Shown here: positions 1 to 64,000 of the stretch, piece by piece
Position numbering within the stretch: position 1 is the stretch's first letter
Layout: the number at the start of each line of letters is the position of its first letter
DNA from: Candidatus Saccharimonadota bacterium
GTDB lineage: Bacteria; Patescibacteriota; Saccharimonadia; Saccharimonadales; AQU-01
Assembly (NCBI GenBank): GCA_037137935.1
Contig: JBAXJI010000001.1
Coordinates: forward strand, 1,771 to 65,770
Direction: 5' to 3'
DNA length: 64,000 nt
The notes under the pieces: generated by a model
Told to the model about the DNA's origin: nothing
Databases searched by the model: none
Seen by the model: the letters and a program-made list of their open reading frames with translations, nothing else
Translations under genes and position numbers: made by a program

Positions 1-2081
1 GTTCCGGAAGTCATTCTAATCCAGCGCAGTTCATCTTTGTCGTCTAGATTTATGGCTATCAAGCCGGAGTTACGAACGTTCTTGTATTGCTCAAATGGAG
101 TCTTCTTGACAACGCCTCGGACAGTACACATAAACAAGTAACCGTCTTTGTCGCCCTTACTGACATTGATGATCGAGCTAACACGCTCCTCAGGCTGTAA
201 CTGTAGCAAGTTAACTAGTGCAACACCTTTGGCGTTTAGGCCGACGGCTGGTACTTCGTATGTCTTGAGGCGGAAAACGCGACCACGGTTTGTGAAGAAC
301 AAGATGTAGTCATGAGTAGAGGCGTTAACAACGTGCTCGATAACGTCTTCTTCTCTTGTAGCCATACCTCGTCTGCCCTTGCCGCCGCGACCTTGGCGCT
401 TATATTCGGCTAACGGACTACGCTTTATGTAGTTAGCTGATGTAAGAGTTACAGCAACTTGTTCGTCAGGAATCAGATCTTCATCGCTCAATTTACCTAG
501 CTCACTATCAACAATCTTAGTGCGTCGTTCGTCACCAAACTGCTTCTTCATTTCTATTAATTCAGTCTTGATGATTTTTAGAATTTCTTGCTCGCTAGCC
601 AAAATACCTTCTAGTTTTGCAATAATCTTCAATAATTCGGCTAATTCGTCTTCGATTTTTTGACGCTCAAGGCCAGTTAGCGTGCGTAGCTGCATCGCCA
701 AAATAGCTTTTGCCTGAATCTCTGATAGCTTAAACTTAGCTATTAAACTCGTCTGGGCTTCGTCTGCGCTCTTGCTGGCACGAATCGTCTTAATGACTTC
801 ATCAATGTGATCAAGGGCTATCTTGAGGCCTTCTAGGATGTGAGCGCGCTCCTGCGCTTTGCGAAGTTCGTACTCGGTGCGACGACGTACAACAACTTGC
901 CGGTGCTTTAGGTATTCCTGAAGAATATCTTGCAGGCCAAGCACGCGAGGCTGGATGCCATCAACTAGCGCCAACATATTGTAGTGGAAGCTAGTCTGTA
1001 ATGGAGTCAATTTATAGAGTTGGTTTAGGATCTTCTTCGGGTAGGCGTCCTTCTTGAGGTCGATCACCATACGAACAGCGCCACGAGCGGTTTCGTCGCG
1101 AATATCACTAATGCCAACAATCTTCTTTTCGTGGACTAGATCGGCAATCTTAAGAATCAAACTCTCTTTGTTGAGGGCGTAAGGAATTTCGCTGATTATA
1201 ATCTGATGACGACCTTTGGCGTTCTCTTCGATATTAGCAACACCACGGACGACAACACCACCACGACCGGTAGCAAAAGCAGTTCGAATAGAGTCGCGGC
1301 CATAGACAATACCGCCTGTTGGGAAGTCAGGACCCTTAACGTGCACTAGCAAATCATCTAATGTAGCGTCAGGCTTGTCGATAATAGTGATTATCGCGTC
1401 GACGATTTCGTTCAAGTTGTGAGGCGGAATGTTAGTGGCCATACCTACGGCGATACCAACTTGACCGTTTAGTAGAAGGTTTGGCAATTTAGCTGGCAAG
1501 ACCTCTGGTTCTTGACGAGTACCATCGTAGTTATCGCGGAAAGGTACTGTTTCTTTTTCGATATCGGCAAGCATAGCTTCGGCATGAGATGTCATTTTGG
1601 CTTCAGTATATCGATAGGCAGCCGCTGGGTCGCCGTCCATAGAACCGAAGTTACCCTGACCATTAACTAGCATATAGCGCATAGCCCAAGGCTGAGCCAT
1701 ACGGACCATTGATTCATAAATCGCGCTGTCGCCGTGCGGGTGATATTTACCCATAACTTCACCGACGATCTGAGCGCTCTTAACAGTCTTGCCGCCAGGC
1801 GTAATGCCCATTCGGTTCATGACATACAAAATACGACGATGGACCGGTTTTAGACCGTCACGAACGTCTGGCAAAGCGCGCGCTACGATAACGCTCATAG
1901 AATAACGCAAGTAGCTGTCTTCCATGACATCTTCAACCTTGCGGCGTTCAACAACTCTTGAGTGACTGGTGTCTAATACATCGTCGTCTTCGTAACGACC
2001 AGACTCTACGACTTCTACATCGTTAGCTTCAATTGGTACTAATTCGTCTTTAATTTCATCATCCATATCGTTATTTACCAT
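1..2081 (-). CDS. gyrA: DNA gyrase subunit A, N-terminal part; gene continues past window start
   Basis: Reverse-strand translation from ATG at 2081-2079 gives MVNNDMDDE...YSMSVIVARALPDVRDGLKPVHRRILYVM..., the canonical GyrA N-terminus with the active-site region. The ORF runs uninterrupted to position 1. It is absent from the ORF track, probably because it is truncated by the window edge. Confidence 0.9.
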   Translation of the reverse strand, partial: MVNNDMDDEIKDELVPIEANDVEVVESGRYEDDDVLDTSHSRVVERRKVEDVMEDSYLRYSMSVIVARALPDVRDGLKPVHRRILYVMNRMGITPGGKTVKSAQIVGEVMGKYHPHGDSAIYESMVRMAQPWAMRYMLVNGQGNFGSMDGDPAAAYRYTEAKMTSHAEAMLADIEKETVPFRDNYDGTRQEPEVLPAKLPNLLLNGQVGIAVGMATNIPPHNLNEIVDAIITIIDKPDATLDDLLVHVKGPDFPTGGIVYGRDSIRTAFATGRGGVVVRGVANIEENAKGRHQIIISEIPYALNKESLILKIADLVHEKKIVGISDIRDETARGAVRMVIDLKKDAYPKKILNQLYKLTPLQTSFHYNMLALVDGIQPRVLGLQDILQEYLKHRQVVVRRRTEYELRKAQERAHILEGLKIALDHIDEVIKTIRASKSADEAQTSLIAKFKLSEIQAKAILAMQLRTLTGLERQKIEDELAELLKIIAKLEGILASEQEILKIIKTELIEMKKQFGDERRTKIVDSELGKLSDEDLIPDEQVAVTLTSANYIKRSPLAEYKRQGRGGKGRRGMATREEDVIEHVVNASTHDYILFFTNRGRVFRLKTYEVPAVGLNAKGVALVNLLQLQPEERVSSIINVSKGDKDGYLFMCTVRGVVKKTPFEQYKNVRNSGLIAINLDDKDELRWIRMTSG

Positions 2082-2204
2082 TTACCATTCTACATTTATC
2101 ATTTATTTCGCATTTACCATTTAGCTCCAAAAGACCAGCCGTCTGATCAATGTTCAATGACAAATAAATGCCAAATGCCAAATGTTCAATGCTAAATTGG
2201 CGGC

Positions 2205-4208
<2,004 letters not shown>

Positions 4209-4413
4209 TTAATTTCCAAGATATTTAGATACGCCCACTGCTTGCATCGATTATAGATTATCCGGACTGGTATGGCAACTATTTACAGAGTAAGAAAAAC
4301 AATGCTTCTTTAATAGCCTCCTGATATTACATATTAGCTGAATCTTATTGTGACTAATGGCAGCTTATGCTTAAATACTTACAGAATAACTCCTGTTTAG
4401 TGAGAGTAAAATA

Positions 4414-5868
4414 ATGTTCAAGAAGTTGCTATCTAATTTACCTTATAGTCCAGGCCTTATTGATGAGGTCGCTTTTTATGCCAAGCGTCTTCGTAGGGAG
4501 ACTATTGTGCGTCGAACCGGATTTATCTTGATCATCCTTACCGTGTTTATACAGATGTTCGCCTTAATTAGCCCTCCACAAGCATCATTAGCGCAGTCCA
4601 ATAATGACTTGATTAACGGAGGCGTAAGATCGGCTGAAGATGCTATCAACAACTGTCGCTCTAGTAGCTCTGACTACGCTGATATACTGGCGAACTTTAA
4701 TATTGATTGTGCTGACTTGGCGAATGCCAAAGATGTTAAGCTCGACTCCAAAGACTTTCACGGCGAACTCTATACCACCGGCCGCCTAGCTTACGGTAAA
4801 GCCGGCGAAACTCCGCTAAATATTAAGGCAAAGACTTACTGGTTGCGCAAATTATCTGATTACGACAACGGCTCAACCAAACACGATGCCCTTCTCGTCA
4901 CCAACAAAGACGGTCAGAAGTTTTATATAGTTAAAGATTGTGGTGGTGGCCTGACATTCGTCGGCATTCCACCCACTCCAAAAGCAAAATGCGAATGGTC
5001 TGCGTCTCTGTTATCTACCGACCCTAAATGCTCCGAGCCCTGCCCTATTGCCAGCAAAAAAAACATAGCCAAGACTAGTTCTGAATGTTACGAGGCTTGT
5101 CCGGTCAAAGGTAAATCTAATATAAAGTCCAATAATGTCGCTTGTTTCGAGCCCTGCCCTTATAGAAGCAAAGAGGCTTACGCCAAAAACTCCAGCAGCT
5201 GTTTCGAGCCTTGCACATACAACAGCTCACTCACAGCCACTAGTAGCGACTGTAAGCCATGTAAGAGCTCTCAGACGCGTGAAGATAAAACATCCTGCCT
5301 GAGACTCGGCAAGACGGTCAAAAACGACACCAGCAAGCTAAATAACGCCAACGGATCTACCGCTAAGCCTAATGACGTGCTCACCTACACTTTATCCGTC
5401 ACCAACGACGGTGACTCGTCCATCAAAAACTTCGTTGTCCAAGAAAATATAAGCGACATACTCGACTACTCCGACATCTCACAGACTAGCGGCGGAATAA
5501 TCAATAAAAATATTATTAGTTGGCCAGCCGAGGATATTGGTGGTGGCAAAACCTTGGTCAAGAATTTTAGCGTCAAGATAAAGAACGCACTTCCTGCAAC
5601 GCCTGTTTCGGCTAGTGATCCAAATCATTATGATTTAAAGATGACAAACGTGTATGGAACTTCTGTGACCGTAAAACTACCTCCCTCAGTCATCAAAAAT
5701 ATCGAAATAACGACCAAAATACTACCCAACACTGGCGTCAAAGGCAGCTTAGCTATTTGCTTCGTATTACTGGTCTTGGCCGGCTACTTCTTCGCTCGAT
5801 CACGCTTAATGTTGAGAGAACTAGCAATAATTAAAGCCGACCATCATGACGGCGGGGAGTCTTACTGA
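4414..5868 (+). CDS. Sortase-anchored (LPNTG) cysteine-rich surface protein with a DUF11-like repeat domain
   Basis: N-terminal TM/signal segment. Central about 20-aa Cys repeats (C-x-EPCP...). The segment NDVLTYTLSVTNDGDSS resembles the conserved DUF11 repeat. C-terminal LPNTG is followed by a hydrophobic stretch and an RSR tail. Confidence 0.6.
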   Translation: MFKKLLSNLPYSPGLIDEVAFYAKRLRRETIVRRTGFILIILTVFIQMFALISPPQASLAQSNNDLINGGVRSAEDAINNCRSSSSDYADILANFNIDCADLANAKDVKLDSKDFHGELYTTGRLAYGKAGETPLNIKAKTYWLRKLSDYDNGSTKHDALLVTNKDGQKFYIVKDCGGGLTFVGIPPTPKAKCEWSASLLSTDPKCSEPCPIASKKNIAKTSSECYEACPVKGKSNIKSNNVACFEPCPYRSKEAYAKNSSSCFEPCTYNSSLTATSSDCKPCKSSQTREDKTSCLRLGKTVKNDTSKLNNANGSTAKPNDVLTYTLSVTNDGDSSIKNFVVQENISDILDYSDISQTSGGIINKNIISWPAEDIGGGKTLVKNFSVKIKNALPATPVSASDPNHYDLKMTNVYGTSVTVKLPPSVIKNIEITTKILPNTGVKGSLAICFVLLVLAGYFFARSRLMLRELAIIKADHHDGGESY

Positions 5869-6424
5869 TATGGGCGAACAGCACCCTGGAAAAATTAGCG
5901 AAAAGCCTACTGGCAAAGACGATTATTTAGATTTACTCAAACCAAGTGTCGCCGAGACAACAGATACCGACTATGAAGCCGCTAGATTAAGCTCTCTAGA
6001 GCAATCTCGTCAATTAGTAGAACAAAGCGCTACCAGTTCTGAATTAATGAACAAGGCCGAAAAGACCCCAGAAATAGTACCCGAGATTCAAGTCACAACT
6101 AGCCTTAAAAAAGACGGTTTTGACAGAGTAATTATTCGCACAAGAAAGCAATTACCACTTACCGGACGAATACTAAGCAAGGTTATCCATCAGCCAATAA
6201 TCGACTTCATAAGTGATGCTGGCGAGAATACCATTGCCCGACCGTCAGGATTACTAGGCGGAGGCATAGTCTCCCTACTAGGTAGCGGCGTAATACTCTA
6301 CACTGCAAAGAACTACGGTTTTCGCTATAATTTATTAGCTTTTTTCCTATTGTTTTTGGCAGGATTCATCATCGGCCTAATCATAGAGAAGCTATTGCAC
6401 TATGCTCTTAAACTCCGAAAATAA
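5846..6424 (+). CDS. Hypothetical membrane protein (C-terminal TM helices)
   Basis: 192-aa ORF overlapping the upstream gene by 23 bp. Hydrophobic C-terminus. No recognisable motif. Confidence 0.4.
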   Translation: MTAGSLTDMGEQHPGKISEKPTGKDDYLDLLKPSVAETTDTDYEAARLSSLEQSRQLVEQSATSSELMNKAEKTPEIVPEIQVTTSLKKDGFDRVIIRTRKQLPLTGRILSKVIHQPIIDFISDAGENTIARPSGLLGGGIVSLLGSGVILYTAKNYGFRYNLLAFFLLFLAGFIIGLIIEKLLHYALKLRK

Positions 6425-6430
6425 TATCTA

Positions 6431-9400
6431 CTAGTTGTTTCGATCGATATTGATGACATGCTCTGTGTGCGTTGATGCAGGAGTAGTTTTGCCTAGATGA
6501 AGTTCGCCGTTATGGACTGGCTCTGGACTAACTTGGGCTGGAACAGGTTGAGCGGCGTTATGGTTTAGGCTCTCTCGCAATTCGGCGGCAACACCTGCTA
6601 TCTCCTTATCCTCAAGCTGAGAACTGGAGATATTAGTTGTTGTGGTGGCTGGGTGCGTAGTTTCTGTAAAAGGAAGCCTATGGGCGCTGTCACGGGTCAA
6701 AGACTCGCTATCATCTTGATCAGTAGCTATGAATTTGGAATCATGGCGATCAATTTGAGGTGAAATAGTCGCAGTGTCTGGGGTGGCGGCTGGAATATTA
6801 TTGGCTGCAACGACTGGACTATTGCTGGCCACAGGCGCTACCGGTAATGGTGTTGGTGCTATCGGCGGTTGAGGCTGACTGGCCTGTGGCGCAACAGATG
6901 GCTTGGCAGGCTGCCCAGCGCCTGCAGGAGTGACTGTTTGACGCTTAGTTAACCAATCATCCAAAAACGACGGTGCAGGAGCTCCAGGCGCTCTTGGAGG
7001 CGCGGTAGGGGCTGGACTAGCTGGCCTTTGACCACCAACTGAAGCAGCGGGCGTTGGAGCCTCTACGGTTTTAAGTCTGGCAAATATTTCTTTCTCTATC
7101 TGATCCTTAGCTCGCCCAAATTTTGCTGCCGACAATTGTTTAAGCGCCTTACCTAGTTCTAAATTAGCTGACCCTAGTGGAGGCAAAGTAGCCATGCTGA
7201 AGGATTGCGTCGGAATACCGCCAATCAACATCTGTGTAATAGTGTTAAAGTTTGGAATACGCAACACATCCTCGCGTTCAAAAATTGGCGAAAACTTCTT
7301 GCTCAAACTGTCAGCATCAGCATCCGACCCGACACGGAAAGACACAGTCGTACCAACGTTACCAAATACGGCATCACGAATCTCATCTGTTAACTGAGTA
7401 GTGAATTGGTTGGCAACGATCAAGTTAAGGCGATACTTTCTGGCCTCTGACATGATTGTGGCAAAAGAATCTGTGGCAAAGTTCTGGAACTCATCAACAT
7501 ATAGACAAAAATCTTGTCGATCGTCCTCATAAATATCGGCTCGGCTCATGGCGGCAGCTTGGAACTTCATAACAAAAATCATACCCAACAGTTTTGAGTT
7601 CAACTCTCCTGTACGCCCCTTAGACAAGTTAACGAATAGGATCTTTTTATTATCCATAATGTCTCTAAGGTTGAATGAGCTCTTCTGCTGACCGATGATA
7701 TTACGCATCATCTCGTTAGACAAAAACGCACCGAACTTACTCACAACCCAGCTTGTGACCTCACCTGCCTCGTTTGACTTCTGTGAGTTCGGCCACTCTT
7801 TGGTCCAGAAATCTAACACGTTACGATCGGTCACGTACTGCAACTTAGCTTTCATAAACTCTGAATCAATCAGTAGTTTTGGAATATCGACGAAGGTTCC
7901 ACCCTTAGGATCAGCCATTAGAAGTAAGGCGCTATTGGTGAATATACGCTCAAACCTAGGCCCAATTATTCCCTGCTTTTGTGGGTCATACAATTTATAA
8001 AGCATGTTGATGGATTCTTGAATCAAAAAGTCCTTCTGCTCAGGAGCGTAGAACTCAAACAGGTTTAGACCCATTGGGAAATCCATGTCGGATGGGTTGA
8101 AGTAGACAATATCCTCGGTGCGTTCCTTCGGAACCATAGACATAAGGTTGTCTACTGTGTCACCGTGAGGATCAACAAAAGCGAACCCCCTACCCGCTAG
8201 CATGTCCTGAAGTGCCAAATTTTCTAGAAACACCGACTTTCCTGTACCCGTCTGTCCAACTACATACATGTGGCGACGGCGGTCCTCTAGACTCAACCGT
8301 ATAGGCTTTTTGACGCCACGAAACACATTGTAGCCAAGCATCAGGCCGTTTTCGGGCATATTGCGTGGACCATCAACCTGCTTAGAGGCTTGACGAGCAA
8401 GCTGTGTAGTAGGTATATTCTTGTGATCTGGGAAGTGAAATAGCGTAGCTAATTCAACAGAGTTTAGAATATTCTTATTATTCTCTTGCGGGAAAAATCT
8501 CATAATAAATGCTGTGGCAAAACTTTCTATATCTGCAGCGTCAGTGTATTTGAAACCGTTTTTGCCAGGCGCATCAAATAAAGAAAACGCAGCCACCATA
8601 CTGCTCTTAATAGCTTGTGCCTTTTGCGGATTATTAGAAGATGCAATGACACGAATCAAGACTTCAAATCCAGGGTGCCTTGTCTTGTCATCTATGGCGT
8701 CAACTATCTGCTGATCAAGAGCTGACAACTGTTTTGTCTGAGACTTTTCACTAGTACCACCGACATGCTCGGGAGGTCGCCAAAGTGCTGCTGGAACTTG
8801 GCGCCACCAACCAATCGTAGAACTGTTAAATTTAGTTTTACTGCTCTCGCCACCGCGCTTCTCAGAAGAAACAGATTGCGACTGCTTGCGCCAATCGTCA
8901 TGCGCTGGCCTCATCAATAGCTGGATTCCCGCTCCGTCGTCCTTATCTAATGTAGACAACGAGTTCAAAATCGACTGCATGGCGTCGCGCTTTAGCTCTT
9001 GATAAGTAGCAATTGGATAAGCAAAATTCTCTTTTAATGTAAGCTCACCGCCAGCAGTCCCACTAATCTTACCGATTGGACTAAATATATTGTGTTCAGC
9101 AACTTCTTCTAGCTGAGCGGTCGGGTAAGCACTGTTTACAGCCTGCTTCACGACCTCAACTAACGCTATCGGCACAGCGGCGTAAAAGCTAACAATTCCC
9201 TTGCTCGCTATGATTTCAAAGCCAAAATGACGCTGTCCGTAAAACTTATTCTTGAACGAGGCCTTCTGGATTGTGCTAGCAATAATGCCATAAAGAACCT
9301 GAGATTTAGATATATTCTCGTCAATCAAATCGCGCACATCGCGGCCGTTTTCGTGATTATCTTCACTAAGTGGCGGCAAGTGTATAAGCATCGGGACGAC

Positions 9401-9532
9401 CTTTAGCCCTCTCTCGAAGTTCTTCTGCTCACGAAATACTTTTTTGGAATGAGAATACCAAATAGCCCCAATGGCTGGAATAATCACAAAAACTACAACC
9501 AATATCACTAGAATTATAGACATAGCTGGCAA
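6431..9532 (-). CDS. TraD/TrwB/VirD4-family (type IV coupling protein-like) P-loop ATPase with an N-terminal TM anchor and a Pro/Ala-rich C-terminal tail
   Basis: Walker A VGQTGTGKS followed by FVDPHGD (matches the TrwB/TraD IVDPNGD motif). Walker B LYVDEF. N-terminal TM helix. About 400-aa unknown domain before the ATPase. About 250-aa low-complexity P/A/T-rich C-terminus. Confidence 0.55.
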   Translation of the reverse strand: MPAMSIILVILVVVFVIIPAIGAIWYSHSKKVFREQKNFERGLKVVPMLIHLPPLSEDNHENGRDVRDLIDENISKSQVLYGIIASTIQKASFKNKFYGQRHFGFEIIASKGIVSFYAAVPIALVEVVKQAVNSAYPTAQLEEVAEHNIFSPIGKISGTAGGELTLKENFAYPIATYQELKRDAMQSILNSLSTLDKDDGAGIQLLMRPAHDDWRKQSQSVSSEKRGGESSKTKFNSSTIGWWRQVPAALWRPPEHVGGTSEKSQTKQLSALDQQIVDAIDDKTRHPGFEVLIRVIASSNNPQKAQAIKSSMVAAFSLFDAPGKNGFKYTDAADIESFATAFIMRFFPQENNKNILNSVELATLFHFPDHKNIPTTQLARQASKQVDGPRNMPENGLMLGYNVFRGVKKPIRLSLEDRRRHMYVVGQTGTGKSVFLENLALQDMLAGRGFAFVDPHGDTVDNLMSMVPKERTEDIVYFNPSDMDFPMGLNLFEFYAPEQKDFLIQESINMLYKLYDPQKQGIIGPRFERIFTNSALLLMADPKGGTFVDIPKLLIDSEFMKAKLQYVTDRNVLDFWTKEWPNSQKSNEAGEVTSWVVSKFGAFLSNEMMRNIIGQQKSSFNLRDIMDNKKILFVNLSKGRTGELNSKLLGMIFVMKFQAAAMSRADIYEDDRQDFCLYVDEFQNFATDSFATIMSEARKYRLNLIVANQFTTQLTDEIRDAVFGNVGTTVSFRVGSDADADSLSKKFSPIFEREDVLRIPNFNTITQMLIGGIPTQSFSMATLPPLGSANLELGKALKQLSAAKFGRAKDQIEKEIFARLKTVEAPTPAASVGGQRPASPAPTAPPRAPGAPAPSFLDDWLTKRQTVTPAGAGQPAKPSVAPQASQPQPPIAPTPLPVAPVASNSPVVAANNIPAATPDTATISPQIDRHDSKFIATDQDDSESLTRDSAHRLPFTETTHPATTTTNISSSQLEDKEIAGVAAELRESLNHNAAQPVPAQVSPEPVHNGELHLGKTTPASTHTEHVINIDRNN

Positions 9533-9538
9533 CTTTTC

Positions 9539-10006
9539 TTAAGATTCATCGACTTTAATCTCACGCTTATATCGCTTACCGATGTAATCTGCCTTGAATT
9601 TGTTTATCTCTTTATTCTGCAGGTAAGGATCATCATGAGTCCGCTCGACAATTGCCTTTGCTTTATGCACCCACTCTTGTTCTATCAAGTCGTTATCGTC
9701 TGCCACCGCTGGACTGTCTGGATGATAGGAAGATCCAGGGACTTTTGTCGCTAAATCGTTGGTATTCTTTGTGGAATTCGTCTGAATCTCGTCGTTAACC
9801 TTATCAACAAGATCGTTTGCCTCTTGAGTCTTATTAGGCTCAACCCCTGCCTCAACAACAGTTTCCGGAGTTTGGTGTATAGCGGAAGCCGCCTGTGCCT
9901 TTATAGCCATAACCTCTGGTAGGTTAGTTAGCGAGTCCTCATCCGCCTGATTAGGGTCTTGTGTCGGGTCCATATGGCTTAAATTATAGCAGAAGCATGT
10001 CGTCAA
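9539..10006 (-). CDS. Hypothetical protein
   Basis: 155-aa ORF. Acidic N-terminus. No motif recognised. Confidence 0.35.
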   Translation of the reverse strand: MTTCFCYNLSHMDPTQDPNQADEDSLTNLPEVMAIKAQAASAIHQTPETVVEAGVEPNKTQEANDLVDKVNDEIQTNSTKNTNDLATKVPGSSYHPDSPAVADDNDLIEQEWVHKAKAIVERTHDDPYLQNKEINKFKADYIGKRYKREIKVDES

Positions 10007-10050
10007 ACCGACATAAATAGGCTAATTTTGTATATATGTAGACAAAAGCA

Positions 10051-10404
10051 CTAGCTTAAACGCAAATCAAGCTTAGAAACATAGAAATATCCAACAAGTC
10101 CAAAAACAAAAACAAGCATGACATCCCTCAAGGTTAACTGGCTAATTGAGTCCAGCAACAACACTAAAGTAGGTAATCCAGCGCAAAATACAGACAAAAT
10201 AATAGTTCTCGGTGATTTATCCCGATGCATTATTTCTGTAAACAATTTAATAAAAGACCAAAGCAAGGTTATGAATATCCATAAAAATGGAAGTATTAAC
10301 CATCCGATGGCAAGTTTGGACGGATCAGTACTAAACATAAACAAAACAATGCCGCCGTAAAGCAGCACTGGTATTGTTAACTTTTTGACTATTCTTCGTT
10401 TCAA
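10051..10404 (-). CDS. Small integral membrane protein (3-4 TM)
   Basis: 117-aa ORF, strongly hydrophobic. Confidence 0.4.
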   Translation of the reverse strand: MKRRIVKKLTIPVLLYGGIVLFMFSTDPSKLAIGWLILPFLWIFITLLWSFIKLFTEIMHRDKSPRTIILSVFCAGLPTLVLLLDSISQLTLRDVMLVFVFGLVGYFYVSKLDLRLS

Positions 10405-11701
10405 CTCTTAACCCTCCCCTTTTCTACTGTTCTTGTATGTTCCGCTGTGCCTCCCGATAAGGCAAATGTATTGCTGCAGTCCTCACAAACTATCAAAATT
10501 GTCGACGAACAAAATAACTACCCCGAAAAACTCTGGCCTTAAAATCGTCTATTTGTGATCGTGTGTTCGTTGATAAAATCTTGATGTTTTGATTTATGTG
10601 TAGACATATTTTTCTCGCTTTTTTGTTTTACTTTTTGCGGACAATTCATACTACGAGATGCGTTATAAAATCTTGGAAGCCGGACGGTAAATCCGCCCAA
10701 TATAAAATGTATGGCAGTTACCGTCCTTTGGCTTTTTTGACTGACCGCTCTTTATGCTTTTCAGCACTCGGAGCGAGGTGTAACTGGAGCAGTTACTTTT
10801 GGTAATATTCTCGTAAATTACCTCACCTACAGTACTAAATTATTACGCTTATGTCAATACGATTATAATGTAATTATAACAACTATACAGTGTGGGAAGA
10901 TGTTCTGAATAAATGAAATATAGGCAATTTAATGTTATCAATATGACAACGATAATTCTCAAAATAAATGCACATAATACGAACATAGCCTGAACACAGA
11001 CCCAAGCGTTAAGAGTTACTGCAGCTTGGATTCAGGCGCCGTGAAAATGGATTTAAGACGCATAATTTGGTGATTAATGCCTGGTATTGGGCCCTAAAAA
11101 TGAAAAATTTATCTAATATTTATCGCTCCCATGGGCTTGAATTTACGTATTTTTAGACTTGATGAATAGCCATTTAATCCAGTGAATAATTGGCCAAAAC
11201 TGGACCATTCTGGCTGCTAATTTTGCCTTTAGATTCTGCATAAATAAACCTCATGTGATGTATGGCGCAGCCGTAAATGTTTACTAGCTAAGGCTGGATA
11301 TCTACATAGATCATTCGTATCAATAATCTTAGGCAATGCACTCATAATATGCTCATAAGCGATTAACTAGGTCATTATTGACGCTAAAACGCGGTATAGG
11401 GGCTTAAAATCGCTCTAACAGATACTGGAGCATCTGCTTAGGATCTATTGACCAGCAGATGATCTAATCCCCCACCCGCCAACCATACCGTCTATTAATA
11501 ATTTGCGACCTGTTTAGCCATTTCAGCAACAATAATAATTTAAAATTGCTAAAAATCATTAAAAACGGCTTTTTTAGGTGAATTTATCGACTGTTACTAA
11601 TATTTCGCCAAAACCTAATGATTGTGACTATATTTTTAGCCAATTCTCACCCCTGTTAATATAGTTATGCACAGCTTTATTTACTATTTTAACCACAAAC
11701 A

Positions 11702-11735
11702 TGTTGACAGCTAAAAAGACAATGTATAGGATATA
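11702..11735 (+). promoter_or_regulatory. Sigma70-like promoter (TTGACA - 17 bp - TAGGAT/ATAAAT)
   Basis: TTGACAgctaaaaagacaatgtaTAGGATATAAAT lies in an otherwise ORF-free region, upstream of a structured segment that ends in a terminator. Confidence 0.4.
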
Positions 11736-11903
11736 AATAGCACTGAATAAAAAAGGTGCTCAAAAACAAAAACGTCTTCAGTAACAACGGCTTATCGCAA
11801 GCCGTTGTTCCATAAAAACAATTAGTTCTAATAACAAAATCAAACACACACCAAAACTCATCACCCAAGAAAACCCCGCCACAAATAGGCGGGTTTTTCT
11901 TTG
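11736..11903 (+). ncRNA. Candidate small RNA (about 150-170 nt) bounded by promoter and intrinsic terminator
   Basis: Downstream of the promoter are two hairpins (agcac...gtgct; AACAACGGCTT-atcgc-AAGCCGTTGTT). A GC-rich hairpin CCCCGCC-acaaatag-GGCGGG followed by TTTTTCTTT lies at 11872-11903. No ORF of 60 aa or more. Confidence 0.3.
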
Positions 11904-11998
11904 TAGAGATCAACACCCCGCCGATAACTTTGTAATCTTTTATTCATAATTTTTTAGCCCACACTGCCCTACACTATTCAATTAGAAATGAGGCCAAC

Positions 11999-13525
11999 AT
12001 GAGTGCGACCGTACAAAGCGTTATCGAATCGGGTTCTGCGGGCGTAATAATAGATGTGGAGTGCCATTTATCTAACGGCCTGCCCAGTATTATCATCGTC
12101 GGACTGGCCAACAAAGCGGTCGATGAAGCCAAGGAGAGGTTGCGCGGCGCATTTACTAATGCTGAGCTCAAGCTACCAAAGAAGCGCATTACTGTTAATC
12201 TAGCTCCCGCAGATATTCCAAAAGACAGCACAAGCTTCGATCTAGCTATAGCCACGGCAATCTTAATCGCCGGCAGCCAGACTAGCCAAGCTCTTGGCGA
12301 CAATACTTTAATGGTTGGAGAGCTCGCACTTAACGGTAGCGTTCGCCCAGTCCGAGGTATTATCGGTAAATTACTAGCCGGGCGTGAGTTGGGATTCGAT
12401 ACATTTTATATTCCCTACGGCAACGCTCGCCAAGCTCTACTAGTACCAAATATAACCATTATCCCCGTTCAGAATATCCGTGATGTTTATTTACACCTAA
12501 ATAATACTGTCAGCTTAAAATCTATCGCCACCAATAACGGAACCACCGGACGTGCTAAATCGTCGCCGGGAGATAGTACTAGCAGCGACTTTAAGTATGT
12601 TGTGGGCCAACACAGAGCCAAGCGTGCGCTCGAAATAGCTGCCGCCGGCTCACACAATGTTCTACTTAACGGACCGCCAGGCACCGGGAAAAGCATGCTA
12701 GCAAAAGCCTTGCCGACCATCCTGCCTGCGCTCAGCCCAGAAGAAATGCTCGAAGTAACTCATCTTCACAGCCTAGCCAGCAAACAATACGACGTGATTA
12801 TTCATAACAGACCGTTTCGTTCACCACATCATAGTGCGAGCGATATATCTATAATTGGTGGCGGGCAGTATCCTCGCCCTGGCGAAATTAGCTTAGCTCA
12901 CAGAGGTATATTATTCTTGGATGAGTTGCCAGAATTTGGTAGAGCTACAATTGAAGCTCTACGACAACCACTCGAAGACAAAATAATAAGCGTGGCGCGA
13001 GCGCGTGATAGCCTTGTCTTTCCGGCCCATTTTATCCTAGTTGCAACCGCCAACCCCTGCCCCTGCGGATATTACGGCACCAGCCATGAATGTAGCTGCA
13101 TGCCTCACCAAATAACCAACTACCAACGCAAATTATCTGGGCCAATTATCGATCGAATTGATATGTATGTAGATGTTGATGAAGTGGTTCACGCCAAGTT
13201 GCTAACCAGCGACGACCAAGAATCCAGCGCTGAAATTGCCGATCGGGTAGTTTTAGCCCGAGCTCGGCAGACTGAACGATTCCAGACTACTACCAAAACT
13301 AACAGCGATATGACTAATCAAGATATTAAAAAGATCGGCCTACTCTCTTCTGAGGCACAGGAACTGCTCAATCAGGCGGCTTCGCGGCTGCAGATTTCGG
13401 CTCGGCATTATATGAAGTCTATCAAGGTGGCTCGGACTATTGCTGATTTGGAAGGCTCAGAACAGATTACTCCGGCTCATATGGCGGAGGCCTTACAATA
13501 CCGCAAACGGACTATCACTTTTTAA
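11999..13525 (+). CDS. comM: Mg-chelatase-like AAA+ ATPase, competence protein ComM (YifB family)
   Basis: 508 aa. N-terminal Lon-like domain. Walker A LLNGPPGTGKS, Walker B FLDELPEF. C-terminal ChlI/YifB region with CPCGY Zn motif. Confidence 0.9.
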   Translation: MSATVQSVIESGSAGVIIDVECHLSNGLPSIIIVGLANKAVDEAKERLRGAFTNAELKLPKKRITVNLAPADIPKDSTSFDLAIATAILIAGSQTSQALGDNTLMVGELALNGSVRPVRGIIGKLLAGRELGFDTFYIPYGNARQALLVPNITIIPVQNIRDVYLHLNNTVSLKSIATNNGTTGRAKSSPGDSTSSDFKYVVGQHRAKRALEIAAAGSHNVLLNGPPGTGKSMLAKALPTILPALSPEEMLEVTHLHSLASKQYDVIIHNRPFRSPHHSASDISIIGGGQYPRPGEISLAHRGILFLDELPEFGRATIEALRQPLEDKIISVARARDSLVFPAHFILVATANPCPCGYYGTSHECSCMPHQITNYQRKLSGPIIDRIDMYVDVDEVVHAKLLTSDDQESSAEIADRVVLARARQTERFQTTTKTNSDMTNQDIKKIGLLSSEAQELLNQAASRLQISARHYMKSIKVARTIADLEGSEQITPAHMAEALQYRKRTITF

Positions 13526-13544
13526 TTAAAATCTATTTCTTTAT

Positions 13545-13790
13545 GCCACTTTTGGTTCGGCAAAAGATGGCGCAAAACCGAGGGGCGGTGTCTACTTCTT
13601 GATACAGTCTCCAGTCAAGCCTGACAACTGCCTGCGGAACTAGGCCCGCTCTATTACTTTGGGAGGGCGGGCCGTCAAACAGTCCTCGGCTAATAGTAGT
13701 CAGTTTGACGAGACATGTATCAGGAAGCAGTCAAGCCCCGTAAAAGACCATGGATGCCCGCTGGAGGCGGGCTATTTTTTACGGATCAGT
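13545..13790 (+). repeat. Conserved structured element, copy A, ending in an intrinsic terminator (gcccgctggaggcgggc + TATTTTTT)
   Basis: Shares ordered sequence blocks (cttttg..caaaag hairpin; cgcaaaaccgaggggcggtg; cggaactag; gtcaaacagtcctcgg; caagcccc; ggatgcccgctggaggcgggc) with the reverse complement of 14456-14690. Confidence 0.55.
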
Positions 13791-13818
13791 CATTATTTGT
13801 TAGTGTATAATCTCTCTT

Positions 13819-14454
13819 ATGAAATATGAAGTTCCTTTTGTTGCTAATACATCTGATGACTTGCACTGTTTACAGGCGGCTTACATGATGATTACAAAGT
13901 TTTTCCAGAAAGACTTCGATATATGTATGGACGAATGGTCACAACTTACCGGTTTTGAAACAGATAAAGGCACCTGGGCCAATGCGGGATTATTATGGTT
14001 TATGGACAATGGGTATGATGTCAGCCACATTTCCCTTTTTGATTACAAATCTTTCGTGAATAGCCCCGAAGACTACCTTGTTAAGCTCACAGGTGAAAAG
14101 GTTGGAGCTTGGCAGATAGCGCACACCAATATCCCTGCCGAAGTCAGTAGGGTTAAAAAGTTATTGGAATCTGGAGTAATAGAGAGACGCGAACCAACCA
14201 TCGAAGATATTAAGAACTTACTTGATGATGGATATTTAGTCCGAGTCATGGTCAACTCCTCTAGACTTAATGGCACGGACGGCTATATTGGCCATGCCGT
14301 ACCAATTATAGGGTATGATGAAGAGAATATAATTTTCCATGATCCAGGCCTTCCACCACTAGAAAATCGTAGAATAAGCATCAATGACTTCGAAAAAGCC
14401 TGGGCCGACCCCAACCCCGAATCAAAAGAACTCGACGCCATCAAACTCGTATAA
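13819..14454 (+). CDS. Papain-fold cysteine peptidase, peptidase C39-like domain protein
   Basis: 211 aa. Cys in DDLHCLQAAYMMI and His in GHAVPIIGYDEEN-IIFHDP are spaced as in C39/BtrH-like peptidases. Confidence 0.5.
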   Translation: MKYEVPFVANTSDDLHCLQAAYMMITKFFQKDFDICMDEWSQLTGFETDKGTWANAGLLWFMDNGYDVSHISLFDYKSFVNSPEDYLVKLTGEKVGAWQIAHTNIPAEVSRVKKLLESGVIERREPTIEDIKNLLDDGYLVRVMVNSSRLNGTDGYIGHAVPIIGYDEENIIFHDPGLPPLENRRISINDFEKAWADPNPESKELDAIKLV

Positions 14455-14455
14455 T

Positions 14456-14690
14456 TATTGCCCGCCTCCAGCGGGCATCCTTGGGCTTAGTGGGGCTTGG
14501 CGACGACCCGAGATAGATTCCTGCAAAAAGACAACAAACTTCTCCCCGAGGACTTGTTTGACGCTGCGGAGTAGCTAGTTCCGGAGGGCGTGTTGTCTTT
14601 TTGTTAGGAAGCTATATCAAGTTGGCGCCACCGCCCCTCGGTTTTTGCGTTACTTTTGCCGAGACAAAAGTAACAAGATGAAGTTGACCT
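14456..14690 (-). repeat. Conserved structured element, copy B (inverted relative to copy A)
   Basis: The reverse complement contains the same ordered blocks as 13545-13790, including cttttg..caaaag, cgcaaaaaccgaggggcggtg and the terminal ggatgcccgctggaggcgggc hairpin. Confidence 0.55.
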
Positions 14691-14712
14691 CTGATGTTCT
14701 CTCTGTTATAAT
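14684..14712 (+). promoter_or_regulatory. Sigma70-type promoter for the infC-rpmI-rplT operon
   Basis: TTGACC (14684-14689), 17-bp spacer, TATAAT (14707-14712). Confidence 0.6.
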
Positions 14713-14748
14713 GGGACGAACCTAAATGATAGCAAGGAGAACGAACTT

Positions 14749-15303
14749 ATCGCTAAACCGACTCGTCTGAACCATCTTATTCAGGCGTCACAACTACGTG
14801 TAGTGGACGAAGACGGCAAATTACTTGGCGTCATGTCGAAAGGTGAAGCTTTACGTTTGGCAGAAGAAGCAGGACTGGATTTGGTGGAGATTTCACCGGA
14901 CGCCAGCCCACCAGTAGCTAAAATTGTCGATTGGGGCAAGTTTAACTACCAGCGCACAAAGCAGCTTCAGAAGAATAAACGCAACGTCAAAGTGGTTGAG
15001 ATAAAGCAAATGCGCTTCGGTCTCAAGATTGGCGAAAACGATTTAGCCGTCAAATTGCGCAAGGTTACAAGCTTCTTGGAAGCTGGTCACAAGGTTAAAA
15101 TCGGAGTTTGGTACAAGGGCCGCGAAATGGCTCACCAGGAACTAGGTTATAAACTTGCGGCTAAAGTGATCGAGATGTTCGGGGACAGCATAGTGGTTGA
15201 ACAATCACCATCACTCGCCGGACGACAATTATCATTCGTAATAAGAGGTACAGGCAAAGCCTTACCTAACCTAAACCAGGAGAAGAAAAATGCCAAAGCT
15301 TAA
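14749..15303 (+). CDS. infC: Translation initiation factor IF-3, probably with a non-AUG start (ATC/ATT)
   Basis: Sequence ...RLNHLIQASQLRVVDEDGKLLGVMSKGEALRLAEEAGLDLVEISPDA matches IF-3. The reading frame is open upstream to a stop at 14692-14694. RBS AAGGAGA at 14734-14740 lies 8 nt before ATC at 14749. IF-3 genes classically use AUU/AUC starts. The ORF-track start (GTG at 14803) would truncate the conserved N-terminal segment. Confidence 0.85.
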   Translation: MAKPTRLNHLIQASQLRVVDEDGKLLGVMSKGEALRLAEEAGLDLVEISPDASPPVAKIVDWGKFNYQRTKQLQKNKRNVKVVEIKQMRFGLKIGENDLAVKLRKVTSFLEAGHKVKIGVWYKGREMAHQELGYKLAAKVIEMFGDSIVVEQSPSLAGRQLSFVIRGTGKALPNLNQEKKNAKA

Positions 15304-15484
15304 GTCACACAGCGGCACAAAAGACCGCATCAAAATCACCAAGAACGGCAAAGTACTACGCCGTCATTCGATGCGCAGTCACTTCTTGCAGAAGAAGAGT
15401 GCAGCTCGTAAGCGTAAATTAGCTGGCACCGAACAGATCGTCGGTAAATTTGCACGAAATATCAAGACAAGAATGGGAGTATAG
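15290..15484 (+). CDS. rpmI: 50S ribosomal protein L35
   Basis: MPKLKSHSGTKDRIKITKNGKVLRR... typical bL35. Overlaps the infC stop. Confidence 0.9.
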   Translation: MPKLKSHSGTKDRIKITKNGKVLRRHSMRSHFLQKKSAARKRKLAGTEQIVGKFARNIKTRMGV

Positions 15485-15829
15485 ATGAGAGTTAAACGAG
15501 GCGTCACCAGTCACGCCAGACACCAGAAGATTCGCAAAGCTACTAAGGGCTTCACTAGAGGCAACCGTAGCAGTATTAAAAGAGGCCGCCAAGCTGTTAC
15601 AAAGTCATTGCAGCACGCTTATCGCGACCGACGCAACCGCAAGCGAACATTCCGACAAGTATGGAATGCTCGTATTAATGCAGCTGCTCGCTTACACGAC
15701 ACTACTTACAGCCGATTAATTGCTGCCCTAAAAACTGCTAACATCATTCTAGATCGCAAGATCCTAGCTGAACTAGCTGTTAATGAGCCAAAATCTTTTG
15801 AAGCAGTAGTCAAAGCTACCAACAAATAG
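15485..15829 (+). CDS. rplT: 50S ribosomal protein L20
   Basis: MRVKRGVTSHARHQKIRKATKGFTRGNR... typical bL20. Confidence 0.9.
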   Translation: MRVKRGVTSHARHQKIRKATKGFTRGNRSSIKRGRQAVTKSLQHAYRDRRNRKRTFRQVWNARINAAARLHDTTYSRLIAALKTANIILDRKILAELAVNEPKSFEAVVKATNK

Positions 15830-15868
15830 ACCCATTCATAAATTAATAGCATTGAAGTCTTAAGAAAA

Positions 15869-15899
15869 ACACCGCCTTTTAGGGGCGGTGTTTTTATAT
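15869..15899. terminator. Bidirectional intrinsic terminator between convergent rplT and rnpB
   Basis: ACACCGCC-tttta-GGGGCGGTGT is flanked by an A-run upstream and TTTTTAT downstream, so both strands have U-tracts. Confidence 0.65.
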
Positions 15900-15901
15900 A
15901 T

Positions 15902-16270
15902 GCCAGATGATCTGTAAGCCGGGTTCTGTCCTCGTTTGCACGAGTTCTGATCATCTATCTAGGCCTAAAATTGCTCTTAGGCTCGAGCGGGTTTTGTGAA
16001 TTGCCTCGGCGGGACGCCTTATATGAGACATATCTCCTTGCAACGTACTGGGTTTACCTTCGTCTCATGTCACCATGAGATGCTGTGAGCTCTTACCTCA
16101 CTCGTTTCATCCTTACCGTCAGTCTTTCGACTGCTTAGGCGGTTTAGTTTCTGTGGCACTTTCCCTAGGGTTGCCCCCGGTCGCCGTTAGCGACAGTACT
16201 TCCCTGTGTTGCCCGGACTTTCCTACCGACCATTGTTGCCAATAGTCCGTCGATCAGTCGATTATCTGGC
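15902..16270 (-). ncRNA. rnpB: RNase P RNA (bacterial type A)
   Basis: The reverse complement contains GGAAAGTCCGGGC (P4 5' strand), GGGAAAGTGCCACAGAAA, GGTAAGAGCTCAC and the 3' ACAGAACCCGGCTTA (P4 3' strand). The terminal P1 pairs GCCAGAT with ATCTGGC. Confidence 0.85.
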
Positions 16271-16313
16271 TAATACATTATCCCACTTTTAAACCTAAAG
16301 CGCAATAGATATA

Positions 16314-17024
16314 TTAAACGGCTTTTAGGTCAGTATCATTCAAAATATCGTTAACCATACGGTCAGCTAACTGATTAAACTCTCTCGGTACATGAGTAAA
16401 ATTAACCTTTTTGAAGTTTTTAAGCTGATCAACAATAGCTTGGTGTATCGGCCATAAATCACGGTTTTTAATCTTAAATATGCCCTTCATTTGGTTGATT
16501 ACTAAGAGGCTGTCGAGAAACACATGCACCTCTTGAGCGCCCCGTTTATGCGCCTCATCTAGGCCAAGCTTTAGAGCCTGGTATTCTGCCTGATTATTAG
16601 TGGTAACTCCCAGATATAAACCGTTCTTAAAGATAACTTCGTCGTGCATATCTAATAAGACAAAACCGGCCGCAGAGGGACCAGGATTACCCCTAGAACC
16701 ACCGTCTGCATACAATTTAATTTCAATATCCTTGCCGATTTCAGCTGGCGATAACGTTGTGTTTTGCTCAACGAATTTTGTCTGAATCAATCTGTTATAA
16801 GCTGCGTCAATTGTCTCAGCAAGATGATGATCTTTGTTGGTAATAGTATCGCCAGCTTCGTGAGTAGATAACCAGATACCGACCTTATTCCATTCATTCT
16901 GCAATTTCGGATGGTGTTGCTGCTGCTCAGCCAGCTCAGCTACGGCCTCCATAAACTTAAAGGCCTCACGAAAGTTCTTAAAGCTAAATTCTTTGTATAA
17001 TTGATTGTTATCTATTTCCCACAT
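16314..17024 (-). CDS. rnhA: Fusion protein: N-terminal pterin-4a-carbinolamine dehydratase (PCD/PhhB) domain + C-terminal ribonuclease HI
   Basis: Residues 1-95 (FKNFREAFKFMEAVAELAEQQQHHPKLQNEWNKVGIWLSTHEAGD) match the PCD fold. Residues about 125-236 (IKLYADGGSRGNPGPSAAGFVL...NNQAEYQALKLGL...VHVFLDSLLVINQMKG) are RNase HI with DEDD catalytic positions. Confidence 0.7.
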   Translation of the reverse strand: MWEIDNNQLYKEFSFKNFREAFKFMEAVAELAEQQQHHPKLQNEWNKVGIWLSTHEAGDTITNKDHHLAETIDAAYNRLIQTKFVEQNTTLSPAEIGKDIEIKLYADGGSRGNPGPSAAGFVLLDMHDEVIFKNGLYLGVTTNNQAEYQALKLGLDEAHKRGAQEVHVFLDSLLVINQMKGIFKIKNRDLWPIHQAIVDQLKNFKKVNFTHVPREFNQLADRMVNDILNDTDLKAV

Positions 17025-17116
17025 ACGCTTATGTTAGCAGATGAGGCCGTTATCTAACAGTAGCCAAGATGTTATTTGTTATGAGCTGGCAATATTAAGG
17101 TGTAAAATAGGTCAGT

Positions 17117-18169
17117 ATGAAAATTAGCGACTACACCTACGATTTGCCCGATGAACGAATTGCTCAATTTCCGCCAGAAGTACGCGGCAGTAGCAGATTA
17201 CTGGTCTTAGACAAAGCATCCGGATCCGTCAGCCATCATCACTATTATGACCTACACGAATTCATCGAACCTGGCGATTTAGTAATCCTGAACGATACCA
17301 GAGTAATCAAAGCACGGCTATTAGCAGTCAACACTAACGGCCAGCCGCGTGAACTACTATTACTTGAGGAACACGCTGGTAGCGACCCATATAAGCGCCG
17401 AGTAATGTACCGAGGCGCTGTCCATAAAGACGAGCAGTTATCTGTCGGCAAAACAAAAATAACAATATCTGATATCTTGGACGGTGGACTCGCGATAATA
17501 ACCAGCGAGCACGACTTGCTGGCTTTAGCTGAGTTAACGGGTAAAGTTCCACTGCCTCCTTATATGCGCCGCGATGCCACCAAAAACGATACTGAACGCT
17601 ACCAAACCGTATTTGCTAATTTGCCTGGCTCGGTCGCCGCTCCAACCGCTTCACTTAATTTTACATACGAGCTAGAAAAGAAAATTATCGCAAAGGGCGG
17701 AAAGATCGCCTACCTAACTCTACATGTTGGGCTTGGAACATTTCTGCCAATTCGAGCCGACAATATCGAAGACCACATTATGCATAGTGAGTATTTCGAG
17801 ATTCCAAAGTCTACAGTAATGGCTATTCGTCAGGCCAAAAATTCGGGTCGTAAAATATTAGCCGTTGGCACAACTGTCGCCCGCACACTTGAGTACGTAG
17901 CCAAATCACAAAACTCCCCCCTGTTAAGGGTTAAACCCTTAACAGATGAGGAAAATGTGATTTCTGGCGAAGCCAATATTTTTATTTATCCCGGCTACGA
18001 ATTTAAAATTGTTGATACTCTGCTAACGAACTTCCACGCCCCCAAATCAACCGTCCTAATGTTAACCGCTGCCTTCGCCGGTTGGCAAAACTTAGAAAAA
18101 GCCTACAAAACTGCCATCCAAGAAGAATACGCCTTCCTATCCTACGGCGACTCAATGCTAATTAAATAA
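17117..18169 (+). CDS. queA: S-adenosylmethionine:tRNA ribosyltransferase-isomerase
   Basis: 350 aa. MKISDYTYDLPDERIAQFP..., LAVGTTVARTLE and other QueA hallmarks. Confidence 0.9.
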   Translation: MKISDYTYDLPDERIAQFPPEVRGSSRLLVLDKASGSVSHHHYYDLHEFIEPGDLVILNDTRVIKARLLAVNTNGQPRELLLLEEHAGSDPYKRRVMYRGAVHKDEQLSVGKTKITISDILDGGLAIITSEHDLLALAELTGKVPLPPYMRRDATKNDTERYQTVFANLPGSVAAPTASLNFTYELEKKIIAKGGKIAYLTLHVGLGTFLPIRADNIEDHIMHSEYFEIPKSTVMAIRQAKNSGRKILAVGTTVARTLEYVAKSQNSPLLRVKPLTDEENVISGEANIFIYPGYEFKIVDTLLTNFHAPKSTVLMLTAAFAGWQNLEKAYKTAIQEEYAFLSYGDSMLIK

Positions 18170-18224
18170 AACCTAGCAGGGAGTCTCCCTGCAGTTAAGT
18201 ACTACCACCGTTTAGGCCTAAATT

Positions 18225-18255
18225 AAAAACACCAAGCATGCTTGGTGTTTTTATT
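18225..18255 (+). terminator. Intrinsic terminator after queA
   Basis: ACACCAAGCATGCTTGGTGT palindrome followed by TTTTTATT. Confidence 0.7.
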
Positions 18256-18467
18256 AGACTGAGATGCCAACTTGATTAACTCTTGTTATCAAGGTGGGTA
18301 TCCTCACGCATCAACCACGGCTGATGCAAATATTAGATTCCCGTCAAATGAATATTGAGTAAATCATTTGATTGGCTGAAGGTATAAGCCCTCGGTTCCC
18401 AGCCTGCTTATATTATACCCCTACCCTCGCCTAATTAACATAAATAAATTATGAATTTTCGCGCGGG

Positions 18468-19118
18468 CTAGCCCAGCAATAATCTGATTACGCTGTTGTC
18501 TATTCTGACGATAATCTCACCCAATCCACTCGACATAAAAATCACCATAAAAATAATTATTATCATGAAACCGCTCGATTCCAGGCTAGCCATTAATCGC
18601 TGCAAAGGTTCTGGCGCAAAAGCATAGAGCAATCTCGAGCCATCAAGCGGTGGAAACGGAATCATATTAAAAACTGCTAGCGAAACGTTAACTATCACCA
18701 CAGTCAGCAGTATCTGAACCATGGTGCCAGAACCCAATATTACGGGTAATTTTAATAATATGGCTGCAATGATAGCTAAACTAATATTCGTTAGTGGGCC
18801 GGTGACTCCAATAATTGCTACACCAAATTCGTCATATTTAACTCTGGAGGGGTTAAATGGAACCGGTTTGGCAACAAAGAACGGCGGCAAGTGCGATAGG
18901 ACCAAAACTAATGGCAAAATTATAGAAGTGTAGAGATCCAGATGCTTCAACGGGTTTAACGTCAGTCTTCCCTGTTCTTGAGCAGTAGAATCGCCCAACC
19001 AATGTGCAGCAAAACCGTGCATGGCCTCATGTATACCAACCGAAAACAGTAAAACTGGTATAAAAATTATAATATTTATCGAACTGAAAAAATCATTCAT
19101 ACCAATAAAGTATAACAT
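18468..19118 (-). CDS. Membrane zinc metalloprotease, peptidase M50 (site-2 protease) family
   Basis: HEAMH (HExxH) lies within the first TM segments. Multiple TM helices. 216 aa. Confidence 0.65.
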   Translation of the reverse strand: MLYFIGMNDFFSSINIIIFIPVLLFSVGIHEAMHGFAAHWLGDSTAQEQGRLTLNPLKHLDLYTSIILPLVLVLSHLPPFFVAKPVPFNPSRVKYDEFGVAIIGVTGPLTNISLAIIAAILLKLPVILGSGTMVQILLTVVIVNVSLAVFNMIPFPPLDGSRLLYAFAPEPLQRLMASLESSGFMIIIIFMVIFMSSGLGEIIVRIDNSVIRLLLG

Positions 19119-19167
19119 CTATCGGCACTGTTGACCTTGCCGTCATTTTCCTGTAGAATAACACCTT

Positions 19168-19392
19168 ATGCAAGTATGTGATATTACCGGAAAAGGCAAA
19201 CAGTATGGAAACAATGTTAGCTTTTCGCAAAGACACACCAAAAAAGTATGGAAGCCTAACCTCCAGACTAAGACTGTTGTTGTTGACGGCAAAAAAGTTC
19301 GATTGAAAGTTAGCGCTCAGGGTATCCGTATCCTAAGAAAGCGCGGCATCATCGTTAACGAATACGCCCCAGTTAAACCAACAGCAGAATAA
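19168..19392 (+). CDS. rpmB: 50S ribosomal protein L28
   Basis: MQVCDITGKGKQYGNNVSFSQRHTKKVWKPNLQ...LKVSAQGIRILRK matches bL28. Confidence 0.85.
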   Translation: MQVCDITGKGKQYGNNVSFSQRHTKKVWKPNLQTKTVVVDGKKVRLKVSAQGIRILRKRGIIVNEYAPVKPTAE

Positions 19393-19406
19393 TCAAAGCA
19401 ACAAAC

Positions 19407-19440
19407 AAAATAACTCCGATAACTCGGAGTTATTTTTTTG
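19407..19440 (+). terminator. Intrinsic terminator after rpmB
   Basis: AACTCCGA-taa-CTCGGAGTT followed by TTTTTTTG. Confidence 0.7.
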
Positions 19441-19512
19441 ATGTAAGATAACTACCAATAAATTAGACGCATCAAAACAATTACGAACAAAGTTGATACC
19501 GTCGAGCAAATG

Positions 19513-20142
19513 CTACTGACGGCTCAAAACGACTAATTGCGTAGTGTCGCTAATGAAGTCGCTAGACTTGAGCTTTAGCTTCTCGACAGTCTCGCGTGGC
19601 TCCATGGCCAATTCTTTGATTGCCACCTCTAATTCCTGCTGAGGAACTGGGAAGTTGATATCGGCATCAGCGTAATGAGTTGGAATAACTAATTTAGGCT
19701 CAATCTTCTTGATCAACTTAAGCGCACCAATCGGGTCAAGCGTGTAACCGTTACCGCCGACCGGTATAAGCAAAACATCTACCATTCCTATAGCCTCAAG
19801 CTGCTCGTCTGCTAGTTCTGGATAGATGTGACCAAGGCTAACTAAGCTAATGTCATCCAAAATAATCTTGAATATAGTAGCCGAAGTCTTGCCTGGCTCG
19901 TCCATATGACTACGCGCAACAACTCCCTGAATAGACACATCAGAAACTTCATATTCACCTGGCTGATCGATTGCTACCTTAACATCTTGTGTTGGCAGTG
20001 GATGCTCGGTGCTAAAAATAGCGATATCACCAGCTTTAGTCACAGACTTTAGGCCCAAATCGACCAAGTTATCATCAATTGTAATAACGGCCTTCTTGCC
20101 TGTTATCTTGACACAGTTTGCACCAAAAAATTGTAAATCCAT
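19513..20142 (-). CDS. MBL-fold metal-dependent hydrolase (Lactamase_B_3-like)
   Basis: 209 aa. LLIPVGGNGYTLDPIGALKLIKKIEPKLVIPTHY resembles the YtkL/Lactamase_B_3 family. Confidence 0.45.
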   Translation of the reverse strand: MDLQFFGANCVKITGKKAVITIDDNLVDLGLKSVTKAGDIAIFSTEHPLPTQDVKVAIDQPGEYEVSDVSIQGVVARSHMDEPGKTSATIFKIILDDISLVSLGHIYPELADEQLEAIGMVDVLLIPVGGNGYTLDPIGALKLIKKIEPKLVIPTHYADADINFPVPQQELEVAIKELAMEPRETVEKLKLKSSDFISDTTQLVVLSRQ

Positions 20143-20147
20143 TTATA

Positions 20148-20768
20148 TTACTCCTTATCTTTTTTGTTTACGGGCGTTATCTTGTCGATTATTATTTGTT
20201 TCTTGGACGACAATACATCAGATAAAAAGCGGTCTTTGACTTCTTGACGGTAGTAAAAGTCAGCCAAAGTCATCGCGGTGAAGCGGAGCTCTTTGCCCTC
20301 TTTTGCTTCAAGTTCTGTAATAAATTTGCTTAGCTTAGTCTGATTAATATCACCAACGATTAGCACGTCCGTTCCGCTAGTATTATCGCGGGTCAGTACA
20401 CCGGTGTAAATGGCGTATTCGACATTACCAATCGACGTAATATCACCCTCTTGTTCTGCCGCACCACTTACTTTGGACTGTTTCTTGGAGCCAGCAGTAC
20501 CAAAAATCGCCGACAAAGCCGCGTAATAATCGTATTCTTGGTCGACTTCATAATATAGTCGATTATTTGTGCTATCAGATGTGATAATACCGACGCTTAG
20601 TAAGTTAGCGAGTTCTCGCCTTACTGAGTTAATTTGTTCATCAATTTTACGAGTGATCTCGCGAACATAAAATGCCCGATTCGGATTACCATAAAATAAA
20701 TGGAGTAGCTTAACGCGCGTCTTTGACCCAAATAGTTGCTCAATCATGCCCTTATTGTAGCAGACCAA
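20148..20768 (-). CDS. Winged-helix DNA-binding domain protein (putative transcriptional regulator)
   Basis: The N-terminal segment KTRVKLLHLFYGNPNRAFYVREITRKIDEQINSVRRELANLLSVGII is wHTH-like (ArsR/MarR-like). The C-terminal domain is unrecognised. Confidence 0.4.
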   Translation of the reverse strand: MVCYNKGMIEQLFGSKTRVKLLHLFYGNPNRAFYVREITRKIDEQINSVRRELANLLSVGIITSDSTNNRLYYEVDQEYDYYAALSAIFGTAGSKKQSKVSGAAEQEGDITSIGNVEYAIYTGVLTRDNTSGTDVLIVGDINQTKLSKFITELEAKEGKELRFTAMTLADFYYRQEVKDRFLSDVLSSKKQIIIDKITPVNKKDKE

Positions 20769-20778
20769 TAGGCTAATA

Positions 20779-21696
20779 CTATCGACTTTTGTTCAATAGT
20801 GTTGTCACAATATCAACAGCTTGACTGGGGTCAGTCAGCCATTGAATACTAGAGTTGCGCTTAAACCAAGTGCGTTGTTTTTTGGCGAGGCCGATTGTCG
20901 CTAAAATGATACGATCTTTGGTCTGCTGTAGACTTTGGTCGCCCGCAAAGTAATCTTCAAACTCACGATAACCTACTCCCTTCATAGCTTCAACACGCCA
21001 ATTGTTGTGATCAGCTAGCTGGCGCACTTCCTGCTCCAACCCGTGACTAAACATACTCTCAACCCGTGATTTTATGCGCTCTTTTAGTAAATCTATAGGT
21101 GTTGTGAGGCCGATTATTTTGGTGTTCGCCCTAAGTTCGTGACGAGCTGGAACTTGGCCAGATGTTTCGATCGTTCGACTTAAATGACGAGGATTGCGTA
21201 GATTATTAGGCATTTGTAGGCCCTTTGATTTAATTTCCGCCTGGAGCTCTTCAACCGTCATACTAGTCAAACGCTCACGCTCAGCAGAATCAACCGACGG
21301 CATAAACTGATAATCATAAATCACCGCGTCAATATATAACCCACTGCCGCCTACCAATATTGGCAATTTACCACGCGCCGTAATGTCGGTAATTGCCTGA
21401 TCTGCCAGGCTCTTAAAGTCCGCTACATTAAATAACTGCCCGGGCTCAACCACATCCAATCCATAATGCTTAATCTTGGTCTGGTCTGCGCGACTAGGTT
21501 TTGCAGTGCCGATATCCATGCCCTTATATGCCGTTCGCGAATCAGCACAAATAATCTCACCATTAAACTGCTCAGCCAACTCCATAGCTAGCGCCGACTT
21601 GCCCGAGGCGGTCTCGCCAACTATCACTAGTAATGGAGAACCACTCAACTCATTTATTTGATCGGTTACTGGCAAATCTTCAGCTATCATCATCAC
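20779..21696 (-). CDS. miaA: tRNA dimethylallyltransferase
   Basis: P-loop GETASGKSALAMELA. Overall MiaA architecture. 305 aa. Confidence 0.9.
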   Translation of the reverse strand: MMMIAEDLPVTDQINELSGSPLLVIVGETASGKSALAMELAEQFNGEIICADSRTAYKGMDIGTAKPSRADQTKIKHYGLDVVEPGQLFNVADFKSLADQAITDITARGKLPILVGGSGLYIDAVIYDYQFMPSVDSAERERLTSMTVEELQAEIKSKGLQMPNNLRNPRHLSRTIETSGQVPARHELRANTKIIGLTTPIDLLKERIKSRVESMFSHGLEQEVRQLADHNNWRVEAMKGVGYREFEDYFAGDQSLQQTKDRIILATIGLAKKQRTWFKRNSSIQWLTDPSQAVDIVTTLLNKSR

Positions 21697-21700
21697 CTAT

Positions 21701-23548
21701 CTAGAACGAGGTTTTACTGACTCGAGATTTTGCTTCGTTGGCAACGGTATTCAAAAACTCTTCAATAGTTACTGCTTTGTGTTCTGGTTGGACTTCGAGG
21801 TCTTTACGAATTCTTGGCATTAAATCGTTACCAGCCATTTCCTTCTCACCTATAACTACCGTATATGGAACCTTCATGAGCTCAGCAGCCCGGATTTTTT
21901 TACCGACTGACTCATTACTATTGTCTACCTCGGCTCGAACTCCGAGCTCGACAGCCCGGTCAAGCATCTTCTGGGCAAAAGCCAAAGTCGCATCCTCTTG
22001 ATTAACCGTAATTAGTCTCACCTGCTCAGGCGCCAACCAAACTGGAAATTTCCCAGCTAAATGTTCAATTAGTATTCCTATAAAACGCTCTAGTGAGCCA
22101 TAAATTACCCTATGGATCGTTATGGGCGTCTTTTCGCTACCATCCTGTGCGGCATACTTCAGCCCAAAACGTAACGGCTGCTGGAAATCAAGCTGAATCG
22201 TGCCCATCTGCCACGGCCTGTTTAGGCAGTCCTTCATTACGATATCGATCTTGGGTCCATAAAACGCCCCATCCCCTTCTTCGACAGCGTATTCCTTACC
22301 GCTCTCTTCAAGTATTTCTTTCAGTGTCTGCTCAGCACTGTCCCATAGACTCTCATCCCCCATATATTTATCCGGTCTAGTGCCCAAACGAAACGAATAC
22401 TCAATGTTGAAGATGGAATAAAACAGTTCCGTTATCTCAAAGATGCGCTTATATTCGTCTTTAATTTGTTCCTCCGATACGAAAACATGTGCGTCATCTT
22501 GCCGGAACTCACGAACACGGAATAACCCATTAAGAGTCCCTGACATTTCATACCTATGTAGCGTATCCGTATCTGATAATCGTAGCGGTAAGTCACGGTA
22601 CGAGCGAGTTGTATATTTAAAAACAACCATGGCATTCGGGCAATTCATCGGCTTAACGCCGTAGCTCTCTTCATCACTTTCGATAGTGAACATATCTTCC
22701 CAATAGTGATCATAATGTCCTGAGGTTTGATAAAGTTCTTTTTTGTTAATCAGTGGTGAGACTATCTCTTGGTAGCCCCTTACTCTATGCTCTTCGCGCC
22801 AAAAACGGATAAGCTCATTGTACAAAACTACCCCATTGGGCAGCCAATAAGGCATCCCTGGTGCTGTATCATGGAAAAAGAACAGATCCAGCTCCTGCCC
22901 TAATTTACGGTGATCACGCTTCTTAGCTTCTTCCAGCATTTCAAGGTGTATTCTTAGTTCTTTTTCGGTATTAAAGGCTACGCCATAGAGCCGCTGCATT
23001 TGGGCGTTTTTCTCGTCGCCGCGCCAGTAAGCCCCAGAAACGCGCATTAGCCGAAAGGCGCCAACTTTACCAGTCGACTCGACATGCGGGCCTCTGCATA
23101 GGTCTGTGAAGTCACCATTGCTATAAAACGATACGCTTCCAACCTCTGCTATGCCTGAGCTAGCCCCAACTGTACCAGCTGGCAATCCCATCATAGCCTT
23201 AGTCAGCTCGTTCGCCTTAGTTGTACCCTCACGCTTTAAATCATTAAGTAATTCGACTTTATAAGGTTGATTAGCTTGCTTGGCCCAGTCAATTGCCTCA
23301 TCTATTGGCTTTTCACTTCTTTCAAATGTTTGATTGTCGGCAATAACCTTGCGCATTTCAGCGTCAATTTTTGGTAAATCGTCTTCTGATATCTTGATAT
23401 CACCAAGATCAATATCGTAATAAAAGCCATTATCAACAACTGGACCAACGCCAAATTTAGCTTCCGGCCAGATATGCTGAACAGCTGTAGCGGTAATATG
23501 CGCCAACGAATGTCGCATAGCTTCTAGATTATCAATTTTGTCGGACAT
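21701..23548 (-). CDS. thrS: Threonyl-tRNA synthetase
   Basis: 615 aa. HSLAHITATAV... editing domain. Class II motifs FRLMRVSGAYWRGDE... and a C-terminal anticodon-binding domain. Confidence 0.9.
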   Translation of the reverse strand: MSDKIDNLEAMRHSLAHITATAVQHIWPEAKFGVGPVVDNGFYYDIDLGDIKISEDDLPKIDAEMRKVIADNQTFERSEKPIDEAIDWAKQANQPYKVELLNDLKREGTTKANELTKAMMGLPAGTVGASSGIAEVGSVSFYSNGDFTDLCRGPHVESTGKVGAFRLMRVSGAYWRGDEKNAQMQRLYGVAFNTEKELRIHLEMLEEAKKRDHRKLGQELDLFFFHDTAPGMPYWLPNGVVLYNELIRFWREEHRVRGYQEIVSPLINKKELYQTSGHYDHYWEDMFTIESDEESYGVKPMNCPNAMVVFKYTTRSYRDLPLRLSDTDTLHRYEMSGTLNGLFRVREFRQDDAHVFVSEEQIKDEYKRIFEITELFYSIFNIEYSFRLGTRPDKYMGDESLWDSAEQTLKEILEESGKEYAVEEGDGAFYGPKIDIVMKDCLNRPWQMGTIQLDFQQPLRFGLKYAAQDGSEKTPITIHRVIYGSLERFIGILIEHLAGKFPVWLAPEQVRLITVNQEDATLAFAQKMLDRAVELGVRAEVDNSNESVGKKIRAAELMKVPYTVVIGEKEMAGNDLMPRIRKDLEVQPEHKAVTIEEFLNTVANEAKSRVSKTSF

Positions 23549-23809
23549 TTGGCTCTCCTGACTTAGGGCTTAATAAATAAAAATCGCGCCATCGGAAGAT
23601 GTTAATAGCTAACTATCTTCTTAATGCGCGTCTCGGTCCCGCTATTTGCAGGAGGTTCCACCGGACATTTTACTCATAAGACCGTGTTATCGCACACCGT
23701 CATCTCTATGCGGAGCTCCGTAGTTGGTAGCTACTTCATCACTCTCTAACAGTTTAACACCCTATCAACCCCTAGCCTATACCTATCAGTACACACCCAT
23801 CTAGCGCAT

Positions 23810-23995
23810 CTAGAAGGGAGACTCTTACAGGGAGACTCCCTGCTAGATAGGCATTTGCAAGGTTGTCCTTTGCAAGGTGAAACCTTGCAACACTAGAAGG
23901 GAGACTCTTACAGGGAGACTCCCTGCTAGATAGTCCTTTGCAAGGTTGTCCTTTGCAAGGTGAAACCTTGCAACAAGGAGTCTCCCTGCTAGATA
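23810..23995. repeat. Tandem repeat of two about 83-bp units plus a partial third; members of a CCTTGCAAGG / CAGGGAGACTCCCTG palindrome family
   Basis: Units start at 23810 and 23893 (ctagaagggagactcttacagggagactccctgctagata...tttgcaaggttgtcctttgcaaggtgaaaccttgcaaca). Internal hairpins are ttgcaagg-tgaaa-ccttgcaa and cagggagactccctg. Confidence 0.7.
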
Positions 23996-24046
23996 AGATA
24001 CTTCTGACTCTGTTAAACGAATAGACAAATTGCTTATAAATAAAAA

Positions 24047-24100
24047 ACTGGTTGAAAGTTCTCGCAATTACTTTCAACCAGTTAGTTTTCGTTTACTACC
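24047..24100. terminator. 13-bp perfect hairpin with U/A tracts on both sides (bidirectional terminator-like)
   Basis: AACTGGTTGAAAG-ttctcgcaattac-TTTCAACCAGTT is preceded by AAATAAAAAA and followed by AGTTTTCGTTT. Confidence 0.45.
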
Positions 24101-24498
24101 CCTGTCTAGAGGGTGCAAAACACATCTGCAAAACTTCACCTTCAAATATCTTATCAGCATTAGTACTATAAGGCTAGTACAATTGTGTTGTTTTTTATGC
24201 ATTAAAGCCTGTGTATATTTTATATCATATATGGCAAACTGTATTATCCGGCCACGCTGCTTATGGTATATATTGGTTCCCTTTTGTTTTATTGTTCAGC
24301 ATCAAAATTGCGACAGTTTGTTCGCTTTTTTATACATTAACCTTGATGATAAGGGGTAAATCAGGTATATTTAATCTGTCCGAGAAATCGGGCGATTAGC
24401 TCATTTGGAGTGGCAAAGCCACAAAATCAAAATAGTGCGCATAGCGCTCGAGCCAAACGAATTAACAACCTGTTTTATAGCCCTTACCGGATTACCCC

Positions 24499-24575
24499 GG
24501 GCGATTAGCTCATTTGGCTAGAGCGCCACATTGACGTTGTGGAGGTGAAAGGTTCGAATCCTTTATCGCCCACCA
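24499..24575 (+). tRNA. tRNA-Val (anticodon GAC), CCA encoded
   Basis: Acceptor GGGCGAT/ATCGCCC. D-stem GCTC/GAGC. Anticodon stem CCACA/TGTGG with loop TTGACGT. T-arm AAAGG-TTCGAAT-CCTTT. 3' ACCA. Confidence 0.8.
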
Positions 24576-24595
24576 GATTAGATTTTCATATTTAT

Positions 24596-25336
24596 ATGCC
24601 CTCTATTGAACACGATTCATTTACTGCTACAACTGTTAATACTCATTATGGCCGCGCAATTGCTACCGCCGATGCCGCACGAGACTTTATTGGTAGCGAC
24701 ATTTTATTAATGCAAGAAGTTTTAGATATTGACGAAAAAACTATTGCCAGAAATTTAGGCAGCATTGGCCTGTCAATTGTCTCGATTAACCCAACTACTG
24801 GTCTAGCGATTGCTGTGTCGGAGCGTTTTAAGCCTACCGGTAGTCAACAATACAGTCTTAAACCACAGAGTAAACTAGCTGGCGTCACAAATGCAGTCGG
24901 CCTGAAGCCTAGGTTTCGTAAGCGCGGGGTGATAGTCGCTAGTCTTGAGACTGACGGCCAATCGCTGGCAGTCGCTACAGCATCGCCAATTGTGGCCGCT
25001 CGACCAATCAGTCGTAGCCAGCAAATTAATAAAATGTCAGATTTAATTGCTGAAAATTTTGCCTCAGGACCACTGATTCTCGGTGCTGATATGAACCACT
25101 ACCCAGCCCCTAATAAAGTCGACAAACAAATGGCCAATCGGTTGCAGCTCAAATATGTCGATAACACCGATCCAACTTATTTTTTGAATGGCACAAAACA
25201 CGCTTGGCTAAAACATTTAGGCCTACCGGATGGTCGACTCGACGCCCTACTTTATCGAAATTTAACAGAGATAAACAGCTCAACTAAAACCGTTAAATCA
25301 GATCACGACGCACTCAGTGGAACTTTCGAATTTTAA
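24596..25336 (+). CDS. Endonuclease/exonuclease/phosphatase (EEP) family protein
   Basis: Motifs LLMQEV, LILGADMNH and SDHDALSGTF match the EEP catalytic signature. The ORF-track start at 24539 overlaps the tRNA, so ATG at 24596 (MPSIEHD...) is preferred. Confidence 0.6.
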   Translation: MPSIEHDSFTATTVNTHYGRAIATADAARDFIGSDILLMQEVLDIDEKTIARNLGSIGLSIVSINPTTGLAIAVSERFKPTGSQQYSLKPQSKLAGVTNAVGLKPRFRKRGVIVASLETDGQSLAVATASPIVAARPISRSQQINKMSDLIAENFASGPLILGADMNHYPAPNKVDKQMANRLQLKYVDNTDPTYFLNGTKHAWLKHLGLPDGRLDALLYRNLTEINSSTKTVKSDHDALSGTFEF

Positions 25337-25374
25337 TAATTTAACGAGATGTTCTGGAACGCATAAGTCTTTCC

Positions 25375-26520
25375 CTAATTCGAACTACGCAGGTTGTTGT
25401 AGGTGTCGATAATAATTGGTTGACTATCACTACCTTCGCTACTAAAACTTAATTTTAAGAATATAGCACTGCAGTTGTCTTGGTTTAATAAAACATAGTT
25501 CGTACAGATAAAACTGACAATTTCTGACTTAACTCTCAGGTTACCGATCAGAGTCTGTTTGGTTTGTTTAGAAAAGATTTCTTTTGCAGAGTAATTTATA
25601 TTACCAATTCCGTAGGCCGTAACTAGTTTTATTGGCCAGATTGAGTCACTTCTAAATGATTCCAGACCAGAAGCTAAGCTTAACTCACCAGATACTATTT
25701 GCATACGAGCTTGTGAAAATGTCACATTAATTACTGGCTCTTCAGCATTATTAGTCACTGTAACCCCACTGCTCGCCTCGTATTCGCTAAACAACCGCGA
25801 GAATGGCTTGAGAGTTTTGGTTGGAGCTGTAGCCTGAAGGCTAGTGATTTTGATTGCGCAGTCCGTATAATACAATCCCATGATATTTTGATGACTAATT
25901 GGGTCCTGCTTCAAGTCAGTTTTTTTGGCATTGCAAAAATTTAAGGCTCTAACCTTAAAATAGTAGCCCTTATGATAGAAAGCGAACTGGCCAGAAATTG
26001 GTATGGTCTTAGATTGGTTAAACTTACTAATTAAATCCGGGTCGCTAAAAACTAAATCGAGGTGGTCTTTGGTGATGTCATCAAACTGAATAATAGTTTC
26101 GTCTGCTAGAGCATAACGCTCGCCACGGTTGACTACCAGCGTCCGCTCTTTACCAAGTGCCAACTTTTGTAACTCGGTATTTACTGTTGTGGTGCTAGTT
26201 TGTTGTGGAGAATTAGTTCCATTATTTATCGAGTCAATTTTTGAAATTATAGTAGAGAAGTTCACGCTTTTTAAGGAAAAATGAAAAATGTACGAACCCA
26301 AAATTATTAAAATAATAACCGCAGCCACAGTATTTACTTTAGCCTTAAAAGACCACCACTTATGTTTTATTTTTTGCTCGACGATTATTTGGCTAGATAT
26401 ATCAGGTTGCGAAACTGAATAAAGATTATCGGTTACGTTAGTAGGCTGACTGTCTAGTGGTGATATTTCATCTTCATCTTCATTTTGATAATCGGCCAAC
26501 GCTCTCGGTTGCTCGCTCAT
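25375..26520 (-). CDS. Hypothetical membrane-anchored protein
   Basis: 381 aa. A single TM helix near residue 60, then an extracytoplasmic domain. No motif recognised. Confidence 0.35.
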   Translation of the reverse strand: MSEQPRALADYQNEDEDEISPLDSQPTNVTDNLYSVSQPDISSQIIVEQKIKHKWWSFKAKVNTVAAVIILIILGSYIFHFSLKSVNFSTIISKIDSINNGTNSPQQTSTTTVNTELQKLALGKERTLVVNRGERYALADETIIQFDDITKDHLDLVFSDPDLISKFNQSKTIPISGQFAFYHKGYYFKVRALNFCNAKKTDLKQDPISHQNIMGLYYTDCAIKITSLQATAPTKTLKPFSRLFSEYEASSGVTVTNNAEEPVINVTFSQARMQIVSGELSLASGLESFRSDSIWPIKLVTAYGIGNINYSAKEIFSKQTKQTLIGNLRVKSEIVSFICTNYVLLNQDNCSAIFLKLSFSSEGSDSQPIIIDTYNNLRSSN

Positions 26521-26687
26521 AGTTCAAATTGTAGCATAACCACAAATCAGAAAATTCCTTGTCATACTGATCGATAGTATATATTCTTCACGATCCTACG
26601 TTAAGCAGCGCTTCATTAACGAAGAAACAAAATTGAGACCATGTGCCCTAGATTTCTGGACAATAACTCTTTCCGGGCTGAAAGATT

Positions 26688-27632
26688 TTATTTGATAATT
26701 TGATCTTTAATATAGATGTCGCTAATTATTTCGAGAACTTTTTCGCTATGGTTAGTATCAATTAGACCAATTAAGCTATAAATTAACCTAGCTTTTAGTA
26801 GCATCAATAGAGACGACTCAACCTCTGCTATCAATTTTGGCTGATTGATTTCGATAATAAGTTTCTTTAGGTACCCAGATCTAACTAGATTCAAGCCTTT
26901 TGTGTCAATATTTAACATTACTGTCATCACCATATCTTCCAAAAGATAGCTGTATCTATAGTCATCAAAATCCAGTAAATAAAGCTGACCAGAATCTGAA
27001 ACAATCATGTTTTGCAGCTTAATATCGCCATGTATATAGCCTTTTGTTAGTTTAGGTATAGCGTGACTCGATATCTTAACTTCCTGATATAGTTTATGAA
27101 TAACAGAGGCGATTTGATCATCTTGGTGGTTAGTCGATAATAAGTAGCGTTGATAGCGTTCTTCGGCGCGTGACACTATATCTAGCCCCTCCGTCATTGA
27201 TTCAACTTTAAAATATGAAGACATAGTAAAAATTTTACCTAAAACATCAGCCAACTTGGCAATTAAATTGTCGTCGAAAGTTGTAGGATTTGCCCCAGAA
27301 ATAAACCTCATTATCACCAAAAAACTAAAGTTATCTTCTTGAAGTGCAACATAGTATTGCCCTAGCCTGTTCTTAACAACATCTGGAACATATATCCCTT
27401 TCTGCATTTCTGTCATAAACTTGAGTTCATTTTTTATGGATGAGGCGTCACGAATACCTTTTGCAGAATGAGTTTTACCGTATAATCGCGCTACGAACGT
27501 TGTGTCAAAAGATTTAAAAAGATAATTCTTGTTTTCAGCCCCACCTTTCAACTCAACGAATGTCGCAACATCGGAATCTATGTCAAAACTTTTTAGGATG
27601 ATTTGTTTTAATTTATTCTTGTCCATTTGCAA
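26688..27632 (-). CDS. Phosphotransferase enzyme family protein (APH/choline-kinase-like kinase)
   Basis: HGDIKLQNMIV (Brenner HGDxxxxN motif) and LLDFDD (DFD) motifs. Confidence 0.6.
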   Translation of the reverse strand: MQMDKNKLKQIILKSFDIDSDVATFVELKGGAENKNYLFKSFDTTFVARLYGKTHSAKGIRDASSIKNELKFMTEMQKGIYVPDVVKNRLGQYYVALQEDNFSFLVIMRFISGANPTTFDDNLIAKLADVLGKIFTMSSYFKVESMTEGLDIVSRAEERYQRYLLSTNHQDDQIASVIHKLYQEVKISSHAIPKLTKGYIHGDIKLQNMIVSDSGQLYLLDFDDYRYSYLLEDMVMTVMLNIDTKGLNLVRSGYLKKLIIEINQPKLIAEVESSLLMLLKARLIYSLIGLIDTNHSEKVLEIISDIYIKDQIIK

Positions 27633-28725
27633 GCAAATTCCTTTTGTCTTCTGCGATTCTAGTTAGGTAACGTAAATTGTGGATTGAGGCTAGTGTACCG
27701 GCCAAAGGTTCGCCGACTTTGAATTGGTGACGCAGGAAGGCTTTTGAGAAGCCACTGGCGCAGGCATAACAGTCGCAACCAACTTGTATTGGCTCAGGAT
27801 CGTCTGTGTATTTAGCATTTGTTAGATGAATTTTCTCATCATTAGCTGTCCAAACTGTAGCGTGGCGAGCATTGCGGGTCGGCAAAACGCAGTCAGCCAT
27901 ATCGATACCATGTTCGTATGCAAAGCGAAGATCTGATGGAGTACCAACCCCAAGCAAGAAATGCGGCCTTTCAGGGTCATATAACGGTGCCAGAGCCTTG
28001 AGAACCTTAAACATCTCCTCTTGTGGCTCGCCGACCGATAAGCCACCAATGGCGATACCATCAACATCTGTTGCCTGGACCAGTTCTAGACTTCGCTTAC
28101 GTAGTTCTAGATCCAAACCACCTTGCACGACTCCAAATAATAGTGGACGTTCCTCGTCGCTCATTCCGTCCGTTAAACGCTTAAACTCAACAATGCACCT
28201 GTCTAGCCAGCGGTGCGTGCGCTCAAATGCATCCAATACATCACCAGGCTTAGCGTCGTCTAGGCCAATTAAGTGGTCAAAAGCCACAAACATATCTGAC
28301 CCCAGTTCAAACTGGATCTGCATCGATTTTTCAGGTGTAATTGTCCGAATTTCACCGCTGATGGGATGTTTAAAGGTTACACCTTCTTCAGTAACTTTAC
28401 TGTGCTTGCTAAGCGAAAAAACCTGAAAACCGCCAGAATCGGTCAAGATAGGACCTGTCCACTTGCCGAAACCATGTACCCCACCGAGGCTGTTAACAAC
28501 CGCTTCACCAGGCTGTAAATGCAAATGATAAGTGTTATTTAGGATAACTTGGATACCGGTCGAAGCCACCTGCTCCGGCGTCATTGACTTGACGGCACCA
28601 CGGGTCGCATCGGGCATAAAAGTCGGCGTCGCAAAGCTACCAGCCCGTGTATTAAATACACCAATACGGCCGTAAGCACTAGTTTTTTGATAAGCGAAGC
28701 GTTGATTAGATTTATCCACTGTCAT
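27613..28725 (-). CDS. tgt: Queuine tRNA-ribosyltransferase
   Basis: 370 aa. VATPTFMPDATRGAVK, LVQATDVDGIAIGGLSVGE and the Zn-binding CxCxxC...H region. Confidence 0.9.
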   Translation of the reverse strand: MTVDKSNQRFAYQKTSAYGRIGVFNTRAGSFATPTFMPDATRGAVKSMTPEQVASTGIQVILNNTYHLHLQPGEAVVNSLGGVHGFGKWTGPILTDSGGFQVFSLSKHSKVTEEGVTFKHPISGEIRTITPEKSMQIQFELGSDMFVAFDHLIGLDDAKPGDVLDAFERTHRWLDRCIVEFKRLTDGMSDEERPLLFGVVQGGLDLELRKRSLELVQATDVDGIAIGGLSVGEPQEEMFKVLKALAPLYDPERPHFLLGVGTPSDLRFAYEHGIDMADCVLPTRNARHATVWTANDEKIHLTNAKYTDDPEPIQVGCDCYACASGFSKAFLRHQFKVGEPLAGTLASIHNLRYLTRIAEDKRNLLANGQE

Positions 28726-29076
28726 GCCATATATTGTACACTAAAACAGATGTAAGCATTGACCTTTTGTTGTAAATATGTTAACATAAGCAGGTTAAAA
28801 GGGAGGCGCTCAAGTTTGAGTACCAATTCAAAACCGCTTGAAGGGTTTAAGCTTTTCTACGAAGAGCTCAAATCGGCCAAGCCAGCCAGTCGTATACGAC
28901 GCGTTCGTCCTGCTACGACCTCTGTCAAATAGAGTGACAGCAAGACGAATCTCTGCCCGACCATCAGTAATGTTGGTCGGGTTTTTCATTTAAGAAGAGG
29001 TATTTACGTGCAGTTATCCTCACAATCGTAAACTTATCCACTAGCATAATAAACAGCCATATGACAATATATAGTC

Positions 29077-29508
29077 ATGGTATGCATATATTGTCAGGCA
29101 GATACAAAAGTAGTTAATTCCCGTTTACAGAGGCGAGCTAACCAAGTTTGGCGTCGTCGTCAGTGCTTGGACTGCAAAAGTATCTTTTCTAGCATTGAGG
29201 CTGTCGATTTATCTTTAGCCCTGTCATTCCGTACGTCGCAAAATAGTACAGTTAAACACCCTGTTAATACAGCTCTAGAGCCCTTCCAGAGAGACGTACT
29301 ATTCACTAGCATCCTTGAGTCATGTAAACACCGTAAAACAGCTATAAGCGACGCTACGGCACTCACAAGCACTATTCTGAGTCGACTTAGACCCCATATG
29401 AAAGGCGCTGTCATTGACCGCGATCAACTAGTAACTACCGCACAACAAATATTGAAGCGCTTCGACAAAGCAGCCTCTGTTCACTACTCGGCTTATCACC
29501 GCCTATAA
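29077..29508 (+). CDS. nrdR: Transcriptional repressor NrdR (zinc ribbon + ATP-cone)
   Basis: N-terminal CIYCQADTKVVNSRLQRRANQVWRRRQCLDCKSIFSSIEAV matches the NrdR Zn-ribbon. About 143 aa. Confidence 0.7.
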   Translation: MVCIYCQADTKVVNSRLQRRANQVWRRRQCLDCKSIFSSIEAVDLSLALSFRTSQNSTVKHPVNTALEPFQRDVLFTSILESCKHRKTAISDATALTSTILSRLRPHMKGAVIDRDQLVTTAQQILKRFDKAASVHYSAYHRL

Positions 29509-31119
29509 AATTGTTTTATTATCTTCAGTTCGTACGGCTTTTTCGGTAACGTCAAACTTATCTAAATACTTGCCAAACATTAATCTAGTCTGTGAGTATA
29601 GCGCCGATGCGCCACTGTAAACTATGGTTGTGACTGGCAAATACACCCATTGAATAATCATAAAGAAGGTTCGTCGCCTCTTATAGCGAGCTGGTTTTGG
29701 CGGCAAAATCTTAAGACTAAAATATAACGTGACGAAAATTCCAGCCAGGGCGATAGTCTCTATACGACTAGCGGTGATTGGTAGCAAATTAGAGCTTAGA
29801 TCTTTGGGATTAAATAAGGCTGGTATCAAGGCTCCAAAAGCTATCAACAGAGCTGATGTCGCCCAAGAAACGTGGCCTTCCATTAGACGCAGCCACTTTG
29901 CCCAAACGTCAAACCTAGAGATAGTGTTGGGAGTAAAGAAGCCCTTCTCTGCCACATAAGCGATGTCGGACGCACCCCACGCCCAGCGACGCATTTGTAT
30001 AAATTGAGCCTTCAGCGTCTTCCAATAACCACCTGCAAAAACAGCATCCTGAAATATTGGCAAAAAGATTGGATAAACTTCGTGTTTACCTTCGTAGCGG
30101 AAGTATGTTCGCCAGAACTGGTGGCCATCCTCTACGATAGTACGAACACTCCAGTAGTCAGTATCGATGAGTGTTTGCATGCTCTGAGCGTGTGCAGAAA
30201 AGTTGCGCAAAATATGTGGTCGAAGCATCATTAAGGTCATCCAAAACGAGTTGCCTGTTGCTACTACGCGCATCGGCGCTGGCGCATCCCATATATTATT
30301 AGTAAAAATAGGAATAGGCTGGAAAGAAATATATTGTGGTTCTGGACAGATACAGTAAGTATAAGAAACCGACGCCAAGTACCAAGGATGAGGTCGATTA
30401 TCTGAGTCAAGAGTCGTAACAACTACACGAATAGGGTCAATGGCGCGTGCCTTTAAATATTTTTCTAGTTCACGGCCTGCAAAAGTGATATTGCCGCCCT
30501 TCCCTCTGACTTCGCCGGGCATATTATCGGGATGCTTAACGGCCAAAGCGCCCATAAACTTATCTTTATAATCAGCAACTAATTGATTGGCTCTAACTTC
30601 GGTATCTGGTCCTCCCCTCTCTTCAAAAGCTAAGACTAATATAACTTTACTCATGTCATATTTAGAATCTAAAACAGCCTGAATAGTCGGCTCGAGCACT
30701 TCTCGACTCTCTTTGTATGTAGCAATGATAATAGCGTGTATTAAATCACTGGGTTTTACTGGCGCCGGCGCTATAGCTAATCTGTCTATGTTGCGTTTAT
30801 GCCAATCTGGATACATTTTTTGACTATGATGAATCTTGCCCGCTTCGAGGTCGTCAATCATATCTGTCCAGTTTAGCTTCTTATAAAGCTCCATTTTCTT
30901 ATAGCCCTGAATAGCTCGAACATCCATGCCGATAGACTTTACAAACCAAAGCAACAGATATGCAATTATAAAAAATATAACTACTTTTGGCACGAAAGTG
31001 CTTAAAACAAATGGCAGAATCAGAACCGACCAACTAGTAGCACCTGGCAGTATCTCGAAGAATCTATAGCGACGGCCACGATCTTTTTCGTATGGAATCT
31101 CTATATCTTTTACGTTCAT
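29503..31119 (-). CDS. Family 2 glycosyltransferase, processive type (cellulose/chitin-synthase-like), integral membrane
   Basis: The QxxRW motif (FIQMRRWAWG) follows a cytoplasmic GT domain with DSD. TM helices at both ends. Confidence 0.55.
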   Translation of the reverse strand: MNVKDIEIPYEKDRGRRYRFFEILPGATSWSVLILPFVLSTFVPKVVIFFIIAYLLLWFVKSIGMDVRAIQGYKKMELYKKLNWTDMIDDLEAGKIHHSQKMYPDWHKRNIDRLAIAPAPVKPSDLIHAIIIATYKESREVLEPTIQAVLDSKYDMSKVILVLAFEERGGPDTEVRANQLVADYKDKFMGALAVKHPDNMPGEVRGKGGNITFAGRELEKYLKARAIDPIRVVVTTLDSDNRPHPWYLASVSYTYCICPEPQYISFQPIPIFTNNIWDAPAPMRVVATGNSFWMTLMMLRPHILRNFSAHAQSMQTLIDTDYWSVRTIVEDGHQFWRTYFRYEGKHEVYPIFLPIFQDAVFAGGYWKTLKAQFIQMRRWAWGASDIAYVAEKGFFTPNTISRFDVWAKWLRLMEGHVSWATSALLIAFGALIPALFNPKDLSSNLLPITASRIETIALAGIFVTLYFSLKILPPKPARYKRRRTFFMIIQWVYLPVTTIVYSGASALYSQTRLMFGKYLDKFDVTEKAVRTEDNKTIL

Positions 31120-31128
31120 TTGTACCTT

Positions 31129-31488
31129 TTAACCCTGCACAAGCAAGGCGTTACTAACAATAACTGCGGCAGAAGTCAGGATTAGTCCGAGACCAAGTAC
31201 AGCAACAGCATACTGGCGATGATGCTTATAGATTCGATAACTTAGCAAAGTAGTAATTAACAATGTGGCAACCATGAATAGCGCAAAGGCTTGGATCTCG
31301 TATGCGCTACCCATTTTGAAGGCACTAATACCTAAGTTGGCACGCCATTCTACTGTATAACTTTGACTACGACCACTGTCGATACGCAACAAAGTCATCA
31401 TTCCACCAAGTAGCGTCAAGAAACTACTAATACTGATAATCAGTAGTACTGTCCTGTCGTGAAAATATTTTTGCTCTAAGCTAGCCAT
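31129..31488 (-). CDS. Small integral membrane protein
   Basis: 119 aa, 3-4 TM helices. Adjacent to the GT2 gene. Confidence 0.35.
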   Translation of the reverse strand: MASLEQKYFHDRTVLLIISISSFLTLLGGMMTLLRIDSGRSQSYTVEWRANLGISAFKMGSAYEIQAFALFMVATLLITTLLSYRIYKHHRQYAVAVLGLGLILTSAAVIVSNALLVQG

Positions 31489-31546
31489 TACACTATATTC
31501 TACACTGTTTTATAGGCTGAGTAGAAATAATTTATCCACTTGCCCG

Positions 31547-31852
31547 CTAACTCTGCTTCGACTGAGTCTGATTACGACGAGCTTGAGTACTTAGCGCTTC
31601 AAAAGTTAGCGCCATAGTCTCGCTCATCAAACGGCGCACTGATATATCCTCACTAGAAGACATAATAAAACCACCAAGAACTCTCAAAAGTTCTGGTTGA
31701 GTATCGCGCATACCTTCGTGAGACAGTTTAATCAATGCTGGCAAATCAGAGTTCATGCCTTCAAAAATCTCCACAGCAACAGGAGCTTCCACTATTGGAA
31801 GATGATGTGGTCTAGGATGATTAGTCGGGCGCTCTTGAGGATTAGGCAACAT
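31547..31852 (-). CDS. Hypothetical protein
   Basis: 101-aa ORF. Confidence 0.3.
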   Translation of the reverse strand: MLPNPQERPTNHPRPHHLPIVEAPVAVEIFEGMNSDLPALIKLSHEGMRDTQPELLRVLGGFIMSSSEDISVRRLMSETMALTFEALSTQARRNQTQSKQS

Positions 31853-32010
31853 ATTACATAAATAATATCACCTTAATACTATAAGGGTCAAGATTATGCT
31901 TTAGTAGTATTATTTGCGGGGCTCGAGCGGATAGCGTTAAGTAAACTTTCGCAACCTCAAAACTAGTCTTGAGGTTGGTTTTAACATCAACATAATTTAG
32001 AAGTATGGGC

Positions 32011-32775
32011 CTATTTTATTACTGAGGGAGTTATACCGGCAATATCTTCTTTATCTAAATGTGATCCTTGTTCCTTCAATTTTAGGGCTTGGGCAATACG
32101 GTTATAAGCCACAACTCGCGCCATCTTATCTTCTAGTGCCTCCACAGATGACAATATAGTCTCAATATCTTCAGTACCTGTTAGCGTCTCGCTAACCAGT
32201 GCATCTATCGTTTGTTCGTCCTCTTCCCCGACCTGCACAACAAACATCGGGGTATCTAGATCAGCCTCAGGGCGTTCTTCAGAAAAACGGGTCTGCATAT
32301 GCTCTATTAATGCATCTTTCGATATCTTCTCGTCATCAATCCCTTCCAAAAGCTCCATAAGATACCCTTCAGCACCAATTTTACGTGCTGTATCACAAAG
32401 CTTGTCTATGCTATTCAATGCGACTTTTTCGGCAGGATCACGATATTTACGACCATAACTGCCCATTGAATCAGCATTTAAGATATTGCCTTTTACGGCT
32501 TGTAATTGGGCATCTAGGTACTTTGGGTCACCAGAAACCAACGCTAAGACACGAGCGGCGTTTGATTGGCCATGATCCAATCTTTCGTGAAGTTCGCTCG
32601 ATGCACGTTCATTTCCGTTTACGACTAAATATCCCAAGATCTCATTGCCACCAGGTTCGTAATCTTTTTCCGAAATACTATGCACGGCAAGCCATTCGGC
32701 ATTATCAATAGGGTTCATAGGCTCTGCTAGAGCTTCATCTAGTGGTTTTTCTTGACTATCTGTAATACTTTCCAT
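32011..32775 (-). CDS. Hypothetical acidic protein (cassette 1 of tRNA-Asp array)
   Basis: 254 aa. Bounded by the degenerate core at 31915 and the repeat at 32819. Confidence 0.4.
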   Translation of the reverse strand: MESITDSQEKPLDEALAEPMNPIDNAEWLAVHSISEKDYEPGGNEILGYLVVNGNERASSELHERLDHGQSNAARVLALVSGDPKYLDAQLQAVKGNILNADSMGSYGRKYRDPAEKVALNSIDKLCDTARKIGAEGYLMELLEGIDDEKISKDALIEHMQTRFSEERPEADLDTPMFVVQVGEEDEQTIDALVSETLTGTEDIETILSSVEALEDKMARVVAYNRIAQALKLKEQGSHLDKEDIAGITPSVIK

Positions 32776-32818
32776 GAGGTAAATAATAGCACTACCTTAA
32801 TAAAAGTCAAAACAATGC

Positions 32819-32895
32819 TCGACCGGATAGCGTCGGGCTTGCTCGCAGGCTAACCAGCCTGCGGCTTCCGCAAAAGCATCCTAGGTCGCAAATGT
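32819..32895 (-). repeat. tRNA-Asp 3'-end-derived att-like repeat + conserved arm
   Basis: ctcgaccggatagcgtcgggc...gcaggctaaccagcctgcggcttccgca. Confidence 0.7.
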
Positions 32896-32910
32896 TTTTA
32901 GTAAGTTACA

Positions 32911-34101
32911 TTAGAATTTATTCTTGTAGCAGAGCTCACCAGCGTCATGACGATTATAACTCTCATAAGCTGAGTAGCCATCAGTATCAATATTATTGAC
33001 CGAATAGTATGCGACATTAAAGTCTTTACTTTTCTTCTTGTAGTCCACACATAGTTTGTAATAGTAATTGTAAACAGGAACTTGTGGATTAGTGTCGTTA
33101 AATATTCTATAGGTATTAGTAGTACTAGAGGTATTAGTAGTACTAGTTATTTTGGATGGAGTGCCGTTACTATTTGGAGTATAACGCACCAGATTTCTGT
33201 CTATAATACTCTTCACATCACCTTGAGCATCCATTTGGCTCAATGTTTCAGGCAGTTTATTATTTTTACGTATGTAGACTTTTATTGCGGCATCGACACC
33301 CGTAAGATTTGATTCTAATAATTTATCATCACGCGTTAACCTAGCATTTGCCATTGGGCCAAAAATTCCTAATAAACAGATGATACCGACTGTTACCGCA
33401 ATAAATATCAAAAATGCCCGACGAACCCAAGGGAATTTGACTGGATTTAGTGTTCTCAAAAACACTGAAGCATAAATGACGGCAATGATTATCGAACTAA
33501 ACAGTGTAATTTGGGCGCCTGTTTTGTCGCCGCTAGACGTAAACATCTGAACCATAGAGAATGCTGCGCCAATTATCGCTCCAATACCAAATAGTGCAAA
33601 TATAACTGCGTGAATAATCATGACCGCCATGGCAGCACCAGTTTTCTTGACCTCTTCACGTTTGGTGAATAGTACATCGCAAATTACCGATATTGGAAGC
33701 AGCACGAGTACTGCAGCGATACCGTAAGGCGTGAAGCCGTCAGTACTCACATCTCCAATAAAAGTGGCAATAATAGTACTAACAAGTACGGATAGCGCCA
33801 ATACTGTCCATCCCCAAAAAGCATACGTAAGCCATTCGAGCACAATAATTCCTGCACCTGCAGATTCCTTTGCGAGAACTTGCTGAGGAACGTTTGTGGC
33901 AGACTGCTGGCTTGATAAGCCTTGCGATGGCTGCGCTACTAGTGGTTGAGGCGTCGCGATCGGGCTACTTACTGGTGCTACAACTTCAGCTGCTTGGTAG
34001 CTATTTAGAGTTTCGATTGATGGCGCGGGATTTGTCTGGTCAATATTAGGCGGCGCGGCAGGTTCTAGCGAATGAGGAATCGGATTTATGTCCATAAGCA
34101 C
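32911..34101 (-). CDS. Hypothetical polytopic membrane protein with Pro/Ser-rich N-terminus (cassette 2)
   Basis: 396 aa. At least 6 TM helices. Thr-rich C-terminal extracellular domain. Confidence 0.4.
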   Translation of the reverse strand: MLMDINPIPHSLEPAAPPNIDQTNPAPSIETLNSYQAAEVVAPVSSPIATPQPLVAQPSQGLSSQQSATNVPQQVLAKESAGAGIIVLEWLTYAFWGWTVLALSVLVSTIIATFIGDVSTDGFTPYGIAAVLVLLPISVICDVLFTKREEVKKTGAAMAVMIIHAVIFALFGIGAIIGAAFSMVQMFTSSGDKTGAQITLFSSIIIAVIYASVFLRTLNPVKFPWVRRAFLIFIAVTVGIICLLGIFGPMANARLTRDDKLLESNLTGVDAAIKVYIRKNNKLPETLSQMDAQGDVKSIIDRNLVRYTPNSNGTPSKITSTTNTSSTTNTYRIFNDTNPQVPVYNYYYKLCVDYKKKSKDFNVAYYSVNNIDTDGYSAYESYNRHDAGELCYKNKF

Positions 34102-34185
34102 AAGTATAATACACCTTAGGTTAAATAGACATTACATTAATTTTAAAACTTACCAAATCCAGAAACAATATTCAGGTCGTAAATA

Positions 34186-34300
34186 CCTGCCCGGATAGCG
34201 TCTGGCCTATGGCGCCGGCTAACCAGCCTGCGGCTTCCGCAAATTAGCTTAAGCCCCAACCGCCGGTTCAGCCTTTTTAGAAACTCGACCGGATAGCGTC
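34186..34300 (-). repeat. Two adjacent att-like repeat copies (one degenerate)
   Basis: ctgcccggatagcgtctggcc...ggctaaccagcctgcggcttccgca... then ctcgaccggatagcgtcggtagc. Confidence 0.65.
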
Positions 34301-34347
34301 GGTAGCTATTTTTTAGTCAACTCTCACACAATAGTCTTAGATGCAAT

Positions 34348-34824
34348 TTAGCTTCCAAACACCTGTTGTGCAATCACTACTTGATAAATATCTTTTTTTT
34401 GTTCAGCAGGAGGCAATTGGTCGAACGGAACATCAAGTTCACCGCCCTTAGCCCACTCGTTACGTGACATCCATGCGTCGTGAATAATAGAACCCACACT
34501 ACTGCGTTGTTCAGGGTTTTTAAGATCAATTTGAGCGTCTTTGTCCATCATCATACCTACCACAACTTCAGACGCGGCCTTGTTTTCTGCCTGCCAATCA
34601 CTAGGTAAGCTGTCGTATGCTGTATTTGCAATATCTACTTGGTCAGTACCATTTGCCGCAATCCATGCTTCATCCTTAGTGGACTTAACTCTAGGCTCAA
34701 ACGATCCATCTTCCTGTAGACGTGTTTTACGCCAATCTTCGTGCAAGGCCCCTGCTAGCTTATAAACTGCTGCTGCAACTACTTCTAACGGATCTGCACT
34801 TTGTGGTTCTTTTTCATCATTCAT
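34348..34824 (-). CDS. Hypothetical protein with two RyR-domain-like repeats (cassette 3)
   Basis: HEDWRKTRLQEDG... and IHDAWMSRNEWAKGGELDVPFDQLPPAEQKKD resemble the bacterial/phage RyR domain signature (W..GW/ lvpydeLpe.eK). Confidence 0.35.
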   Translation of the reverse strand: MNDEKEPQSADPLEVVAAAVYKLAGALHEDWRKTRLQEDGSFEPRVKSTKDEAWIAANGTDQVDIANTAYDSLPSDWQAENKAASEVVVGMMMDKDAQIDLKNPEQRSSVGSIIHDAWMSRNEWAKGGELDVPFDQLPPAEQKKDIYQVVIAQQVFGS

Positions 34825-34917
34825 CTTATGAATTTTCCTCTATGGTTAATTTTATTAAACTTAGTCTAATATTAGCCTAATGCTTATGTATTTCAAATCC
34901 CAGTGTTTGATGTGAGT

Positions 34918-35080
34918 TCGACCAGATAGCGTCTGGCCTTCGGCGCAGGCTAACCAGCCTGCGGCTTCCGCATATTAGCGGAACCGCAGCCGCCAGTTCA
35001 AATCACTGGCGACCCTGCCCAAAGTAAAAGACCAGTCATTCGACTGGTCTTTTACTTTGGCGGGCCGTAGCGGGAGCTGT
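34918..35080 (-). repeat. att-like repeat (ttcgaccagatagcgtctggcc...) plus an 18-bp perfect hairpin terminator
   Basis: Conserved arm gcaggctaaccagcctgcggcttccgcatattagcggaaccgcagccgccagttcaaatcactgg. Hairpin AAAGTAAAAGACCAGTC-attc-GACTGGTCTTTTACTTTG. Confidence 0.65.
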
Positions 35081-35086
35081 CCGGAA

Positions 35087-35410
35087 CTACTTCTCAGGTT
35101 CTGTACTAGAGAAAGAAGCGTTCAATGCGTCAGCGCCTGCCTGGCGTTCTAATAGAACCAGTGTTCCCACTAGCACTTCAAACATTGGTTGATGAAGCTC
35201 GCTAGGGTACTTGCCGACTTGCATTTCAATAAAAGCAACGAGATTAGGGTTGGTTGCCATAACCTTATTTTGCATCTCAGTTAATCGTTCACCCCAAGCC
35301 TGACCATCACCGTTATTATTTGTATACTGACTTTTTAGGGCTTCTAATGTTTCGCCAGATATAACTGGGATACTAGCCTCGTCTGATGGCTGTTTTTCAG
35401 AATTATCCAC
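35087..35410 (-). CDS. Hypothetical protein (cassette 4, distal gene)
   Basis: 107 aa. Overlaps the upstream ORF by 8 bp. Confidence 0.35.
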   Translation of the reverse strand: MDNSEKQPSDEASIPVISGETLEALKSQYTNNNGDGQAWGERLTEMQNKVMATNPNLVAFIEMQVGKYPSELHQPMFEVLVGTLVLLERQAGADALNASFSSTEPEK

Positions 35411-36149
35411 GGCTAACTACCCCTTTCAAAAGACTTTTGACAGTGCGCTTAGGTGGAATGGCTTGCGAGATTTCTGGCGTACCAGAACCAAGCTGAACGG
35501 TACCGTCAGACATTCGACGACGGATATCTACAGCCATTTCCTTGGCTTCGGCAATCTGTTCTTCACTCATACCACGCTGACGTTGAGCTTCAACAATGTC
35601 TCCGATATTCCAAGCAGGCAAACCACGAGCAAAAGCTACAGCAAGCTGGTGAGTATTGAGGCCTTGCAACGTACCAGCCTTGTTGGCTACAAGATGATGG
35701 TCGTGTGACACGGCGGCGTCTATAAGGGTTCCTGAAAGCTGAACACCACGACTGCCAGCTTCTTCAATATCTTGAACTGGTTCATACCACATCTCCCAAT
35801 CCTTTGGCACTTGACCGCTAAAGTGCTGCTTCCAGGCAAGCTCCCAACGCTTCGAAACAATGTCACGACTAAGTGAGCCACGGGTTCGGTCCTCATCCCA
35901 ATGCGGGTTGTTCTTGTACCATTCAGCTCTACTCGCAATATCATCTTCAGCAACAGAGTGTTCTGTTGACGGATCAAATATGTATACGCCATCCGTAAAC
36001 ATACTGCGCTCTAAATCGCTAACATTAGGATTGGCAAGAGTTTCTTTTACTGGCGAGGCCAGAACTAGCTCTAGGTTTTCTGATTTAGGTTTTTGTGTTT
36101 CAGGCAATGTCATAGTTTGTATACTAGCATAAGCTTGTTGATTTGTCAA
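35403..36149 (-). CDS. Hypothetical protein (cassette 4, proximal gene)
   Basis: 248 aa. Confidence 0.4.
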   Translation of the reverse strand: MTNQQAYASIQTMTLPETQKPKSENLELVLASPVKETLANPNVSDLERSMFTDGVYIFDPSTEHSVAEDDIASRAEWYKNNPHWDEDRTRGSLSRDIVSKRWELAWKQHFSGQVPKDWEMWYEPVQDIEEAGSRGVQLSGTLIDAAVSHDHHLVANKAGTLQGLNTHQLAVAFARGLPAWNIGDIVEAQRQRGMSEEQIAEAKEMAVDIRRRMSDGTVQLGSGTPEISQAIPPKRTVKSLLKGVVSRG

Positions 36150-36320
36150 TCTGATGCGCGCCGGCTAACCAGCCTGCGGCTTCCGCAAAGTTAGCCTAAG
36201 CCGCAGCCGCCGGTTCAGTATTCTTAGAAACTCGACCGGATAGCGTCGGGCTAGCGCGCCGGCTAACCAGCCTGCGGCTTCCGCAAAATAGCGGAACCGC
36301 AGCCGCCGGTTCAAATCCGA
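36150..36320 (-). repeat. Two tandem copies of the conserved arm with a central att-like core (ctcgaccggatagcgtcgggc)
   Basis: gcgcgccggctaaccagcctgcggcttccgcaaa... occurs twice. The second copy ends gccgccggttcaaatccg, identical to the tRNA-Asp T-arm. Confidence 0.7.
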
Positions 36321-36439
36321 AGAGACGCGTGCAAGAAAAAAGCCCCAAACCCTTCGGGGTTGAGACTTTTATCTTGGCGGGGCATGGAGTCGGATTTTAG
36401 AACTAAATTGTTAGAAAATTAGTCATCTTCACTGTGAGT

Positions 36440-37372
36440 TTATTTGAAGCTATCTGGATCTTCATATATACCAAGCTTTTCAAGCTCTTTTCTAGCTTCT
36501 ACTGGATCGACTATTTCCTCTACAATCCTACGTGCTAAACGATTAAACCATTCTTTTGTGCGTTCACTAAGTTCTAGCTTGTATACTCCTTGCTCTACAA
36601 GCGCTTCAGTAATCATAGTTCTCGTTATTTTACTAAGCAGTGGGGTCATGTCAGACGGCACGTCTAAAGAACTTTCTTCTTTAAAATTATTTTCCCTGCG
36701 CTCTTGTGTAATATCTGATTCTGTTAAAATTGGGTACTCGTCGCTTACGGCATTCGGGGCATTTATGTTGTTTAAGGCTCCAGATCGAATATGAACAGTA
36801 ATAGATAAATCAAATGGTCGACGGCTATCTTCTGATGGCTTCTCGGCGAATAATTCATATCTTATTCCGTTTAAAGAATTGCTATCGGCGTACACCTCCA
36901 CCCAAGAGAAATCTGGGTGATCGACCTCTCCAGAATAGCTGATGAATCTACCACTATGATTGCCGTAAATTGCATCTTGAAGGTCTTGAACGTAGAATAA
37001 TCGTTCCAATTCATCTGTTCTGTGCTTCATTGCATCTAAGGTTGTAGGTTCGGGATCGGCAAAGTTTGAACTAATAGGCCATATACTTCGTACAAGATCA
37101 CGCCCAGTTAAACCGTCTTTTGAATTTCGCTCAAGACGACTGACAAGTCCTTCACGTACTGCTGCAATGGCCTCGTCTGAACCACCAACTAAACCAGCTG
37201 ATCTGAATGTATGTGATTCTGGTTCAAACAGTCTGCCCATGACTTCATCTACGCTGGCAGGTAAATCTACGTCAATGTTTTCGGGACTCGACTGACTAAT
37301 TGCATTGAGCCTAGACTCGATGCTAAGTGGAGCTTGATCTTGATCGGGGTTCGAGTCGTTGGGTACGCTCAT
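36440..37372 (-). CDS. Hypothetical protein (cassette 5)
   Basis: 310 aa. An intrinsic terminator (AACCC-cgaa-GGGTT GGGGC TTTTTT on the minus strand) lies at about 36335-36360. Confidence 0.4.
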   Translation of the reverse strand: MSVPNDSNPDQDQAPLSIESRLNAISQSSPENIDVDLPASVDEVMGRLFEPESHTFRSAGLVGGSDEAIAAVREGLVSRLERNSKDGLTGRDLVRSIWPISSNFADPEPTTLDAMKHRTDELERLFYVQDLQDAIYGNHSGRFISYSGEVDHPDFSWVEVYADSNSLNGIRYELFAEKPSEDSRRPFDLSITVHIRSGALNNINAPNAVSDEYPILTESDITQERRENNFKEESSLDVPSDMTPLLSKITRTMITEALVEQGVYKLELSERTKEWFNRLARRIVEEIVDPVEARKELEKLGIYEDPDSFK

Positions 37373-37502
37373 TTTTACCTTTTTTATTTTTTAATTTAAT
37401 TATTAGTCTAGTTATTATCTTAGCATTAAAGTTTGTATATGTCAAGTACGTGTGGTTGTTAGGAGACAAGAAGAAAAACACTTCTTAAAAGAAGTGCTTA
37501 TG

Positions 37503-37610
37503 CTTGGCGGGCTCGACCGGATAGCGTCTGGCTTGCTCGCAGGCTAACCAGCCTGCGGCTTCCGCATATTAGCTTAAGCCGCAGCCACCGGTTCAAATCG
37601 CTGGCGACCC
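37503..37610 (-). repeat. att-like repeat with a perfect 19-bp tRNA-Asp 3' core (ttggcgggctcgaccggat) + conserved arm
   Basis: ttggcgggctcgaccggatagcgtctggcttgctcgcaggctaaccagcctgcggcttccgcatattagcttaagccgcagccaccggttcaaatcgctgg. Confidence 0.75.
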
Positions 37611-37670
37611 TGTCCACAACAAAATAACCGCCCATAATGTGAGCGGTTATTAAGTTGAGGAATCTGGTTA

Positions 37671-37994
37671 CTAGAGACCTTTGACTTTGTCGTAAATCTC
37701 AGCAGCCTGTCCAGCCTGATTGTCAGCTTCTGTCCGTGCAGCCTGTGCTTGCTCGGCTTGCTGAGTAGATGCGCGTACTGGACCTCTGTTTTCAATATCT
37801 CGGAATCTCGTATTGCCGATATTGCTTGCGGCTTCTAAGGCAAGACCACGGGCATGAACAACTGCTTCTTCTGCAGCCTTAGAGGCATAAGCCATAATCT
37901 CAGCTTTATGTGGGTCTACTACGGCGTTAGGGTGTTCCTGCAGGTAGTCTACTGGCTGTTCTGGCTGTTGAGAAATTGGTTCTTGTTCGCTCAT
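37671..37994 (-). CDS. Hypothetical protein (cassette 6)
   Basis: 107 aa. A terminator hairpin AATAACCGC...GCGGTTATT lies downstream at about 37615-37650. Confidence 0.35.
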   Translation of the reverse strand: MSEQEPISQQPEQPVDYLQEHPNAVVDPHKAEIMAYASKAAEEAVVHARGLALEAASNIGNTRFRDIENRGPVRASTQQAEQAQAARTEADNQAGQAAEIYDKVKGL

Positions 37995-38134
37995 TGTTAT
38001 AATTCCTTACTTAAATTATTATTTATTATTTGTTTTAGGTTATTGAACCTTAGCAACATACTAGCATGACCATGTTGATTTGTCAATAATTCTTAGCGCT
38101 TACAAGAAGCACATCTTTCAGAATTATTATGCTT

Positions 38135-38282
38135 GGCGGGCTCGACCGGATAGCGTCTGGCCTCTGGCGCAGGCTAACCGGGCCGTGACCTCGGCAAAAT
38201 TAGCCGAGTCACTTGCGCCGGTTCAAATCGCAAGTCAAAGACTTGCCCAAACAAAAAGCCCCATCAAAGATGGGACATTTTG
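38135..38282 (-). repeat. att-like repeat (perfect 19-bp core) + divergent arm + terminator of tRNA-Asp
   Basis: ttggcgggctcgaccggatagcgtctggcc...ccggttcaaatcgcaag... then minus-strand CCCATC-tttg-ATGGGG CTTTTTGTTT immediately 3' of tRNA-Asp. Confidence 0.7.
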
Positions 38283-38284
38283 TT

Positions 38285-38360
38285 TGGCGGGCTCGACCGG
38301 ATTTGAACCGGCGATCTCCTCCGTGACAGGGAGGCATGTTAACCACTACACCACGAGCCC
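38285..38360 (-). tRNA. tRNA-Asp (anticodon GTC), CCA encoded
   Basis: The reverse complement is GGGCTCG TG GTGT-AGTGGTTA-ACAT G CCTCC-CTGTCAC-GGAGG AGATC GCCGG-TTCAAAT-CCGGT CGAGCCC G CCA. Confidence 0.85.
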
Positions 38361-38489
38361 GTATTTGTTTAGACGTTAGTTCAAGCAAATACGCCTGTCA
38401 CTACGTTCATGTTATATTAGCAAATCTAAAGAGTTTATGCAATCATCTTCATCTGTTAGAATAATCAAGTCATCAGAGTTTTTCAGCGC

Positions 38490-38564
38490 GCCGAAGTAGC
38501 TCAGTGGTAGAGCAGTACTTTCGTAAAGTAAAGGTCGCGGGTCCAACTCCCGCCTTCGGCTCCA
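38490..38564 (+). tRNA. tRNA-Thr (anticodon CGT), CCA encoded
   Basis: Acceptor GCCGAAG/CTTCGGC. D-arm GCTC-AGTGGTA-GAGC. Anticodon stem TACT/AGTA with loop TTCGTAA. T-arm GCGGG-TCCAACT-CCCGC. The T-loop is slightly non-canonical, so the call should be verified with tRNAscan-SE. Confidence 0.6.
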
Positions 38565-38604
38565 AAAATCACAAAATGTATACATTATTGACGAGCGGGT
38601 ATGG

Positions 38605-38678
38605 TTTAGTGGTAAAACGTATCCTTCCCAAGGATGAATCGAGAGTTCGATTCTCTCTACCCGCACCATTTACGGATA
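38605..38678 (+). tRNA. tRNA-Gly (anticodon CCC), CCA encoded
   Basis: Acceptor GCGGGTA/TACCCGC. D-arm GTTT-AGTGGTA-AAAC. Anticodon stem TATCC/GGATG with loop TTCCCAA. T-arm GAGAG-TTCGATT-CTCTC. Confidence 0.75.
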
Positions 38679-38708
38679 AACTTGCTATACTGAAGCTTAT
38701 GATTAAAG

Positions 38709-39097
38709 CAGTGGTGTTCGATTACGGTGGTGTCATTTACAAAAACCTACATTGGCACAATGACATGTTTAAATTGGCTGGTGATTTGCGCGCTAATGAT
38801 TATAAGACTGCTATTTTGTCGAATATGATAGCTCCCCTGGCCTGGATGGCTAACCGCTTTCCGTCCACCAAAGACTTCTCGCCAGTAGTGATATCGGCAG
38901 ATGTTGGCCACTCTAAACCCAAACCAGAAATCTACCACATACTCTTAGAAAAGATTGGGCTAAATGCTAACGAATGCTTGTTTATAGACGATCGTCCAGA
39001 AAATCTGGCTACAGCAAAAACTATAGGCTTCGAAACTATGCTAGTCAAAAAACCGGCAACAACTGTTAAAGATATTCGCCAACTACTTAGAATATAA
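38709..39097 (+). CDS. HAD-superfamily hydrolase (subfamily IA-like)
   Basis: MIKAVVFDYGGVIY (motif I) and FIDDRPENL (motif IV). The ORF-track start at 38504 overlaps two tRNAs, so ATG at 38709 is preferred. Confidence 0.6.
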
Positions 39098-39101
39098 TTT
39101 A

Positions 39102-39449
39102 TTAAAAGGAACGCTTATTGAGGGGTTTTTGATCGTTTTCTTTTATCGCCTCAGATATTTCGGGATTATCTACGACCAAACTAGCCAATGCTAAGCCCAA
39201 ATTTTCAGCTCTTGCCGCAATAATTGCACCTTTATAAAACTCTACTAACGGATCAGCCTTACCCGGTTCAACCTCAAAAGGGCCATAGACTTCCCCGGCC
39301 AATGAAGCTATCATGTCAAGTTTTCGTAAATCGTCCGCAGGTGTCATGCTTGGAAGGACTTCGGAGCTTAACACGTCGTATTCATACGCAAAATCTCTGG
39401 TTATATCACCAAGACTGTTTGAACCAAACATCTCTTCATTCATACGCAT
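39102..39449 (-). CDS. Hypothetical protein
   Basis: 115-aa ORF. Confidence 0.3.
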   Translation of the reverse strand: MRMNEEMFGSNSLGDITRDFAYEYDVLSSEVLPSMTPADDLRKLDMIASLAGEVYGPFEVEPGKADPLVEFYKGAIIAARAENLGLALASLVVDNPEISEAIKENDQKPLNKRSF

Positions 39450-39577
39450 ATTCTATCATAATATGACATAATATGCAATTGCTTATGTTTGTTAGCGCAA
39501 TACTTACAAATACGGCATAGGGTTTTCACGGTAACTAAATAGCGATATAATGCATTTATACTTAACTGAGGTACCAC

Positions 39578-40864
39578 ATGAAGATTATAGATATTCACGC
39601 ACGACAAATATTAGATAGCCGCGGCAATCCGACCATCGAAGCCGATGTGCGACTTAGCGACGACACCATCGGGCGAGCAGCCGTACCGTCTGGAGCGAGT
39701 ACTGGTAGCCACGAAGCTATCGAATTACGAGATGGCGAATCGGCCTATGGAGGAAAAGGCGTCACAAAAGCAGTCGCCTACATTAATGGCGAAATTAGGT
39801 CTGCCTTGATAGCCGCAGAAGACCTCGACCAAGCCAGCGTAGATAAGATTATGATTGAATTAGACGGCACAAATAACAAGGGTCGATTAGGCGCGAATGC
39901 CGTATTGGCAGTGTCACTTGCCTTCGCTAAAGCTGCCGCACTCAGCCGTAAACAACCACTCTATGTATATGTAGCAGATTTAGCTGGAAATCAAACATTC
40001 ACCCTGCCCTTGCCAATGATGAACATTATAAACGGTGGAGCTCATGCCGCAGGAAGTACAGATATTCAAGAATTTATGATTATGCCGGTGGGCGCTAAAA
40101 GTTTTAGTCACTGTATACAAATTGGTGCCGAAATATTCCACAGTCTAGCCAAAGTTCTAAACAGCCATGGATACTCAACTACTGTTGGCGACGAAGGCGG
40201 CTACGCTCCAGCCGTCAAAAATGGCAACGCTGAAGCATTGGAACTAATTGCAGAGGCCACTAAAAACGCTGGCTACACTCTAGGAACTGATGTCGTTTTG
40301 GCCTTAGATGTAGCGGCTAGTGAACTAATAGAAAACGGCAAATATAACCTAAAGACAGAGGCCAAACAACTTACTAGCGACGACATGATTAACTTCTACC
40401 GAGATATCACTTCTCGCTTCCCTGTTGTTTCGATCGAAGACGGATTAGCCGAAGACGATTGGACAGGCTGGCAGTCATTAACTGAACAACTTGGCGACAA
40501 GATTCAGTTAGTTGGCGATGATTTACTTGTCACTAATACTGATTTTCTAAAGCGTGGAATTACCGAGAAATCGGCCAATGCGATTTTGATAAAAGTTAAT
40601 CAAATTGGCACTCTAACAGAGACAATAAATGCAGTAACAATGGCTCACAAAGCTGGATGGAAAGCAGTAATATCTCATCGTTCTGGTGAAACCGAGGACA
40701 CTACAATCGCCCACCTAGCAGTAGGACTAAATACTGGGCAAATCAAAACTGGCAGTTTGAGTCGAAGTGATAGAGTTGCCAAATACAACGAACTTATGCG
40801 CATCGAAGAAGAACTAGGTGAAGGTGCAGTATTTATGGGCAAGAATGCCTTGGGAGTGCAATAA
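39578..40864 (+). CDS. eno: Enolase
   Basis: 428 aa. [24 protein letters not shown]...[13 protein letters not shown]... canonical enolase. Confidence 0.95.
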
Positions 40865-41488
40865 ATGGCCTACTTAGTACTCGTACGACACGGGCAATCC
40901 GAATGGAACGCGCTTGGCCTTTGGACAGGCTGGCACGACACACCGTTAACCGCCAAAGGTCGCGAAGAAGCACGTCAAGCTGCAGAATATTTACAAGACT
41001 TCAAACTACATAAAGCTCACACATCAAACTTAGTTAGAGCTCAACAAACATTAGATGAAATAAAGTCAGAGCTCAACCATCAAAATCTAGAAACTGTGAA
41101 TCACGCCGCTTTAGACGAACGTCATTACGGCGATTATACAGGCAAGAATAAATGGCAGGTCAAAGATGAAATTGGCGAGGTTGAATTCAATAAATTACGC
41201 CGCGAGTGGAATTATCCTGTACCAAATGGTGAAACTTTAAAAGATGTTCATGATCGCGCTATTCCCTACTATCAAGAGCACATCATAAATGACTTAAAGG
41301 ATGGCAAAAACATAATAATCGCTGGGCACGGTAATACTCTGCGAGCACTCATGAAACACCTAGAGGAAGTCGACGACAACGATGTTCACACACTAGAAAT
41401 CGGCACAGGACAAGTGCTTGTTTACGAGATAAATAACGACGGCAAGATGATAAGCAAGCAAATCCGTTCTTCGGGCGGAAAAGCTTAA
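40865..41488 (+). CDS. gpmA: 2,3-bisphosphoglycerate-dependent phosphoglycerate mutase
   Basis: LVRHGQSEWN catalytic His motif. 207 aa. Start codon abuts the eno stop. Confidence 0.85.
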   Translation: MAYLVLVRHGQSEWNALGLWTGWHDTPLTAKGREEARQAAEYLQDFKLHKAHTSNLVRAQQTLDEIKSELNHQNLETVNHAALDERHYGDYTGKNKWQVKDEIGEVEFNKLRREWNYPVPNGETLKDVHDRAIPYYQEHIINDLKDGKNIIIAGHGNTLRALMKHLEEVDDNDVHTLEIGTGQVLVYEINNDGKMISKQIRSSGGKA

Positions 41489-42591
41489 AGCTTGATGTAG
41501 GTTGTGGTTTTTTGCTTTAGGTTTAGATCGCTGATATACGAGTTAATATCTTTTAGTTTGAATACTATATGTGCGGAACGAATTTTATCACCCTGTATTT
41601 CTATGGCTTTAACGATTTCTAAAGAGTAACCGGTATTAACTATGCCGGATATTTGCCCGTTGGATAATTTGAACAACTCATTTGTCAGCTGTGGCGGAAC
41701 ATCACGATTAGATTTATCGATAGCTATGCCATAGTCACCGCCATTGTTTTTTGAGCCTAGGTCGTCTGAGTATTTTGCGGCTACTGCTGCAAAGTCGGCT
41801 CCGGCATTTAATTCTGCCAATGCAGCTTTGGCTCGAGCGTTAGTTGCGACATCAAGTACGGCCACAACTTTTTGTGCTAATAGTTGCTGTTTAAGCTCTC
41901 GTTTAAAGTCCGCTACAGACCAACCAAAGTTGTCTTGAAGAACATCCTGAAAGCCCTTTTCGTTAGCGCCCAATCGATTCTGATTACGAACAAGTGTATA
42001 GAGGTCATTTAGTTCGCGGTCACTTACAGAGACCTTGTTTTTTGCTGCCAGCTGTCTTACTGCCGCGTTATTAATTACTTCCTGAAGAGCTCGACGCTTG
42101 TAATCAGTAATCTGTTGTTTGCCTAGTCCAGCAGTAAAGTCTGTTTTTTGCTGTGTTTCATAGTAGTGAACATAGTGGCGCAAATCGAATAGATAATTCT
42201 CGTAAGATACATAACTACCGCCAACTTTGGCTACTGGAAACGGAATCACCCTAGTCACCCCATAAAGAAAATCAGAAGAAGATTTATGACCATAAAGCTC
42301 AACTAAACTAAAAGTCGTAAAACTAGCTATTGCCAAGACGAATATTATCGTCGAGACCACCACAATCTTGTGCTTGGAGTGTTGCAGAGGTAAAACAAAT
42401 TTACGCGCGCTAGACAACACTTCTTCGCGGTGTTCGGCTACATTCTCGTTAGTCATTCTCAATAAATCACTGACCTGTTCTCGCTTAGATTTGCGACGCA
42501 AGATCTTAGACTTAAATTTTTTGGCTAGAGGCTTAATCTTCTTCGGTAATATCTTCATCGTCAATTTTTCCCTTAAACGCTGGCAATGCAC
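41485..42591 (-). CDS. Parvulin-type peptidyl-prolyl cis-trans isomerase (PrsA/SurA-like) with N-terminal membrane anchor
   Basis: FAAVAAKYSDDLGSKNNGGDYGI PpiC-type rotamase motif. N-terminal TM. SurA-N-like helical region. Confidence 0.65.
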   Translation of the reverse strand: MHCQRLREKLTMKILPKKIKPLAKKFKSKILRRKSKREQVSDLLRMTNENVAEHREEVLSSARKFVLPLQHSKHKIVVVSTIIFVLAIASFTTFSLVELYGHKSSSDFLYGVTRVIPFPVAKVGGSYVSYENYLFDLRHYVHYYETQQKTDFTAGLGKQQITDYKRRALQEVINNAAVRQLAAKNKVSVSDRELNDLYTLVRNQNRLGANEKGFQDVLQDNFGWSVADFKRELKQQLLAQKVVAVLDVATNARAKAALAELNAGADFAAVAAKYSDDLGSKNNGGDYGIAIDKSNRDVPPQLTNELFKLSNGQISGIVNTGYSLEIVKAIEIQGDKIRSAHIVFKLKDINSYISDLNLKQKTTTYIKL

Positions 42592-43102
42592 TGGTAGTTA
42601 TGCCCTTATCGCGCAATATCTTTAAAATTTTCTTGGATATCTCGGCAGGATGATGAACATCGTGTATAACCAAGTCGCCGACATAAGTCTGCATCATTAT
42701 TGTACCAAATCCCAGCAATGTTTCCTGAAATCCGGCTATCTGATAGTTGACCATTTGAATCTGAGCTAGCGTCAAATCAACTACTGTACGATGAAAAAGG
42801 CCTTTTTGGGTAATCTGGATAAGCCGTTGGTCTGTAACGATAAAGACGCTGTAATACCAGGCTACCCATGCAGGAAAGAATATTATAATTCCGAGCAATA
42901 GACCGCCCAATAAACCACCAAAAAAATAAATATATTCGGGCTTAATAAGTGAAGGCAGAGTACCAACTAGCAGAGCTAACATGCCAAATATTAGACCCTT
43001 TCGCATGACTATCGGGTGCTTGCGAAACAAGAATAATACTTCTTCGTCGTCGAACTGGTCTTCGAAATGTTTAGGTGCGGTATTTTTGTCTTTCTTTGCC
43101 AT
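42533..43102 (-). CDS. Membrane protein with bacterial PH (bPH_2/YdbS-like) domain
   Basis: 189 aa. Two TM helices followed by a region resembling bPH_2. Confidence 0.4.
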   Translation of the reverse strand: MAKKDKNTAPKHFEDQFDDEEVLFLFRKHPIVMRKGLIFGMLALLVGTLPSLIKPEYIYFFGGLLGGLLLGIIIFFPAWVAWYYSVFIVTDQRLIQITQKGLFHRTVVDLTLAQIQMVNYQIAGFQETLLGFGTIMMQTYVGDLVIHDVHHPAEISKKILKILRDKGITTSALPAFKGKIDDEDITEED

Positions 43103-43290
43103 ATTAGTTCTATTTTAACACTTTAATTCTTATTAGCCTTAAACCTGTCTTTGGTGCCCCCACCAGGAGTATTGCTTCGAGCCTTGGCGTAAAATACGCC
43201 TAGGTCTCTTCATATAGCCGTCCAGTAAAGAAAATTACTTTACTGTTCCGTTATCGAACTAGAGCTTCTCCTTCTTTAGGCCAGCAATTT

Positions 43291-43365
43291 TGGTGCCTCC
43301 GAGAGGATTCGAACCTCTAGCTTCTCCTTAGGACGGAGTTATTTTATCCATTGAACTACGGAGAC
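43291..43365 (-). tRNA. tRNA-Arg (anticodon CCT), CCA encoded
   Basis: The reverse complement is GTCTCCG TA GTTC-AATGGATAAAAT-AAC...CTCC-GTCCTAA-GGAG...AGAGG-TTCGAAT-CCTCT CGGAGGC A CCA. The D-stem is weak. Confidence 0.65.
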
Positions 43366-43370
43366 AAAAT

Positions 43371-43415
43371 TTGCTGGCGGACGGAGCTATTTTATCCATT
43401 GAACTATGGGGGCCT
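43371..43415 (-). pseudogene. tRNA 5'-half fragment (pseudo-tRNA) immediately upstream of tRNA-Arg
   Basis: The reverse complement GGCCCCCATAGTTCAATGGATAAAATAGCTCCGTCC parallels the first about 35 nt of the adjacent tRNA-Arg (different acceptor strand) but lacks a matching 3' half. Confidence 0.4.
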
Positions 43416-43451
43416 AACCCCTATATTCTACCACTTAACGGGGCTAGAGGC

Positions 43452-43964
43452 CTACTTCTTACGAGCTTTTGCCTGAGTGTAGACTTCGTGAACAGTTTGA
43501 TAGTCGAATAATTCATTATCGTTAAACCAGTGTTTGATCTCGGCAGCTGCCTCTGTTTCGTCACCTGAAGCATGCAAGATATTTGGTATGCCAATCCCCT
43601 CTTTGTCGGCGTGTCCATAACTCATATGAGCATAGTCACCTCTTATAGTACCCGGTAGTGCCGACTTAGGCTCAGTAGTACCAATCATCTTGCGGACAAG
43701 ACTGACAGCCTCAACACCTTCAAGCACCATAGCAATAACAGGGCTTTCCTGCATCATACCAAGCGTAACGTCAAAAACCTTCTGACCACGACGAGACACA
43801 AGGTTACTGATACCTTCATAGTGATGATGAAAATGAGCTTCATCAGGTCGAACCATCTTAGAACCAACTACTTTAAGCCCTACTTTCTCAAAACGACTTA
43901 GTATTTCTCCGACTAATCCGCGCTTTATTGAGTCTGGTTTGAATATAATAAGTGTTCGTTCCAT
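43452..43964 (-). CDS. ndk: Nucleoside diphosphate kinase
   Basis: MERTLIIFKPDSIKRGLVGEILSRFE... and active-site NILHASGD (His). 170 aa. Confidence 0.9.
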   Translation of the reverse strand: MERTLIIFKPDSIKRGLVGEILSRFEKVGLKVVGSKMVRPDEAHFHHHYEGISNLVSRRGQKVFDVTLGMMQESPVIAMVLEGVEAVSLVRKMIGTTEPKSALPGTIRGDYAHMSYGHADKEGIGIPNILHASGDETEAAAEIKHWFNDNELFDYQTVHEVYTQAKARKK

Positions 43965-44054
43965 AGATTCCTTTGTGATTAAGATAAGTCTATTTTAACA
44001 GATGAAGCGGCAAAGTTCTAACCTTTTAAATCTCCTACCCTCTATGATGCAGCG

Positions 44055-44097
44055 AGCTCCTAGACATTGCAAGGTCTCACCTTGCAACAAGGTGAGA
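44055..44097. repeat. 15-bp perfect palindrome of the CCTTGCAAGG family
   Basis: ttgcaaggtctcaccttg-caa-caaggtgagaccttgga. Confidence 0.6.
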
Positions 44098-44191
44098 CCT
44101 TGGAGTGCCTTGCGGTAAAAAGTATTTTTTGCTGTTATGTGGCTATCACTTTGGTTTGTGTCGTACAATAAGGTTATGTTAATGAGTAAAT

Positions 44192-45109
44192 GTGATGTTA
44201 TTTAGCAAAGCAAAGACTGATTATTTGGAATATCTTGAGATTGAGCAAAATCGATCCCAGAAGACTATAGCCAATTATGATCATTATCTGACACGCTTAA
44301 TAGATTTTGCCGGAGAGATAAAAATAAGTGAAATCGATGCTGAACTTATTCGTAAATGGCGTCTCTGGCTAAATAGACTCGGCACCAACACCTCTGACGA
44401 ATTACAAAAATCGACACAGAACTATCATCTTATAGCTTTAAGAAGTTTTTTGAAGTACTGCGCTAAGCGTGACATCCCTGCCCTTACGGCTGACAAAATC
44501 GAACTCGCCCGAACCGTCCGTAAACAAGTAACATTCTTGAACGAAGACGAGCTAGACCGTCTATTTGCCCAACCCGATATCAGCAAGTTGTCTGGCATTC
44601 GTGATCGAGCAATCCTAGAGCTACTCTTTAGTAGTGGTCTGCGCGTATCGGAGCTTGTTGGGCTCGACAAAGACCATATCAACCTGAAGCGACGCGAGTT
44701 TATGGTTAGAGGTAAGGGCCAGAAAGATCGTCCTATCTTTATTAGTCCAGCAGCCGCTAAGTGGCTAAGCCACTACTTAGAAAAACGCGAAGATAATGTT
44801 AAGCCGCTATTCGTCCGTTATAGTGGCAGCAAAAAAGTTGACCTATCTGGCGACTTTCACAGATTGACTGCGCGTAGTGTCCAACGATTAGTCGCCCGTT
44901 ACGCCCTGCTAGCCGGAATAACCAAACATGTCAGCCCACACACACTCAGACACAGCTTTGCTACCGACCTAATCATGAACGGCGGTGATTTACGCGCCGT
45001 ACAAGCCATGCTAGGCCACAGCAATATCGCCACAACGCAAATCTACACCCACGTTACCGACCCTCACCTTCGTGCTATCCACGAAAAGTTTCACCGCAAA
45101 GACAACTAG
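44192..45109 (+). CDS. xerC: Tyrosine site-specific recombinase, XerC/XerD family
   Basis: N-terminal SAM-like core-binding domain (YLEYLEIEQNRSQKTIANYDHYL). The catalytic C-terminus has R...HxxR...Y (LRHSFATDLIMNGGDLRAVQAMLGHSNIATTQIYTHV). Confidence 0.8.
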   Translation: MMLFSKAKTDYLEYLEIEQNRSQKTIANYDHYLTRLIDFAGEIKISEIDAELIRKWRLWLNRLGTNTSDELQKSTQNYHLIALRSFLKYCAKRDIPALTADKIELARTVRKQVTFLNEDELDRLFAQPDISKLSGIRDRAILELLFSSGLRVSELVGLDKDHINLKRREFMVRGKGQKDRPIFISPAAAKWLSHYLEKREDNVKPLFVRYSGSKKVDLSGDFHRLTARSVQRLVARYALLAGITKHVSPHTLRHSFATDLIMNGGDLRAVQAMLGHSNIATTQIYTHVTDPHLRAIHEKFHRKDN

Positions 45110-46227
45110 TTAATACCCTTCGCATTGCCACTGCCGCTCAAACAATCAGTATCAATAGCTCCAATAGCATTGATTTTGATCTTCTTGCAAATCTCTGTAG
45201 CTGAATCAATCGAAAAGCTAGGTGTTAGATTTTTGAGGGTGAACGATCTTCTGGCACTAATACGCTTTGTGATGCCGCCAACCTTAGTAGTAACATCTAT
45301 AACTGTCTGAGATTCACTCAAGGAAATACTACTACTCGTAGAATCCTGAGCAATTATAGATACTGTGGCGGCAGAATATATAGGACGAACCCTGACATAG
45401 AAATCTTTGCCCGGCACAACATACATTGTGGCTCGACAAAATTTAGGAGAATTACTTGCCGAACATTTACCGCTAACAATCTCGCCCTTAGAGTCTCCGC
45501 CTTCCACACTATAACCAGTACCGGTGCCATCAGTCGGATACAAATAAAAAGCCTGACTGCTATCAAGCAAGGATTGGGCAGTATTACTCGCCCCCCAAGG
45601 CACTATATCTACCTTTAACACTGGCGGATATGAACTAGACCATTCGGCTAGCTTAGTAAAGCCAGAACCCACTGGAGGTGTGGATGTCGCGGGATTTGTG
45701 CCGTCCCAGCCAACCTCAATTCGTGAGATATCAGTAGCCCCCCTTGTGATAATGTGGATACTCTGTGAATTATCCTTCTCAACAGAATCATAGACTAATG
45801 AATTCTCATCTCGATTTATCAATAAGCAAGTTACGGCCCCTGAACTAATTCCGGTCGGCAATACTATAGGGGGGAAGGCATTTTTCATTTTATATATAGA
45901 GCTGTCTGGCCCAGAACATTTGTTTCCCGAGATACTAGCGACAGTATATGCATTATTGTCTACCGCAGAAATAATAGTGTTTATGGTGGCCTCTCCTGTG
46001 TAGTAAGCCTGGCTATTGAGTTGACGATCTATAGTTTGACGCTGCTCCCGGTTAATGACTTGCGAGTAGGTCATAACTATAATGGTTATTAAAACCATCG
46101 TTATAAGAGTGACTATTATAGACACTATACCCTTTTGATTACTATGTATTTTTGAGCGCTTAGGCATAATCCTTATAGTCATTATAGTCGATTCTGAACT
46201 ATTGTAGTTAATTCGGATACTGCACAA
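45106..46227 (-). CDS. Pilus-associated protein / putative minor pilin (distal gene of T4P operon)
   Basis: 373 aa. N-terminal hydrophobic helix. Lies with three prepilin-like genes. Confidence 0.35.
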   Translation of the reverse strand: MCSIRINYNSSESTIMTIRIMPKRSKIHSNQKGIVSIIVTLITMVLITIIVMTYSQVINREQRQTIDRQLNSQAYYTGEATINTIISAVDNNAYTVASISGNKCSGPDSSIYKMKNAFPPIVLPTGISSGAVTCLLINRDENSLVYDSVEKDNSQSIHIITRGATDISRIEVGWDGTNPATSTPPVGSGFTKLAEWSSSYPPVLKVDIVPWGASNTAQSLLDSSQAFYLYPTDGTGTGYSVEGGDSKGEIVSGKCSASNSPKFCRATMYVVPGKDFYVRVRPIYSAATVSIIAQDSTSSSISLSESQTVIDVTTKVGGITKRISARRSFTLKNLTPSFSIDSATEICKKIKINAIGAIDTDCLSGSGNAKGIN

Positions 46228-46853
46228 AATTCAGTACCGACATTTTTGCCGTCACGACAACGAATATCACCCTTGAGCGGAGCGAGCCCCGCGGTAATAA
46301 CAGATGAAGTGCTAGTACAGTCACCAACTATACTTGGACTACACAACAAGACTGCCTCACCATAAACTAGCCTAACTTTTACTTCATAAACTCCTAATAC
46401 CTGCGTAACAGACAGTGCGACTAAACGTGCGCCTGGTGGAACTAGCTCTCGTTGAGACGCATAATCAAATGAGGTGAGGTCAGCTGGCCCCGTACATGCT
46501 GAAGGGCTGTCTCTAACTAAGACATGCGAAACCTTATCCCCTCCAGCCGTCACTTCTGCCGTCTTGTCAGTTAATCGCTTGCCCAAAACATATGTATATC
46601 GAGCTTCACCAGTACAAAAATAATTTGCTCCAGCAGCAACTCCGCCACTGCCAAACCTTACAGAACCCGTAATCTCTGCACTTATTTCGCGCACAGCTTC
46701 TTGAGTTCTTGTCTGTAGAATACCCTTATAATACATACGTCCGATTCGAATCGTCATAGTCGATACTATAGTCAAAAAAACAGACATAATCGTCGTAGCA
46801 ATCAATAACTCTATGAGTGTAAAGCCGCTTTGATGTTCGTTATATTTTTTCAT
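46182..46853 (-). CDS. Prepilin-type N-terminal cleavage/methylation domain protein (minor pilin)
   Basis: N-terminus MKKYNEHQSG|FTLIELLIATTIMSV is a class III signal (G/FTLIE). Confidence 0.7.
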   Translation of the reverse strand: MKKYNEHQSGFTLIELLIATTIMSVFLTIVSTMTIRIGRMYYKGILQTRTQEAVREISAEITGSVRFGSGGVAAGANYFCTGEARYTYVLGKRLTDKTAEVTAGGDKVSHVLVRDSPSACTGPADLTSFDYASQRELVPPGARLVALSVTQVLGVYEVKVRLVYGEAVLLCSPSIVGDCTSTSSVITAGLAPLKGDIRCRDGKNVGTEFCAVSELTTIVQNRL

Positions 46854-46856
46854 AAT

Positions 46857-47342
46857 TTAATACACAGAGTAGTTCAGGACTACCTCCCCTTTGCCGTTTC
46901 CTCCGGCTTGCCACCATCTAACACGAATTACAAAATCCTTGCTACCTCCGCTTGATCTATTAATAAGCGTGTAGTAAGTAGTATTACTGTTAGTGATGCA
47001 TTTTAGTGGGTAATTCGTTAGAGTGTCGCTATTAAAAGAAGTAGGAGGAAGTGGGTTGACAAAATTAACCACCTCAACAGTGGGCGGATCGGCTATGCTA
47101 TCAACTTTTAAGCAAAAATTAGTAGCAGATGTTGCTGTGAATCCTATGATGGACGAAAAAGCTCTTAGCTCGTCGGCCTGCGACTCTGCCACCTTAAGTG
47201 CCCCCGCTCTCTCCTGTGACCTATAAACACTCGTTAGATTACTTACGACCGTCCTATATGCCATTGTTAAGATCATACTGGTAATTGTCAGCGAAAACAT
47301 GACCTCTATAAGCGTATCTCCGTAATTATCAAGCTTTTTCAT
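46857..47342 (-). CDS. Prepilin-like minor pilin
   Basis: N-terminus ...GDTLIEVMFSLTITSMIL is a degenerate prepilin motif. Confidence 0.55.
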   Translation of the reverse strand: MKKLDNYGDTLIEVMFSLTITSMILTMAYRTVVSNLTSVYRSQERAGALKVAESQADELRAFSSIIGFTATSATNFCLKVDSIADPPTVEVVNFVNPLPPTSFNSDTLTNYPLKCITNSNTTYYTLINRSSGGSKDFVIRVRWWQAGGNGKGEVVLNYSVY

Positions 47343-48214
47343 AGACAGGCCCCATCTGCAAACTGAACCGTAACACTTGACTGACGACCATTGCCACCGA
47401 TAGTAACATATGCGTGTCTATCTGGTCCTGTTTCTGAATTTTCTAAACAAATCTTAATTCCACTGCTTGGATTTTTAGTCGAATCTCTGCCTGAAGAAGC
47501 GTCCAACGTCTTGCGCCACTCGCCATAAGGAAAAAGACTCGTAGTACCAGTCCCAAAAGGGTCCCATATAATTGGCTCCGCAGGGATTATGTCGGTTTGA
47601 GCATCGCCAGACACTAAACTAGCGCCTGAAGAATTAGCGAAGGTCGTGGTAAACCCCAGACCATTAAGTGGTGTATACGCCCCGCTCAAATTAATATAAG
47701 AAACACTGTGCACAACAACACCATAGGACAGTCTTTCAGATATACTACCAAGATTATTGACATCAATGATTGGCCAAGTTTGAGCCTCGTAAAGGCTTTT
47801 TGCAGGTCTTTTAACTCCACTAATGTCAGTATCTTTCTTTCCGACCAATGCAAAAACATCATAACGGGGACTCCCTTCAGTGAACTGCATTCCTATGCCA
47901 ACAAATAGACACCCCTCGCTAGTGCCGCGTCTGTCTGAAGCTGTTGGCGGAGCGTAATCAATAATCACAGCGTTCGCAGCAGTGCCGTCATGGGTACAAA
48001 CGTAGTTCGTGCTAGTTGGATTATTTCCGGTAGCAACGTCATTAGCTATATCCATAAGTCGGGACTGAAAGGCGTTTACAGATTGAACAAACTCCGTTTT
48101 TGATTGCTGTCCATTAATAATGGTTGCGAGCATTCCGAACAAACCCATTGAAATAGATAGCGTAAGCATTACTTCAATTAAGGTAAACGCTCGTGAATTT
48201 AACCCTGTTCTCAT
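47339..48214 (-). CDS. Prepilin-like minor pilin
   Basis: N-terminus ...RAFTLIEVMLTLSISMGLF. Confidence 0.6.
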   Translation of the reverse strand: MRTGLNSRAFTLIEVMLTLSISMGLFGMLATIINGQQSKTEFVQSVNAFQSRLMDIANDVATGNNPTSTNYVCTHDGTAANAVIIDYAPPTASDRRGTSEGCLFVGIGMQFTEGSPRYDVFALVGKKDTDISGVKRPAKSLYEAQTWPIIDVNNLGSISERLSYGVVVHSVSYINLSGAYTPLNGLGFTTTFANSSGASLVSGDAQTDIIPAEPIIWDPFGTGTTSLFPYGEWRKTLDASSGRDSTKNPSSGIKICLENSETGPDRHAYVTIGGNGRQSSVTVQFADGACL

Positions 48215-48285
48215 CTATTAAATTATAGCATAACCACGATCACCTAAATCAGTCACGACCTGCTATATTATCTTGCCGATAATAG

Positions 48286-49182
48286 CTAACCTATCATTAG
48301 TAGCTTTTTATACCAGGCAATAATGCTAGAACCGAACAAATATACAATAATCGTAGCAGCAATTAGAAAAGGACCAAACGGTATCTTACTACCCCTATTA
48401 GCCTTCCCTGTGATCAACAAAGGCAACGAGAACAGTGAGCCAAGGCAGGATGCCATAAAAAGAAGTAAAAGTGCTGGCCAAGGACCACCAACAAGCAAGC
48501 CCAGCACAGCACCGAGCTTAACGTCCCCGCCACCTATCAACTCTTTTCCAGGTACATGAAATAACACAAAAAATATGCCTCCACCTATAAGCAAACCATA
48601 TACAGCGCCAAGAATAGCACTGACGCCCCCGTGATAAATTGTACCCATAATAAAAACATGAACCAGTGATAAAAAGAATAAAGGTACAACTATGCGGTTC
48701 GGCAGCAGCAACCATCTAATGTCATAAATTACAAGCGCAACAAAACTAACAACAAAAATTAACCAAATCACAAACAACAAGACGCTACTATAATTCCAAG
48801 CAAGAGGCCAATATATATAAGAAATGACAAATAGTAAGGGAGTGACGATCTCAGTGACGGGCGTATCCTCGTAAGTAGCGTGACAATACCGGCATTTACC
48901 TCGTAGCTGCAACCAACTTAATATGGGTATTAAATCAATAGCTGATAATTGGTGTCTACAATTAGGACACATAGATCGACCACTGACAATGGACATTTCT
49001 TTTGATTTAACACTGGATGGCGAATATTTTAGAGAACTGGTAGATTTGTGTTTCTTGAAACTGCTAGTATAGACAGTATTTTGCTGCTCATGTATACGCC
49101 AAACCAAGGCATTAATAAAGCTGCCGAAACATATCCCAGTAATTAAAAGATAAACCATAATCATGTTAACCCATAATACCAT
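48286..49182 (-). CDS. pilD: Prepilin peptidase (peptidase A24)
   Basis: Zn-binding CPNC...CRYC. Polytopic membrane protein. Catalytic GGGDVKLGAVLGLLVG motif. Confidence 0.8.
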   Translation of the reverse strand: MVLWVNMIMVYLLITGICFGSFINALVWRIHEQQNTVYTSSFKKHKSTSSLKYSPSSVKSKEMSIVSGRSMCPNCRHQLSAIDLIPILSWLQLRGKCRYCHATYEDTPVTEIVTPLLFVISYIYWPLAWNYSSVLLFVIWLIFVVSFVALVIYDIRWLLLPNRIVVPLFFLSLVHVFIMGTIYHGGVSAILGAVYGLLIGGGIFFVLFHVPGKELIGGGDVKLGAVLGLLVGGPWPALLLLFMASCLGSLFSLPLLITGKANRGSKIPFGPFLIAATIIVYLFGSSIIAWYKKLLMIG

Positions 49183-49237
49183 GTAGCCAATAAAAAAACG
49201 GGGCGAAGTGCCCCGTTTTAATAATTACAGATTTATA

Positions 49238-49759
49238 CTAGTTTGCCTGTACGCAATATGGTGTAGCCGTACCATTTGTTTCTAGTAGGTACTGGATAGC
49301 TACTTTTGTATTTGAGGCATCGTAAGAAACCGCGCCAGCTGCACCGCATGTGCCATTTTGGAATAATGCTAATGCTGTCAAGTTAGCGTTAGCGGCTCCT
49401 GTTACCATTGCTGCTGCGCCTATAGCTGGTGTCTGTGAAATCGTTAACGTGTTAGCGCCAACTGCAGCACCGTAAGCTAATCCATTGTATTGCGCAAGTG
49501 ACCCAGTGGCGTTAACCAAACTTAGACCACTGGTTGCTGGTGCTGTAGCGATTGCACTCCCTGGATTATTAGCATACCAGTCTATTACTGCTGCCCCTAC
49601 TCTTGCTATATCATTTTTCCTAGCCGTATTACGTTGACTTCTCTGTAAGCCAGGTACAGCCAAGAAAACTATTAACATGATAAGTCCGGCTATCGCTAGC
49701 ACTATCATTGCTTCAATGATAGTGAACCCTTCAGATCGCTTTTTTAAGTTTTTGAACAT
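49238..49759 (-). CDS. pilA: Type IV major pilin
   Basis: MFKNLKKRSEG|FTIIEAMIVLAIAGLIMLIV prepilin signal. 173 aa with C-terminal Cys pair. Confidence 0.75.
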   Translation of the reverse strand: MFKNLKKRSEGFTIIEAMIVLAIAGLIMLIVFLAVPGLQRSQRNTARKNDIARVGAAVIDWYANNPGSAIATAPATSGLSLVNATGSLAQYNGLAYGAAVGANTLTISQTPAIGAAAMVTGAANANLTALALFQNGTCGAAGAVSYDASNTKVAIQYLLETNGTATPYCVQAN

Positions 49760-49911
49760 ATAATACGCCCCCCCTAGAAATTATTAATTATGCTTATGTT
49801 TTTAATGATACGTTTATCTTAAATAAAAAGCAATACTATTTATATACTTTATGGCGAATACCGCTATGTCGTATTCGATCTCTATTAAGCCCTTCTCTTA
49901 TGGGCCATTTA

Positions 49912-51132
49912 CTAAATAACTGTGGACTGGCCTGCTAGGTTATATATAGGTAGAAGTACTGCCGCCACAATAATAAATGCCATAACACCAAGTACCACCA
50001 TTAACAGCGGCTCGATTATTAATGACAGGCTCTTTACCTGTTCGTCAACTTCCTTCTCGTAGTATTCGGCTGTCTTTTCTAACATCTTCTCTATTGCACC
50101 GGACTTCTCTCCAATATTTAACATATTTGATACTAGGGGCAAGAAATTATTGTCACCCTTAATTGCTTCAGATAACGGCTTTCCGCCTCTAACTTTTTCT
50201 ATGGCAGCACTGAGTGATTTTGCTATATGGACATTATTAATGGCCTGAGAGGTGATCTCGAGGACTTTTATTAATGACACCCCGCTAGATACTAATGTGG
50301 TGGCCGTGCGGGCGAATCTAGCCATATACAACTTCATAAACAACGGACCTATCGGCCAAGCCTTCATCTTAATATTGTCAAATAAACTCTTACCGACGAC
50401 GCCTCTTGCCCAGCGCGACACTGCAAATCCGCCAAAACCTACCATAATCAATACTAACCACCAAAATTTCGAAATTATATGGGATATATCCAGTAATATT
50501 ACTGTCACGAAAGGTAACTTTGCGCCTTTCATTCCTGCGTACAACACCTCAACCTGAGGCAAAACCTTTACTATCATAAAAGACATAACCGCAATCATTA
50601 CTACGACCACAATCATCGGATAGATTAATGCACCCCTTACTTTACGAATAATCTCAGCATCCTTCTCTTGTTGGTAAGCCAGCCTCTCTAGCGCTTTGTC
50701 CAAAGTACCCGATGTCTCGCCAGCCTGCACCAAACTCACATATACCTGATTAAATACCATCGGATGCCTGCCCAAAGAGTCTGACAAGGTAGAGCCAGCC
50801 TCTATATCGGCTATGATTACGCTGCCGATGTTTTTGAGAGGCTTACTGGCTGACTGCTCAATTACTGTGATTAACGCCTGAATAAGCGGCAGCCCGGCGT
50901 TAATAAGCGTAGAGAGCTGTCGTGAGAACAAAACCTTGTCTTTTCCTGAAACCTTCTTCTTAAACCTGCCAACACTAAGGCCACCTTCAGTCTTTAAAAC
51001 TTTTATGTCTATAGGAGAAAATCCTGCCTTAAAAATAAGATTAGCAGCAGTTTGCTCGTCATCTGCCTGGACTTCTGACTTTACCTTTTGGCCTGTAGCT
51101 GGGTCGTGAGCAGTGTATTTATAGGTCAGCAT
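49912..51132 (-). CDS. pilC: Type IV pilus platform protein PilC (GspF family)
   Basis: 406 aa. Duplicated T2SS-F domains and three TM segments. Confidence 0.8.
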   Translation of the reverse strand: MLTYKYTAHDPATGQKVKSEVQADDEQTAANLIFKAGFSPIDIKVLKTEGGLSVGRFKKKVSGKDKVLFSRQLSTLINAGLPLIQALITVIEQSASKPLKNIGSVIIADIEAGSTLSDSLGRHPMVFNQVYVSLVQAGETSGTLDKALERLAYQQEKDAEIIRKVRGALIYPMIVVVVMIAVMSFMIVKVLPQVEVLYAGMKGAKLPFVTVILLDISHIISKFWWLVLIMVGFGGFAVSRWARGVVGKSLFDNIKMKAWPIGPLFMKLYMARFARTATTLVSSGVSLIKVLEITSQAINNVHIAKSLSAAIEKVRGGKPLSEAIKGDNNFLPLVSNMLNIGEKSGAIEKMLEKTAEYYEKEVDEQVKSLSLIIEPLLMVVLGVMAFIIVAAVLLPIYNLAGQSTVI

Positions 51133-51227
51133 ACGAGCTCCGCCACACTGTCGTCACTAACAGATTCATGAAGTGATATGATTACTAAATCTATATTTAT
51201 CATACGGTCAATTACCTCTGTTATAAA

Positions 51228-52295
51228 CTAAGCCCTCATTAAACGATCGAGCTCCTCGACATCAACCGCGTAGGTGCGGGCATCGTCATAACTAATCGCG
51301 CCGCTATGTATTAGGCCAATCAAGGTCTTGTCCATAGATTGCATACCAAACTCAGCCCCGGTCTGAATTACAGCTTCCAGTTGATGGCTCTTACCCTCTC
51401 GGATAATATTACGAACTGCTGGCGTGACAACTAGTATTTCGGCCGCCACCGTACGACCACCACCAATAGTTGGGATTAGTCGCTGAGAACAGATTGCCAT
51501 TAAAATGTTAGACAACTGTGACCTAATTTGCGGTTGTTGATGCGGCGGGAAAACATCGACCATGCGGTCAATACTTTGTGAAGCTGAGTTTGTGTGCAGA
51601 GTCGTCAAGACAAGATGGCCAGTTTCGGCAATGGTGATCGCTGAGGAAATAGTCTCAAGGTCTCTCATTTCTCCAATAAGCACAACATCTGGATCTTCAC
51701 GTAGTGCTGAGCGAAGAGCTGCCGAGAAGGAGTAAGTGTCATAGTGAACTTCTCGTTGAACAATTACAGAACGCTTCGACTTATGCGTGAACTCAATCGG
51801 GTCTTCGATAGTCAAAATATGAGCCGGTCGCTCTTCGTTAATCTTATTAATAATCGCAGCTTGCGTGGTGGACTTACCAGATCCAGTTGGGCCAGTAACT
51901 AGCACTAACCCTCTTGGATAATTTGCAAAAGTACTGACAATTGCTGGCAGACCCAGTTCTTCTATTGTTTTGATCTGATTCGGAATCAAACGAAGTGCTG
52001 CAGCCAAGTTGCCTCGCTCGTGAAAAGCATTAACGCGGAATCTACCTAGATCACCAAATGCAAAACTAAAATCAAACTCTTTATCCTTGAGCAGAATCTG
52101 TTTCTGGTCTTCGTCTAATATAGAAAAAATCAGCAACTCAACTGTTTCCTCGGTCAGAGGAGCAACACTCGGCACAGGCACAATAGAGCCATCGATGCGT
52201 AACATTGGAGCGACTCCAACCTGTAAATGTAGATCAGAAGCCTTCTTTTTGATGACTTCTTCTAGCAACTCTTCAATTTTTACATGTCCTTGCAT
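51228..52295 (-). CDS. pilT: Twitching motility retraction ATPase PilT
   Basis: 355 aa. Walker A LVTGPTGSGKSTT. Asp box, Walker B and His box as in PilT. Confidence 0.85.
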   Translation of the reverse strand: MQGHVKIEELLEEVIKKKASDLHLQVGVAPMLRIDGSIVPVPSVAPLTEETVELLIFSILDEDQKQILLKDKEFDFSFAFGDLGRFRVNAFHERGNLAAALRLIPNQIKTIEELGLPAIVSTFANYPRGLVLVTGPTGSGKSTTQAAIINKINEERPAHILTIEDPIEFTHKSKRSVIVQREVHYDTYSFSAALRSALREDPDVVLIGEMRDLETISSAITIAETGHLVLTTLHTNSASQSIDRMVDVFPPHQQPQIRSQLSNILMAICSQRLIPTIGGGRTVAAEILVVTPAVRNIIREGKSHQLEAVIQTGAEFGMQSMDKTLIGLIHSGAISYDDARTYAVDVEELDRLMRA

Positions 52296-52443
52296 TATAG
52301 TTGCCCCCTAAACCCTTTAATCAGCAATGAGTAGTATGCAGGAACTAACTTCGCGCTTAATAAGCTTGTAGGCCTTTTATGTATCGCTCTGCTTATTTCT
52401 GACATTTCCCCACCCTTCTATTAACTACTAAATAATTTCTCAT

Positions 52444-54240
52444 TTAATTAAACTCTGACCCTGCTACTCGATTGACTTCTGCCAACGTCGTATAGCCTGC
52501 TAGAGCCTTCAAGACACCGTCTTGACGCATAGTTACCATTCCCTGCTCGGCTTCTGCGGCTTTCTGAATTTCTGTACTGGTCGACCTTTTTAAGATCAAA
52601 TCCTGAATGCTTTCGGTTACTTCGAAAACTTCGTACAGACCCATTCGCCCCTTATAGCCACCAGGCGTCTCTGGACTATCCTTGCCCTTATATAAAGTAT
52701 AAGCGCTATCACCCTTAAGTGGCAAGTTTTCGTAGCCAAGATCGGCCGCAACTTCAGCTTTGACCGATTCATTTTCCGGCAACAAGTCGCCAATTGCCGT
52801 TTTTACAGCCTCTGATTCTAGTTTATCTGACAAGTAAGGATCTTTGCTGTCACTAATTCGACGCACCAGTCTTTGACCAATAATAGTGCGTACTGTACTT
52901 GCTATCAAAAACGGCTCTATGCCCATATCTAGTAGACGAGGCAAAATGCCGGCGGCTGAATTGGTGTGCAGTGTGGAGAAAACAAGGTGACCTGTTAGTG
53001 CGGCCTGAACAGCCAAAGTAGCAGTCTCTTTGTCACGGATTTCACCCACCATTATTACATTAGGATCTTGGCGCAGAATTGAGCGTAAACCTGAGGAAAA
53101 AGTTAATCCAACCTCACTGTTAACTTGAATTTGATTTATGCCCTCCATCTTATATTCGACAGGATCTTCTAGGGTAACTATGTTTATGGCGTCATTTTTT
53201 ATCTCCTGAATTAGGGCATATAACGAAGTCGACTTGCCCGATCCGGTTGGACCACTAGTCAGAATCATACCGCTAGTTTGCTTTAGCCCTTCCCTAATAG
53301 TTCTGAGCGCTCTGCCATGATAACCCATATCTTCAAGGTGGAGATCAGTACCAGTCTTGTCCAGCAAACGAATAACTACCTGCTCTCCCCAAACTACAGG
53401 CGAAATGGCGATACGTAAATCAATATCTTTGCCGCCGGTCTTGATGCTAAACTGTCCATCTTGAGGTATTCGATGCTCATCGATTTTTAAATTAGATAAA
53501 ATCTTGATTCTGGATACGAGGGGCGGCTCAGTTGACTTGGGCAATTTCATAATCTCTCTTAATACTCCATCAATCCTAGCCCGAATTTTTAATTCCTTTT
53601 CGAGCGGTTCGATGTGTATATCGCTGGCTCGATTTTTTGCGGCAAACTCAAGAATCGCAGACAAAGCCTTACTAATTGGCGAATCCTGAACAATAGTTTT
53701 TATATTTTTAGTTTTTAATTGCGAGTTATCTACTGCTTCTTCGTTTTCCACCTGCTTAACTGGACCATCTAATGCGCCCATGACGTCGTTGTTTAGGTCC
53801 TTTTTATACTGCTGCAAAACATTACGGACACCTTCTTCACTGGCCGCATAGACCTTAAGCGGTCTACCTATCTTATTCGACAAAAAATCAACAGCCTGCA
53901 CATTGTCTGCATCTAGCATGGCAACCACTAGTCTGTTCTGCATCTCACCTAAAGGTACGGACATGTAACGCTCAGCTATGTCCTCTGGCAAAAGCGCCAA
54001 GATAGACGGATTAATTTTGGCCTTTGTCAGATTCACATAAGGCATGTTAGTAACCTCTGCTATAGTCTTTGTAAGCGCCTCGTTAGTAACCTTTCCGTCG
54101 ACGGTCATGACACTAAAAACTGGCGTTTTGATTTGTTGTGCGCGCAATTTAAGTTCTGATAGCTGATTATCGGTAATTAAACCATTAGCAACTAGCTTAT
54201 CTTCGACCTGTTTCTGGACGGATGCAGATAAAACACTCAC
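52444..54240 (-). CDS. pilB: Type IV pilus assembly ATPase PilB (GspE family)
   Basis: 598 aa. N-terminal GSPII domains. Walker A ILTSGPTGSGKSTSLYA. Tetracysteine-less variant. Confidence 0.85.
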   Translation of the reverse strand: MSVLSASVQKQVEDKLVANGLITDNQLSELKLRAQQIKTPVFSVMTVDGKVTNEALTKTIAEVTNMPYVNLTKAKINPSILALLPEDIAERYMSVPLGEMQNRLVVAMLDADNVQAVDFLSNKIGRPLKVYAASEEGVRNVLQQYKKDLNNDVMGALDGPVKQVENEEAVDNSQLKTKNIKTIVQDSPISKALSAILEFAAKNRASDIHIEPLEKELKIRARIDGVLREIMKLPKSTEPPLVSRIKILSNLKIDEHRIPQDGQFSIKTGGKDIDLRIAISPVVWGEQVVIRLLDKTGTDLHLEDMGYHGRALRTIREGLKQTSGMILTSGPTGSGKSTSLYALIQEIKNDAINIVTLEDPVEYKMEGINQIQVNSEVGLTFSSGLRSILRQDPNVIMVGEIRDKETATLAVQAALTGHLVFSTLHTNSAAGILPRLLDMGIEPFLIASTVRTIIGQRLVRRISDSKDPYLSDKLESEAVKTAIGDLLPENESVKAEVAADLGYENLPLKGDSAYTLYKGKDSPETPGGYKGRMGLYEVFEVTESIQDLILKRSTSTEIQKAAEAEQGMVTMRQDGVLKALAGYTTLAEVNRVAGSEFN

Positions 54241-54311
54241 GAGATACCACCCAATAATTGGCCAGCTGCAGTTTGGTTAGGCTGAACAGTCAATAACATT
54301 AAACCTACTCC

Positions 54312-54560
54312 TTAGTTAGTGCCGCCGAAAGGCTGAGGATTAGTGTTGTCACCGATTCTAATAATCTTGGTCGGATTGATTGAATCAGCATTAAAATACC
54401 TGCTATCAGGTCGTTTAAACTCAGGGCTTATTAATTCAACAACCTCCACCTTCTCCTGCCTATTCTTGGGTGCTGTAATGAAAAGATTAGATAATACCAA
54501 AGACAAAATTCCTGATATCGTCGCTATAACTACAATAATTAATATATCTTTTCGCTTCAT
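54312..54560 (-). CDS. Small membrane protein in T4P operon
   Basis: 82 aa, single TM. Confidence 0.35.
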   Translation of the reverse strand: MKRKDILIIVVIATISGILSLVLSNLFITAPKNRQEKVEVVELISPEFKRPDSRYFNADSINPTKIIRIGDNTNPQPFGGTN

Positions 54561-55228
54561 TTTATAACCTCAGTTTTTGCTGATCTTACAATTCCTGGCT
54601 GGTAATAAGTTTTTGCCGTCACACTCATAGTCATCTGATCATCGCTGCCACCAAGCTGCAAAGCAGTTATTTTTATTGGACGAATAGACCGCTGAAGAGT
54701 GTCTAGCGCTGCCAGGATTGATTTATGATTACCGCTAAAACTCATACTAAAATTCATATCAACTGGAGCAACCTTAGGAGATGTCTTAACTCCCAATTGA
54801 CCAATTTCATCATCTGTTCCACCGCCGAACGACTCAAGTTTAAATAGAGGCGAGGAATAATATACCTTCTCTATACTGGAGGCAAAAGCAGGAAAATCAT
54901 ACTTACTTGGCAGTGCGTCGAGCACAATCTTGGCATTGTCCCCGTCATTACTGCCCACACCAACTGCTTTTCCTCCAATGACATTCACATCATCATTTTG
55001 AAAAGAAGTGTATGCGGTCTTTAGTTTAGCAACAGCATCTACATTCTTTTTGATTTGAACTAAAGCTTTGGATTTTTTATCAATTACTCTTCCTTGGTAA
55101 GACTGCTGATTAAGTAGAGCTCTTGACGCTATTAGCGAGAATGACGCTATAGCAACGGCTCCAGAAATTATAATAATTACTTGGGTATTAGCTTTTATTA
55201 CCAGTAGTCTTTTTGTGGAAAATTTCAT
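54557..55228 (-). CDS. pilO: PilO-like pilus assembly protein
   Basis: 223 aa. N-terminal TM. Sits between pilN and pilB as in pilMNO clusters. Confidence 0.5.
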   Translation of the reverse strand: MKFSTKRLLVIKANTQVIIIISGAVAIASFSLIASRALLNQQSYQGRVIDKKSKALVQIKKNVDAVAKLKTAYTSFQNDDVNVIGGKAVGVGSNDGDNAKIVLDALPSKYDFPAFASSIEKVYYSSPLFKLESFGGGTDDEIGQLGVKTSPKVAPVDMNFSMSFSGNHKSILAALDTLQRSIRPIKITALQLGGSDDQMTMSVTAKTYYQPGIVRSAKTEVIK

Positions 55229-55908
55229 GGCGATACCTTTACGTTGTCTTGTTGCTGAAACAAAGCATCTGGCTTCTCTGTTTCACTTCTAGTACTTATT
55301 ACTTTTGGCACCGTTAGGCTCAATTTAGTATTTGCATCAAATATTAAGGGGTCAAAAATTGTAGATACACTGTAGGTGCTGTTTTTAGTTGTTTTAGCGA
55401 AGCTGCTCAATACAGTAGACGAAAATACTTTCTTGCTAGTAGTCTGGCCGTCAATAGTATAGGTGGTGAACTTTATAGTATCGACAAATTTATTGACCGT
55501 ACTAAGAGCGTCTGCAGTACCGCCAACAGTTAAAGCTCCGCTCGCGAAATCAATAGATAAAGTACTCAAACTAACATTTGCTGGGGTTATTAAATTCATA
55601 TAACCGAATAATCTGCTGGCTACTGGTTTTCCATCATGTAGAGCTGTTAGGCTATTAAGCTGGTTCTGTATGGTCAGAATCTTGTCTAGGTCTTTAGTCC
55701 CTTTTATCTTATTTTCGTTTGATGCTATATTTTTTGAAATATCAGACAGGTGCTTCTTTTGAGCAACATTAACAAAAATAAATAATAGTATTACCGCCGC
55801 CAAAGATACAGTAGTAACGCTTGCTGCTCCAACCATAACTAGTCGTTTTAATTTGCGCGCCTTAATAAAAGCTAGTTTTACGTCTGGTAGTAGGTTGAAT
55901 TGGATCAT
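55225..55908 (-). CDS. pilN: Type IV pilus assembly protein PilN
   Basis: N-terminus MIQFNLLPD (INLLP motif), then a TM helix. Confidence 0.7.
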   Translation of the reverse strand: MIQFNLLPDVKLAFIKARKLKRLVMVGAASVTTVSLAAVILLFIFVNVAQKKHLSDISKNIASNENKIKGTKDLDKILTIQNQLNSLTALHDGKPVASRLFGYMNLITPANVSLSTLSIDFASGALTVGGTADALSTVNKFVDTIKFTTYTIDGQTTSKKVFSSTVLSSFAKTTKNSTYSVSTIFDPLIFDANTKLSLTVPKVISTRSETEKPDALFQQQDNVKVSP

Positions 55909-56948
55909 TCTACTCGCTCCGCAAGCCCAGCAGCAACACCAAAGTGGTTAGATACTGCCAAAAGTTCGTTTTGTCTGTTTATCGGAAAGGCTACATTGCG
56001 CCACGAGTTGCCAATTTCCGCACTAATGCCAAACTTATTGGCAATATATAGCGGAAACTCTGGCAAAACTGATGCAGCTCCAGTAACAATAATTCTTTCG
56101 AGCTTAGCAGATTCTCCATATCGACTCACAAAGAACTTTATAGACTTTTCAATTTCTGTAACTAAAATATCTACAGTGCCTATTAATGCGTTATAGACCT
56201 GCCCTTCAAGCTTATCCCTATTTAGGCCAAATTTGAATACGAACTGTTGTGCTTGCTTGTCGTCAATGTTGAGGTTCTGTGCGGCAGTATGCACCATCGC
56301 CTCTGCTCCAGTAGGTATAGACCTCGTCAATCTTGGACCACCTTGCACACTAATAACGATGTCGGTTGTTTTGTTGCCGATATCAATAACCATCTGAGGA
56401 GCAGTAGCACCAGCCGGTATCAATGCTCTTGCTAGCGCCAGATTGTCTGGCTCAAATGCTATAACATTTAATCCGCTAGCCTCTAGCAGATCTAGTCTTT
56501 GTTCTATGAAATCATTTGGCACGCTAGACAATAATATCTCCACCTTGCCCTTTTCTTTGGGGGAATCGCCCATTAGTGCCCAGTCTAGTTTTGATTGCGC
56601 CAATGGTGTAGGTATTAATGAGTCAGCTTGGTACTTTATAGATTTAGCAAGATCTTTGGTGGAAAGTTTGTCTACATCAACTACGGTAGTAAATACGCGC
56701 TGAGAAGGAATACCGACGGCTACATTCTTGGTAGTAACCCTTGCCTGCCCTAGTAATTCATGAACGGCTTGTATTACCTTTAGCTGATCTGGCTTGGAGT
56801 CACTCATCGCCAGCCGACTATCGAGAGGTATATAACCATATTTAGCCAAATGCTTGACGGGTCCATTGCCTTTTAATTGAACCAGACGAATAGCAGTCGT
56901 ACCGATGTCAAGACCAAAGAATTCTGATACTCCACTCAAGATGCTCAT
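55905..56948 (-). CDS. pilM: Type IV pilus assembly protein PilM (actin-like ATPase)
   Basis: GLDIGTTAIRLV phosphate-1 motif. 347 aa. Confidence 0.8.
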   Translation of the reverse strand: MSILSGVSEFFGLDIGTTAIRLVQLKGNGPVKHLAKYGYIPLDSRLAMSDSKPDQLKVIQAVHELLGQARVTTKNVAVGIPSQRVFTTVVDVDKLSTKDLAKSIKYQADSLIPTPLAQSKLDWALMGDSPKEKGKVEILLSSVPNDFIEQRLDLLEASGLNVIAFEPDNLALARALIPAGATAPQMVIDIGNKTTDIVISVQGGPRLTRSIPTGAEAMVHTAAQNLNIDDKQAQQFVFKFGLNRDKLEGQVYNALIGTVDILVTEIEKSIKFFVSRYGESAKLERIIVTGAASVLPEFPLYIANKFGISAEIGNSWRNVAFPINRQNELLAVSNHFGVAAGLAERVE

Positions 56949-57024
56949 ATTACCTCGATTATACCATAAGCACTATCTATAAATGCAATACAGTTAGCTG
57001 TGGCGAGTTTGCAATAAACGCTGA

Positions 57025-60000
57025 TTAAAATATAGACGGGAGACCTGAAATACCGTCAAGCTTAAGAGTTCCAGATCCTGACCCTCCAGAACCTTGAAGT
57101 GGCGACGAAATCCAATTTGAAGGATCTGTCACAAATACTTCAGCAGTATTAGCGCTAAGACTTGATTCATTAAGAACTCTAGCCCCATAACTACCTTGTG
57201 TTCTTTGGAATTTAATCCTTTCAGCACTAAAACTACCTCTAACAGTTAGTTTAGTACTACAATCAGTCTTTAATTGAATGGCGATGATTTCGGCGAATCT
57301 ATTCATACAGGTACGGATAACTCCTCCTGGATCGCTTTCAGCTTCTGCAGCAGGAAGACAGACTTTTCGAGGAATAGCAACATACCACCCTGTAATTTCC
57401 GTAACACTCTTGTCGATATATATATTTCCACAGACGACAATAGTCAAGTTAGGTATGTCGTCTACACTACTCCACGCACCAGAATAGACAATATTACCCA
57501 TAATGCTTAAGTTGCCGTCCACAAAAATAGTCTGCTTTGAGGTAACTACAGTTGGCAAAGGCCCTCCAACGACATGGCAAGTATCTCCTGACTTCTTGTA
57601 TGCATTGTCAGTACCACACCCCAAGGTGCCATAATGAGGGTATTCCCAGTAACCTGGAGTACTCAGACTTACTAACCTGTCTGCACCAGTGTTTATAGAC
57701 TTTCCTCGCAATGCTGCCCAGTAATTTGGCTGGCATCCAACAGGACCAAAGTTGCCAGAGGTAACTGTAGAATCGATTTTAGCGAAAAATAGGCTTTGCC
57801 TTTGTAGGGGTGCCCTTAGATCTGCGGTAGAAAATTGACTAGCTGGAATAGGACCACGCGCCATTGCACCATACTGCGTAGACGAACCTGAGCCGTCAAG
57901 TAAATTGCCCCACCCATAAATTCCGCCTGTTCCAGTAGTAGCACAGGCTGGCGCAAAAGCTGCACCTGCCCTTACATCACCACCAAAGACCTTGATATAA
58001 GGCCTGGATACTTTAGGTATTGATTTTGAGCATTGTAGTATATCGGGGGGAGCGTTGCCACCACTAAAGCTATAAGAAACATAAAATGAATCCATTGATG
58101 TGTTGGAAGTCGCAGTTATTGTCGCTCCAATTGCGCTTCCAAGCGAAGGTAGCGGCGAAGGAGTATATGCAATATTTGCATAATAATGATAGGTCGAAAA
58201 ACTGAAACCATCCATAGTGAATACATTTAGCTGAGCACCATTTAAAGCCCCAAGTCCGGTATTAGTAAATTTAGGAATTATGTCTACGATTTGCCCTGGT
58301 TCAATTTCTGTAGGCAGATTAGCCATATCGCACTTAATTATTGGCACAGGGTCTCGTACATTAATAGTAGCTTTACATATATTATTTCCCCAACCATGCC
58401 CCGCATCAACAAAGCCCCAGTTGAATTCATAGCTTCCGGCGACCAAAGGCGAGCGTATATCCACTAAGTTTATTAAGGGAGCTCCATAGCTCGGCTCGTC
58501 CTGATAGGATATTTGTGTGAGCGAGAGAGTCTGGGGACCATCTCCAACTATTCTACTACTGGCCCTAGCATATTTACTCTGTGCGGGCGACGCCGGAGAA
58601 TCATTTGCCAGATAATTTATTATATCCGTAGTAGGCGAGCCAGGATCAGGTCCTTTTATTTCAGGCCCCCAGCTCGGGCCATTTACACCTATCTGATAAC
58701 CATTAGCATTAGTGACGGGCACAGTAAATCTAAGCGGGTGATCCGTTAATAAATCAGGCGAGCCAGTGACCGCGTCCGTGACCGACATAGCTGCAGTACA
58801 GCTAGGCATCTTATTGCAATCACTAGACGGTGTGCCTCCACCTGGTAAAACATAATTAACAAAAATCTGAAGGGTGTTAGTGCGTGTTAAATTATTGATT
58901 TCTAGAGTGTATGTATGCCCTTGCTTGAAAGAGTACATAGCCAATAGATTTGTTGAGTCAGGAAGAATCAAATGACCATTATTGCCATTGGCGGGGGCCC
59001 ACAAAATATCATTCGAAAGGTTGGCTCCAGCGGAATCCGGAATGTATGTAGTGACTCCATCAGTACCGATATCTATAATCCTGGCTCTAATATTATTCTG
59101 ACCATAAATATTAGCATCAAGATCATAAATATCTATTTGGCCCAACATATCCACGTGGCATGGAGGCAAAACAATATGCTGATTGAATAAACCTCCGTTC
59201 GGGTCTGCAGATGGGACTTGGGAGAAGCTAGAGTATCCTACAGAAGCAAAAGGATTCAAAGGAGATACTGATGGACAAGAAAATACATAACTACCCGGAT
59301 CAGGACAAATAAAAGAAGTCTCTGATACACCTATTCTTAGTCTAGGCGACAACGCTCCCAGTCTGTACCTATTATATGCATATATTCCGTCAGTATTACC
59401 CGGTCCAATCATGTCAGCCGTAAAATAATATTTATAGTAATCTCCTTGCCTGCCTGATGAATTAGCCAGCGTAGGGGTAAAGATCATACTGAGGTCATGA
59501 AGACCAGATAAACAAATGATATTTTCGGTATCAATGGTTGACGTTGGACTATTCTTTATACTAAAAATTGACTTCGTGAGATTAGACTTGTCTATATTGG
59601 AGCTGGGATTATTGTCGCATCCATCAATAATTGTTATAACCTGCACAGTACCAAGCATATCTGAAGGCACATAAATTACTGCAGCCGTAATTTTGCCGGG
59701 CATACAATCAACTGCACTTGGACAGAGTTCATTAATCATATACGTGCATGGAGCACCAGCATCTGAAGTTTCAGGAAAAACATTACTTGGCGCTGCAGGT
59801 AAATATGTTACAGGAGATGGTGCCACATTATCAACGCATGGAGTAGTTGCAGTAGCCGCACACCTATGAGGGAGCTCCCAGGTAACTTTATCTTGACAAG
59901 TGACAGACTGACACACATAGCCGGGTGCATGTTGCACGAAGGCCGGTCCGTTCGGGCAAAACACATTTGGTGGTGGCGGGGGCGGCACAATACCCCCTCC

Positions 60001-60141
60001 AGTATTGGCGTAGGCTCGGCTAGTAAAAACTAAACTAGCAAATACGGCCATCGTTACGGTAACAAAAATCATACTGAGCAATCTTAGAGTAAAGTCCCGT
60101 CTTTTAGCTAAGATTTCTGAGTTACGCACTAGGCGCTCCAT
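57025..60141 (-). CDS. Large secreted Cys-rich protein heading the T4P operon (putative pilus-associated adhesin)
   Basis: 1038 aa. N-terminal signal/TM. A PPPPPNVFCPNG segment and many Cys. No enzymatic motif recognised. Confidence 0.4.
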   Translation of the reverse strand: MERLVRNSEILAKRRDFTLRLLSMIFVTVTMAVFASLVFTSRAYANTGGGIVPPPPPPNVFCPNGPAFVQHAPGYVCQSVTCQDKVTWELPHRCAATATTPCVDNVAPSPVTYLPAAPSNVFPETSDAGAPCTYMINELCPSAVDCMPGKITAAVIYVPSDMLGTVQVITIIDGCDNNPSSNIDKSNLTKSIFSIKNSPTSTIDTENIICLSGLHDLSMIFTPTLANSSGRQGDYYKYYFTADMIGPGNTDGIYAYNRYRLGALSPRLRIGVSETSFICPDPGSYVFSCPSVSPLNPFASVGYSSFSQVPSADPNGGLFNQHIVLPPCHVDMLGQIDIYDLDANIYGQNNIRARIIDIGTDGVTTYIPDSAGANLSNDILWAPANGNNGHLILPDSTNLLAMYSFKQGHTYTLEINNLTRTNTLQIFVNYVLPGGGTPSSDCNKMPSCTAAMSVTDAVTGSPDLLTDHPLRFTVPVTNANGYQIGVNGPSWGPEIKGPDPGSPTTDIINYLANDSPASPAQSKYARASSRIVGDGPQTLSLTQISYQDEPSYGAPLINLVDIRSPLVAGSYEFNWGFVDAGHGWGNNICKATINVRDPVPIIKCDMANLPTEIEPGQIVDIIPKFTNTGLGALNGAQLNVFTMDGFSFSTYHYYANIAYTPSPLPSLGSAIGATITATSNTSMDSFYVSYSFSGGNAPPDILQCSKSIPKVSRPYIKVFGGDVRAGAAFAPACATTGTGGIYGWGNLLDGSGSSTQYGAMARGPIPASQFSTADLRAPLQRQSLFFAKIDSTVTSGNFGPVGCQPNYWAALRGKSINTGADRLVSLSTPGYWEYPHYGTLGCGTDNAYKKSGDTCHVVGGPLPTVVTSKQTIFVDGNLSIMGNIVYSGAWSSVDDIPNLTIVVCGNIYIDKSVTEITGWYVAIPRKVCLPAAEAESDPGGVIRTCMNRFAEIIAIQLKTDCSTKLTVRGSFSAERIKFQRTQGSYGARVLNESSLSANTAEVFVTDPSNWISSPLQGSGGSGSGTLKLDGISGLPSIF

Positions 60142-60616
60142 TCTTTAGCTCAGCGGGATATGCTGCATGCTTTGATATAGTGTCAAATGTCTTCTTAGCC
60201 AGATCTCTGCTGTCTTCGGGGAGCAAAAGAATTACTCCGTCCGCTTTTTCGCCACACAAAACAACTGACGCACTATCATTTACGATACTCGCGGCATAAA
60301 CGCACTCGCCGTATGCAGAAATCCGCAAAATAATGCCATTCTTTTCTACCTCACCATAAGCTATCGCCTTAGCGACTACCTCAGACCATTTCTTATTATC
60401 TACTAGTGATTTTATGCTATTGTAATCTTTTACAGATGAGTCTTGATCGACTTCTATAACTTTAGGACTGACTTTCTTGTCAACATAAACCACTCCTGGC
60501 AACTTCCTGTGCTTAATCTTGTTATACTGACTTTTAATAACTAGGCCGGTCAGCAAACCAAATGCTAGTGCTAAAGTTACAGCCCCAAAGACTATTAAAC
60601 GCTTACGCTTTTTCAT
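60122..60616 (-). CDS. Membrane-anchored hypothetical protein
   Basis: 164 aa. N-terminal TM. The stop overlaps the start of the 1038-aa ORF. Confidence 0.35.
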   Translation of the reverse strand: MKKRKRLIVFGAVTLALAFGLLTGLVIKSQYNKIKHRKLPGVVYVDKKVSPKVIEVDQDSSVKDYNSIKSLVDNKKWSEVVAKAIAYGEVEKNGIILRISAYGECVYAASIVNDSASVVLCGEKADGVILLLPEDSRDLAKKTFDTISKHAAYPAELKNGAPSA

Positions 60617-60679
60617 TATTATAAGTATATAGGATATTCTCTGATTGGAGCAAATATCGACTATCTTGCCAGCTAATTT

Positions 60680-61594
60680 TTACCGCTGATGACGGCGACG
60701 AGAAGCACCAAAAACTATAAGACCACCAACAACTAGCATGCCGGCTGCGGTTTCTAATATTTTATCGGTGGAACTAGAACCATCCTCCGGCGTGCTATTA
60801 CTTAGTACTGTCTCAATTGTTGACGTGGTGGTTTCATTTTGTGTGGTCTGTGTAGTAGTCTGCGGTGATGATACAGTAACAGCCTCTATTGATGTAGTAG
60901 TTGGAGTGGTGGTAGTGGTTGGCGTCATGACTTCAACTCCATAGGCAGCAAAGTTAGTAGTCATCTCCGCCCACTTATCTTGAGCAGTAGATAAAGCTAT
61001 CTGAATATCTAGACTGCCCTGTTCAGTAGCAGGGTCAACATTAATACCCATCGCTTCTGCCACGGCAACGCCTGCTATACCAGCACCGGCACTATTGTCA
61101 TCTATATCTTTTAGGCTAGGGTTGTCAGTATTAGCCAAAAAGCCGTCGCTATCTACATCGTTATTAATTGTCGTAGTAGTAACTATTGGCTTTGGACTTT
61201 TTGGCTTTTTAGGCAAAGATACGGATGTTATTATTGGATTATAGTCGTTTGGATTATAGCCCTCGTAGAGGACATCAGGCACACACGCAGTGAAATACGT
61301 AACAACAGTTACAGGAATATCTGGGACAAAAGGATGATATCCCCCAGGACAGCCATTAATACACCCCTCTCCCAAACAGTTTTCGGGCTTGTTTATAACT
61401 AAATATTCCTCGCTCATCCCTGCGGCTTGGGCATCAACATTACCAGTCTCAAAACTCGCTATAGCAGGCGCCACAACAGACGCCAGAGCAACCGCAGCAC
61501 CTATACCCATACGACCAAGGCGTCCAATATTCTTTTCTGGCGATTCGTTCTGTACCTCACCGGAAACACTTATAATCTGCTCAGATCGTCTCAC
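60680..61594 (-). CDS. Secreted Thr-rich surface protein with C-terminal TM anchor and basic tail
   Basis: Signal peptide, poly-Thr linker, and C-terminal LVVGGLIVFGASRRRHQR. Confidence 0.45.
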   Translation of the reverse strand: MRRSEQIISVSGEVQNESPEKNIGRLGRMGIGAAVALASVVAPAIASFETGNVDAQAAGMSEEYLVINKPENCLGEGCINGCPGGYHPFVPDIPVTVVTYFTACVPDVLYEGYNPNDYNPIITSVSLPKKPKSPKPIVTTTTINNDVDSDGFLANTDNPSLKDIDDNSAGAGIAGVAVAEAMGINVDPATEQGSLDIQIALSTAQDKWAEMTTNFAAYGVEVMTPTTTTTPTTTSIEAVTVSSPQTTTQTTQNETTTSTIETVLSNSTPEDGSSSTDKILETAAGMLVVGGLIVFGASRRRHQR

Positions 61595-61718
61595 AACATT
61601 TGTCCTATTCTCTGACTCGTTAATGCAAAACTACATTCTACGATCTAAGAATACGCCTGAGAAGGTTTATATTCAAGAAGCTATCGATGTCTAAAAATAA
61701 TTGTGCCTATCGGTCAAA

Positions 61719-62642
61719 CTACATAATGTCTAACTCTACGCCAGATTTAGATCTTTCATCCAAATTAATGGCAGAAGGTTTTAAGGGCGTCACAGCTACA
61801 GAATCAGACATATCAGTGCTGATCGGCCTGTTTGGAGTCGATGATAAACCTAAATACGTTTGCTCGTATAGTTCTGGCCCGGTCATTGTTCCTGTCGCAT
61901 GCTCAACAAAATTGTTGGCAATAAATTTAGTCGAACCAGCCTGATGAACTAACACAGGCTCATTGATCACAATTTCACTTTTGCCCTTCATCATATCAAG
62001 AAATAACTCTACTCTTGCCGTGGCTGCTTGCCTTGGGTCAACATCTACAGTGCCCACTTTTTCGTCTAATGCCCTAGTCATAGCTGGCGGCGGCGAATCA
62101 TAAATAGCCATTAACTCACCATCATATACTGGGTACTTCCCAATTGTGGCACTCATTTCCAGGTCAAAAATCTCGTCACCCCTCTGATTGCCAAATTCTA
62201 CCAAATAATGCATCGCCCTTCCGCTACGACCATTGCCGTTTTCGTATGGATGAATATAGTTAATCGCTCCTGCTATCGTTAGCCCGGCTCGTCGTAAGGC
62301 AATTTCATCATTACTATCTTTATCGCTTAATATGTTTCTAACTGCCTCAAAGCTCTCATCCATCAACTTTTCTTTGTCTTCTAAGGAAGGTGTGGCAATA
62401 AATCCCAGCTTACCGTCAGCATAATCATCACTAACCTTTTCGCCTCGTGTAATAGAGTTGATGTAGCCAATGTACTTCTTATATTCATCATTAGACATGG
62501 AGGCAAACAAAGCTCTACGCTGATCCGGTTCGCGTAGTGATTCTTTTATTCCCAATAATTCAAGGCGCCTGGTGCCATTACCATCAGCGGCTACTTCCGG
62601 AAAATGATCTGCTTCGATTGTGCGCTGGATAGTTTCAGACAT
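61719..62642 (-). CDS. Fic/Doc family protein (putative AMPylator)
   Basis: HPYENGNGRSGR matches the Fic core motif HPFx[DE]GNGR. Confidence 0.7.
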   Translation of the reverse strand: MSETIQRTIEADHFPEVAADGNGTRRLELLGIKESLREPDQRRALFASMSNDEYKKYIGYINSITRGEKVSDDYADGKLGFIATPSLEDKEKLMDESFEAVRNILSDKDSNDEIALRRAGLTIAGAINYIHPYENGNGRSGRAMHYLVEFGNQRGDEIFDLEMSATIGKYPVYDGELMAIYDSPPPAMTRALDEKVGTVDVDPRQAATARVELFLDMMKGKSEIVINEPVLVHQAGSTKFIANNFVEHATGTMTGPELYEQTYLGLSSTPNRPISTDMSDSVAVTPLKPSAINLDERSKSGVELDIM

Positions 62643-62735
62643 ATTTTTGATGTTTTTGTTTTATTTTATTAACTAGCTTTATATTAGCACATTTTTGCAT
62701 TTCTGACAATAGCCATAACCTGTTATAATGGAGCT

Positions 62736-63824
62736 ATGAGTTCACTTTCTATTGGTATTGTTGGTTTGCCGAATGTCGGCAAGAGCACGCTTTTTAACGC
62801 ATTGACGAACAATAACGTCTTAGCGGCTAATTATCCTTTTGCGACGATTGAACCAAACACCGGTATCGTACCGATCCCAGACATTAGATTAACTGAATTA
62901 TGTAAGCTATATAACGCCAAAAAAATAGTACCAGCAACTGTTACTTTCGTAGATATAGCTGGGCTAGTTGCAGGCGCATCCACTGGTGAAGGTCTTGGTA
63001 ACCAGTTCTTGAGCCACATTCGTAGCACTAACGCTATTGTTCATGTGGTACGAGCTTTTAGCGACGCAAATGTACTGCACGTAGACGAACAACACGACCC
63101 AAAGAAAGATATCGACGTGATAAATACCGAGCTTATCCTGGCCGACTTGCAAACTGTCGAAAAGCGACTTCCCCGTCTAGAAAAGGAAGCTCGGTTAAAT
63201 CCAAAACTAAAGCCAGCCTACGAATCACTCATCGAGATAATTAAAGTATTAAACGACGGCCAACTTATTTCTTCTCAGCCTGAACTATTAACAAGCTACG
63301 GACTACTATTATCTGACCTGCAATTAATCACTGCCAAATCCGTAATATATGTATTCAATGTTGACGAAGATACTCTTATTGATCAGGCCAAACGTAGCGA
63401 ATTAACAGAGTTGGTAGCCCCTGCTAGATCAATTTTTATCTGCGCCAAATTAGAGAGCGAATTAAACGGACTAGACGATGCTGACCGCGTAGAACTACTC
63501 GAAAGCTACGGCCAACATGAGTCAGGCCTCGTCCAACTAATTCATGCCGCATACGAAATACTTGGATTACAAAGCTACCTAACGGCTGGCGAACAAGAAA
63601 TTAGAGCCTGGACTATTCATCAGGGAGACACTGCCCCACAAGCCGCTGGCGTTATTCACGGCGATTTTGAACGAGGCTTTATTGCCGCCCAAATCATAGA
63701 CTATAACGACCTGATGACAGCTGGCTCCGAACAAGCAGCAAAACTAGCAGGTAAAATTGCTACCGTCGGCAAAACATATGTCATGAAACCCGACGATGTC
63801 GTCGAATTCCGCTTCAACGTCTAA
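62736..63824 (+). CDS. ychF: Ribosome-binding ATPase YchF (Obg-family GTPase)
   Basis: 362 aa. G1 IVGLPNVGKST. C-terminal TGS domain. Confidence 0.9.
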   Translation: MSSLSIGIVGLPNVGKSTLFNALTNNNVLAANYPFATIEPNTGIVPIPDIRLTELCKLYNAKKIVPATVTFVDIAGLVAGASTGEGLGNQFLSHIRSTNAIVHVVRAFSDANVLHVDEQHDPKKDIDVINTELILADLQTVEKRLPRLEKEARLNPKLKPAYESLIEIIKVLNDGQLISSQPELLTSYGLLLSDLQLITAKSVIYVFNVDEDTLIDQAKRSELTELVAPARSIFICAKLESELNGLDDADRVELLESYGQHESGLVQLIHAAYEILGLQSYLTAGEQEIRAWTIHQGDTAPQAAGVIHGDFERGFIAAQIIDYNDLMTAGSEQAAKLAGKIATVGKTYVMKPDDVVEFRFNV

Positions 63825-63841
63825 AATACTCCTCAGAAACC

Positions 63842-63910
63842 CCTTTGCAAGGTCTCTCCTTGCTCCAAGGAGAGACCTTGCAAGTCGTCCTTGCAAGTCT
63901 TGCAAGACAG
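63842..63910. repeat. CCTTGCAAGG-family palindromic repeat (15-bp perfect stem plus CTTGCAAG palindromes)
   Basis: caaggtctctccttg-ctc-caaggagagaccttg, then gtccttgcaagtcttgcaagac. Confidence 0.6.
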
Positions 63911-64000
63911 TACGGTCATGAATATCAGTTGCAGTACGTAAGACGTAAACGAATATATGCCATTAGAGTTAATTTATATTCGGCAGCTAGGTACTCAAAG

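Follow-up and report, generated by a model that had tools for sequence, protein, structure and literature searches.

A gyrB-adjacent ATPase joining DUF8128 to a coupling-protein motor is a core gene of Saccharibacteria and a candidate motor of their type IV secretion system

What does a coupling-protein-like ATPase do in a chromosome where no type IV secretion gene accompanies it? The question is raised by a long gene near gyrB in a 64-kb stretch of DNA from Candidatus Saccharimonadota bacterium (all 64,000 nucleotides of it are called the window here). The original prediction took its product for an orphan coupling protein, either left over from a conjugative element or repurposed for competence, and stated that the window holds no VirB4, relaxase or other type IV secretion system (T4SS) gene. 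That last statement held, as Pfam profiles found none among the 45 of 51 window ORFs that were scanned (those of at least 120 aa, six short ORFs being left out); 14 of the 45 had no Pfam match of any kind, and the remaining content of the window consists of housekeeping genes and a type IV pilus cluster.

The ORF at 6431..9532 on the minus strand is a genuine gene, which would encode 1033 aa if read from the TTG at 9532. Because a near-identical database protein (P0001, 99% identity) is 1030 aa long and M4 is the conserved first residue among the aligned orthologs, the gene probably starts at the ATG at 9523, judging from these sequence comparisons. The gene and its parts are as follows.

6431..9523, minus strand: gene for the DUF8128 plus coupling-protein-like ATPase, likely ATG start at 9523, giving 1030 aa
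9455..9523, minus strand: single N-terminal transmembrane (TM) helix, aa 4-26, from hydropathy
8303..9451, minus strand: N-terminal alpha/beta domain, aa 28-410, Pfam DUF8128
7163..8302, minus strand: VirD4/TrwB-type P-loop motor, aa 411-790, with an all-helical insert at about aa 499-627
8234..8257, minus strand: Walker A GQTGTGKS, aa 426-433, invariant in the ortholog alignment
7487..7504, minus strand: Walker B LYVDEF, aa 677-682, nearly invariant across three clades
6434..7066, minus strand: P/A/T-rich low-complexity C-terminal tail, aa 823-1033, 211 aa
6950..6970, minus strand: conserved SFLDDWL motif in the tail, aa 855-861

Hydropathy gave aa 1-29 as the sole strongly hydrophobic stretch of the protein, and since a basic stretch (KK, R, K, R) follows the TM helix directly, the positive-inside rule would place the N-terminus outside and the C-terminus, together with the bulk of the ATPase, in the cytoplasm. 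The GQTGTGKS, FVDPHGD and VDEF trio, which had first drawn attention to the protein, is indeed present, with FVDPHGD at aa 452-458, and is accompanied by an ANQ motif at aa 707-709; in 128 sequences from three clades the catalytic motifs show little or no variation. Between motor and tail stands a short helical segment that is conserved. The tail (P 15%, A 15%, T 10%) is presumably disordered and is P/A/T-rich as predicted, though 211 aa long rather than about 250 aa, and its length is highly variable among orthologs, members of the ortholog cluster reaching 2006 aa. The S, F, L, D, W, L and K of its conserved motif are each at least 90% conserved in 50 orthologs, and SFLDDWL may be a partner-binding peptide.

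The motor half of the protein is a VirD4/TrwB-type coupling-protein ATPase, as had been predicted. The Pfam profiles T4SS-DNA_transf (25.3 bits, cut-off 20.1) and TraG-D_C (27.8 bits, cut-off 22) both matched it above their cut-offs; TrwB_AAD_bind, the third profile suggested at the outset, stayed under its own (17.4 against 20.5) and scored 30-72 bits on distant full-length relatives of the family. TrwB and DotL were the only PDB structures matched by the sequence. When the family profile was compared by hhalign, TrwB was matched with 97.3% probability (E 1.7e-11, 276 columns), the alignment of query 411-716 to TrwB 115-393 running through the all-alpha domain (TrwB 188-300), and in the predicted model an all-helical segment likewise lies at aa 499-627 between Walker A and Walker B. 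The same profile matched VirB4 (TrwK) with 31.6% probability over 69 columns, only around Walker A; AAA_10 scored 13.7 against a cut-off of 27.5 and CagE_TrbE_VirB had no match, so that neither Pfam nor hhalign against TrwK places the ATPase within VirB4 by sequence. The NCBIfam equivalog and subfamily cut-offs were not reached either (SXT_TraD 48.6 against 366, CD1115 43.4 against 250). The initial AlphaFold model of the whole protein had low confidence (pLDDT 60.6) and served for the motor half only; Foldseek matched it to TrwB, Cag-beta, DotL, VirB4 and HerA. The two-TM membrane domain directly before the motor is absent, and the ATPase has a single helix and then a soluble domain of 380 aa.

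The HerA structures among these matches bring up the alternative of an FtsK/SpoIIIE- or HerA-like translocase that serves chromosome segregation or repair beside gyrase. The gene does adjoin gyrBA, the DUF87/HerA profile just missed its cut-off (21.8 bits against 23.2), and a published ECOD mapping of the P-loop domain in the Southlakia epibionticum ML1 ortholog SEML1_0142 (residues 381-800) gave FtsK (2iut) as best template. However, FtsK_SpoIIIE (15.7 bits against 24) and HerA_C (13 against 22) also remained below their cut-offs while two coupling-protein profiles exceeded theirs, and the profile comparison strongly favours TrwB. The protein has neither a gamma domain nor a HAS barrel, and no NurA-annotated gene was present in the neighbourhoods read. 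Southlakia moreover has a canonical FtsK (SEML1_0096), itself essential, and the ATPase as an FtsK replacement was rejected on that ground. We consider a segregation or repair translocase very unlikely.

The region of approximately 380 aa that separates the TM helix from the P-loop had been described as about 400 aa of unknown sequence after a single TM helix; the helix and the approximate length stand, but the region is not without a family, as it corresponds to Pfam DUF8128 (PF26449). The assignment is precomputed on 118 of 120 homologs among the matches listed, and is found also on the Saccharibacteria orthologs and Paceibacteria relatives that were looked up. Fourteen residues of the domain are invariant across three clades. 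Structure prediction, proposed earlier for this region, gave a confident model (pLDDT 86, pTM 0.81) whose best 14 Foldseek matches were all R388 VirB4 or T4SS inner-membrane complex entries, with E from 3.6e-6 and VirB4-only entries in the first four places; the superposition on VirB4 has a TM-score of about 0.43 and an rmsd of 9-10 A. The predicted DUF8128 fold would therefore resemble R388 TrwK/VirB4 in fold and not in sequence, hhalign of the family profile having found no sequence-profile similarity to the TrwK N-terminal domain (R388, NC_028464). As the Foldseek table carries no residue ranges, the part of VirB4 that the model matches is presumably its N-terminal half. Going by its sequence, the ATPase has DUF8128 fused to a T4CP-type motor, the combination that marks a family whose full-length alignments span three clades and whose members are found, amid housekeeping genes, in several lineages of Patescibacteria; it is the Saccharibacteria ortholog, of the SEML1_0142 type, of this DUF8128 plus coupling-protein family.

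The surroundings of the gene in the window are listed below.

2205..4187, minus strand: gyrB, conserved flank of the ATPase locus, detected in 69 of 82 loci
4414..5868, plus strand: DUF11-repeat surface protein, convergent with the ATPase gene, a separable neighbour
5846..6424, plus strand: p192, small protein whose C-terminal part holds TM segments and whose gene accompanies the DUF11 gene
9539..9973, minus strand: p155, small protein directly upstream of the ATPase, likely start M12 (ORF as listed extends to 10006)
10051..10404, minus strand: p117, membrane protein with four TM segments, 117 aa, first gene of the unit
10674..10779, minus strand (operon strand): conserved structured RNA of about 105 nt, two helices and an invariant GGUCAGUCA linker
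11999..13525, plus strand: comM (Mg-chelatase-like), the other conserved flank, divergent, detected in 65 of 82 loci

Across 82 loci the order is comM, gap, p117, p155, ATPase, the pair of p192 and DUF11-LPXTG protein, and gyrB-gyrA, and a contig of 804 kb and one of 973 kb show this synteny as well. A relative is encoded in the genomes of at least 506 Saccharibacteria species; the ATPase is 60-72% identical to its top homologs, and base composition over the gene shows no local anomaly. The p155 gene is present in 80 of the 82 loci, with a median overlap of 4 nt between its ORF and the start of the ATPase gene; its N-terminus is variable and its C-terminal 50 or so residues are conserved (ADDxDLIEKEWVxKAKxIV...KADYxKKRY). 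Small Pro-rich proteins are also encoded before the Paceibacteria relatives, but hhalign matched p155 to them with only 0.1% probability and homology was rejected. By tblastn p117 was found in 43 of 82 loci, with positional homologs in most; CrcB, VirB3/PrgI and every Pfam family tried on it gave noise-level matches only. On the other side, the DUF11 protein (64 of 82 loci) carries the C-x-E-x-C-P/T repeat four times and, at aa 437, an LPNTG sortase signal with a TM segment behind it; p192 was present in 66 of 82 loci. The predicted neighbours, an LPNTG Cys-repeat protein and small membrane proteins (5846-6424 and 10051-10404), were correctly recognised. In relatives no virB4 or other T4SS gene lay within 10 kb of the ATPase in the gene tables read.

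Of the 82 genome loci, 78 have the structured RNA in front of p117, and it precedes the unit in 61 of 62 informative metagenome contigs. In the alignment of the 78 loci 98.9% of cells are paired and 14 of 19 pairs carry compensatory changes, and in most relatives a terminator-like hairpin follows. This RNA is a candidate attenuator or riboswitch-like leader. It had no Rfam match, and no Rfam family matched either of the two conserved RNA blocks of the locus, whether gathering thresholds or relaxed ones were applied; a speF-leader match of 22.8 bits against a cut-off of 37 is attributed to chance. The gene comM seems to have an upstream RNA element and a terminator of its own. A replication origin in the ORF-free gap was also considered and rejected, there being one TTATNCACA box in 64 kb (below chance) and no change in the sign of the GC skew.

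The Southlakia ortholog of the ATPase, by synteny, gene sizes and annotation, is SEML1_0142, annotated as a TraM recognition domain-containing protein and flagged as core family and Patescibacteria-enriched. Its locus reads comM, gap, 354-nt, 420-nt, 3060-nt and 582-nt genes, DUF11, gyrB and gyrA, with order, orientation and gene sizes that match those here, the intergenic gap being 2.85 kb against 1.6 kb. In the published Tn-seq data, which cover this one species, SEML1_0142 was called ES at P0, P1 and P2, its insertions falling from 114 in input DNA to 11, 11 and 9. The p155 ortholog SEML1_0141 had 0 insertions (GD, ES, ES) and the p117 counterpart SEML1_0140 was called NE, GD and GD, while the orthologs of p192 (SEML1_0143) and the DUF11 protein (SEML1_0144) were non-essential. 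A second Southlakia paralog, SEML1_0293, is dispensable. It shares the DUF8128 plus coupling-protein architecture and is about 40% identical to the ATPase over aa 90-783 of a 790-aa query, but differs in giving a clear TrwB_AAD_bind match and in its neighbourhood of sigma factor, topA and dprA.

These data bear on both origins that the original prediction had offered. A remnant of an integrated conjugative element would agree with the lack of VirB4, relaxase and transfer genes among the ORFs scanned in the 64-kb window. We argue that a remnant should not keep the same place between comM and gyrB in 82 loci of different species, nor recur in at least 506 species genomes, nor hold 60-72% identity to its top homologs with all catalytic motifs intact and no compositional anomaly. 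Because the synteny is conserved, the very finding that had been named in advance as incompatible with it, and because the ortholog is essential, the remnant reading is refuted, and we give it practically no weight: the ATPase is a conserved chromosomal core gene of the lineage and not a conjugative leftover.

The second origin, a DNA-uptake motor working with ComEC, ComM and DprA, draws on comM as a conserved divergent neighbour, on the position of the second paralog near dprA and topA, on weak NCBIfam matches to the archaeal DNA-import ATPase CedD (24 bits), and on the natural competence of Saccharibacteria. The proposal had placed comM as the next gene downstream; it is instead upstream of the operon, divergent across a 1.6-kb gap and behind an apparent promoter, RNA element and terminator of its own. 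ComM itself is non-essential (SEML1_0138, NE), and Southlakia deleted for comEC loses competence yet stays viable, whereas SEML1_0142 is called essential; published data imply that it is essential in a comEC-null background too. A competence motor is hence improbable. To call the ATPase repurposed is still reasonable; competence through comM as the purpose is not supported.

We therefore turn to the T4SS itself. In Southlakia the T4SS cluster is essential; according to the Tn-seq paper it 'lacks recognizable coupling and relaxase proteins', and we see an even chance that the ATPase is the missing substrate-feeding ATPase of this essential chromosomal system. It would be expressed with the tightly coupled p155, downstream of p117 and behind the structured leader RNA, and would be held in the membrane by its one N-terminal helix with the remainder in the cytoplasm. 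By analogy with TrwB it may form an ATP-driven ring handing its substrate to the membrane channel, and the VirB4-like N-terminal domain would dock the motor on the T4SS inner-membrane complex; we infer the ring, the docking and the nature of the substrate, and no substrate, relaxase or adaptor protein was identifiable for the ATPase. In Patescibacteria, coupling-protein homologues are usually encoded far from virB4, and distant t4cp genes are not unusual according to the literature (PMC12102498).

Several observations count against a T4SS role. At the loci with gene tables read no virB4 or other T4SS gene is encoded within 10 kb; the ATPase lacks the two-helix membrane domain that is canonical for coupling proteins; the DUF8128-VirB4 match is by fold only; the orthology to SEML1_0142 comes from synteny, gene sizes and annotation; and by the census of PMC12102498 at least about 500 genomes have a coupling-protein homologue and no detected VirB4.

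The last of these leads to a different explanation, namely an essential translocation or remodelling ATPase independent of the T4SS, which with p117 and p155 as its own membrane partners would move nucleic acid or protein, either across the membrane or along it, as a housekeeping function. Coupling-protein homologues outnumber VirB4 in that census (2,918 against 2,417 of 3,035 Patescibacteria genomes), but the gap may reflect incomplete MAGs or profile sensitivity. The neighbourhoods of the family always concern housekeeping or DNA metabolism (gyrBA and comM in the present case, cysS and dnaX in Paceibacteria and, for the paralog, topA and dprA), and the unit has conserved small partners and a leader RNA of its own; yet the motor is of a specifically VirD4/TrwB-like type, known to operate with a VirB-type channel, and the predicted N-terminal fold points to the T4SS ATPase VirB4. 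The ATPase ortholog is called essential already at T0, like gyrB, while most T4SS genes are called GD at that point, but normalised reads at T0 are lower for VirB4 (147) than for SEML1_0142 (555), which makes this class I versus class II difference soft. We regard a T4SS-independent ATPase as possible, though doubtful. Feeding of the T4SS remains our preferred reading, and a bolder variant sees in the DUF8128-T4CP, with p155, p117 and leader RNA, an essential motor for import or exchange that would define the lineage and serve its epibiotic lifestyle. Here the VirD4-type ring with its VirB4-like docking domain would power uptake of host nucleic acids or other macromolecules, either via the T4SS of Patescibacteria with its pilus or via a separate channel, and the leader would adjust expression of the motor to a signal from the host; this is speculative and rather unlikely.

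The Patescibacteria depend on a relaxase-less T4SS that is essential for growth on hosts, and the gyrB-adjacent ATPase offers a concrete candidate for its missing motor. A recent census found VirD4-type homologues in 2,918 of 3,035 Patescibacteria genomes, nearly all of them away from virB4, and its authors proposed a possible exaptation (Quinonero-Coronel et al. 2025, PMC12102498). The census does not split the two Saccharibacteria paralogs nor describe DUF8128, and treats the Southlakia T4CP homologue as non-essential, whereas our analysis indicates two paralogs, of which the gyrB-adjacent one is scored essential, as is its small upstream partner; the t4cp homologue called dispensable in the census is probably the second paralog. 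The predicted VirB4-like fold of the N-terminal domain is unusual and the leader RNA had not been catalogued before; both can be tested in the genetically tractable Southlakia.

Compared with known systems, the ATPase shares with TrwB, TraD and VirD4 (including DotL and Cag-beta) the GxTGxGKS ... VDP(N/H)GD ... DE motifs, the all-alpha insert between Walker A and Walker B, an N-terminal membrane anchor and a low-complexity C-terminal tail, and Foldseek matches it to structures of that family with E 3e-11 and a target TM-score of about 0.55. Unlike them, it has one TM helix in place of two with a periplasmic loop, and a 380-aa domain between anchor and motor; it is also a core gene of the chromosome, without relaxase or Mpf genes in its vicinity, and its ortholog is essential for growth. 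As to VirB4 (TrwK), the ATPase is not encoded beside VirB3, VirB6 or VirB8 homologs, and its DUF8128 has no sequence-level similarity to the VirB4 N-terminal domain. In predicted layout it may resemble VirB4, with some 400 aa of alpha/beta domain at the N-terminus and the FtsK/HerA-superfamily ATPase at the C-terminus, and in Foldseek the full-length ATPase model, weak as it is at pLDDT 60.6, aligns end to end with VirB4 over 866 columns.

The open reading frame predicted at 6431-9532 is real, lies on the minus strand and encodes 1033 aa when counted from TTG. Since a database protein with 99% identity is 1030 aa long and the first residue conserved in 50 orthologs corresponds to Met4 of the ORF, the ATPase probably starts at the ATG at 9523. 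All the predicted motifs were found (GQTGTGKS, aa 426-433; FVDPHGD, aa 452-458; LYVDEF, aa 677-682), and because only residues 1-29 are strongly hydrophobic the claim of a single transmembrane helix is borne out; the basic stretch after the helix suggests, by the positive-inside rule, that the remainder of the protein would be cytoplasmic. The proline-, alanine- and threonine-rich tail stood in composition (15% Pro, 15% Ala, 10% Thr), while its length was found to be 211 aa (aa 823-1033) instead of about 250. It carries the short motifs SFLDDWL and, at the C-terminus, DTIxID. Tails of the orthologs are hugely variable, with cluster members of up to 2,006 aa whose alignment is restricted to the first ~780 residues. 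Many orthologs from the representative search (P0123-P0133) are 1,267-2,006 aa long and align over these first ~780 residues only, which means that the C-terminal extension is hypervariable and can exceed 1,000 residues.

The ATPase core had been predicted to be that of a coupling protein, and this was supported. In Pfam, T4SS-DNA_transf (25.3 bits; cut-off 20.1) and TraG-D_C (27.8 bits; cut-off 22) matched the ATPase, while DUF87/HerA (21.8 bits; cut-off 23.2), FtsK_SpoIIIE (15.7 bits; cut-off 24) and AAA_10 (13.7 bits; cut-off 27.5) stayed under their cut-offs, so that the best matches were not to FtsK or HerA. The best NCBIfam matches were TraD and VirD4-like models, every score being far under cut-off. 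Whether a single protein or a 50-sequence profile was used as query, the solved structures matched by sequence were TrwB and DotL only. When the 128-sequence family profile was aligned by hhalign with the R388 proteins, TrwB gave 97.3% probability (E 1.7e-11), query residues 411-716 corresponding to TrwB 115-393 with the all-alpha domain included, and TrwK/VirB4 gave 31.6% over 69 columns around Walker A. Foldseek with a full-length model of low confidence (pLDDT 60.6) matched TrwB, Cag-beta, DotL, VirB4 and HerA. Taken together, these matches identify the motor as VirD4/TrwB type. A membrane-anchored protein with intact catalytic motifs is established. An FtsK-like role is unlikely, since a canonical FtsK is present in Southlakia.

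The N-terminal domain, Pfam DUF8128, was analyzed in 128 sequences from three clades, with 25-30% identity between clades, and contains 14 invariant residues. A confident AlphaFold model of aa 28-410 (pLDDT 86, pTM 0.81) was compared with the PDB using Foldseek, and the best 14 matches were all to the R388 VirB4/T4SS inner-membrane complex, the first four being VirB4-only (E 3.6e-6 to 9e-3; query TM-score 0.40-0.43). Subsequent matches (E ≥0.011) were unrelated alpha+beta proteins of low probability.

Among representatives of 50%-identity clusters, searched exhaustively, 20,921 clusters matched at E ≤1e-3 and 5,160 at ≤1e-30. The best 150 mostly align from about residue 10-110 to 780 at 32-63% identity, and most of them therefore possess the N-terminal domain. 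Distant members match almost the entire TrwB_AAD_bind profile, scoring 30-72 bits. A Saccharibacteria paralog (P0178 family: DUF8128, TrwB_AAD_bind and DUF87) has a different conserved neighborhood, dprA ... topA ... sigma factor / ATPase, which matches SEML1_0293-0296 of Southlakia epibionticum ML1. A Paceibacteria/Kerfeldbacteria clade (P0143 family: DUF8128, TrwB_AAD_bind and TraG-D_C) lies between cysS and dnaX with a small Pro-rich protein, unrelated to p155, directly upstream, and no virB4 was found within 10 kb of it.

The protein search with the ATPase gave 5,930 significant relatives, the best 120 of which share 60-72% identity across nearly the whole length and, where the source gives a name, are all Saccharibacteria or Saccharimonadales. 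With one genome scanned per species, at least 506 genomes encode a relative. Two contigs (804 and 973 kb) share one gene order with 80 species loci: comM (opposite strand), the ORF-free gap, p117, p155, ATPase, p192 and DUF11-LPXTG (both opposite strand), gyrB, gyrA. The small p155 gene (155 aa, ATPase strand) is directly upstream of the ATPase in 80 of 82 loci; gyrB is present in 69, p192 in 66, comM in 65 and DUF11 in 64. About twelve loci do not have the p192/DUF11 pair, and there gyrB comes straight after the ATPase, which makes the pair an optional insert outside the ATPase unit; those listed are L018, L022, L047, L051, L053, L054, L061, L064, L066, L070 and L077. This conserved synteny, that of a core gene of the lineage, refutes the proposal that the ATPase is an orphan or the remnant of a conjugative element.

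The neighbors agreed with the original description. They are a sortase-substrate DUF11 protein (LPNTG and four C-x-E-x-C-P/T repeats), a protein of 192 aa whose C-terminus has transmembrane segments, and, encoded on the ATPase strand, a 117-aa protein with four such segments. The Pfam scan took in 45 of the 51 window ORFs with 120 aa or more, all but six short ones, and 14 of the 45 had no match. The scanned ORFs comprised housekeeping genes and a type IV pilus cluster (PilM, PilB, PilT, PilC, PilD, pilins); as predicted, no VirB4, relaxase or other T4SS gene was among the 45.

Other features of the window:
15899-16269, minus strand: class A bacterial RNase P RNA (254 bits)
44192-45109, plus strand: tyrosine recombinase, Xer/phage-integrase family, amid housekeeping genes
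45106-60616, minus strand: type IV pilus cluster (pilins with N_methyl motifs, prepilin peptidase, PilC, PilT, PilB, PilM)
61719-62642, minus strand: Fic-domain protein, amid housekeeping genes

The pilus cluster also contains a 1038-aa ORF (57025-60141) and several further ORFs with no Pfam match. Between comM and infC lies a Peptidase_C39-like gene (211 aa; 13819-14454, plus strand), with no counterpart in the 82 related loci, where infC follows comM; it is probably a lineage-specific insertion.

In the p155 family the C-terminal ~50 aa are conserved and the N-terminus is variable, and the median overlap of 4 nt between its stop and the ATPase start suggests translational coupling of the two. 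The 1.6-kb gap at 10405-11998 holds no credible ORF and contains two conserved blocks.

Conserved blocks in the gap:
10674-10779, minus strand (that of the ATPase operon): block 2, structured RNA of ~105 nt, two helices with an invariant GGUCAGUCA linker
11665-11902, plus strand: second block, present in 73 of 82 loci (nucleotide identity 75-88%)
11665-11673: DnaA-box-like site TTATNCACA of the second block
11704-11732: promoter TTGACA-N17-TAGGAT of the second block
11875-11902: terminator of the second block

RNAalifold gave 19 pairs for block 2 with compensatory changes in 8, and frequent G-U pairs fix its strand. Its covariance model matched in 78 of 82 Saccharibacteria loci, upstream of p117-p155-ATPase and always on the ATPase strand, with no match in Paceibacteria or paralog loci. 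Covariation was strong: in the alignment of 80 matches, 98.9% of cells were paired and both sides had changed in 14 of the 19 pairs; none of 500 shuffles reached the real values, and slid controls were 28-52% paired. A median of 61 nt separates the end of block 2 from the p117 start codon, with clear hairpin-plus-U-run terminators between them in many loci. Metagenome contigs scanned for the exact pattern contained 110 more instances, and p155 or the ATPase was downstream on the same strand in 61 of the 62 informative ones. In the sole exception, L122 (Ga0193752_1008564), block 2 and p117 have the opposite orientation to p155-ATPase and point to comM; as the leader stays with p117 in this inversion, it is tied primarily to p117. 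No Rfam family matches block 2, which we read as a putative transcription-attenuation leader of the p117-p155-ATPase unit. The spacer in the window (10405-10673) is 269 nt, against the median of 61 nt in relatives, and a terminator-like hairpin (10347-10370, minus strand) lies within the 5' end of p117 as annotated; the start assigned to p117 may need revision, or a local insertion may be present.

The second block is located ~100 nt ahead of the comM start. Two almost invariant hairpins and a variable A-rich stretch follow its promoter, and its few compensatory and wobble changes favor the comM strand. It had no match in Rfam and is a candidate for an sRNA or for a leader of comM.

Wang et al. 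2023 (PMC10633639) give in their supplementary tables the same gene order with near-equal gene sizes for S. epibionticum ML1, and on the basis of synteny, gene sizes and annotation SEML1_0142 is taken as the ortholog of the window ATPase.

Tn-seq calls around SEML1_0142 at P0, P1 and P2 (PMC10633639); ES, essential; GD, growth defect; NE, non-essential
SEML1_0138, YifB/ComM: NE, NE, NE
Gap between SEML1_0138 and SEML1_0140: 2.85 kb
SEML1_0140, 354 nt: NE, GD, GD
SEML1_0141, 420 nt: GD, ES, ES
SEML1_0143, 582 nt, opposite strand: NE, NE, NE
SEML1_0144, DUF11, opposite strand: NE, NE, NE
SEML1_0145, gyrB: ES, ES, ES
SEML1_0146, gyrA: GD, ES, ES

SEML1_0142 is flagged there as a core, Patescibacteria-enriched family and is called ES at P0, P1 and P2; its insertions fell from 114 in input DNA to 11, 11 and 9, and being essential already at T0 it is class I essential by the paper's definition (PMC10633639). 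The gene is absent from the main text (PMC10633639). SEML1_0141 had 0 insertions at all time points (PMC10633639). The second paralog, SEML1_0293, with TrwB_AAD_bind, TraG-D_C and DUF87 matches, is non-essential (PMC10633639). A 2025 census, which counted 5,713 VirD4-type homologues (only 148 of them near virB4) and had at least one in 2,918 of the 3,035 genomes of Patescibacteria, calls the Southlakia t4cp homologue not essential (PMC12102498), and this fits SEML1_0293, not SEML1_0142. Competence is unlikely as the essential function, since comEC and comM are both dispensable.

The conserved N-terminal domain, small partner and leader RNA and the essential ortholog are likewise established. 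We propose that the ATPase would form a TrwB-like ring and pass a substrate into a channel, for which the chromosomal T4SS is the most economical choice, because it is essential and lacks a coupling protein of its own: the cluster SEML1_0006-0019 is described as without recognisable coupling or relaxase proteins (PMC10633639). Among its products are VirB4 (SEML1_0008) and TrsD-like, PrgI/VirB3-like and VirB6-like proteins, all within SEML1_0008-0013. The N-terminal domain, with its VirB4-like fold, would be well suited to docking. An essential translocase independent of the T4SS is a serious rival, since the ATPase gene is never near virB4 and the family is commoner than VirB4 in the census (PMC12102498).

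The ATPase family is already catalogued, as Pfam DUF8128 with T4CP domains, and is counted among the Patescibacteria coupling-protein homologues. What is added here is the distinction of the essential paralog from the dispensable one, the tight pairing of p155 with the ATPase, a previously uncatalogued leader RNA, and a DUF8128 fold which is predicted to be VirB4-like.

Follow-up and report, generated by a model that had tools for sequence, protein, structure and literature searches.

A modular structured repeat in inverted pairs borders variable gene cargo between core genes of Saccharimonas-like bacteria

The window, i.e., the whole 64,000-nt stretch of Candidatus Saccharimonadota DNA analysed here, carries a comM/yifB-type Mg-chelatase-like ATPase gene at 11999-13525, as assigned by Pfam and synteny, and the infC-rpmI-rplT operon, which together with its promoter spans 14684-15829; both are on the forward strand. 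Between these core flanks lie a gene for a putative cysteine peptidase and two copies of a repeat unit, copy A (13545-13781, forward strand) and copy B (14453-14676, reverse strand), the limits of which were defined by alignments and module typing. The first-pass annotation had described inverted copies with ordered blocks and variable spacers, and the pair is real: copy A and reverse-complemented copy B were 78-80% identical over about 240 alignment columns, with conserved blocks in the same order and variable stretches between them. Four collinear inverted-repeat arms link the two copies, and the exact 17-mers and 21-mers that they have in common occur nowhere else in the window (matches expected by chance, 0.08 and 0.00, respectively). 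The limit of copy B had been set wrongly at 14690; the copy ends at about 14676, and the infC promoter (TTGACC-17-TATAAT, 14684-14712, scoring 11/12) therefore starts 8 nt past copy B and, contrary to the earlier proposal, does not overlap it.

Both copies fold alike, into a 5′ hairpin (hp1), a ~160-nt rod and a GC hairpin at the 3′ end. In copy A, hp1 is located at 13545-13571 (GCCACTTTTG-GTTCGG-CAAAAGATGGC), and folds and pair counts place a long, imperfect rod with a GGGGC/GCCCC closing stem at 13582-13739, the apical part of which consists of CGGAACU, a variable hairpin and GUCAAACAGUCCUCGG. The 3′ GC hairpin and its T-run (13756-13781), as found by a terminator scan, resemble an intrinsic terminator directed into the slot between the two copies. 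In copy B, all on the reverse strand, hp1 is located at 14649-14674 (GTTACTTTTG-TCTCGG-CAAAAGTAAC), 9 nt from the infC -35 box, and the rod at 14492-14637, whereas the 3′ GC hairpin (14460-14476) faces the slot, adjoins the peptidase stop codon and has no good T-run according to the terminator scan. The rod of copy B is unlike that of copy A in sequence and its pairing is preserved; nine compensatory pairs maintain the rod when A and B alone are compared. Two hairpins that had been pointed out earlier were found in both copies, namely CTTTTG..CAAAAG (13549-13566 and 14653-14670) and GCCCGC-TGGAG-GCGGGC (13756-13772 and 14460-14476). In terms of modules, copy A has a GCCAC-type 5′ hairpin, an "alpha" basal rod and an apical module of type 1, copy B has a GTTAC-type 5′ hairpin, a "beta" basal rod and an apical module of type 2, and both end in a GCCCGC-type 3′ hairpin. 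Covariance-model scores were 224 bits for A and 225 bits for B, with minimum free energies (MFE) of -108.5 kcal/mol (z = -6.6) and -88.7 kcal/mol (z = -4.6), respectively.

The gene in the slot occupies 13804-14454 on the forward strand, with its ORF at 13819-14454 and a TGnTATAAT box at 13804-13811, 7 nt 5′ of the ATG. Its earlier assignment as a papain-fold (C39) peptidase is supported at the level of a sequence-based prediction, as Pfam Peptidase_C39_2 (PF13529) matched with 29.2 bits against a cut-off of 24. The match spans only residues 119-176 of the putative peptidase, and the nearest solved chain was 3erv_A, a "putative C39-like peptidase" (E = 0.018). Homologues were found in Saccharibacteria only; in three other genomes they lie in tight, different contexts without the repeat, so that a bond between the element and this peptidase family was rejected. 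The earlier view that the gene was inserted between comM and infC holds, since in close relatives the two copies abut with no gene between them. Specifically, the cargo of the comM|infC slot varies among strains with near-identical flanks: the peptidase is present in the window, L105, L100 and L127; two unrelated genes of 83 and 218 aa are present in L109; and there is no cargo in L006 and L117-L126, so that the peptidase is lacking in all of L006, L109 and L117-L126. Note that the L-numbered comparison sequences are metagenome assemblies, where inverted repeats can be mis-assembled; a "triple copy" in L118 and "no copy" in L124 turned out to be scaffolds with N-gaps and are not real alleles. 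The peptidase of L105 is 99-100% identical to that of the window, though its flanking repeats differ, and the gene has one orientation in all five peptidase-carrying contigs. The peptidase gene is ordinary cargo, one allele of the comM|infC slot.

A and B belong to a modular repeat family, non-coding and present in many copies, in a freshwater Saccharimonas-like lineage (Saccharibacteria/Patescibacteria). We aligned 39 full-length copies, all distinct, which came from about 30 Saccharimonas-like contigs and were collected by a genome scan, a metagenome scan and protein-anchored loci, with 8-12 kb of sequence examined around each copy. The many further copies rule out a duplication private to this locus. 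In the genome scan, about 75 of the 85 matches were GC-rich chance matches, and each of the three metagenome-assembled genomes matched has copies on at least two contigs; overall, the family occupies five to seven or more sites. Units are 221-245 nt in length and run from a T-rich tract through the 5′ hairpin, the linker GCGCAAAACCGA, the rod, the linker AAGNCCATGGAT and the 3′ terminator-like hairpin. The rod measures about 55-60 bp and is topped by an apical module that can be exchanged, and the two unpaired linkers are nearly invariant among copies. When the window is compared with L008, identity is 94.9% for copy A and only 76.9% for comM. Truncated and decayed copies are also present.

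Reading frames through the units are interrupted by stops and indels. A MAQNRGAV ORF found in some copies was rejected as a protein-coding unit, as it meets a stop after 11 codons in copy A, GTTAC-type copies lack a start codon for it, and indels that are not multiples of three disrupt it. The element is also not a known housekeeping RNA, a possibility left open earlier: a search of Rfam 15 at the gathering score gave no match in the window, 12 related loci and 3 further loci, and at E<=10 there were three chance-level 18-bit matches, none of them relevant. No description of the family was found in Rfam or in the literature searched, nor did plasmid, phage and viral collections contain a match to it; two viral matches of the first pattern were GC-rich chance matches, and a phage, plasmid or viral origin was discarded. 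The covariance model detected no distant copies in the Saccharibacteria loci L001, L003, L005, L009 and L010. A functional analogue at the corresponding locus of more distant genomes was likewise dismissed: the intergenic region of L010 is not unusually structured (z = -1.7), and in L009, which has no element, a similar solitary hairpin is located upstream of infC.

The consensus fold of the 39 copies comprises 51 pairs; 98.2% of the cells are paired, and 19 of the pairs were altered on both sides. Much of the covariation goes back to a few recurrent module types, so that independent compensatory events are fewer than such cell counts suggest. In controls with slid registers, 37-48% of cells were paired and at most 7 pairs had two-sided changes, and none of 500 shuffle trials equalled the observed pairing. 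For example, the outer stem of hp1 covaries from GCCAC/GUGGC through GUUAC/GUAAC to GCUAC/GUAGC. Conserved blocks and compensatory changes thus bear out the earlier proposal of selection on structure rather than recent duplication, and the unit is a structured element, RNA or single-stranded DNA, selected for pairing. As to the strand, G-U cells outnumbered A-C cells (128 vs 18) when only the forward-derived structure was used, but this signal vanished once the reverse-strand structure was included (141 vs 113 for the union of both strands' structures). MFE values of the two strands were -100.8 and -99.5 kcal/mol, and the forward strand folded better in 20 of the 39 copies.

Units form tail-to-tail pairs, their 3′ hairpins pointing towards one another, and these pairs occupy a small number of fixed positions between core genes. 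The pair geometry (gene X forward, element forward, cargo, element reverse, gene Y forward) was found at three loci, comM|infC, ctp|pyrG and rnc|rpsP, and cargo is always placed exactly between the two 3′ hairpins. Pairs occupy orthologous sites even where identity of the comM proteins is only 81%. The rnc|rpsP slot is a defence island of restriction-modification genes, helicases and HNH nucleases; its cargo includes an MmeI-type restriction-modification (R-M) gene, a ResIII/DEAD helicase, an SNF2-PLD helicase, SRA-HNH, a C5 methylase, a Schlafen-like helicase with MazG and HNH, T5orf172, GNAT and heliorhodopsin, and internal direct copies of the element separate genes within it. An FtsK-gamma protein was considered as a general partner of the element and rejected, being confined to this island. 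Every abutting pair is alpha/beta heterotypic with one alternative 3′ hairpin, and beta/beta pairs occur only with cargo; this distribution of pair types is a palindrome-avoidance pattern. In addition, one and the same pair without cargo, sharing its inner junction (ATGATTGCTAAAGACAATCAT and the GCCCGC hairpin), recurs at three or more loci, and the ctp and infC loci have in common a 32-nt leader and a GTTAC-type end.

Several signatures of recombination were observed. Between L006 and L068, a 460-nt inner segment is inverted (89.4% identity in reverse) with collinear flanks, and all four orientation/terminator states are present among contigs with identical L20 protein. The suggestion of an invertible module is thus correct insofar as the segment between the outer hairpins occurs in both orientations among strains; it applies to cargo-less pairs only, and nothing indicates a programmed switch. 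Comparison of the window with L105 showed 99-100% identity in the cargo and on the infC side and 81-90% in the repeats, where the apical module was swapped. Mosaic breakpoints are scattered within units, the final ~150 nt of comM are a local divergence hot spot in the identity profile, and the same strain pairs were 97-99% identical on the infC side versus 90-94% on the comM side. The window encodes ComM and type IV pilus genes, and natural competence and recombinational insertion have been reported in Saccharibacteria (PMC10633639, PMC10187176).

We favour, with a probability of roughly 55%, the reading that in these naturally competent bacteria the new modular intergenic repeat serves as portable arms of homology, and probably as terminators, when cassettes are exchanged by recombination. 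The host would acquire external DNA and incorporate it through homologous recombination; with the conserved arms serving as portable homology, an incoming fragment with two arms would therefore replace the DNA between the resident arms, and cargo could be gained, swapped or lost in this way. Recombination between the two inverted arms would flip the intervening segment, ectopic conversion among copies would shuffle modules, and the 3′ hairpins would probably stop transcription entering the slot and some of that leaving it. Exchange driven by RecA and competence is inferred, as is the function as a terminator or insulator, and the case for a terminator is weak at B-type ends, where the T-run is absent. 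Moreover, recombination in the flanking core genes alone could produce the cargo polymorphism, with the repeats as bystanders. The nearly invariant linkers, together with conservation of copy A above that of comM, point to sequence-specific recognition; a passive homology arm requires neither, and the same "empty-slot" hairpin at three or more loci could reflect a site-specific process. The repeats might be recognition modules of a dedicated recombination system in ultra-small bacteria of the Candidate Phyla Radiation (CPR), an integron- or shufflon-like device for capture and inversion, which we regard as quite improbable; such sites would be folded elements of 230 nt, either DNA or RNA, that combine invariant linkers with an apical "specificity" module open to exchange, and the device would place defence genes in a few chromosomal slots and rearrange them there.

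Mobility by other means was considered as well. A tail-to-tail pair may be read as a foldback or MITE-like non-autonomous transposon with ~230-bp terminal inverted repeats and a transposase encoded elsewhere, cargo-carrying pairs being composite forms. The ~230-nt inverted repeats, lack of coding capacity, several dispersed and some decayed copies, hairpins at both ends, recurrence of one cargo-less pair with its inner junction, and the leader and end common to the ctp and infC loci are consistent with such an element. However, no target-site duplication was found, the left and right flanks of pairs having no direct repeat and only a T-rich tract outside each, with no fixed target sequence beyond this tract; no integrase or transposase gene is located in or adjoining any slot, no transposase lies within 5 kb, and the only Xer-like recombinase of the window is 30 kb from the pair. 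Comparison with IS200/IS605-type PATEs showed hairpins at both ends and a T-rich 5′ flank (e.g., TTAT, CTTT, TTTA, TACC) with no fixed word. Given also that pairs lie at matching chromosomal sites in different species, that the arms of one pair usually differ in type and that the family is absent from the plasmid, phage and viral collections, the MITE-like cassette envisaged in the first-pass annotation is unlikely. Alternatively, the units could be folded recombination sites, attC- or invertase-like, whose structure is recognised by a dedicated recombinase, with cassettes captured or excised where the two 3′ hairpins meet, and with the segment flipped. Compensatory changes that preserve structure around invariant cores, the exact placement of cargo, the specific alternative hairpin in every empty slot at several loci, all four inversion states in one population and the direct copies between genes of the rnc|rpsP island would all fit. 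Against this, neither an integrase nor an invertase gene adjoins any slot, no conserved crossover core is duplicated when filled and empty junctions are compared, inspection of the alignment did not reveal the attC core motifs, and the breakpoints are scattered inside units, as homologous recombination predicts. With lengths of 221-245 nt compared with 57-141 nt for attC and mostly inverted rather than direct orientation, the units do not match the description of integron attC sites, and we consider the wider reading very unlikely.

Functions in RNA were weighed against the same data. The units could be a new class of structured small RNA (sRNA) transcribed from the strand on which the GC hairpin comes last, the pairs being convergent genes, as suggested earlier, and the gap between two terminators a permissive landing place for new genes. 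The strongly conserved fold with covariation, the terminator-like 3′ hairpin with its T-run, found in copy A and in numerous others, the canonical C(UUCG)G loops at the apex of several copies when read from that strand, the nearly invariant unpaired linkers and the conservation of copy A far above flanking genes between species argue for it. In a scan for sigma-70-like sites, the promoter type covered here, none of the 39 copies had a site of >=10/12 within 120 nt upstream, 18 had none of >=8/12 upstream, and the best anywhere scored 8-9/12, whereas about half of the copies begin 6-9 nt after a terminator-like hairpin and T-run. The G-U and A-C counts and the MFE values do not clearly favour either strand. 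The near-perfect 55-60 bp duplexes, unusual in trans-acting sRNAs, and the truncated and decayed copies also speak against sRNA genes, which would leave unexplained why pairs always bracket variable cargo at three loci; we judge this sRNA reading improbable. Finally, copy A could be a riboswitch or attenuator leader of the peptidase gene and copy B a part of the infC leader or an L20-type autoregulatory region. The terminator of copy A lies 38 nt 5′ of the peptidase ATG, and some other copies lie just upstream of same-strand genes (e.g., 1985-2222 in L101, with a gene from 2226). This is, however, contradicted by the empty-slot alleles, in which pairs occur with no gene between the copies; furthermore, copy B reads from the other strand and precedes the infC promoter, the peptidase gene has its own extended -10 box 3′ of the copy A terminator, its homologues elsewhere have no element, and no Rfam L20 leader or riboswitch rose above noise, which makes a leader function hardly credible.

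Several known systems resemble the family in part. REP units of enterobacteria are 35-40 nt, and REP/BIME elements are extragenic, palindromic and multi-copy, lie after stop codons and between convergent genes, and are associated with termination, mRNA 3′-end protection and recombination. The present family is likewise extragenic, palindromic and multi-copy, a mosaic in which a few kinds of module alternate in orientation, but its unit is ~230 nt with three hairpin domains and no sequence similarity, and it occupies a handful of fixed sites, where pairs bracket variable cargo, instead of hundreds; the likeness is an analogy and not REP membership because size and sequence differ. ERIC/IRU and pneumococcal BOX elements are imperfect palindromes of 100-300 nt that form long rods when transcribed, BOX being modular (boxA-B-C) and ERIC having internal insertions. 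Our units are similarly long-rod palindromes, modular, unusually conserved between species and without coding capacity, but they are unrelated in sequence, have no Rfam match and carry separate 5′ and 3′ hairpins flanking the rod; to our knowledge, tail-to-tail pairs that delimit a cargo slot are not a described property of ERIC or BOX. In Neisseria minimal mobile elements, flanking core genes are the main homology arms, and the repeats are 20-150 bp. As with these elements, Neisseria mosaic elements and Correia repeats, the host is naturally competent, repeats and conserved flanks would define the sites at which alternative cassettes are exchanged through transformation and homologous recombination, and the repeats are rearrangement hot spots; here, in contrast, a dedicated 230-nt structured repeat pair forms the borders and is itself the most recombined part. 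Integron attC sites are similar in that structure is conserved above sequence, promoter-poor accessory genes are flanked by the sites and arrays lie at a fixed chromosomal platform, whereas the present units are inverted, three to four times longer, highly conserved in sequence and not near an integrase. Core-genome defence hot spots are known in E. coli and Pseudomonas, and the rnc|rpsP slot is a comparable strain-variable R-M and helicase-nuclease island between core genes, except that its borders carry a specific structured repeat and not only core or tRNA genes.

Genomes of Saccharibacteria and other CPR bacteria are tiny and streamlined, and how they maintain a flexible pool of accessory and defence genes is poorly understood. 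A structured repeat that borders exchangeable slots would give a concrete mechanism for such flexibility, and the importance of the units would rise sharply if they were bound by a specific protein or acted as RNA. The family is a candidate for Rfam-type curation. The slots are possible natural neutral landing pads for engineering Saccharibacteria, for which genetic manipulation has been reported (PMC10633639). The repeat-pair slots also account for breaks in metagenome assemblies, and in fact scaffold gaps coincided exactly with the element pair.

We aligned copy A (13545–13781, + strand) with the reverse complement of copy B (14453–14676, − strand), the two units of a hairpin-rich repeat, hereafter the element, that lie on either side of a C39-like peptidase gene (13819–14454). 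The copies were 78–80% identical, with ordered conserved blocks separated by variable stretches, and four collinear inverted arms were recovered between them by a repeat finder. Within the 64 kb, the exact words AAAACCGAGGGGCGGTG and GGATGCCCGCTGGAGGCGGGC occurred only in copies A and B, against chance expectations of 0.08 and 0.00 matches, respectively. Both copies were predicted to adopt one fold, in which a 10–11 bp 5′ hairpin (core CTTTTG..CAAAAG) is joined through a short A-rich linker to a long imperfect rod that is closed by GGGGC/GCCCC, and a second linker leads on to a GC hairpin (minimum free energy −108.5 kcal/mol, z = −6.6 for copy A; −88.7 kcal/mol, z = −4.6 for copy B), and 9 of the 51 predicted pairs were preserved between A and B alone through changes on both sides. 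The identity, the arms and the common fold indicate that the paired, inverted element described around the peptidase gene by the first-pass annotation is real, and the two hairpins named there, cttttg/caaaag and the terminal GC hairpin, are both part of the shared fold. The infC promoter (TTGACC-17-TATAAT, 14684–14712) was also thought to overlap copy B, but copy B stops about 8 nt before its −35 box.

The repeat pair is more general than could be seen at first reading, and the notable object is the repeat family with its slot-forming geometry. When 185,579 species genomes were scanned with a three-block pattern, only three Saccharimonas-type MAGs gave true matches, and in each of them the element lay on two or more contigs; the remaining ~75 matches were rejected as GC-rich chance matches. 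A scan of JGI metagenomes with a 5′-end pattern gave 19 contigs. The family, whose membership was set by nhmmer mapping and a covariance model, comprised 39 distinct full copies in addition to truncated and decayed ones. As the 39-copy alignment showed, it is composed of exchangeable modules: a 5′ hairpin of GCCAC, GTTAC or GCTAC type whose two sides covary; a basal rod in either of two forms, alpha or beta; an apical module of three types, of which types 1 and 2 carry a long or a short hairpin between CGGAACU and UCARACAGUCCUCGG and type 3 is an unrelated two-hairpin junction; and a 3′ hairpin that is either GCCCGC..GCGGGC (termG) or AUGAUUGCUAAAGACAAUCAU (termA). Hardly any variation was seen in the unpaired linkers, GCGCAAAACCGA and AAGNCCATGGAT. 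In this alignment 98.2% of cells were paired and 19 of 51 pairs had double-sided change, compared with at most 48% and at most 7 pairs in slid-register controls and with none of 500 shuffles reaching the observed values; the covariation comes largely from a few recurrent module types, and independent events are fewer than these counts suggest.

The 5′ and 3′ modules were also found singly, a lone 3′ module being the terminator after a GNAT gene and a lone 5′ hairpin preceding the −35 boxes of infC and heliorhodopsin by 8–9 nt. The solitary hairpin GGTTACTTTTGCTTGCAAAAGTAAC at locus L009 (7163–7186), with the infC −35 box 9 nt downstream, resembles the 5′ hairpin of the element in a genome that lacks the element at this place, and a similar one precedes the heliorhodopsin promoter in L072 (1727–1744). 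No Rfam family matched any element variant, the plasmids, phages and viral contigs searched held no copy, and such an element was nowhere described in literature searches; for the Saccharibacteria phylum, Rfam and literature searches gave nothing similar. One MAG with the repeat family (JAYVTZ01, GCA_043788365.1; loci L044 and L065) is labelled ‘Burkholderiaceae bacterium’; since its contigs 5 and 13 carry Saccharibacteria-type comM–infC synteny and the repeats, this bin is mislabelled or mixed.

At three conserved sites, comM|infC, ctp (S41 peptidase)|pyrG and rnc|rpsP, the layout was core gene X (+), element (+), cargo, element (−), core gene Y (+), so that both 3′ hairpins of a pair face the cargo; additional sites had single copies or pairs. 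The rnc|rpsP slot, 2.3 to >9 kb in size, contained heliorhodopsin and GNAT together with a variable complement of defence-type genes (an MmeI-type R-M enzyme, ResIII/DEAD and PLD-SNF2 helicases, SRA-HNH, a C5 methylase, T5orf172, and a Schlafen-like helicase with MazG and HNH), with extra internal element copies between some genes. The heliorhodopsin gene (Pfam PF18761, E = 7e-82) was flanked there by two same-orientation element copies or remnants (L101 922–2223; L106 886–1905; L107 3498–4732). The cargo next to the rpsP-side element was always the same: a 94-aa protein that combines a zinc-ribbon-like N-terminus with an FtsK-gamma DNA-binding domain (L106 9763–10047; L110 7603–7887; L072 1843–2127; L101 12266–12547) and, after it, a 151-aa protein of unknown function; the 94-aa protein was absent from the other slots.

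The slot at comM|infC varied among relatives. A MAG named ‘Candidatus Saccharibacteria bacterium’ encodes a comM protein 97% identical to that of the window. In L006 (comM 97% identical) no gene separates copies A and B, which abut directly in tail-to-tail orientation; in L008 (81%) only copy A is present and AT-rich DNA follows it, and L009 (76%) and L010 (72%) have no element at this site. Between near-identical flanks, the slot held the peptidase gene in the window, L105, L100, L127 and L128, genes for an 83-aa membrane protein and a 218-aa protein in L109, and nothing in L006 and L117–L126. The peptidase gave a weak but above-threshold Peptidase_C39_2 match, its nearest solved chain is a ‘putative C39-like peptidase’, and its family is limited to Saccharibacteria, with homologues in three other genomes lying in compact, unrelated gene contexts. 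Given the empty pair in L006 and these element-free contexts, the pair was there before the peptidase gene entered it, which bears out the earlier proposal of an insertion between comM and infC; the element has no fixed link with the peptidase family, and the gene is incidental cargo. Its extended −10 box (TGnTATAAT, 13804–13811) lies 7 nt ahead of the ATG (13819) and no ribosome-binding site is visible, so the mRNA looks leaderless (13804–13821).

Compared with L105, the window was 99–100% identical in the cargo and on the infC side and just 81–90% in the repeats, and the apical module of copy A was of a different type. Identity to L105 was also 81% over the last ~150 nt of comM (13373–13525); this end was 81–85% identical to L105, L109 and L006, and the remainder of the gene 93–100%. 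Recombination tracts begun in the repeat may extend into the comM end. Across strains, the comM side was 90–94% identical where the infC side was 97–99%. L006 and L068 carry the inner 460 nt of the empty pair in opposite orientations (89.4% identity in reverse, flanks collinear), and contigs with an identical L20 protein showed all four combinations of alpha or beta on the comM side with termA or termG, exactly the states that nested inversions over the outer and inner conserved blocks would yield. Two independent assemblies have scaffold gaps, seen as runs of N, precisely where the element pair lies (L118 3227–3236; L124 3580–3678), which suggests mixed orientations or alleles in one sample. 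All abutting pairs combined an alpha with a beta rod and termA with termG, termA was never found in cargo-bearing pairs or single copies, and beta/beta pairs occurred with cargo only; such a pattern would be expected if long perfect palindromes are avoided, or the empty allele could have been copied as a unit. Across species the picture was reversed: between the window and L008, copy A was 94.9% identical, while comM and the infC operon reached 76.9% and 83.2%, respectively, indicating purifying selection on the repeat or its recent exchange. Taken together, the alignments point to the repeats as the place where recombination happens.

The best-supported reading treats the elements as members of a new repeat family whose units are large, modular, palindromic and intergenic. 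Such a family would be comparable in kind to BIME/REP, ERIC, BOX and neisserial mosaic elements, among the intergenic mosaic repeats and recombination hot spots. The descriptive part, repeats whose tail-to-tail pairs act as gene-slot borders, is well supported, and the mechanism we infer is that the repeats serve as portable homology through which homologous recombination would swap, delete or invert slot content, with the 3′ hairpins plausibly stopping transcription at the borders. Exchange, loss and inversion are most simply explained in this way, a reading supported by the natural competence of the lineage (PMC10633639, PMC10187176) and by the ComM and type IV pilus genes in the window. Mobilisation in trans, as a foldback or MITE element, is unlikely, as no integrase or transposase was found inside or beside any slot and the sole tyrosine recombinase of the window is Xer-like and 30 kb off. 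It is less likely still that the units are structure-specific recombination sites. If a dedicated recognition or recombination system were found, the significance of the family would be much greater. A role as cis-regulatory leader, contradicted by the empty-slot alleles, is very improbable. The Xer-like protein (305 aa, 44192–45109) adjoins a type IV pilus/competence-type cluster (46182–52295) encoding a prepilin-like protein, an A24 prepilin peptidase, a PilC-like T2SSF protein and a T2SSE ATPase.

That the units are independent sRNA genes is likewise doubtful. A forward-strand transcript is favoured by the T-run after the 3′ hairpin in copy A and many other copies, and by C(UUCG)G loops on several apical hairpins. 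However, a sigma-70-like promoter scoring at least 10/12 was found for none of the 39 copies, and 18 had none even at 8/12; about half of the copies start 6–9 nt after a terminator-like hairpin and T-run, a near-perfect duplex of 55–60 bp is atypical of trans-acting sRNA, and the 5′ and 3′ modules also exist on their own. With the structure derived from the forward strand, G-U exceeded A-C cells by 128 to 18, a comparison biased towards that strand, whereas the counts were 141 and 113 once the reverse-strand consensus structure was added. Folding energies of the two strands were equal, at −100.8 (forward) and −99.5 kcal/mol (reverse), the forward strand being better in 20 of 39 copies.

Other differences were seen around the comM|infC site. 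About 1.5 kb upstream of comM (~10450–11998) has no long ORF and is 78.6% identical to L006, compared with 94% inside comM; at the corresponding position in L009 there is a faint DprA-like gene, and the stretch may be a decayed gene or unannotated feature. The RNase P RNA gene (15899–16269, − strand) is 370 nt long in the window, 537 nt in L105 (3786–4322) and L109 (2245–2781), 530 nt in L008 (8700–9230) and 489 nt in L009 (8664–9152). In L008 its orientation to the infC operon is reversed, and in L105 a ~170-nt insertion replaces ~13 nt near window 16015–16027. From rplT to this gene, L105 and L109 are ~340 nt longer than the window (L105 3378–3717; window ~15833), and the extra stretch, with an apparent ORF of roughly 115 aa, looks like a further small presence/absence polymorphism.

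Follow-up and report, generated by a model that had tools for sequence, protein, structure and literature searches.

The locus described here lies on the chromosome of a freshwater (lake) member of the Saccharibacteria (TM7), within the 64,000-nucleotide stretch of DNA that was analysed and is referred to below as the window. An intact tRNA-Asp(GTC) gene on the minus strand (38285-38360; Rfam, 68.2 bits) anchors an array of small gene cassettes, and the spacers between cassettes consist of the last 11-19 bases of tRNA-Asp, the core, joined to a conserved module of ~115 bases, the arm. The repeated sequence corresponds to the last 19 nt of the tRNA (38284-38302 on the plus strand, TTGGCGGGCTCGACCGGAT), and ten copies of this 3' end were found between 31915 and 38151. 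Within it, CTCGACCGGAT is exact at 32818, 34284, 36231, 37512, 38141 and 38292 and has one mismatch at 31922; this motif gave eight matches against 0.34 expected, and none of 100 shuffles reached eight. All 18 nt of the full 3' end are matched at 38134 and 37505, and the copy at 31915 carries three mismatches. The identity of the tRNA gene and the repetition of its 3' end, both proposed in a first-pass annotation, are borne out by Rfam and by the shuffle statistics. The accompanying list of cores needed correction, as the copy placed at 34275 starts at 34284 and two decayed cores (36374-36397 and 35057-35077) had been missed. Core quality falls along the array, from 19/19 in the two copies closest to the tRNA, through 11 nt or a variant in mid-array, to a degenerate copy at the far end. 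Such decay with distance is to be expected if segments were added one after another at the tRNA end.

Read toward the tRNA, a unit comprises a core, the short tail AGCATAA, a sigma-70-type promoter, an orphan ORF (once two), a terminator and an arm of ~115 nt whose end is formed by the next core. Units measure 0.15-2 kb and hold one or two genes, and every cassette ORF lies on the minus strand, in agreement with the earlier description. Promoter-like sites (TTGACA-16 to 18 nt-TAnnAT) were found upstream of six cassette ORFs, the strongest with a 17-nt spacer. The terminators previously ascribed to most ORFs are clear after two or three of them and weak after the others. The cassette proteins had no matches in Pfam, PADLOC or PHROGs, which leaves the suggested defence cargo unsupported, and the 'RyR-like' label given to the 158-aa protein found no Pfam match at E<=0.09.

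The repeat copies R1 to R7 described below lie on the plus strand and all cassettes on the minus strand. Next to the tRNA, R1 (38133-38250; 113.8 bits) combines a perfect 19-nt core with an arm carrying the variant-B hairpin. Together with a two-way terminator (38258-38276), it forms a unit adjoining the tRNA (38133-38284) that has no ORF, contrary to the earlier statement that one or two ORFs separate successive repeats. Cassette c107b (37623-38086) has a promoter (38086-38058), an ORF for 107 aa with a pI of 4.8 (37994-37671) and a terminator (37651-37623). It is followed by R2 (37504-37618; 117.7 bits), a perfect 19-nt core and an arm with hairpin variant A2, preceded by a conserved TTATGC and a hairpin (37476-37499). 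Cassette c310 (36440-37445) consists of a promoter (37445-37417) and an ORF for 310 aa, pI 4.5 (37372-36440); its 3' end (36343-36397) holds a terminator (36343-36359) and the decayed core TTGGCGGGGCATGGAGTCGGATTT (36374-36397), which also stands behind the c310 homologue (52% identical) of L153, a locus from another genus. R3 (36223-36336; 121.7 bits), with an 11-nt core (36231-36241) and an arm with hairpin variant A1, abuts R3b (36155-36222), an arm without core and left part that ends in GGTTCAG-TATTCTTAGAAA and had been overlooked.

The two-gene cassette (35087-36149) carries a promoter (36149-36121), c248 (36113/36149-35403) and c107a (35410-35087), the latter with a 3' end (35021-35077) in which a hairpin/terminator precedes the decayed core TTGGCGGGCCGTAGCGGGAGC (35057-35077). 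R4 (34909-35023; 117.1 bits) pairs the variant core TTCGACCAGAT with an arm of type A1 and folds into four hairpins (z = -5.8 and -6.4). Behind it, cassette c158 (34348-34896) has a promoter-like site (34896-34868) and an ORF for 158 aa, pI 4.5 (34824-34348). The next repeat region (34178-34303; 72 bits) contains R5b, the variant core CTGCCCGGAT with an arm truncated at GGTTCAG-CCTTTTTAGAAA, and R5, the core-only copy CTCGACCGGATAGCGTCGG (34284-34302). Cassette c396mem (32911-34101) encodes a 396-aa polytopic membrane protein and is bounded by R6 (32810-32885; 44.2 bits), an 11-nt core whose arm breaks off after GGCTAACCAGCCTGCGGCTTCCGCA, leaving the left half. Cassette uniq254 (32011-32810; promoter 32810-32783; ORF 32775-32011, 254 aa, pI 4.4) precedes the degenerate outermost core R7 (GCGGGGCTCGAGCGGATAGCGT, 31915-31937), and the outermost unit is c101 (31547-31891; promoter 31891-31862; ORF 31852-31547), whose position is taken by a different 105-aa ORF in a sister lineage (L035/L137).

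Eight copies of the arm were found in the array region and none elsewhere in the 64-kb window, and the arm block GGCTAACCAGCCTGCGGCTTCCGCA has six exact copies, all within 32848-37566, against 0 expected. A covariance model trained on 21 arms returned six matches (38133-38250, 37504-37618, 36223-36336, 34909-35023, 34178-34294 and 32810-32915) and none in the rest of the window. No arm was detected away from the array locus in the 302 kb searched, and all copies share one orientation. In the DNA searched, the arms are thus confined to the array and do not form the dispersed REP family that had been named as a possible refutation of a tRNA-derived array.

The same layout is present in other genera (glycosyltransferase ~69% identical), where duplicates of the tRNA-Asp 3' end separate single genes, in some cases with homologous arms. 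L145, L146 and L151 each show tRNA-Asp, a terminator, an arm of ~130 nt, a core matching the tRNA-Asp of their own genome, a promoter and an ORF, and the covariance model recognises the arm of L145 (E=1e-4). Conserved arm motifs recur from genus to genus whatever the T-loop of the local tRNA reads; L145 retains CCGGTTCAAATCACTGG, while its tRNA carries TTCGAAT. In L153, cores of 19-22 nt without arms separate the c310 homologue from a 277-aa ORF.

The arm contains a bulged hairpin, H2, that is maintained although its sequence changes completely between variants (A, B and C in this species, others in other genera), with compensatory changes in three pairs. Of the conserved structured arm described earlier, the conservation holds, while covariation backs one hairpin only. 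These features, together with the motifs kept regardless of the local T-loop and the tail CCA-AGCATAAG with hairpin and T-run common to the window and L151, would suit a structured RNA, such that arm and core form a gene or cis element for a partly tRNA-like RNA, e.g. for processing or insulation between transcription units, and shuffling is a side effect of the repeats. We consider this unlikely. Distant arms do fold better as RNA in the tRNA orientation (L146, -60.5 vs -46.0 kcal/mol; L148, -52.9 vs -43.5 kcal/mol), but three within-species G-T wobble positions favour the opposite strand, no Rfam family matches the arm even at E<=10, and the gap separating the arm from the upstream terminator is too small to hold a promoter. 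Moreover, truncated and core-only copies are tolerated, and the duplication of the tRNA 3' end is left unexplained.

The left end of the arm is an exact antisense copy of the tRNA 3' end, and the right end a diverged sense copy (CGCCGGTTCAAATCCG-TAGAGACGCGTGCAA vs CGCCGGTTCAAATCCGGTCGAGCCCGCCA). These inverted imperfect copies lie ~65-100 nt apart, and over 10 positions complementarity reaches 71% of cells, compared with 33-58% when the pairing is slid; covariation gave no support for their pairing. Such ends could be read as the imperfect terminal inverted repeats, derived from the tRNA-Asp 3' end, of a small non-autonomous (MITE-like) element that prefers to insert there, the genes in between being ordinary chromosomal genes. 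The tandem ORF-less arm units beside the tRNA in L124, L134 and L035, spaced 143-153 nt apart, would agree with this. It is nevertheless improbable, given that the arms, in the 302 kb searched, keep to a single orientation and a single locus, that no transposase was seen and no target-site duplications besides the core itself, and that core-only junctions and arm-less arrays are not accounted for.

An independent assembly from another sample (L156) contains an array 99.86% identical over 6424 nt, with flanks 100% identical, and L122, L126 and L157 reproduce parts of it. In strains whose flanks are 96-98% identical, both the content and the order of cassettes differ, so that presence/absence polymorphism, proposed earlier as a test of mobility, was found. 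The order is tRNA / arm / arm / c310 / arm / c158 / c101 in L124; cX36 / arm / c396mem / arm / c158 / c101 in L131, where c396mem lies closer to the tRNA than c158 does, the reverse of the window; tRNA / arm / cX24 in L136; and cX24 / arm / c107b / arm / cX38 in L132. The sister lineage (L035, L137-L139) has two cassettes only, c158 and the 105-aa ORF, and uniq254 occurs, among the loci compared, only in the window and its independent re-assembly (L156/L160). Cassette alleles are far more diverged than the flanks, with protein identities of 53-98% for c310 and 62-91% for c107b.

The loci compared are metagenome contigs, many of which stop at or close to an arm, and a context seen once (e.g. 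L128) may be a chimera formed across the 115-nt repeats. Collapsed repeats or mixed strains might thus have produced a false array and false polymorphism. This we regard as very improbable, since the entire window array was recovered from an independent sample and assembler, the short array is present in four assemblies (L035, L137, L138, L139), and several variant junctions were seen twice (c101-c158 in L124 and L131; cX36-c396mem in L129 and L131).

Relative to L124 and L131, the window holds 2.37 kb of extra sequence (uniq254, c396mem and arms) between the junctions CTCGAGCGGATAGCGT/TAAG and CTCGACCGGATAGCGT/CGGT. Comparison with the empty site shows a direct repeat of 16 nt, CTCGA(C/G)CGGATAGCGT, on either side of this insertion; R7 is its left-hand and R5 its right-hand copy. 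The single differing nucleotide (G) stays with the left flank, which would place the exchange within CGGATAGCGT, although a deletion by microhomology in the other lineage would account for the repeat equally well. Junctions had been expected to be confined to the tRNA-derived core, but breakpoints also cluster at two other invariant arm blocks, GGCTAACC and CGCCGGTTCAAATC, and A/B hybrid arms exist, which implies homologous exchange or the involvement of further sites.

Considering these breakpoints, the arms might act simply as portable homology blocks of ~115 nt, where gene conversion or RecA-type exchange from arm to arm, and likewise between the conserved flanks, swaps, deletes and reorders genes with no dedicated recombinase or site. 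Saccharibacteria are capable of DNA uptake, and genes for type IV pili and prepilin peptidase adjoin the locus. The arrays contain no recombinase, and L132 and L133, which share a cassette order, have one arm whose inner part differs throughout, as would result from gene conversion. We hold homologous recombination alone to be a possible but doubtful explanation. The sequence shared at several junctions (R7, and c158 on its 3' side in three different contexts) is no longer than 16-19 nt, which is short for RecA-dependent exchange, the blocks at which A and B arms switch measure 8-16 nt, and the arm-less L153 arrays still separate different genes. Furthermore, the repeat coincides exactly with the tRNA 3' end, perfectly restored beside the tRNA, a hallmark of integrases that is unlike homologous recombination.

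No recombinase was found inside any array among at least 17 cassette ORF families tested, in line with the first-pass annotation, which had also pointed to a Xer-like gene nearby. This gene (44192-45109, plus strand) is the sole tyrosine recombinase of the window and lies 5.8 kb away, and its product is a candidate enzyme that may act on the array from a distance. Its proximity may mean nothing, because gene order around it is conserved across the phylum. No integrase-bearing partner, or phage or plasmid with a matching attP, was found in the window, the related loci, or phage, plasmid and IMG/VR collections.

Long one-directional arrays of mostly single-ORF units, anchored at one fixed site and variable in content and order between strains, are also characteristic of chromosomal integrons (IntI, attI and attC arrays), and the separators resemble the ~115-nt imperfectly palindromic repeats of Vibrio chromosomal integrons in keeping a hairpin while the sequence changes. 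Membership is refuted by the lack of the attC boxes R'' and R': the pair RYYYAAC ... GTTRRRY is absent on both strands, against 1.1 expected by chance. The array also lacks IntI, the Xer-like protein scores 133 bits against a cut-off of 265 for the integron-integrase model, promoters and terminators are carried by the cassettes themselves, the array is anchored at a tRNA gene whose 3' end is embedded in the repeat, and breakpoints fall at several places within that repeat. That the array is a true integron remnant, an attC cluster without integrase (CALIN), is therefore extremely improbable.

Tandem accretion at the 3' ends of tRNA genes is known, as are CIMEs, 'cis-mobilizable elements' without integrase that are flanked by att sites. 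As in these systems, direct repeats of a tRNA 3' end bound successive segments, the tRNA stays intact, the segments would need an integrase in trans, and older sites are more decayed the farther they lie from the tRNA. In contrast to CIMEs, the units are far from islands of 10-100 kb in size and lack an integrase-bearing partner in the collections searched, each carries a ~115-nt module with a covarying hairpin kept across genera, and their order is reshuffled beyond mere extension. Other small modules without a recombinase of their own, such as CTX-phi and other IMEX or the pdif modules of Acinetobacter plasmids, depend on the housekeeping Xer recombinase, the type of enzyme encoded near the array. 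In CTX-phi, two inverted copies of the target site, separated by ~90 nt, pair when the DNA is single-stranded, and the inverted tRNA-end copies of the arm are comparable to these. However, the site used here is a tRNA 3' end rather than a dif-like 11-6-11 sequence, no CATAA-N6-TTATG centre was found at the cores, and all modules share one orientation.

Taken together, these data favour, with a probability of about one half, integrase-less mini-cassettes that accrete and shuffle by site-specific recombination at a T-arm-mimicking site, with homologous arm exchange on top. Conservative site-specific recombination would bring about the gain, loss and reshuffling of cassettes, possibly through free circular forms, with a crossover inside the 16-nt block CTCGACCGG-ATAGCGT. 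The geometry of this block (CCGG, 7-nt spacer, CTGG) recalls that of the tRNA T-arm (CCGG, 7 nt, CCGG), but its spacer ATAGCGT differs from the T-loop ATTTGAA on the same strand, which makes it hard to see how the tRNA could itself act as a partner. A further point against this reading is that the T-arm-like hairpin at the opposite end of the arm is inverted relative to the tRNA. The enzyme would be encoded outside the array, the syntenic Xer-type recombinase being the sole candidate in view. A single recombination site does not by itself predict breakpoints at several blocks and hybrid arms; ordinary homologous exchange, to be expected between arms that are ~115 nt long and nearly identical, may in addition have generated the mosaic arms. 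Of the two readings offered earlier, repeated integration at the tRNA 3' end gains from the polymorphism, the direct-repeat-flanked insertion and the core decay, whereas membership of the integrons falls away. The strain-variable cassettes behind tRNA-Asp suggest that these Saccharibacteria possess an integron-like gene-swapping site without an integrase of its own.

An intact tRNA-Asp(GTC) gene lies on the minus strand at 38285–38360 (68.2 bits; ARAGORN, Rfam), and copies of its 3' end recur through the array of cassettes between 31915 and this gene. The 11-mer CTCGACCGGAT, which is the antisense of tRNA positions about 59–69, occurs eight times in the window at no more than one mismatch, against 0.34 expected by chance, and seven of the eight copies fall within 31922–38302. 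The whole 18-nt tRNA 3' end is matched at 18 of 18 positions at 38134 and 37505 and with 3 mismatches at 31915, and 11-nt copies of this core are present at 36231, 34284 and 32818. The repeats reported in the first-pass annotation are therefore confirmed, although its list had missed two decayed cores at 36374 and 35057. Core quality falls with distance, from perfect copies beside tRNA-Asp to decayed copies outward, and a search for 3'-end duplicates of this type for the other tRNAs in the window found none. Direct repeats identical to the tRNA's own 3' end thus delimit the segments, and the target tRNA itself remains intact, as is characteristic of accretion at a tRNA site.

Read along the minus strand, which carries all the cassette ORFs, a unit begins with the core ATCCGGTCGAG, often extended to ...CCCGCCA-AGCATAA. 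This is followed by a strong sigma-70-type promoter (TTGACA, 16 to 18 nt, TAnnAT; found on the coding strand before six ORFs), a single ORF (two in one case), a terminator (clear in two or three units, weak in the others) and a conserved arm of ~115 nt leading into the next core. The tRNA-proximal unit has no ORF, and some arms are cut at the left, some at the right and some reduced to the core alone. With a GC content of 42–50%, the composition of the array is not foreign.

The same arm was found in a Candidatus Saccharimonas MAG (L035) and in 14 lake-metagenome contigs. In an independent assembly, L156, the array is 99.86% identical to that of the window over 6424 nt and the flanks are identical, so the array is not an assembly artefact; the finding is real. 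Other arrays occur on contigs whose flanks are 96–98% identical to the window (L124, L131, L136, L132, L128, L129 and others), and in a sister lineage with flanks 88–94% identical (L035, L137–L139), only the 158-aa cassette ORF c158 and a different 105-aa ORF are present. Besides content, order varies: the gene for a 396-aa polytopic membrane protein, c396mem, is distal to c158 in the window but tRNA-proximal to it in L131, and the 107-aa ORF c107b has four different distal neighbours among the loci. At least 17 cassette ORF families were obtained from a handful of strains, and the proteins encoded by alleles of a single cassette diverge by up to 47%, where the flanks differ by 2–4% in DNA sequence. 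Cassette polymorphism bounded by the repeats, which the first-pass annotation had proposed as its decisive test, is found between related strains, all comparisons being made with metagenome contigs and some contexts having been observed once. A scan of a genome collection with a 15-nt junction pattern, which proved too short, gave 120 matches, 119 of them due to chance and L035 alone real; a look-up of the flank protein p115 gave one cluster and no further arrays. We found no descriptions of a tRNA-Asp cassette locus in the literature.

The junctions indicate where exchange takes place. L124 and L131 read c101...GCGGGGCTCGAGCGGATAGCGT-CGGTGGCTAT...c158, joining the 101-aa ORF to c158, whereas in the window CTCGAGCGGATAGCGT|TAAG and CTCGACCGGATAGCGT|CGGT enclose an extra 2.37 kb, which comprises the 254-aa ORF uniq254, c396mem and their arms. 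A 16-nt direct repeat, CTCGA(G/C)CGGATAGCGT, is present on both sides of this insertion, and since its G/C difference remains with the left flank, the exchange is placed in CGGATAGCGT. The exchange block shares the geometry of the tRNA T-arm: it reads ACCGG-ATAGCGT-CTGGC, and the tRNA, read along the same strand, ACCGG-ATTTGAA-CCGGC. Segments are therefore present in some strains and absent from others with junctions at the att repeat, but breakpoints within the arm complicate the picture. By extending shared cassettes systematically into their flanks, we located further breakpoints at GGCTAACC, around CGCCGGTTCAAATC, where the far end of the arm has its second inverted repeat resembling a T-arm, and on the outer margin of decayed cores. 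In the arm alignment, the three breakpoint zones coincide with the three invariant blocks, and arms that are hybrids of the hairpin variants A and B are present. These zones and the hybrid arms suggest that several sites are used, or that homologous exchange or conversion between arms is superimposed on site-specific exchange. Homologous recombination alone, our second-ranked explanation and one that we regard as possible rather than probable, is consistent with the hybrid arms and with the spread of breakpoints. The best-supported reading, to which we assign a probability of about one half, is that integrase-less mini-cassettes accrete and shuffle at a tRNA-Asp-derived site that mimics the T-arm, with homologous exchange between arms in addition. 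At one cassette junction in L134 (about 1886–1975), CTGGCGGGCCCGAACGGATTTGCCCGGGG, the antisense of a diverged tRNA-Asp-like 3' end, replaces the usual core and arm.

The left end of the arm is exactly antisense to the tRNA 3' end, and at the right end lies a sense copy, diverged in sequence, of the T-arm and acceptor strand of the tRNA, so that the arm has imperfect terminal inverted repeats. A 25-nt block of the arm has six exact copies and is absent from the rest of the 64 kb, and a covariance model built from 21 distinct arms likewise recovers six copies in the window, all within the array region. Across the window and 302 kb of related DNA, arm copies are found only in the tRNA-Asp array and in a single orientation, and all metagenome matches with recognizable flanks have the same flanks. 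A dispersed REP family, the case that the first-pass annotation had named as refuting its interpretation, is thus contradicted, within the DNA covered, by the confinement of the arms to this array. Dispersal of the MITE or REP type, over unrelated loci and in both orientations, was not seen in the window or the 302 kb, and a MITE-like element is improbable, ranking just after an RNA role for the arm.

Within the arm, the bulged hairpin H2 persists through unrelated sequences, with the variants A, B and C in the species and others in other genera, and shows compensatory changes in three pairs. The remaining proposed helices hardly vary, and covariation does not back a pairing between the arm's two ends; of the earlier description of the arm as structured, H2 is the one hairpin that covariation backs. 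Folding of R4, the arm copy at 34909–35023, is far better than that of shuffled sequences (z about −6), and that of other copies is not. The strand evidence is in conflict: within the species, three G-T positions that do not vary point to the + strand, while the distant arms, folded as RNA, are more stable in the tRNA orientation. A role of the arm as RNA, which would fit the compensatory changes in H2, ranks after homologous recombination alone and appears improbable: searches of the window array and the L145 arms against Rfam 15, at the gathering score and at E≤10, gave only tRNA matches. ARAGORN detected neither a tRNA nor a tmRNA in the arms, and after this and the Rfam (E≤10) result a reading of the + strand as a class-II tRNA-like gene was dropped. 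A retroelement primer-binding site (18 nt complementary to the tRNA 3' end) was also rejected, given that the majority of copies retain no more than 11 nt and that a reverse transcriptase is absent. The pseudo-T-arm has an invariant 7-nt spacer, ATAGCGT (e.g. 38149–38155), in all arm copies of the window, and TAGCG is also kept in the arms of L145, L146 and L148. A possible resemblance is to the CS-6 motif (TAGCGT), which lies in the hairpin loop of ssoA single-strand origins in rolling-circle plasmids.

Across Saccharibacteria, the conserved gene order is Xer, NDK, SurA, the tRNA-Asp region, a 119-aa membrane protein and a glycosyltransferase. In other genera (L145, L146 and L151), tRNA-Asp is followed by a terminator, an arm of ~130 nt, a core matching their own tRNA-Asp, a promoter and an ORF. 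Two units of this type are present in L145, whose arm is recognized by the covariance model (E=1e-4). L145 keeps CCGGTTCAAATCACTGG despite having the T-loop TTCGAAT in its own tRNA, which indicates that the motif is conserved in its own right. In L153, arm-less cores separate a homologue of the 310-aa ORF c310 (52% identical) and a 277-aa ORF, and the decayed core after c310 is identical in the genera of the window and L153. The tail after the core (CCA-AGCATAAG, a hairpin CACTTC...GAAGTG and a T-run; 37476–37503 in the window) also follows the core at about 6342 in L151, being kept between different genera although it lies outside the tRNA-derived sequence. L144 (1265–1556) has a second tRNA-Asp copy upstream of the functional one, with a 72-nt interruption following the anticodon loop and another of about 100 nt within the T-loop, and L147 has a partial tRNA-Asp duplicate at about 8750–8850.

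The only tyrosine recombinase in the window is encoded by the Xer-type gene at 44192–45109, whose product scores 133.3 bits on TIGR02249 (cut-off 265) and 83.8 on NF011946 (cut-off 435), with its best scores for XerC/XerD/XerA. Its proximity to the array is weak evidence, because the gene is syntenic everywhere. No recombinase or other significant Pfam domain was detected in the cassette ORFs. Neither the window nor about 300 kb of related loci yielded an integrase-bearing element with the same att site, and none came from the phage, plasmid and IMG/VR collections; arm and core patterns had no matches in IMG/VR (three patterns), GenBank phages or PLSDB plasmids. Scans of 19 cassette ORFs with Pfam, NCBIfam, PADLOC and PHROGs gave nothing significant, and the defence cargo suggested by the first-pass annotation thus finds no PADLOC or PHROGs match. 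The cargo proteins are mostly acidic and soluble, with one polytopic membrane protein. Among 5.8 billion proteins, c310 falls in three clusters; the 248-aa c248 belongs to a family of 122 clusters and has a confident all-helical model with no informative structural neighbour. The cargo proteins, acidic and soluble and one with a new all-helical fold, may take part in interactions with the host or with phages.

The array is not an integron by any defining feature tested, contrary to one of the options in the earlier annotation. An IntI with its specific additional domain was not found, the Xer-type protein being the only tyrosine recombinase in the window and scoring well below both cut-offs given above, and pairs of attC boxes R'' (RYYYAAC) and R' (GTTRRRY) spaced 50–140 nt apart number 0 on both strands of 31900–38300, compared with 1.1 in shuffles. 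Integron cassettes are mostly promoterless and served by a common promoter, whereas here promoters precede six ORFs and terminators follow several. Xer-dependent modules (IMEX, pdif) have dif-like sites of two ~11-nt arms around a 6-nt centre. A weak test with a crude motif, CATAA-N6-TTATG (≤1 mismatch), detected no such site at the cores or arms; the sole match in the region, inside c158, is at chance level. The array resembles a miniature, trans-dependent tandem accretion at a tRNA site, with an integron-like outcome.

Other loci were noted near tRNA genes. At 24539–27632 (35–40% GC), a second strain-variable spot contains three genes between tRNA-Val and the tRNA-guanine transglycosylase gene, namely an endonuclease/exonuclease/phosphatase-like gene, a 381-aa orphan and an aminoglycoside-phosphotransferase-family gene; the sister-lineage contig L137 has only a 146-aa ORF there, and no tRNA-Val 3' duplicate was found at this spot. 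In L035 (4466–4617), an ORF-less insert of ~125 nt lies between tRNA-Thr and tRNA-Gly, immediately after the CCA of tRNA-Thr, and its terminal sequence, ...TTCCGGTCGACGGCTCC, copies the 3' end of tRNA-Thr; just 30 nt separate the corresponding tRNAs of the window (38565–38594). A second tRNA in L035 therefore has a footprint like those at tRNA-Asp. The bacterial RNase P RNA class A gene at 15899–16269 (254 bits) is ordinary and unrelated to the array.

Saccharibacteria are ultra-small epibionts with reduced genomes and few recognizable mobile elements, and, to our knowledge, their strain-specific gene gain and loss is poorly understood. Here, at least 17 orphan gene families, diverging much faster than their flanks, are located at one fixed, recognizable site that recurs in several genera. 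The core and arm could be used as anchors for cassette-targeted PCR or read mining of the variable gene pool of uncultured TM7 populations, as attC sites are for integrons. If exchange is site-specific, it would represent a minimal integron-like solution without an integron integrase, and tRNA 3' ends would then serve as attachment sites for cargo as small as a single gene. More speculatively, and in our estimation doubtful, Saccharibacteria, and perhaps other candidate-phyla-radiation bacteria, may have evolved an integron-like gene-capture platform independently of integrons. In such a platform, the T-arm and 3' end of tRNA-Asp would play the attI role; in each cassette, a ~115-nt module with two inverted imperfect tRNA 3'-end copies and a structure-conserved hairpin would fold into a mimic of that site, as do integron attC or CTX-phi attP; and a housekeeping Xer-type or other recombinase encoded elsewhere would exchange single self-expressed genes. 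If this is true, such exchange would rank among the main ways in which these minimal genomes gain and lose accessory genes.
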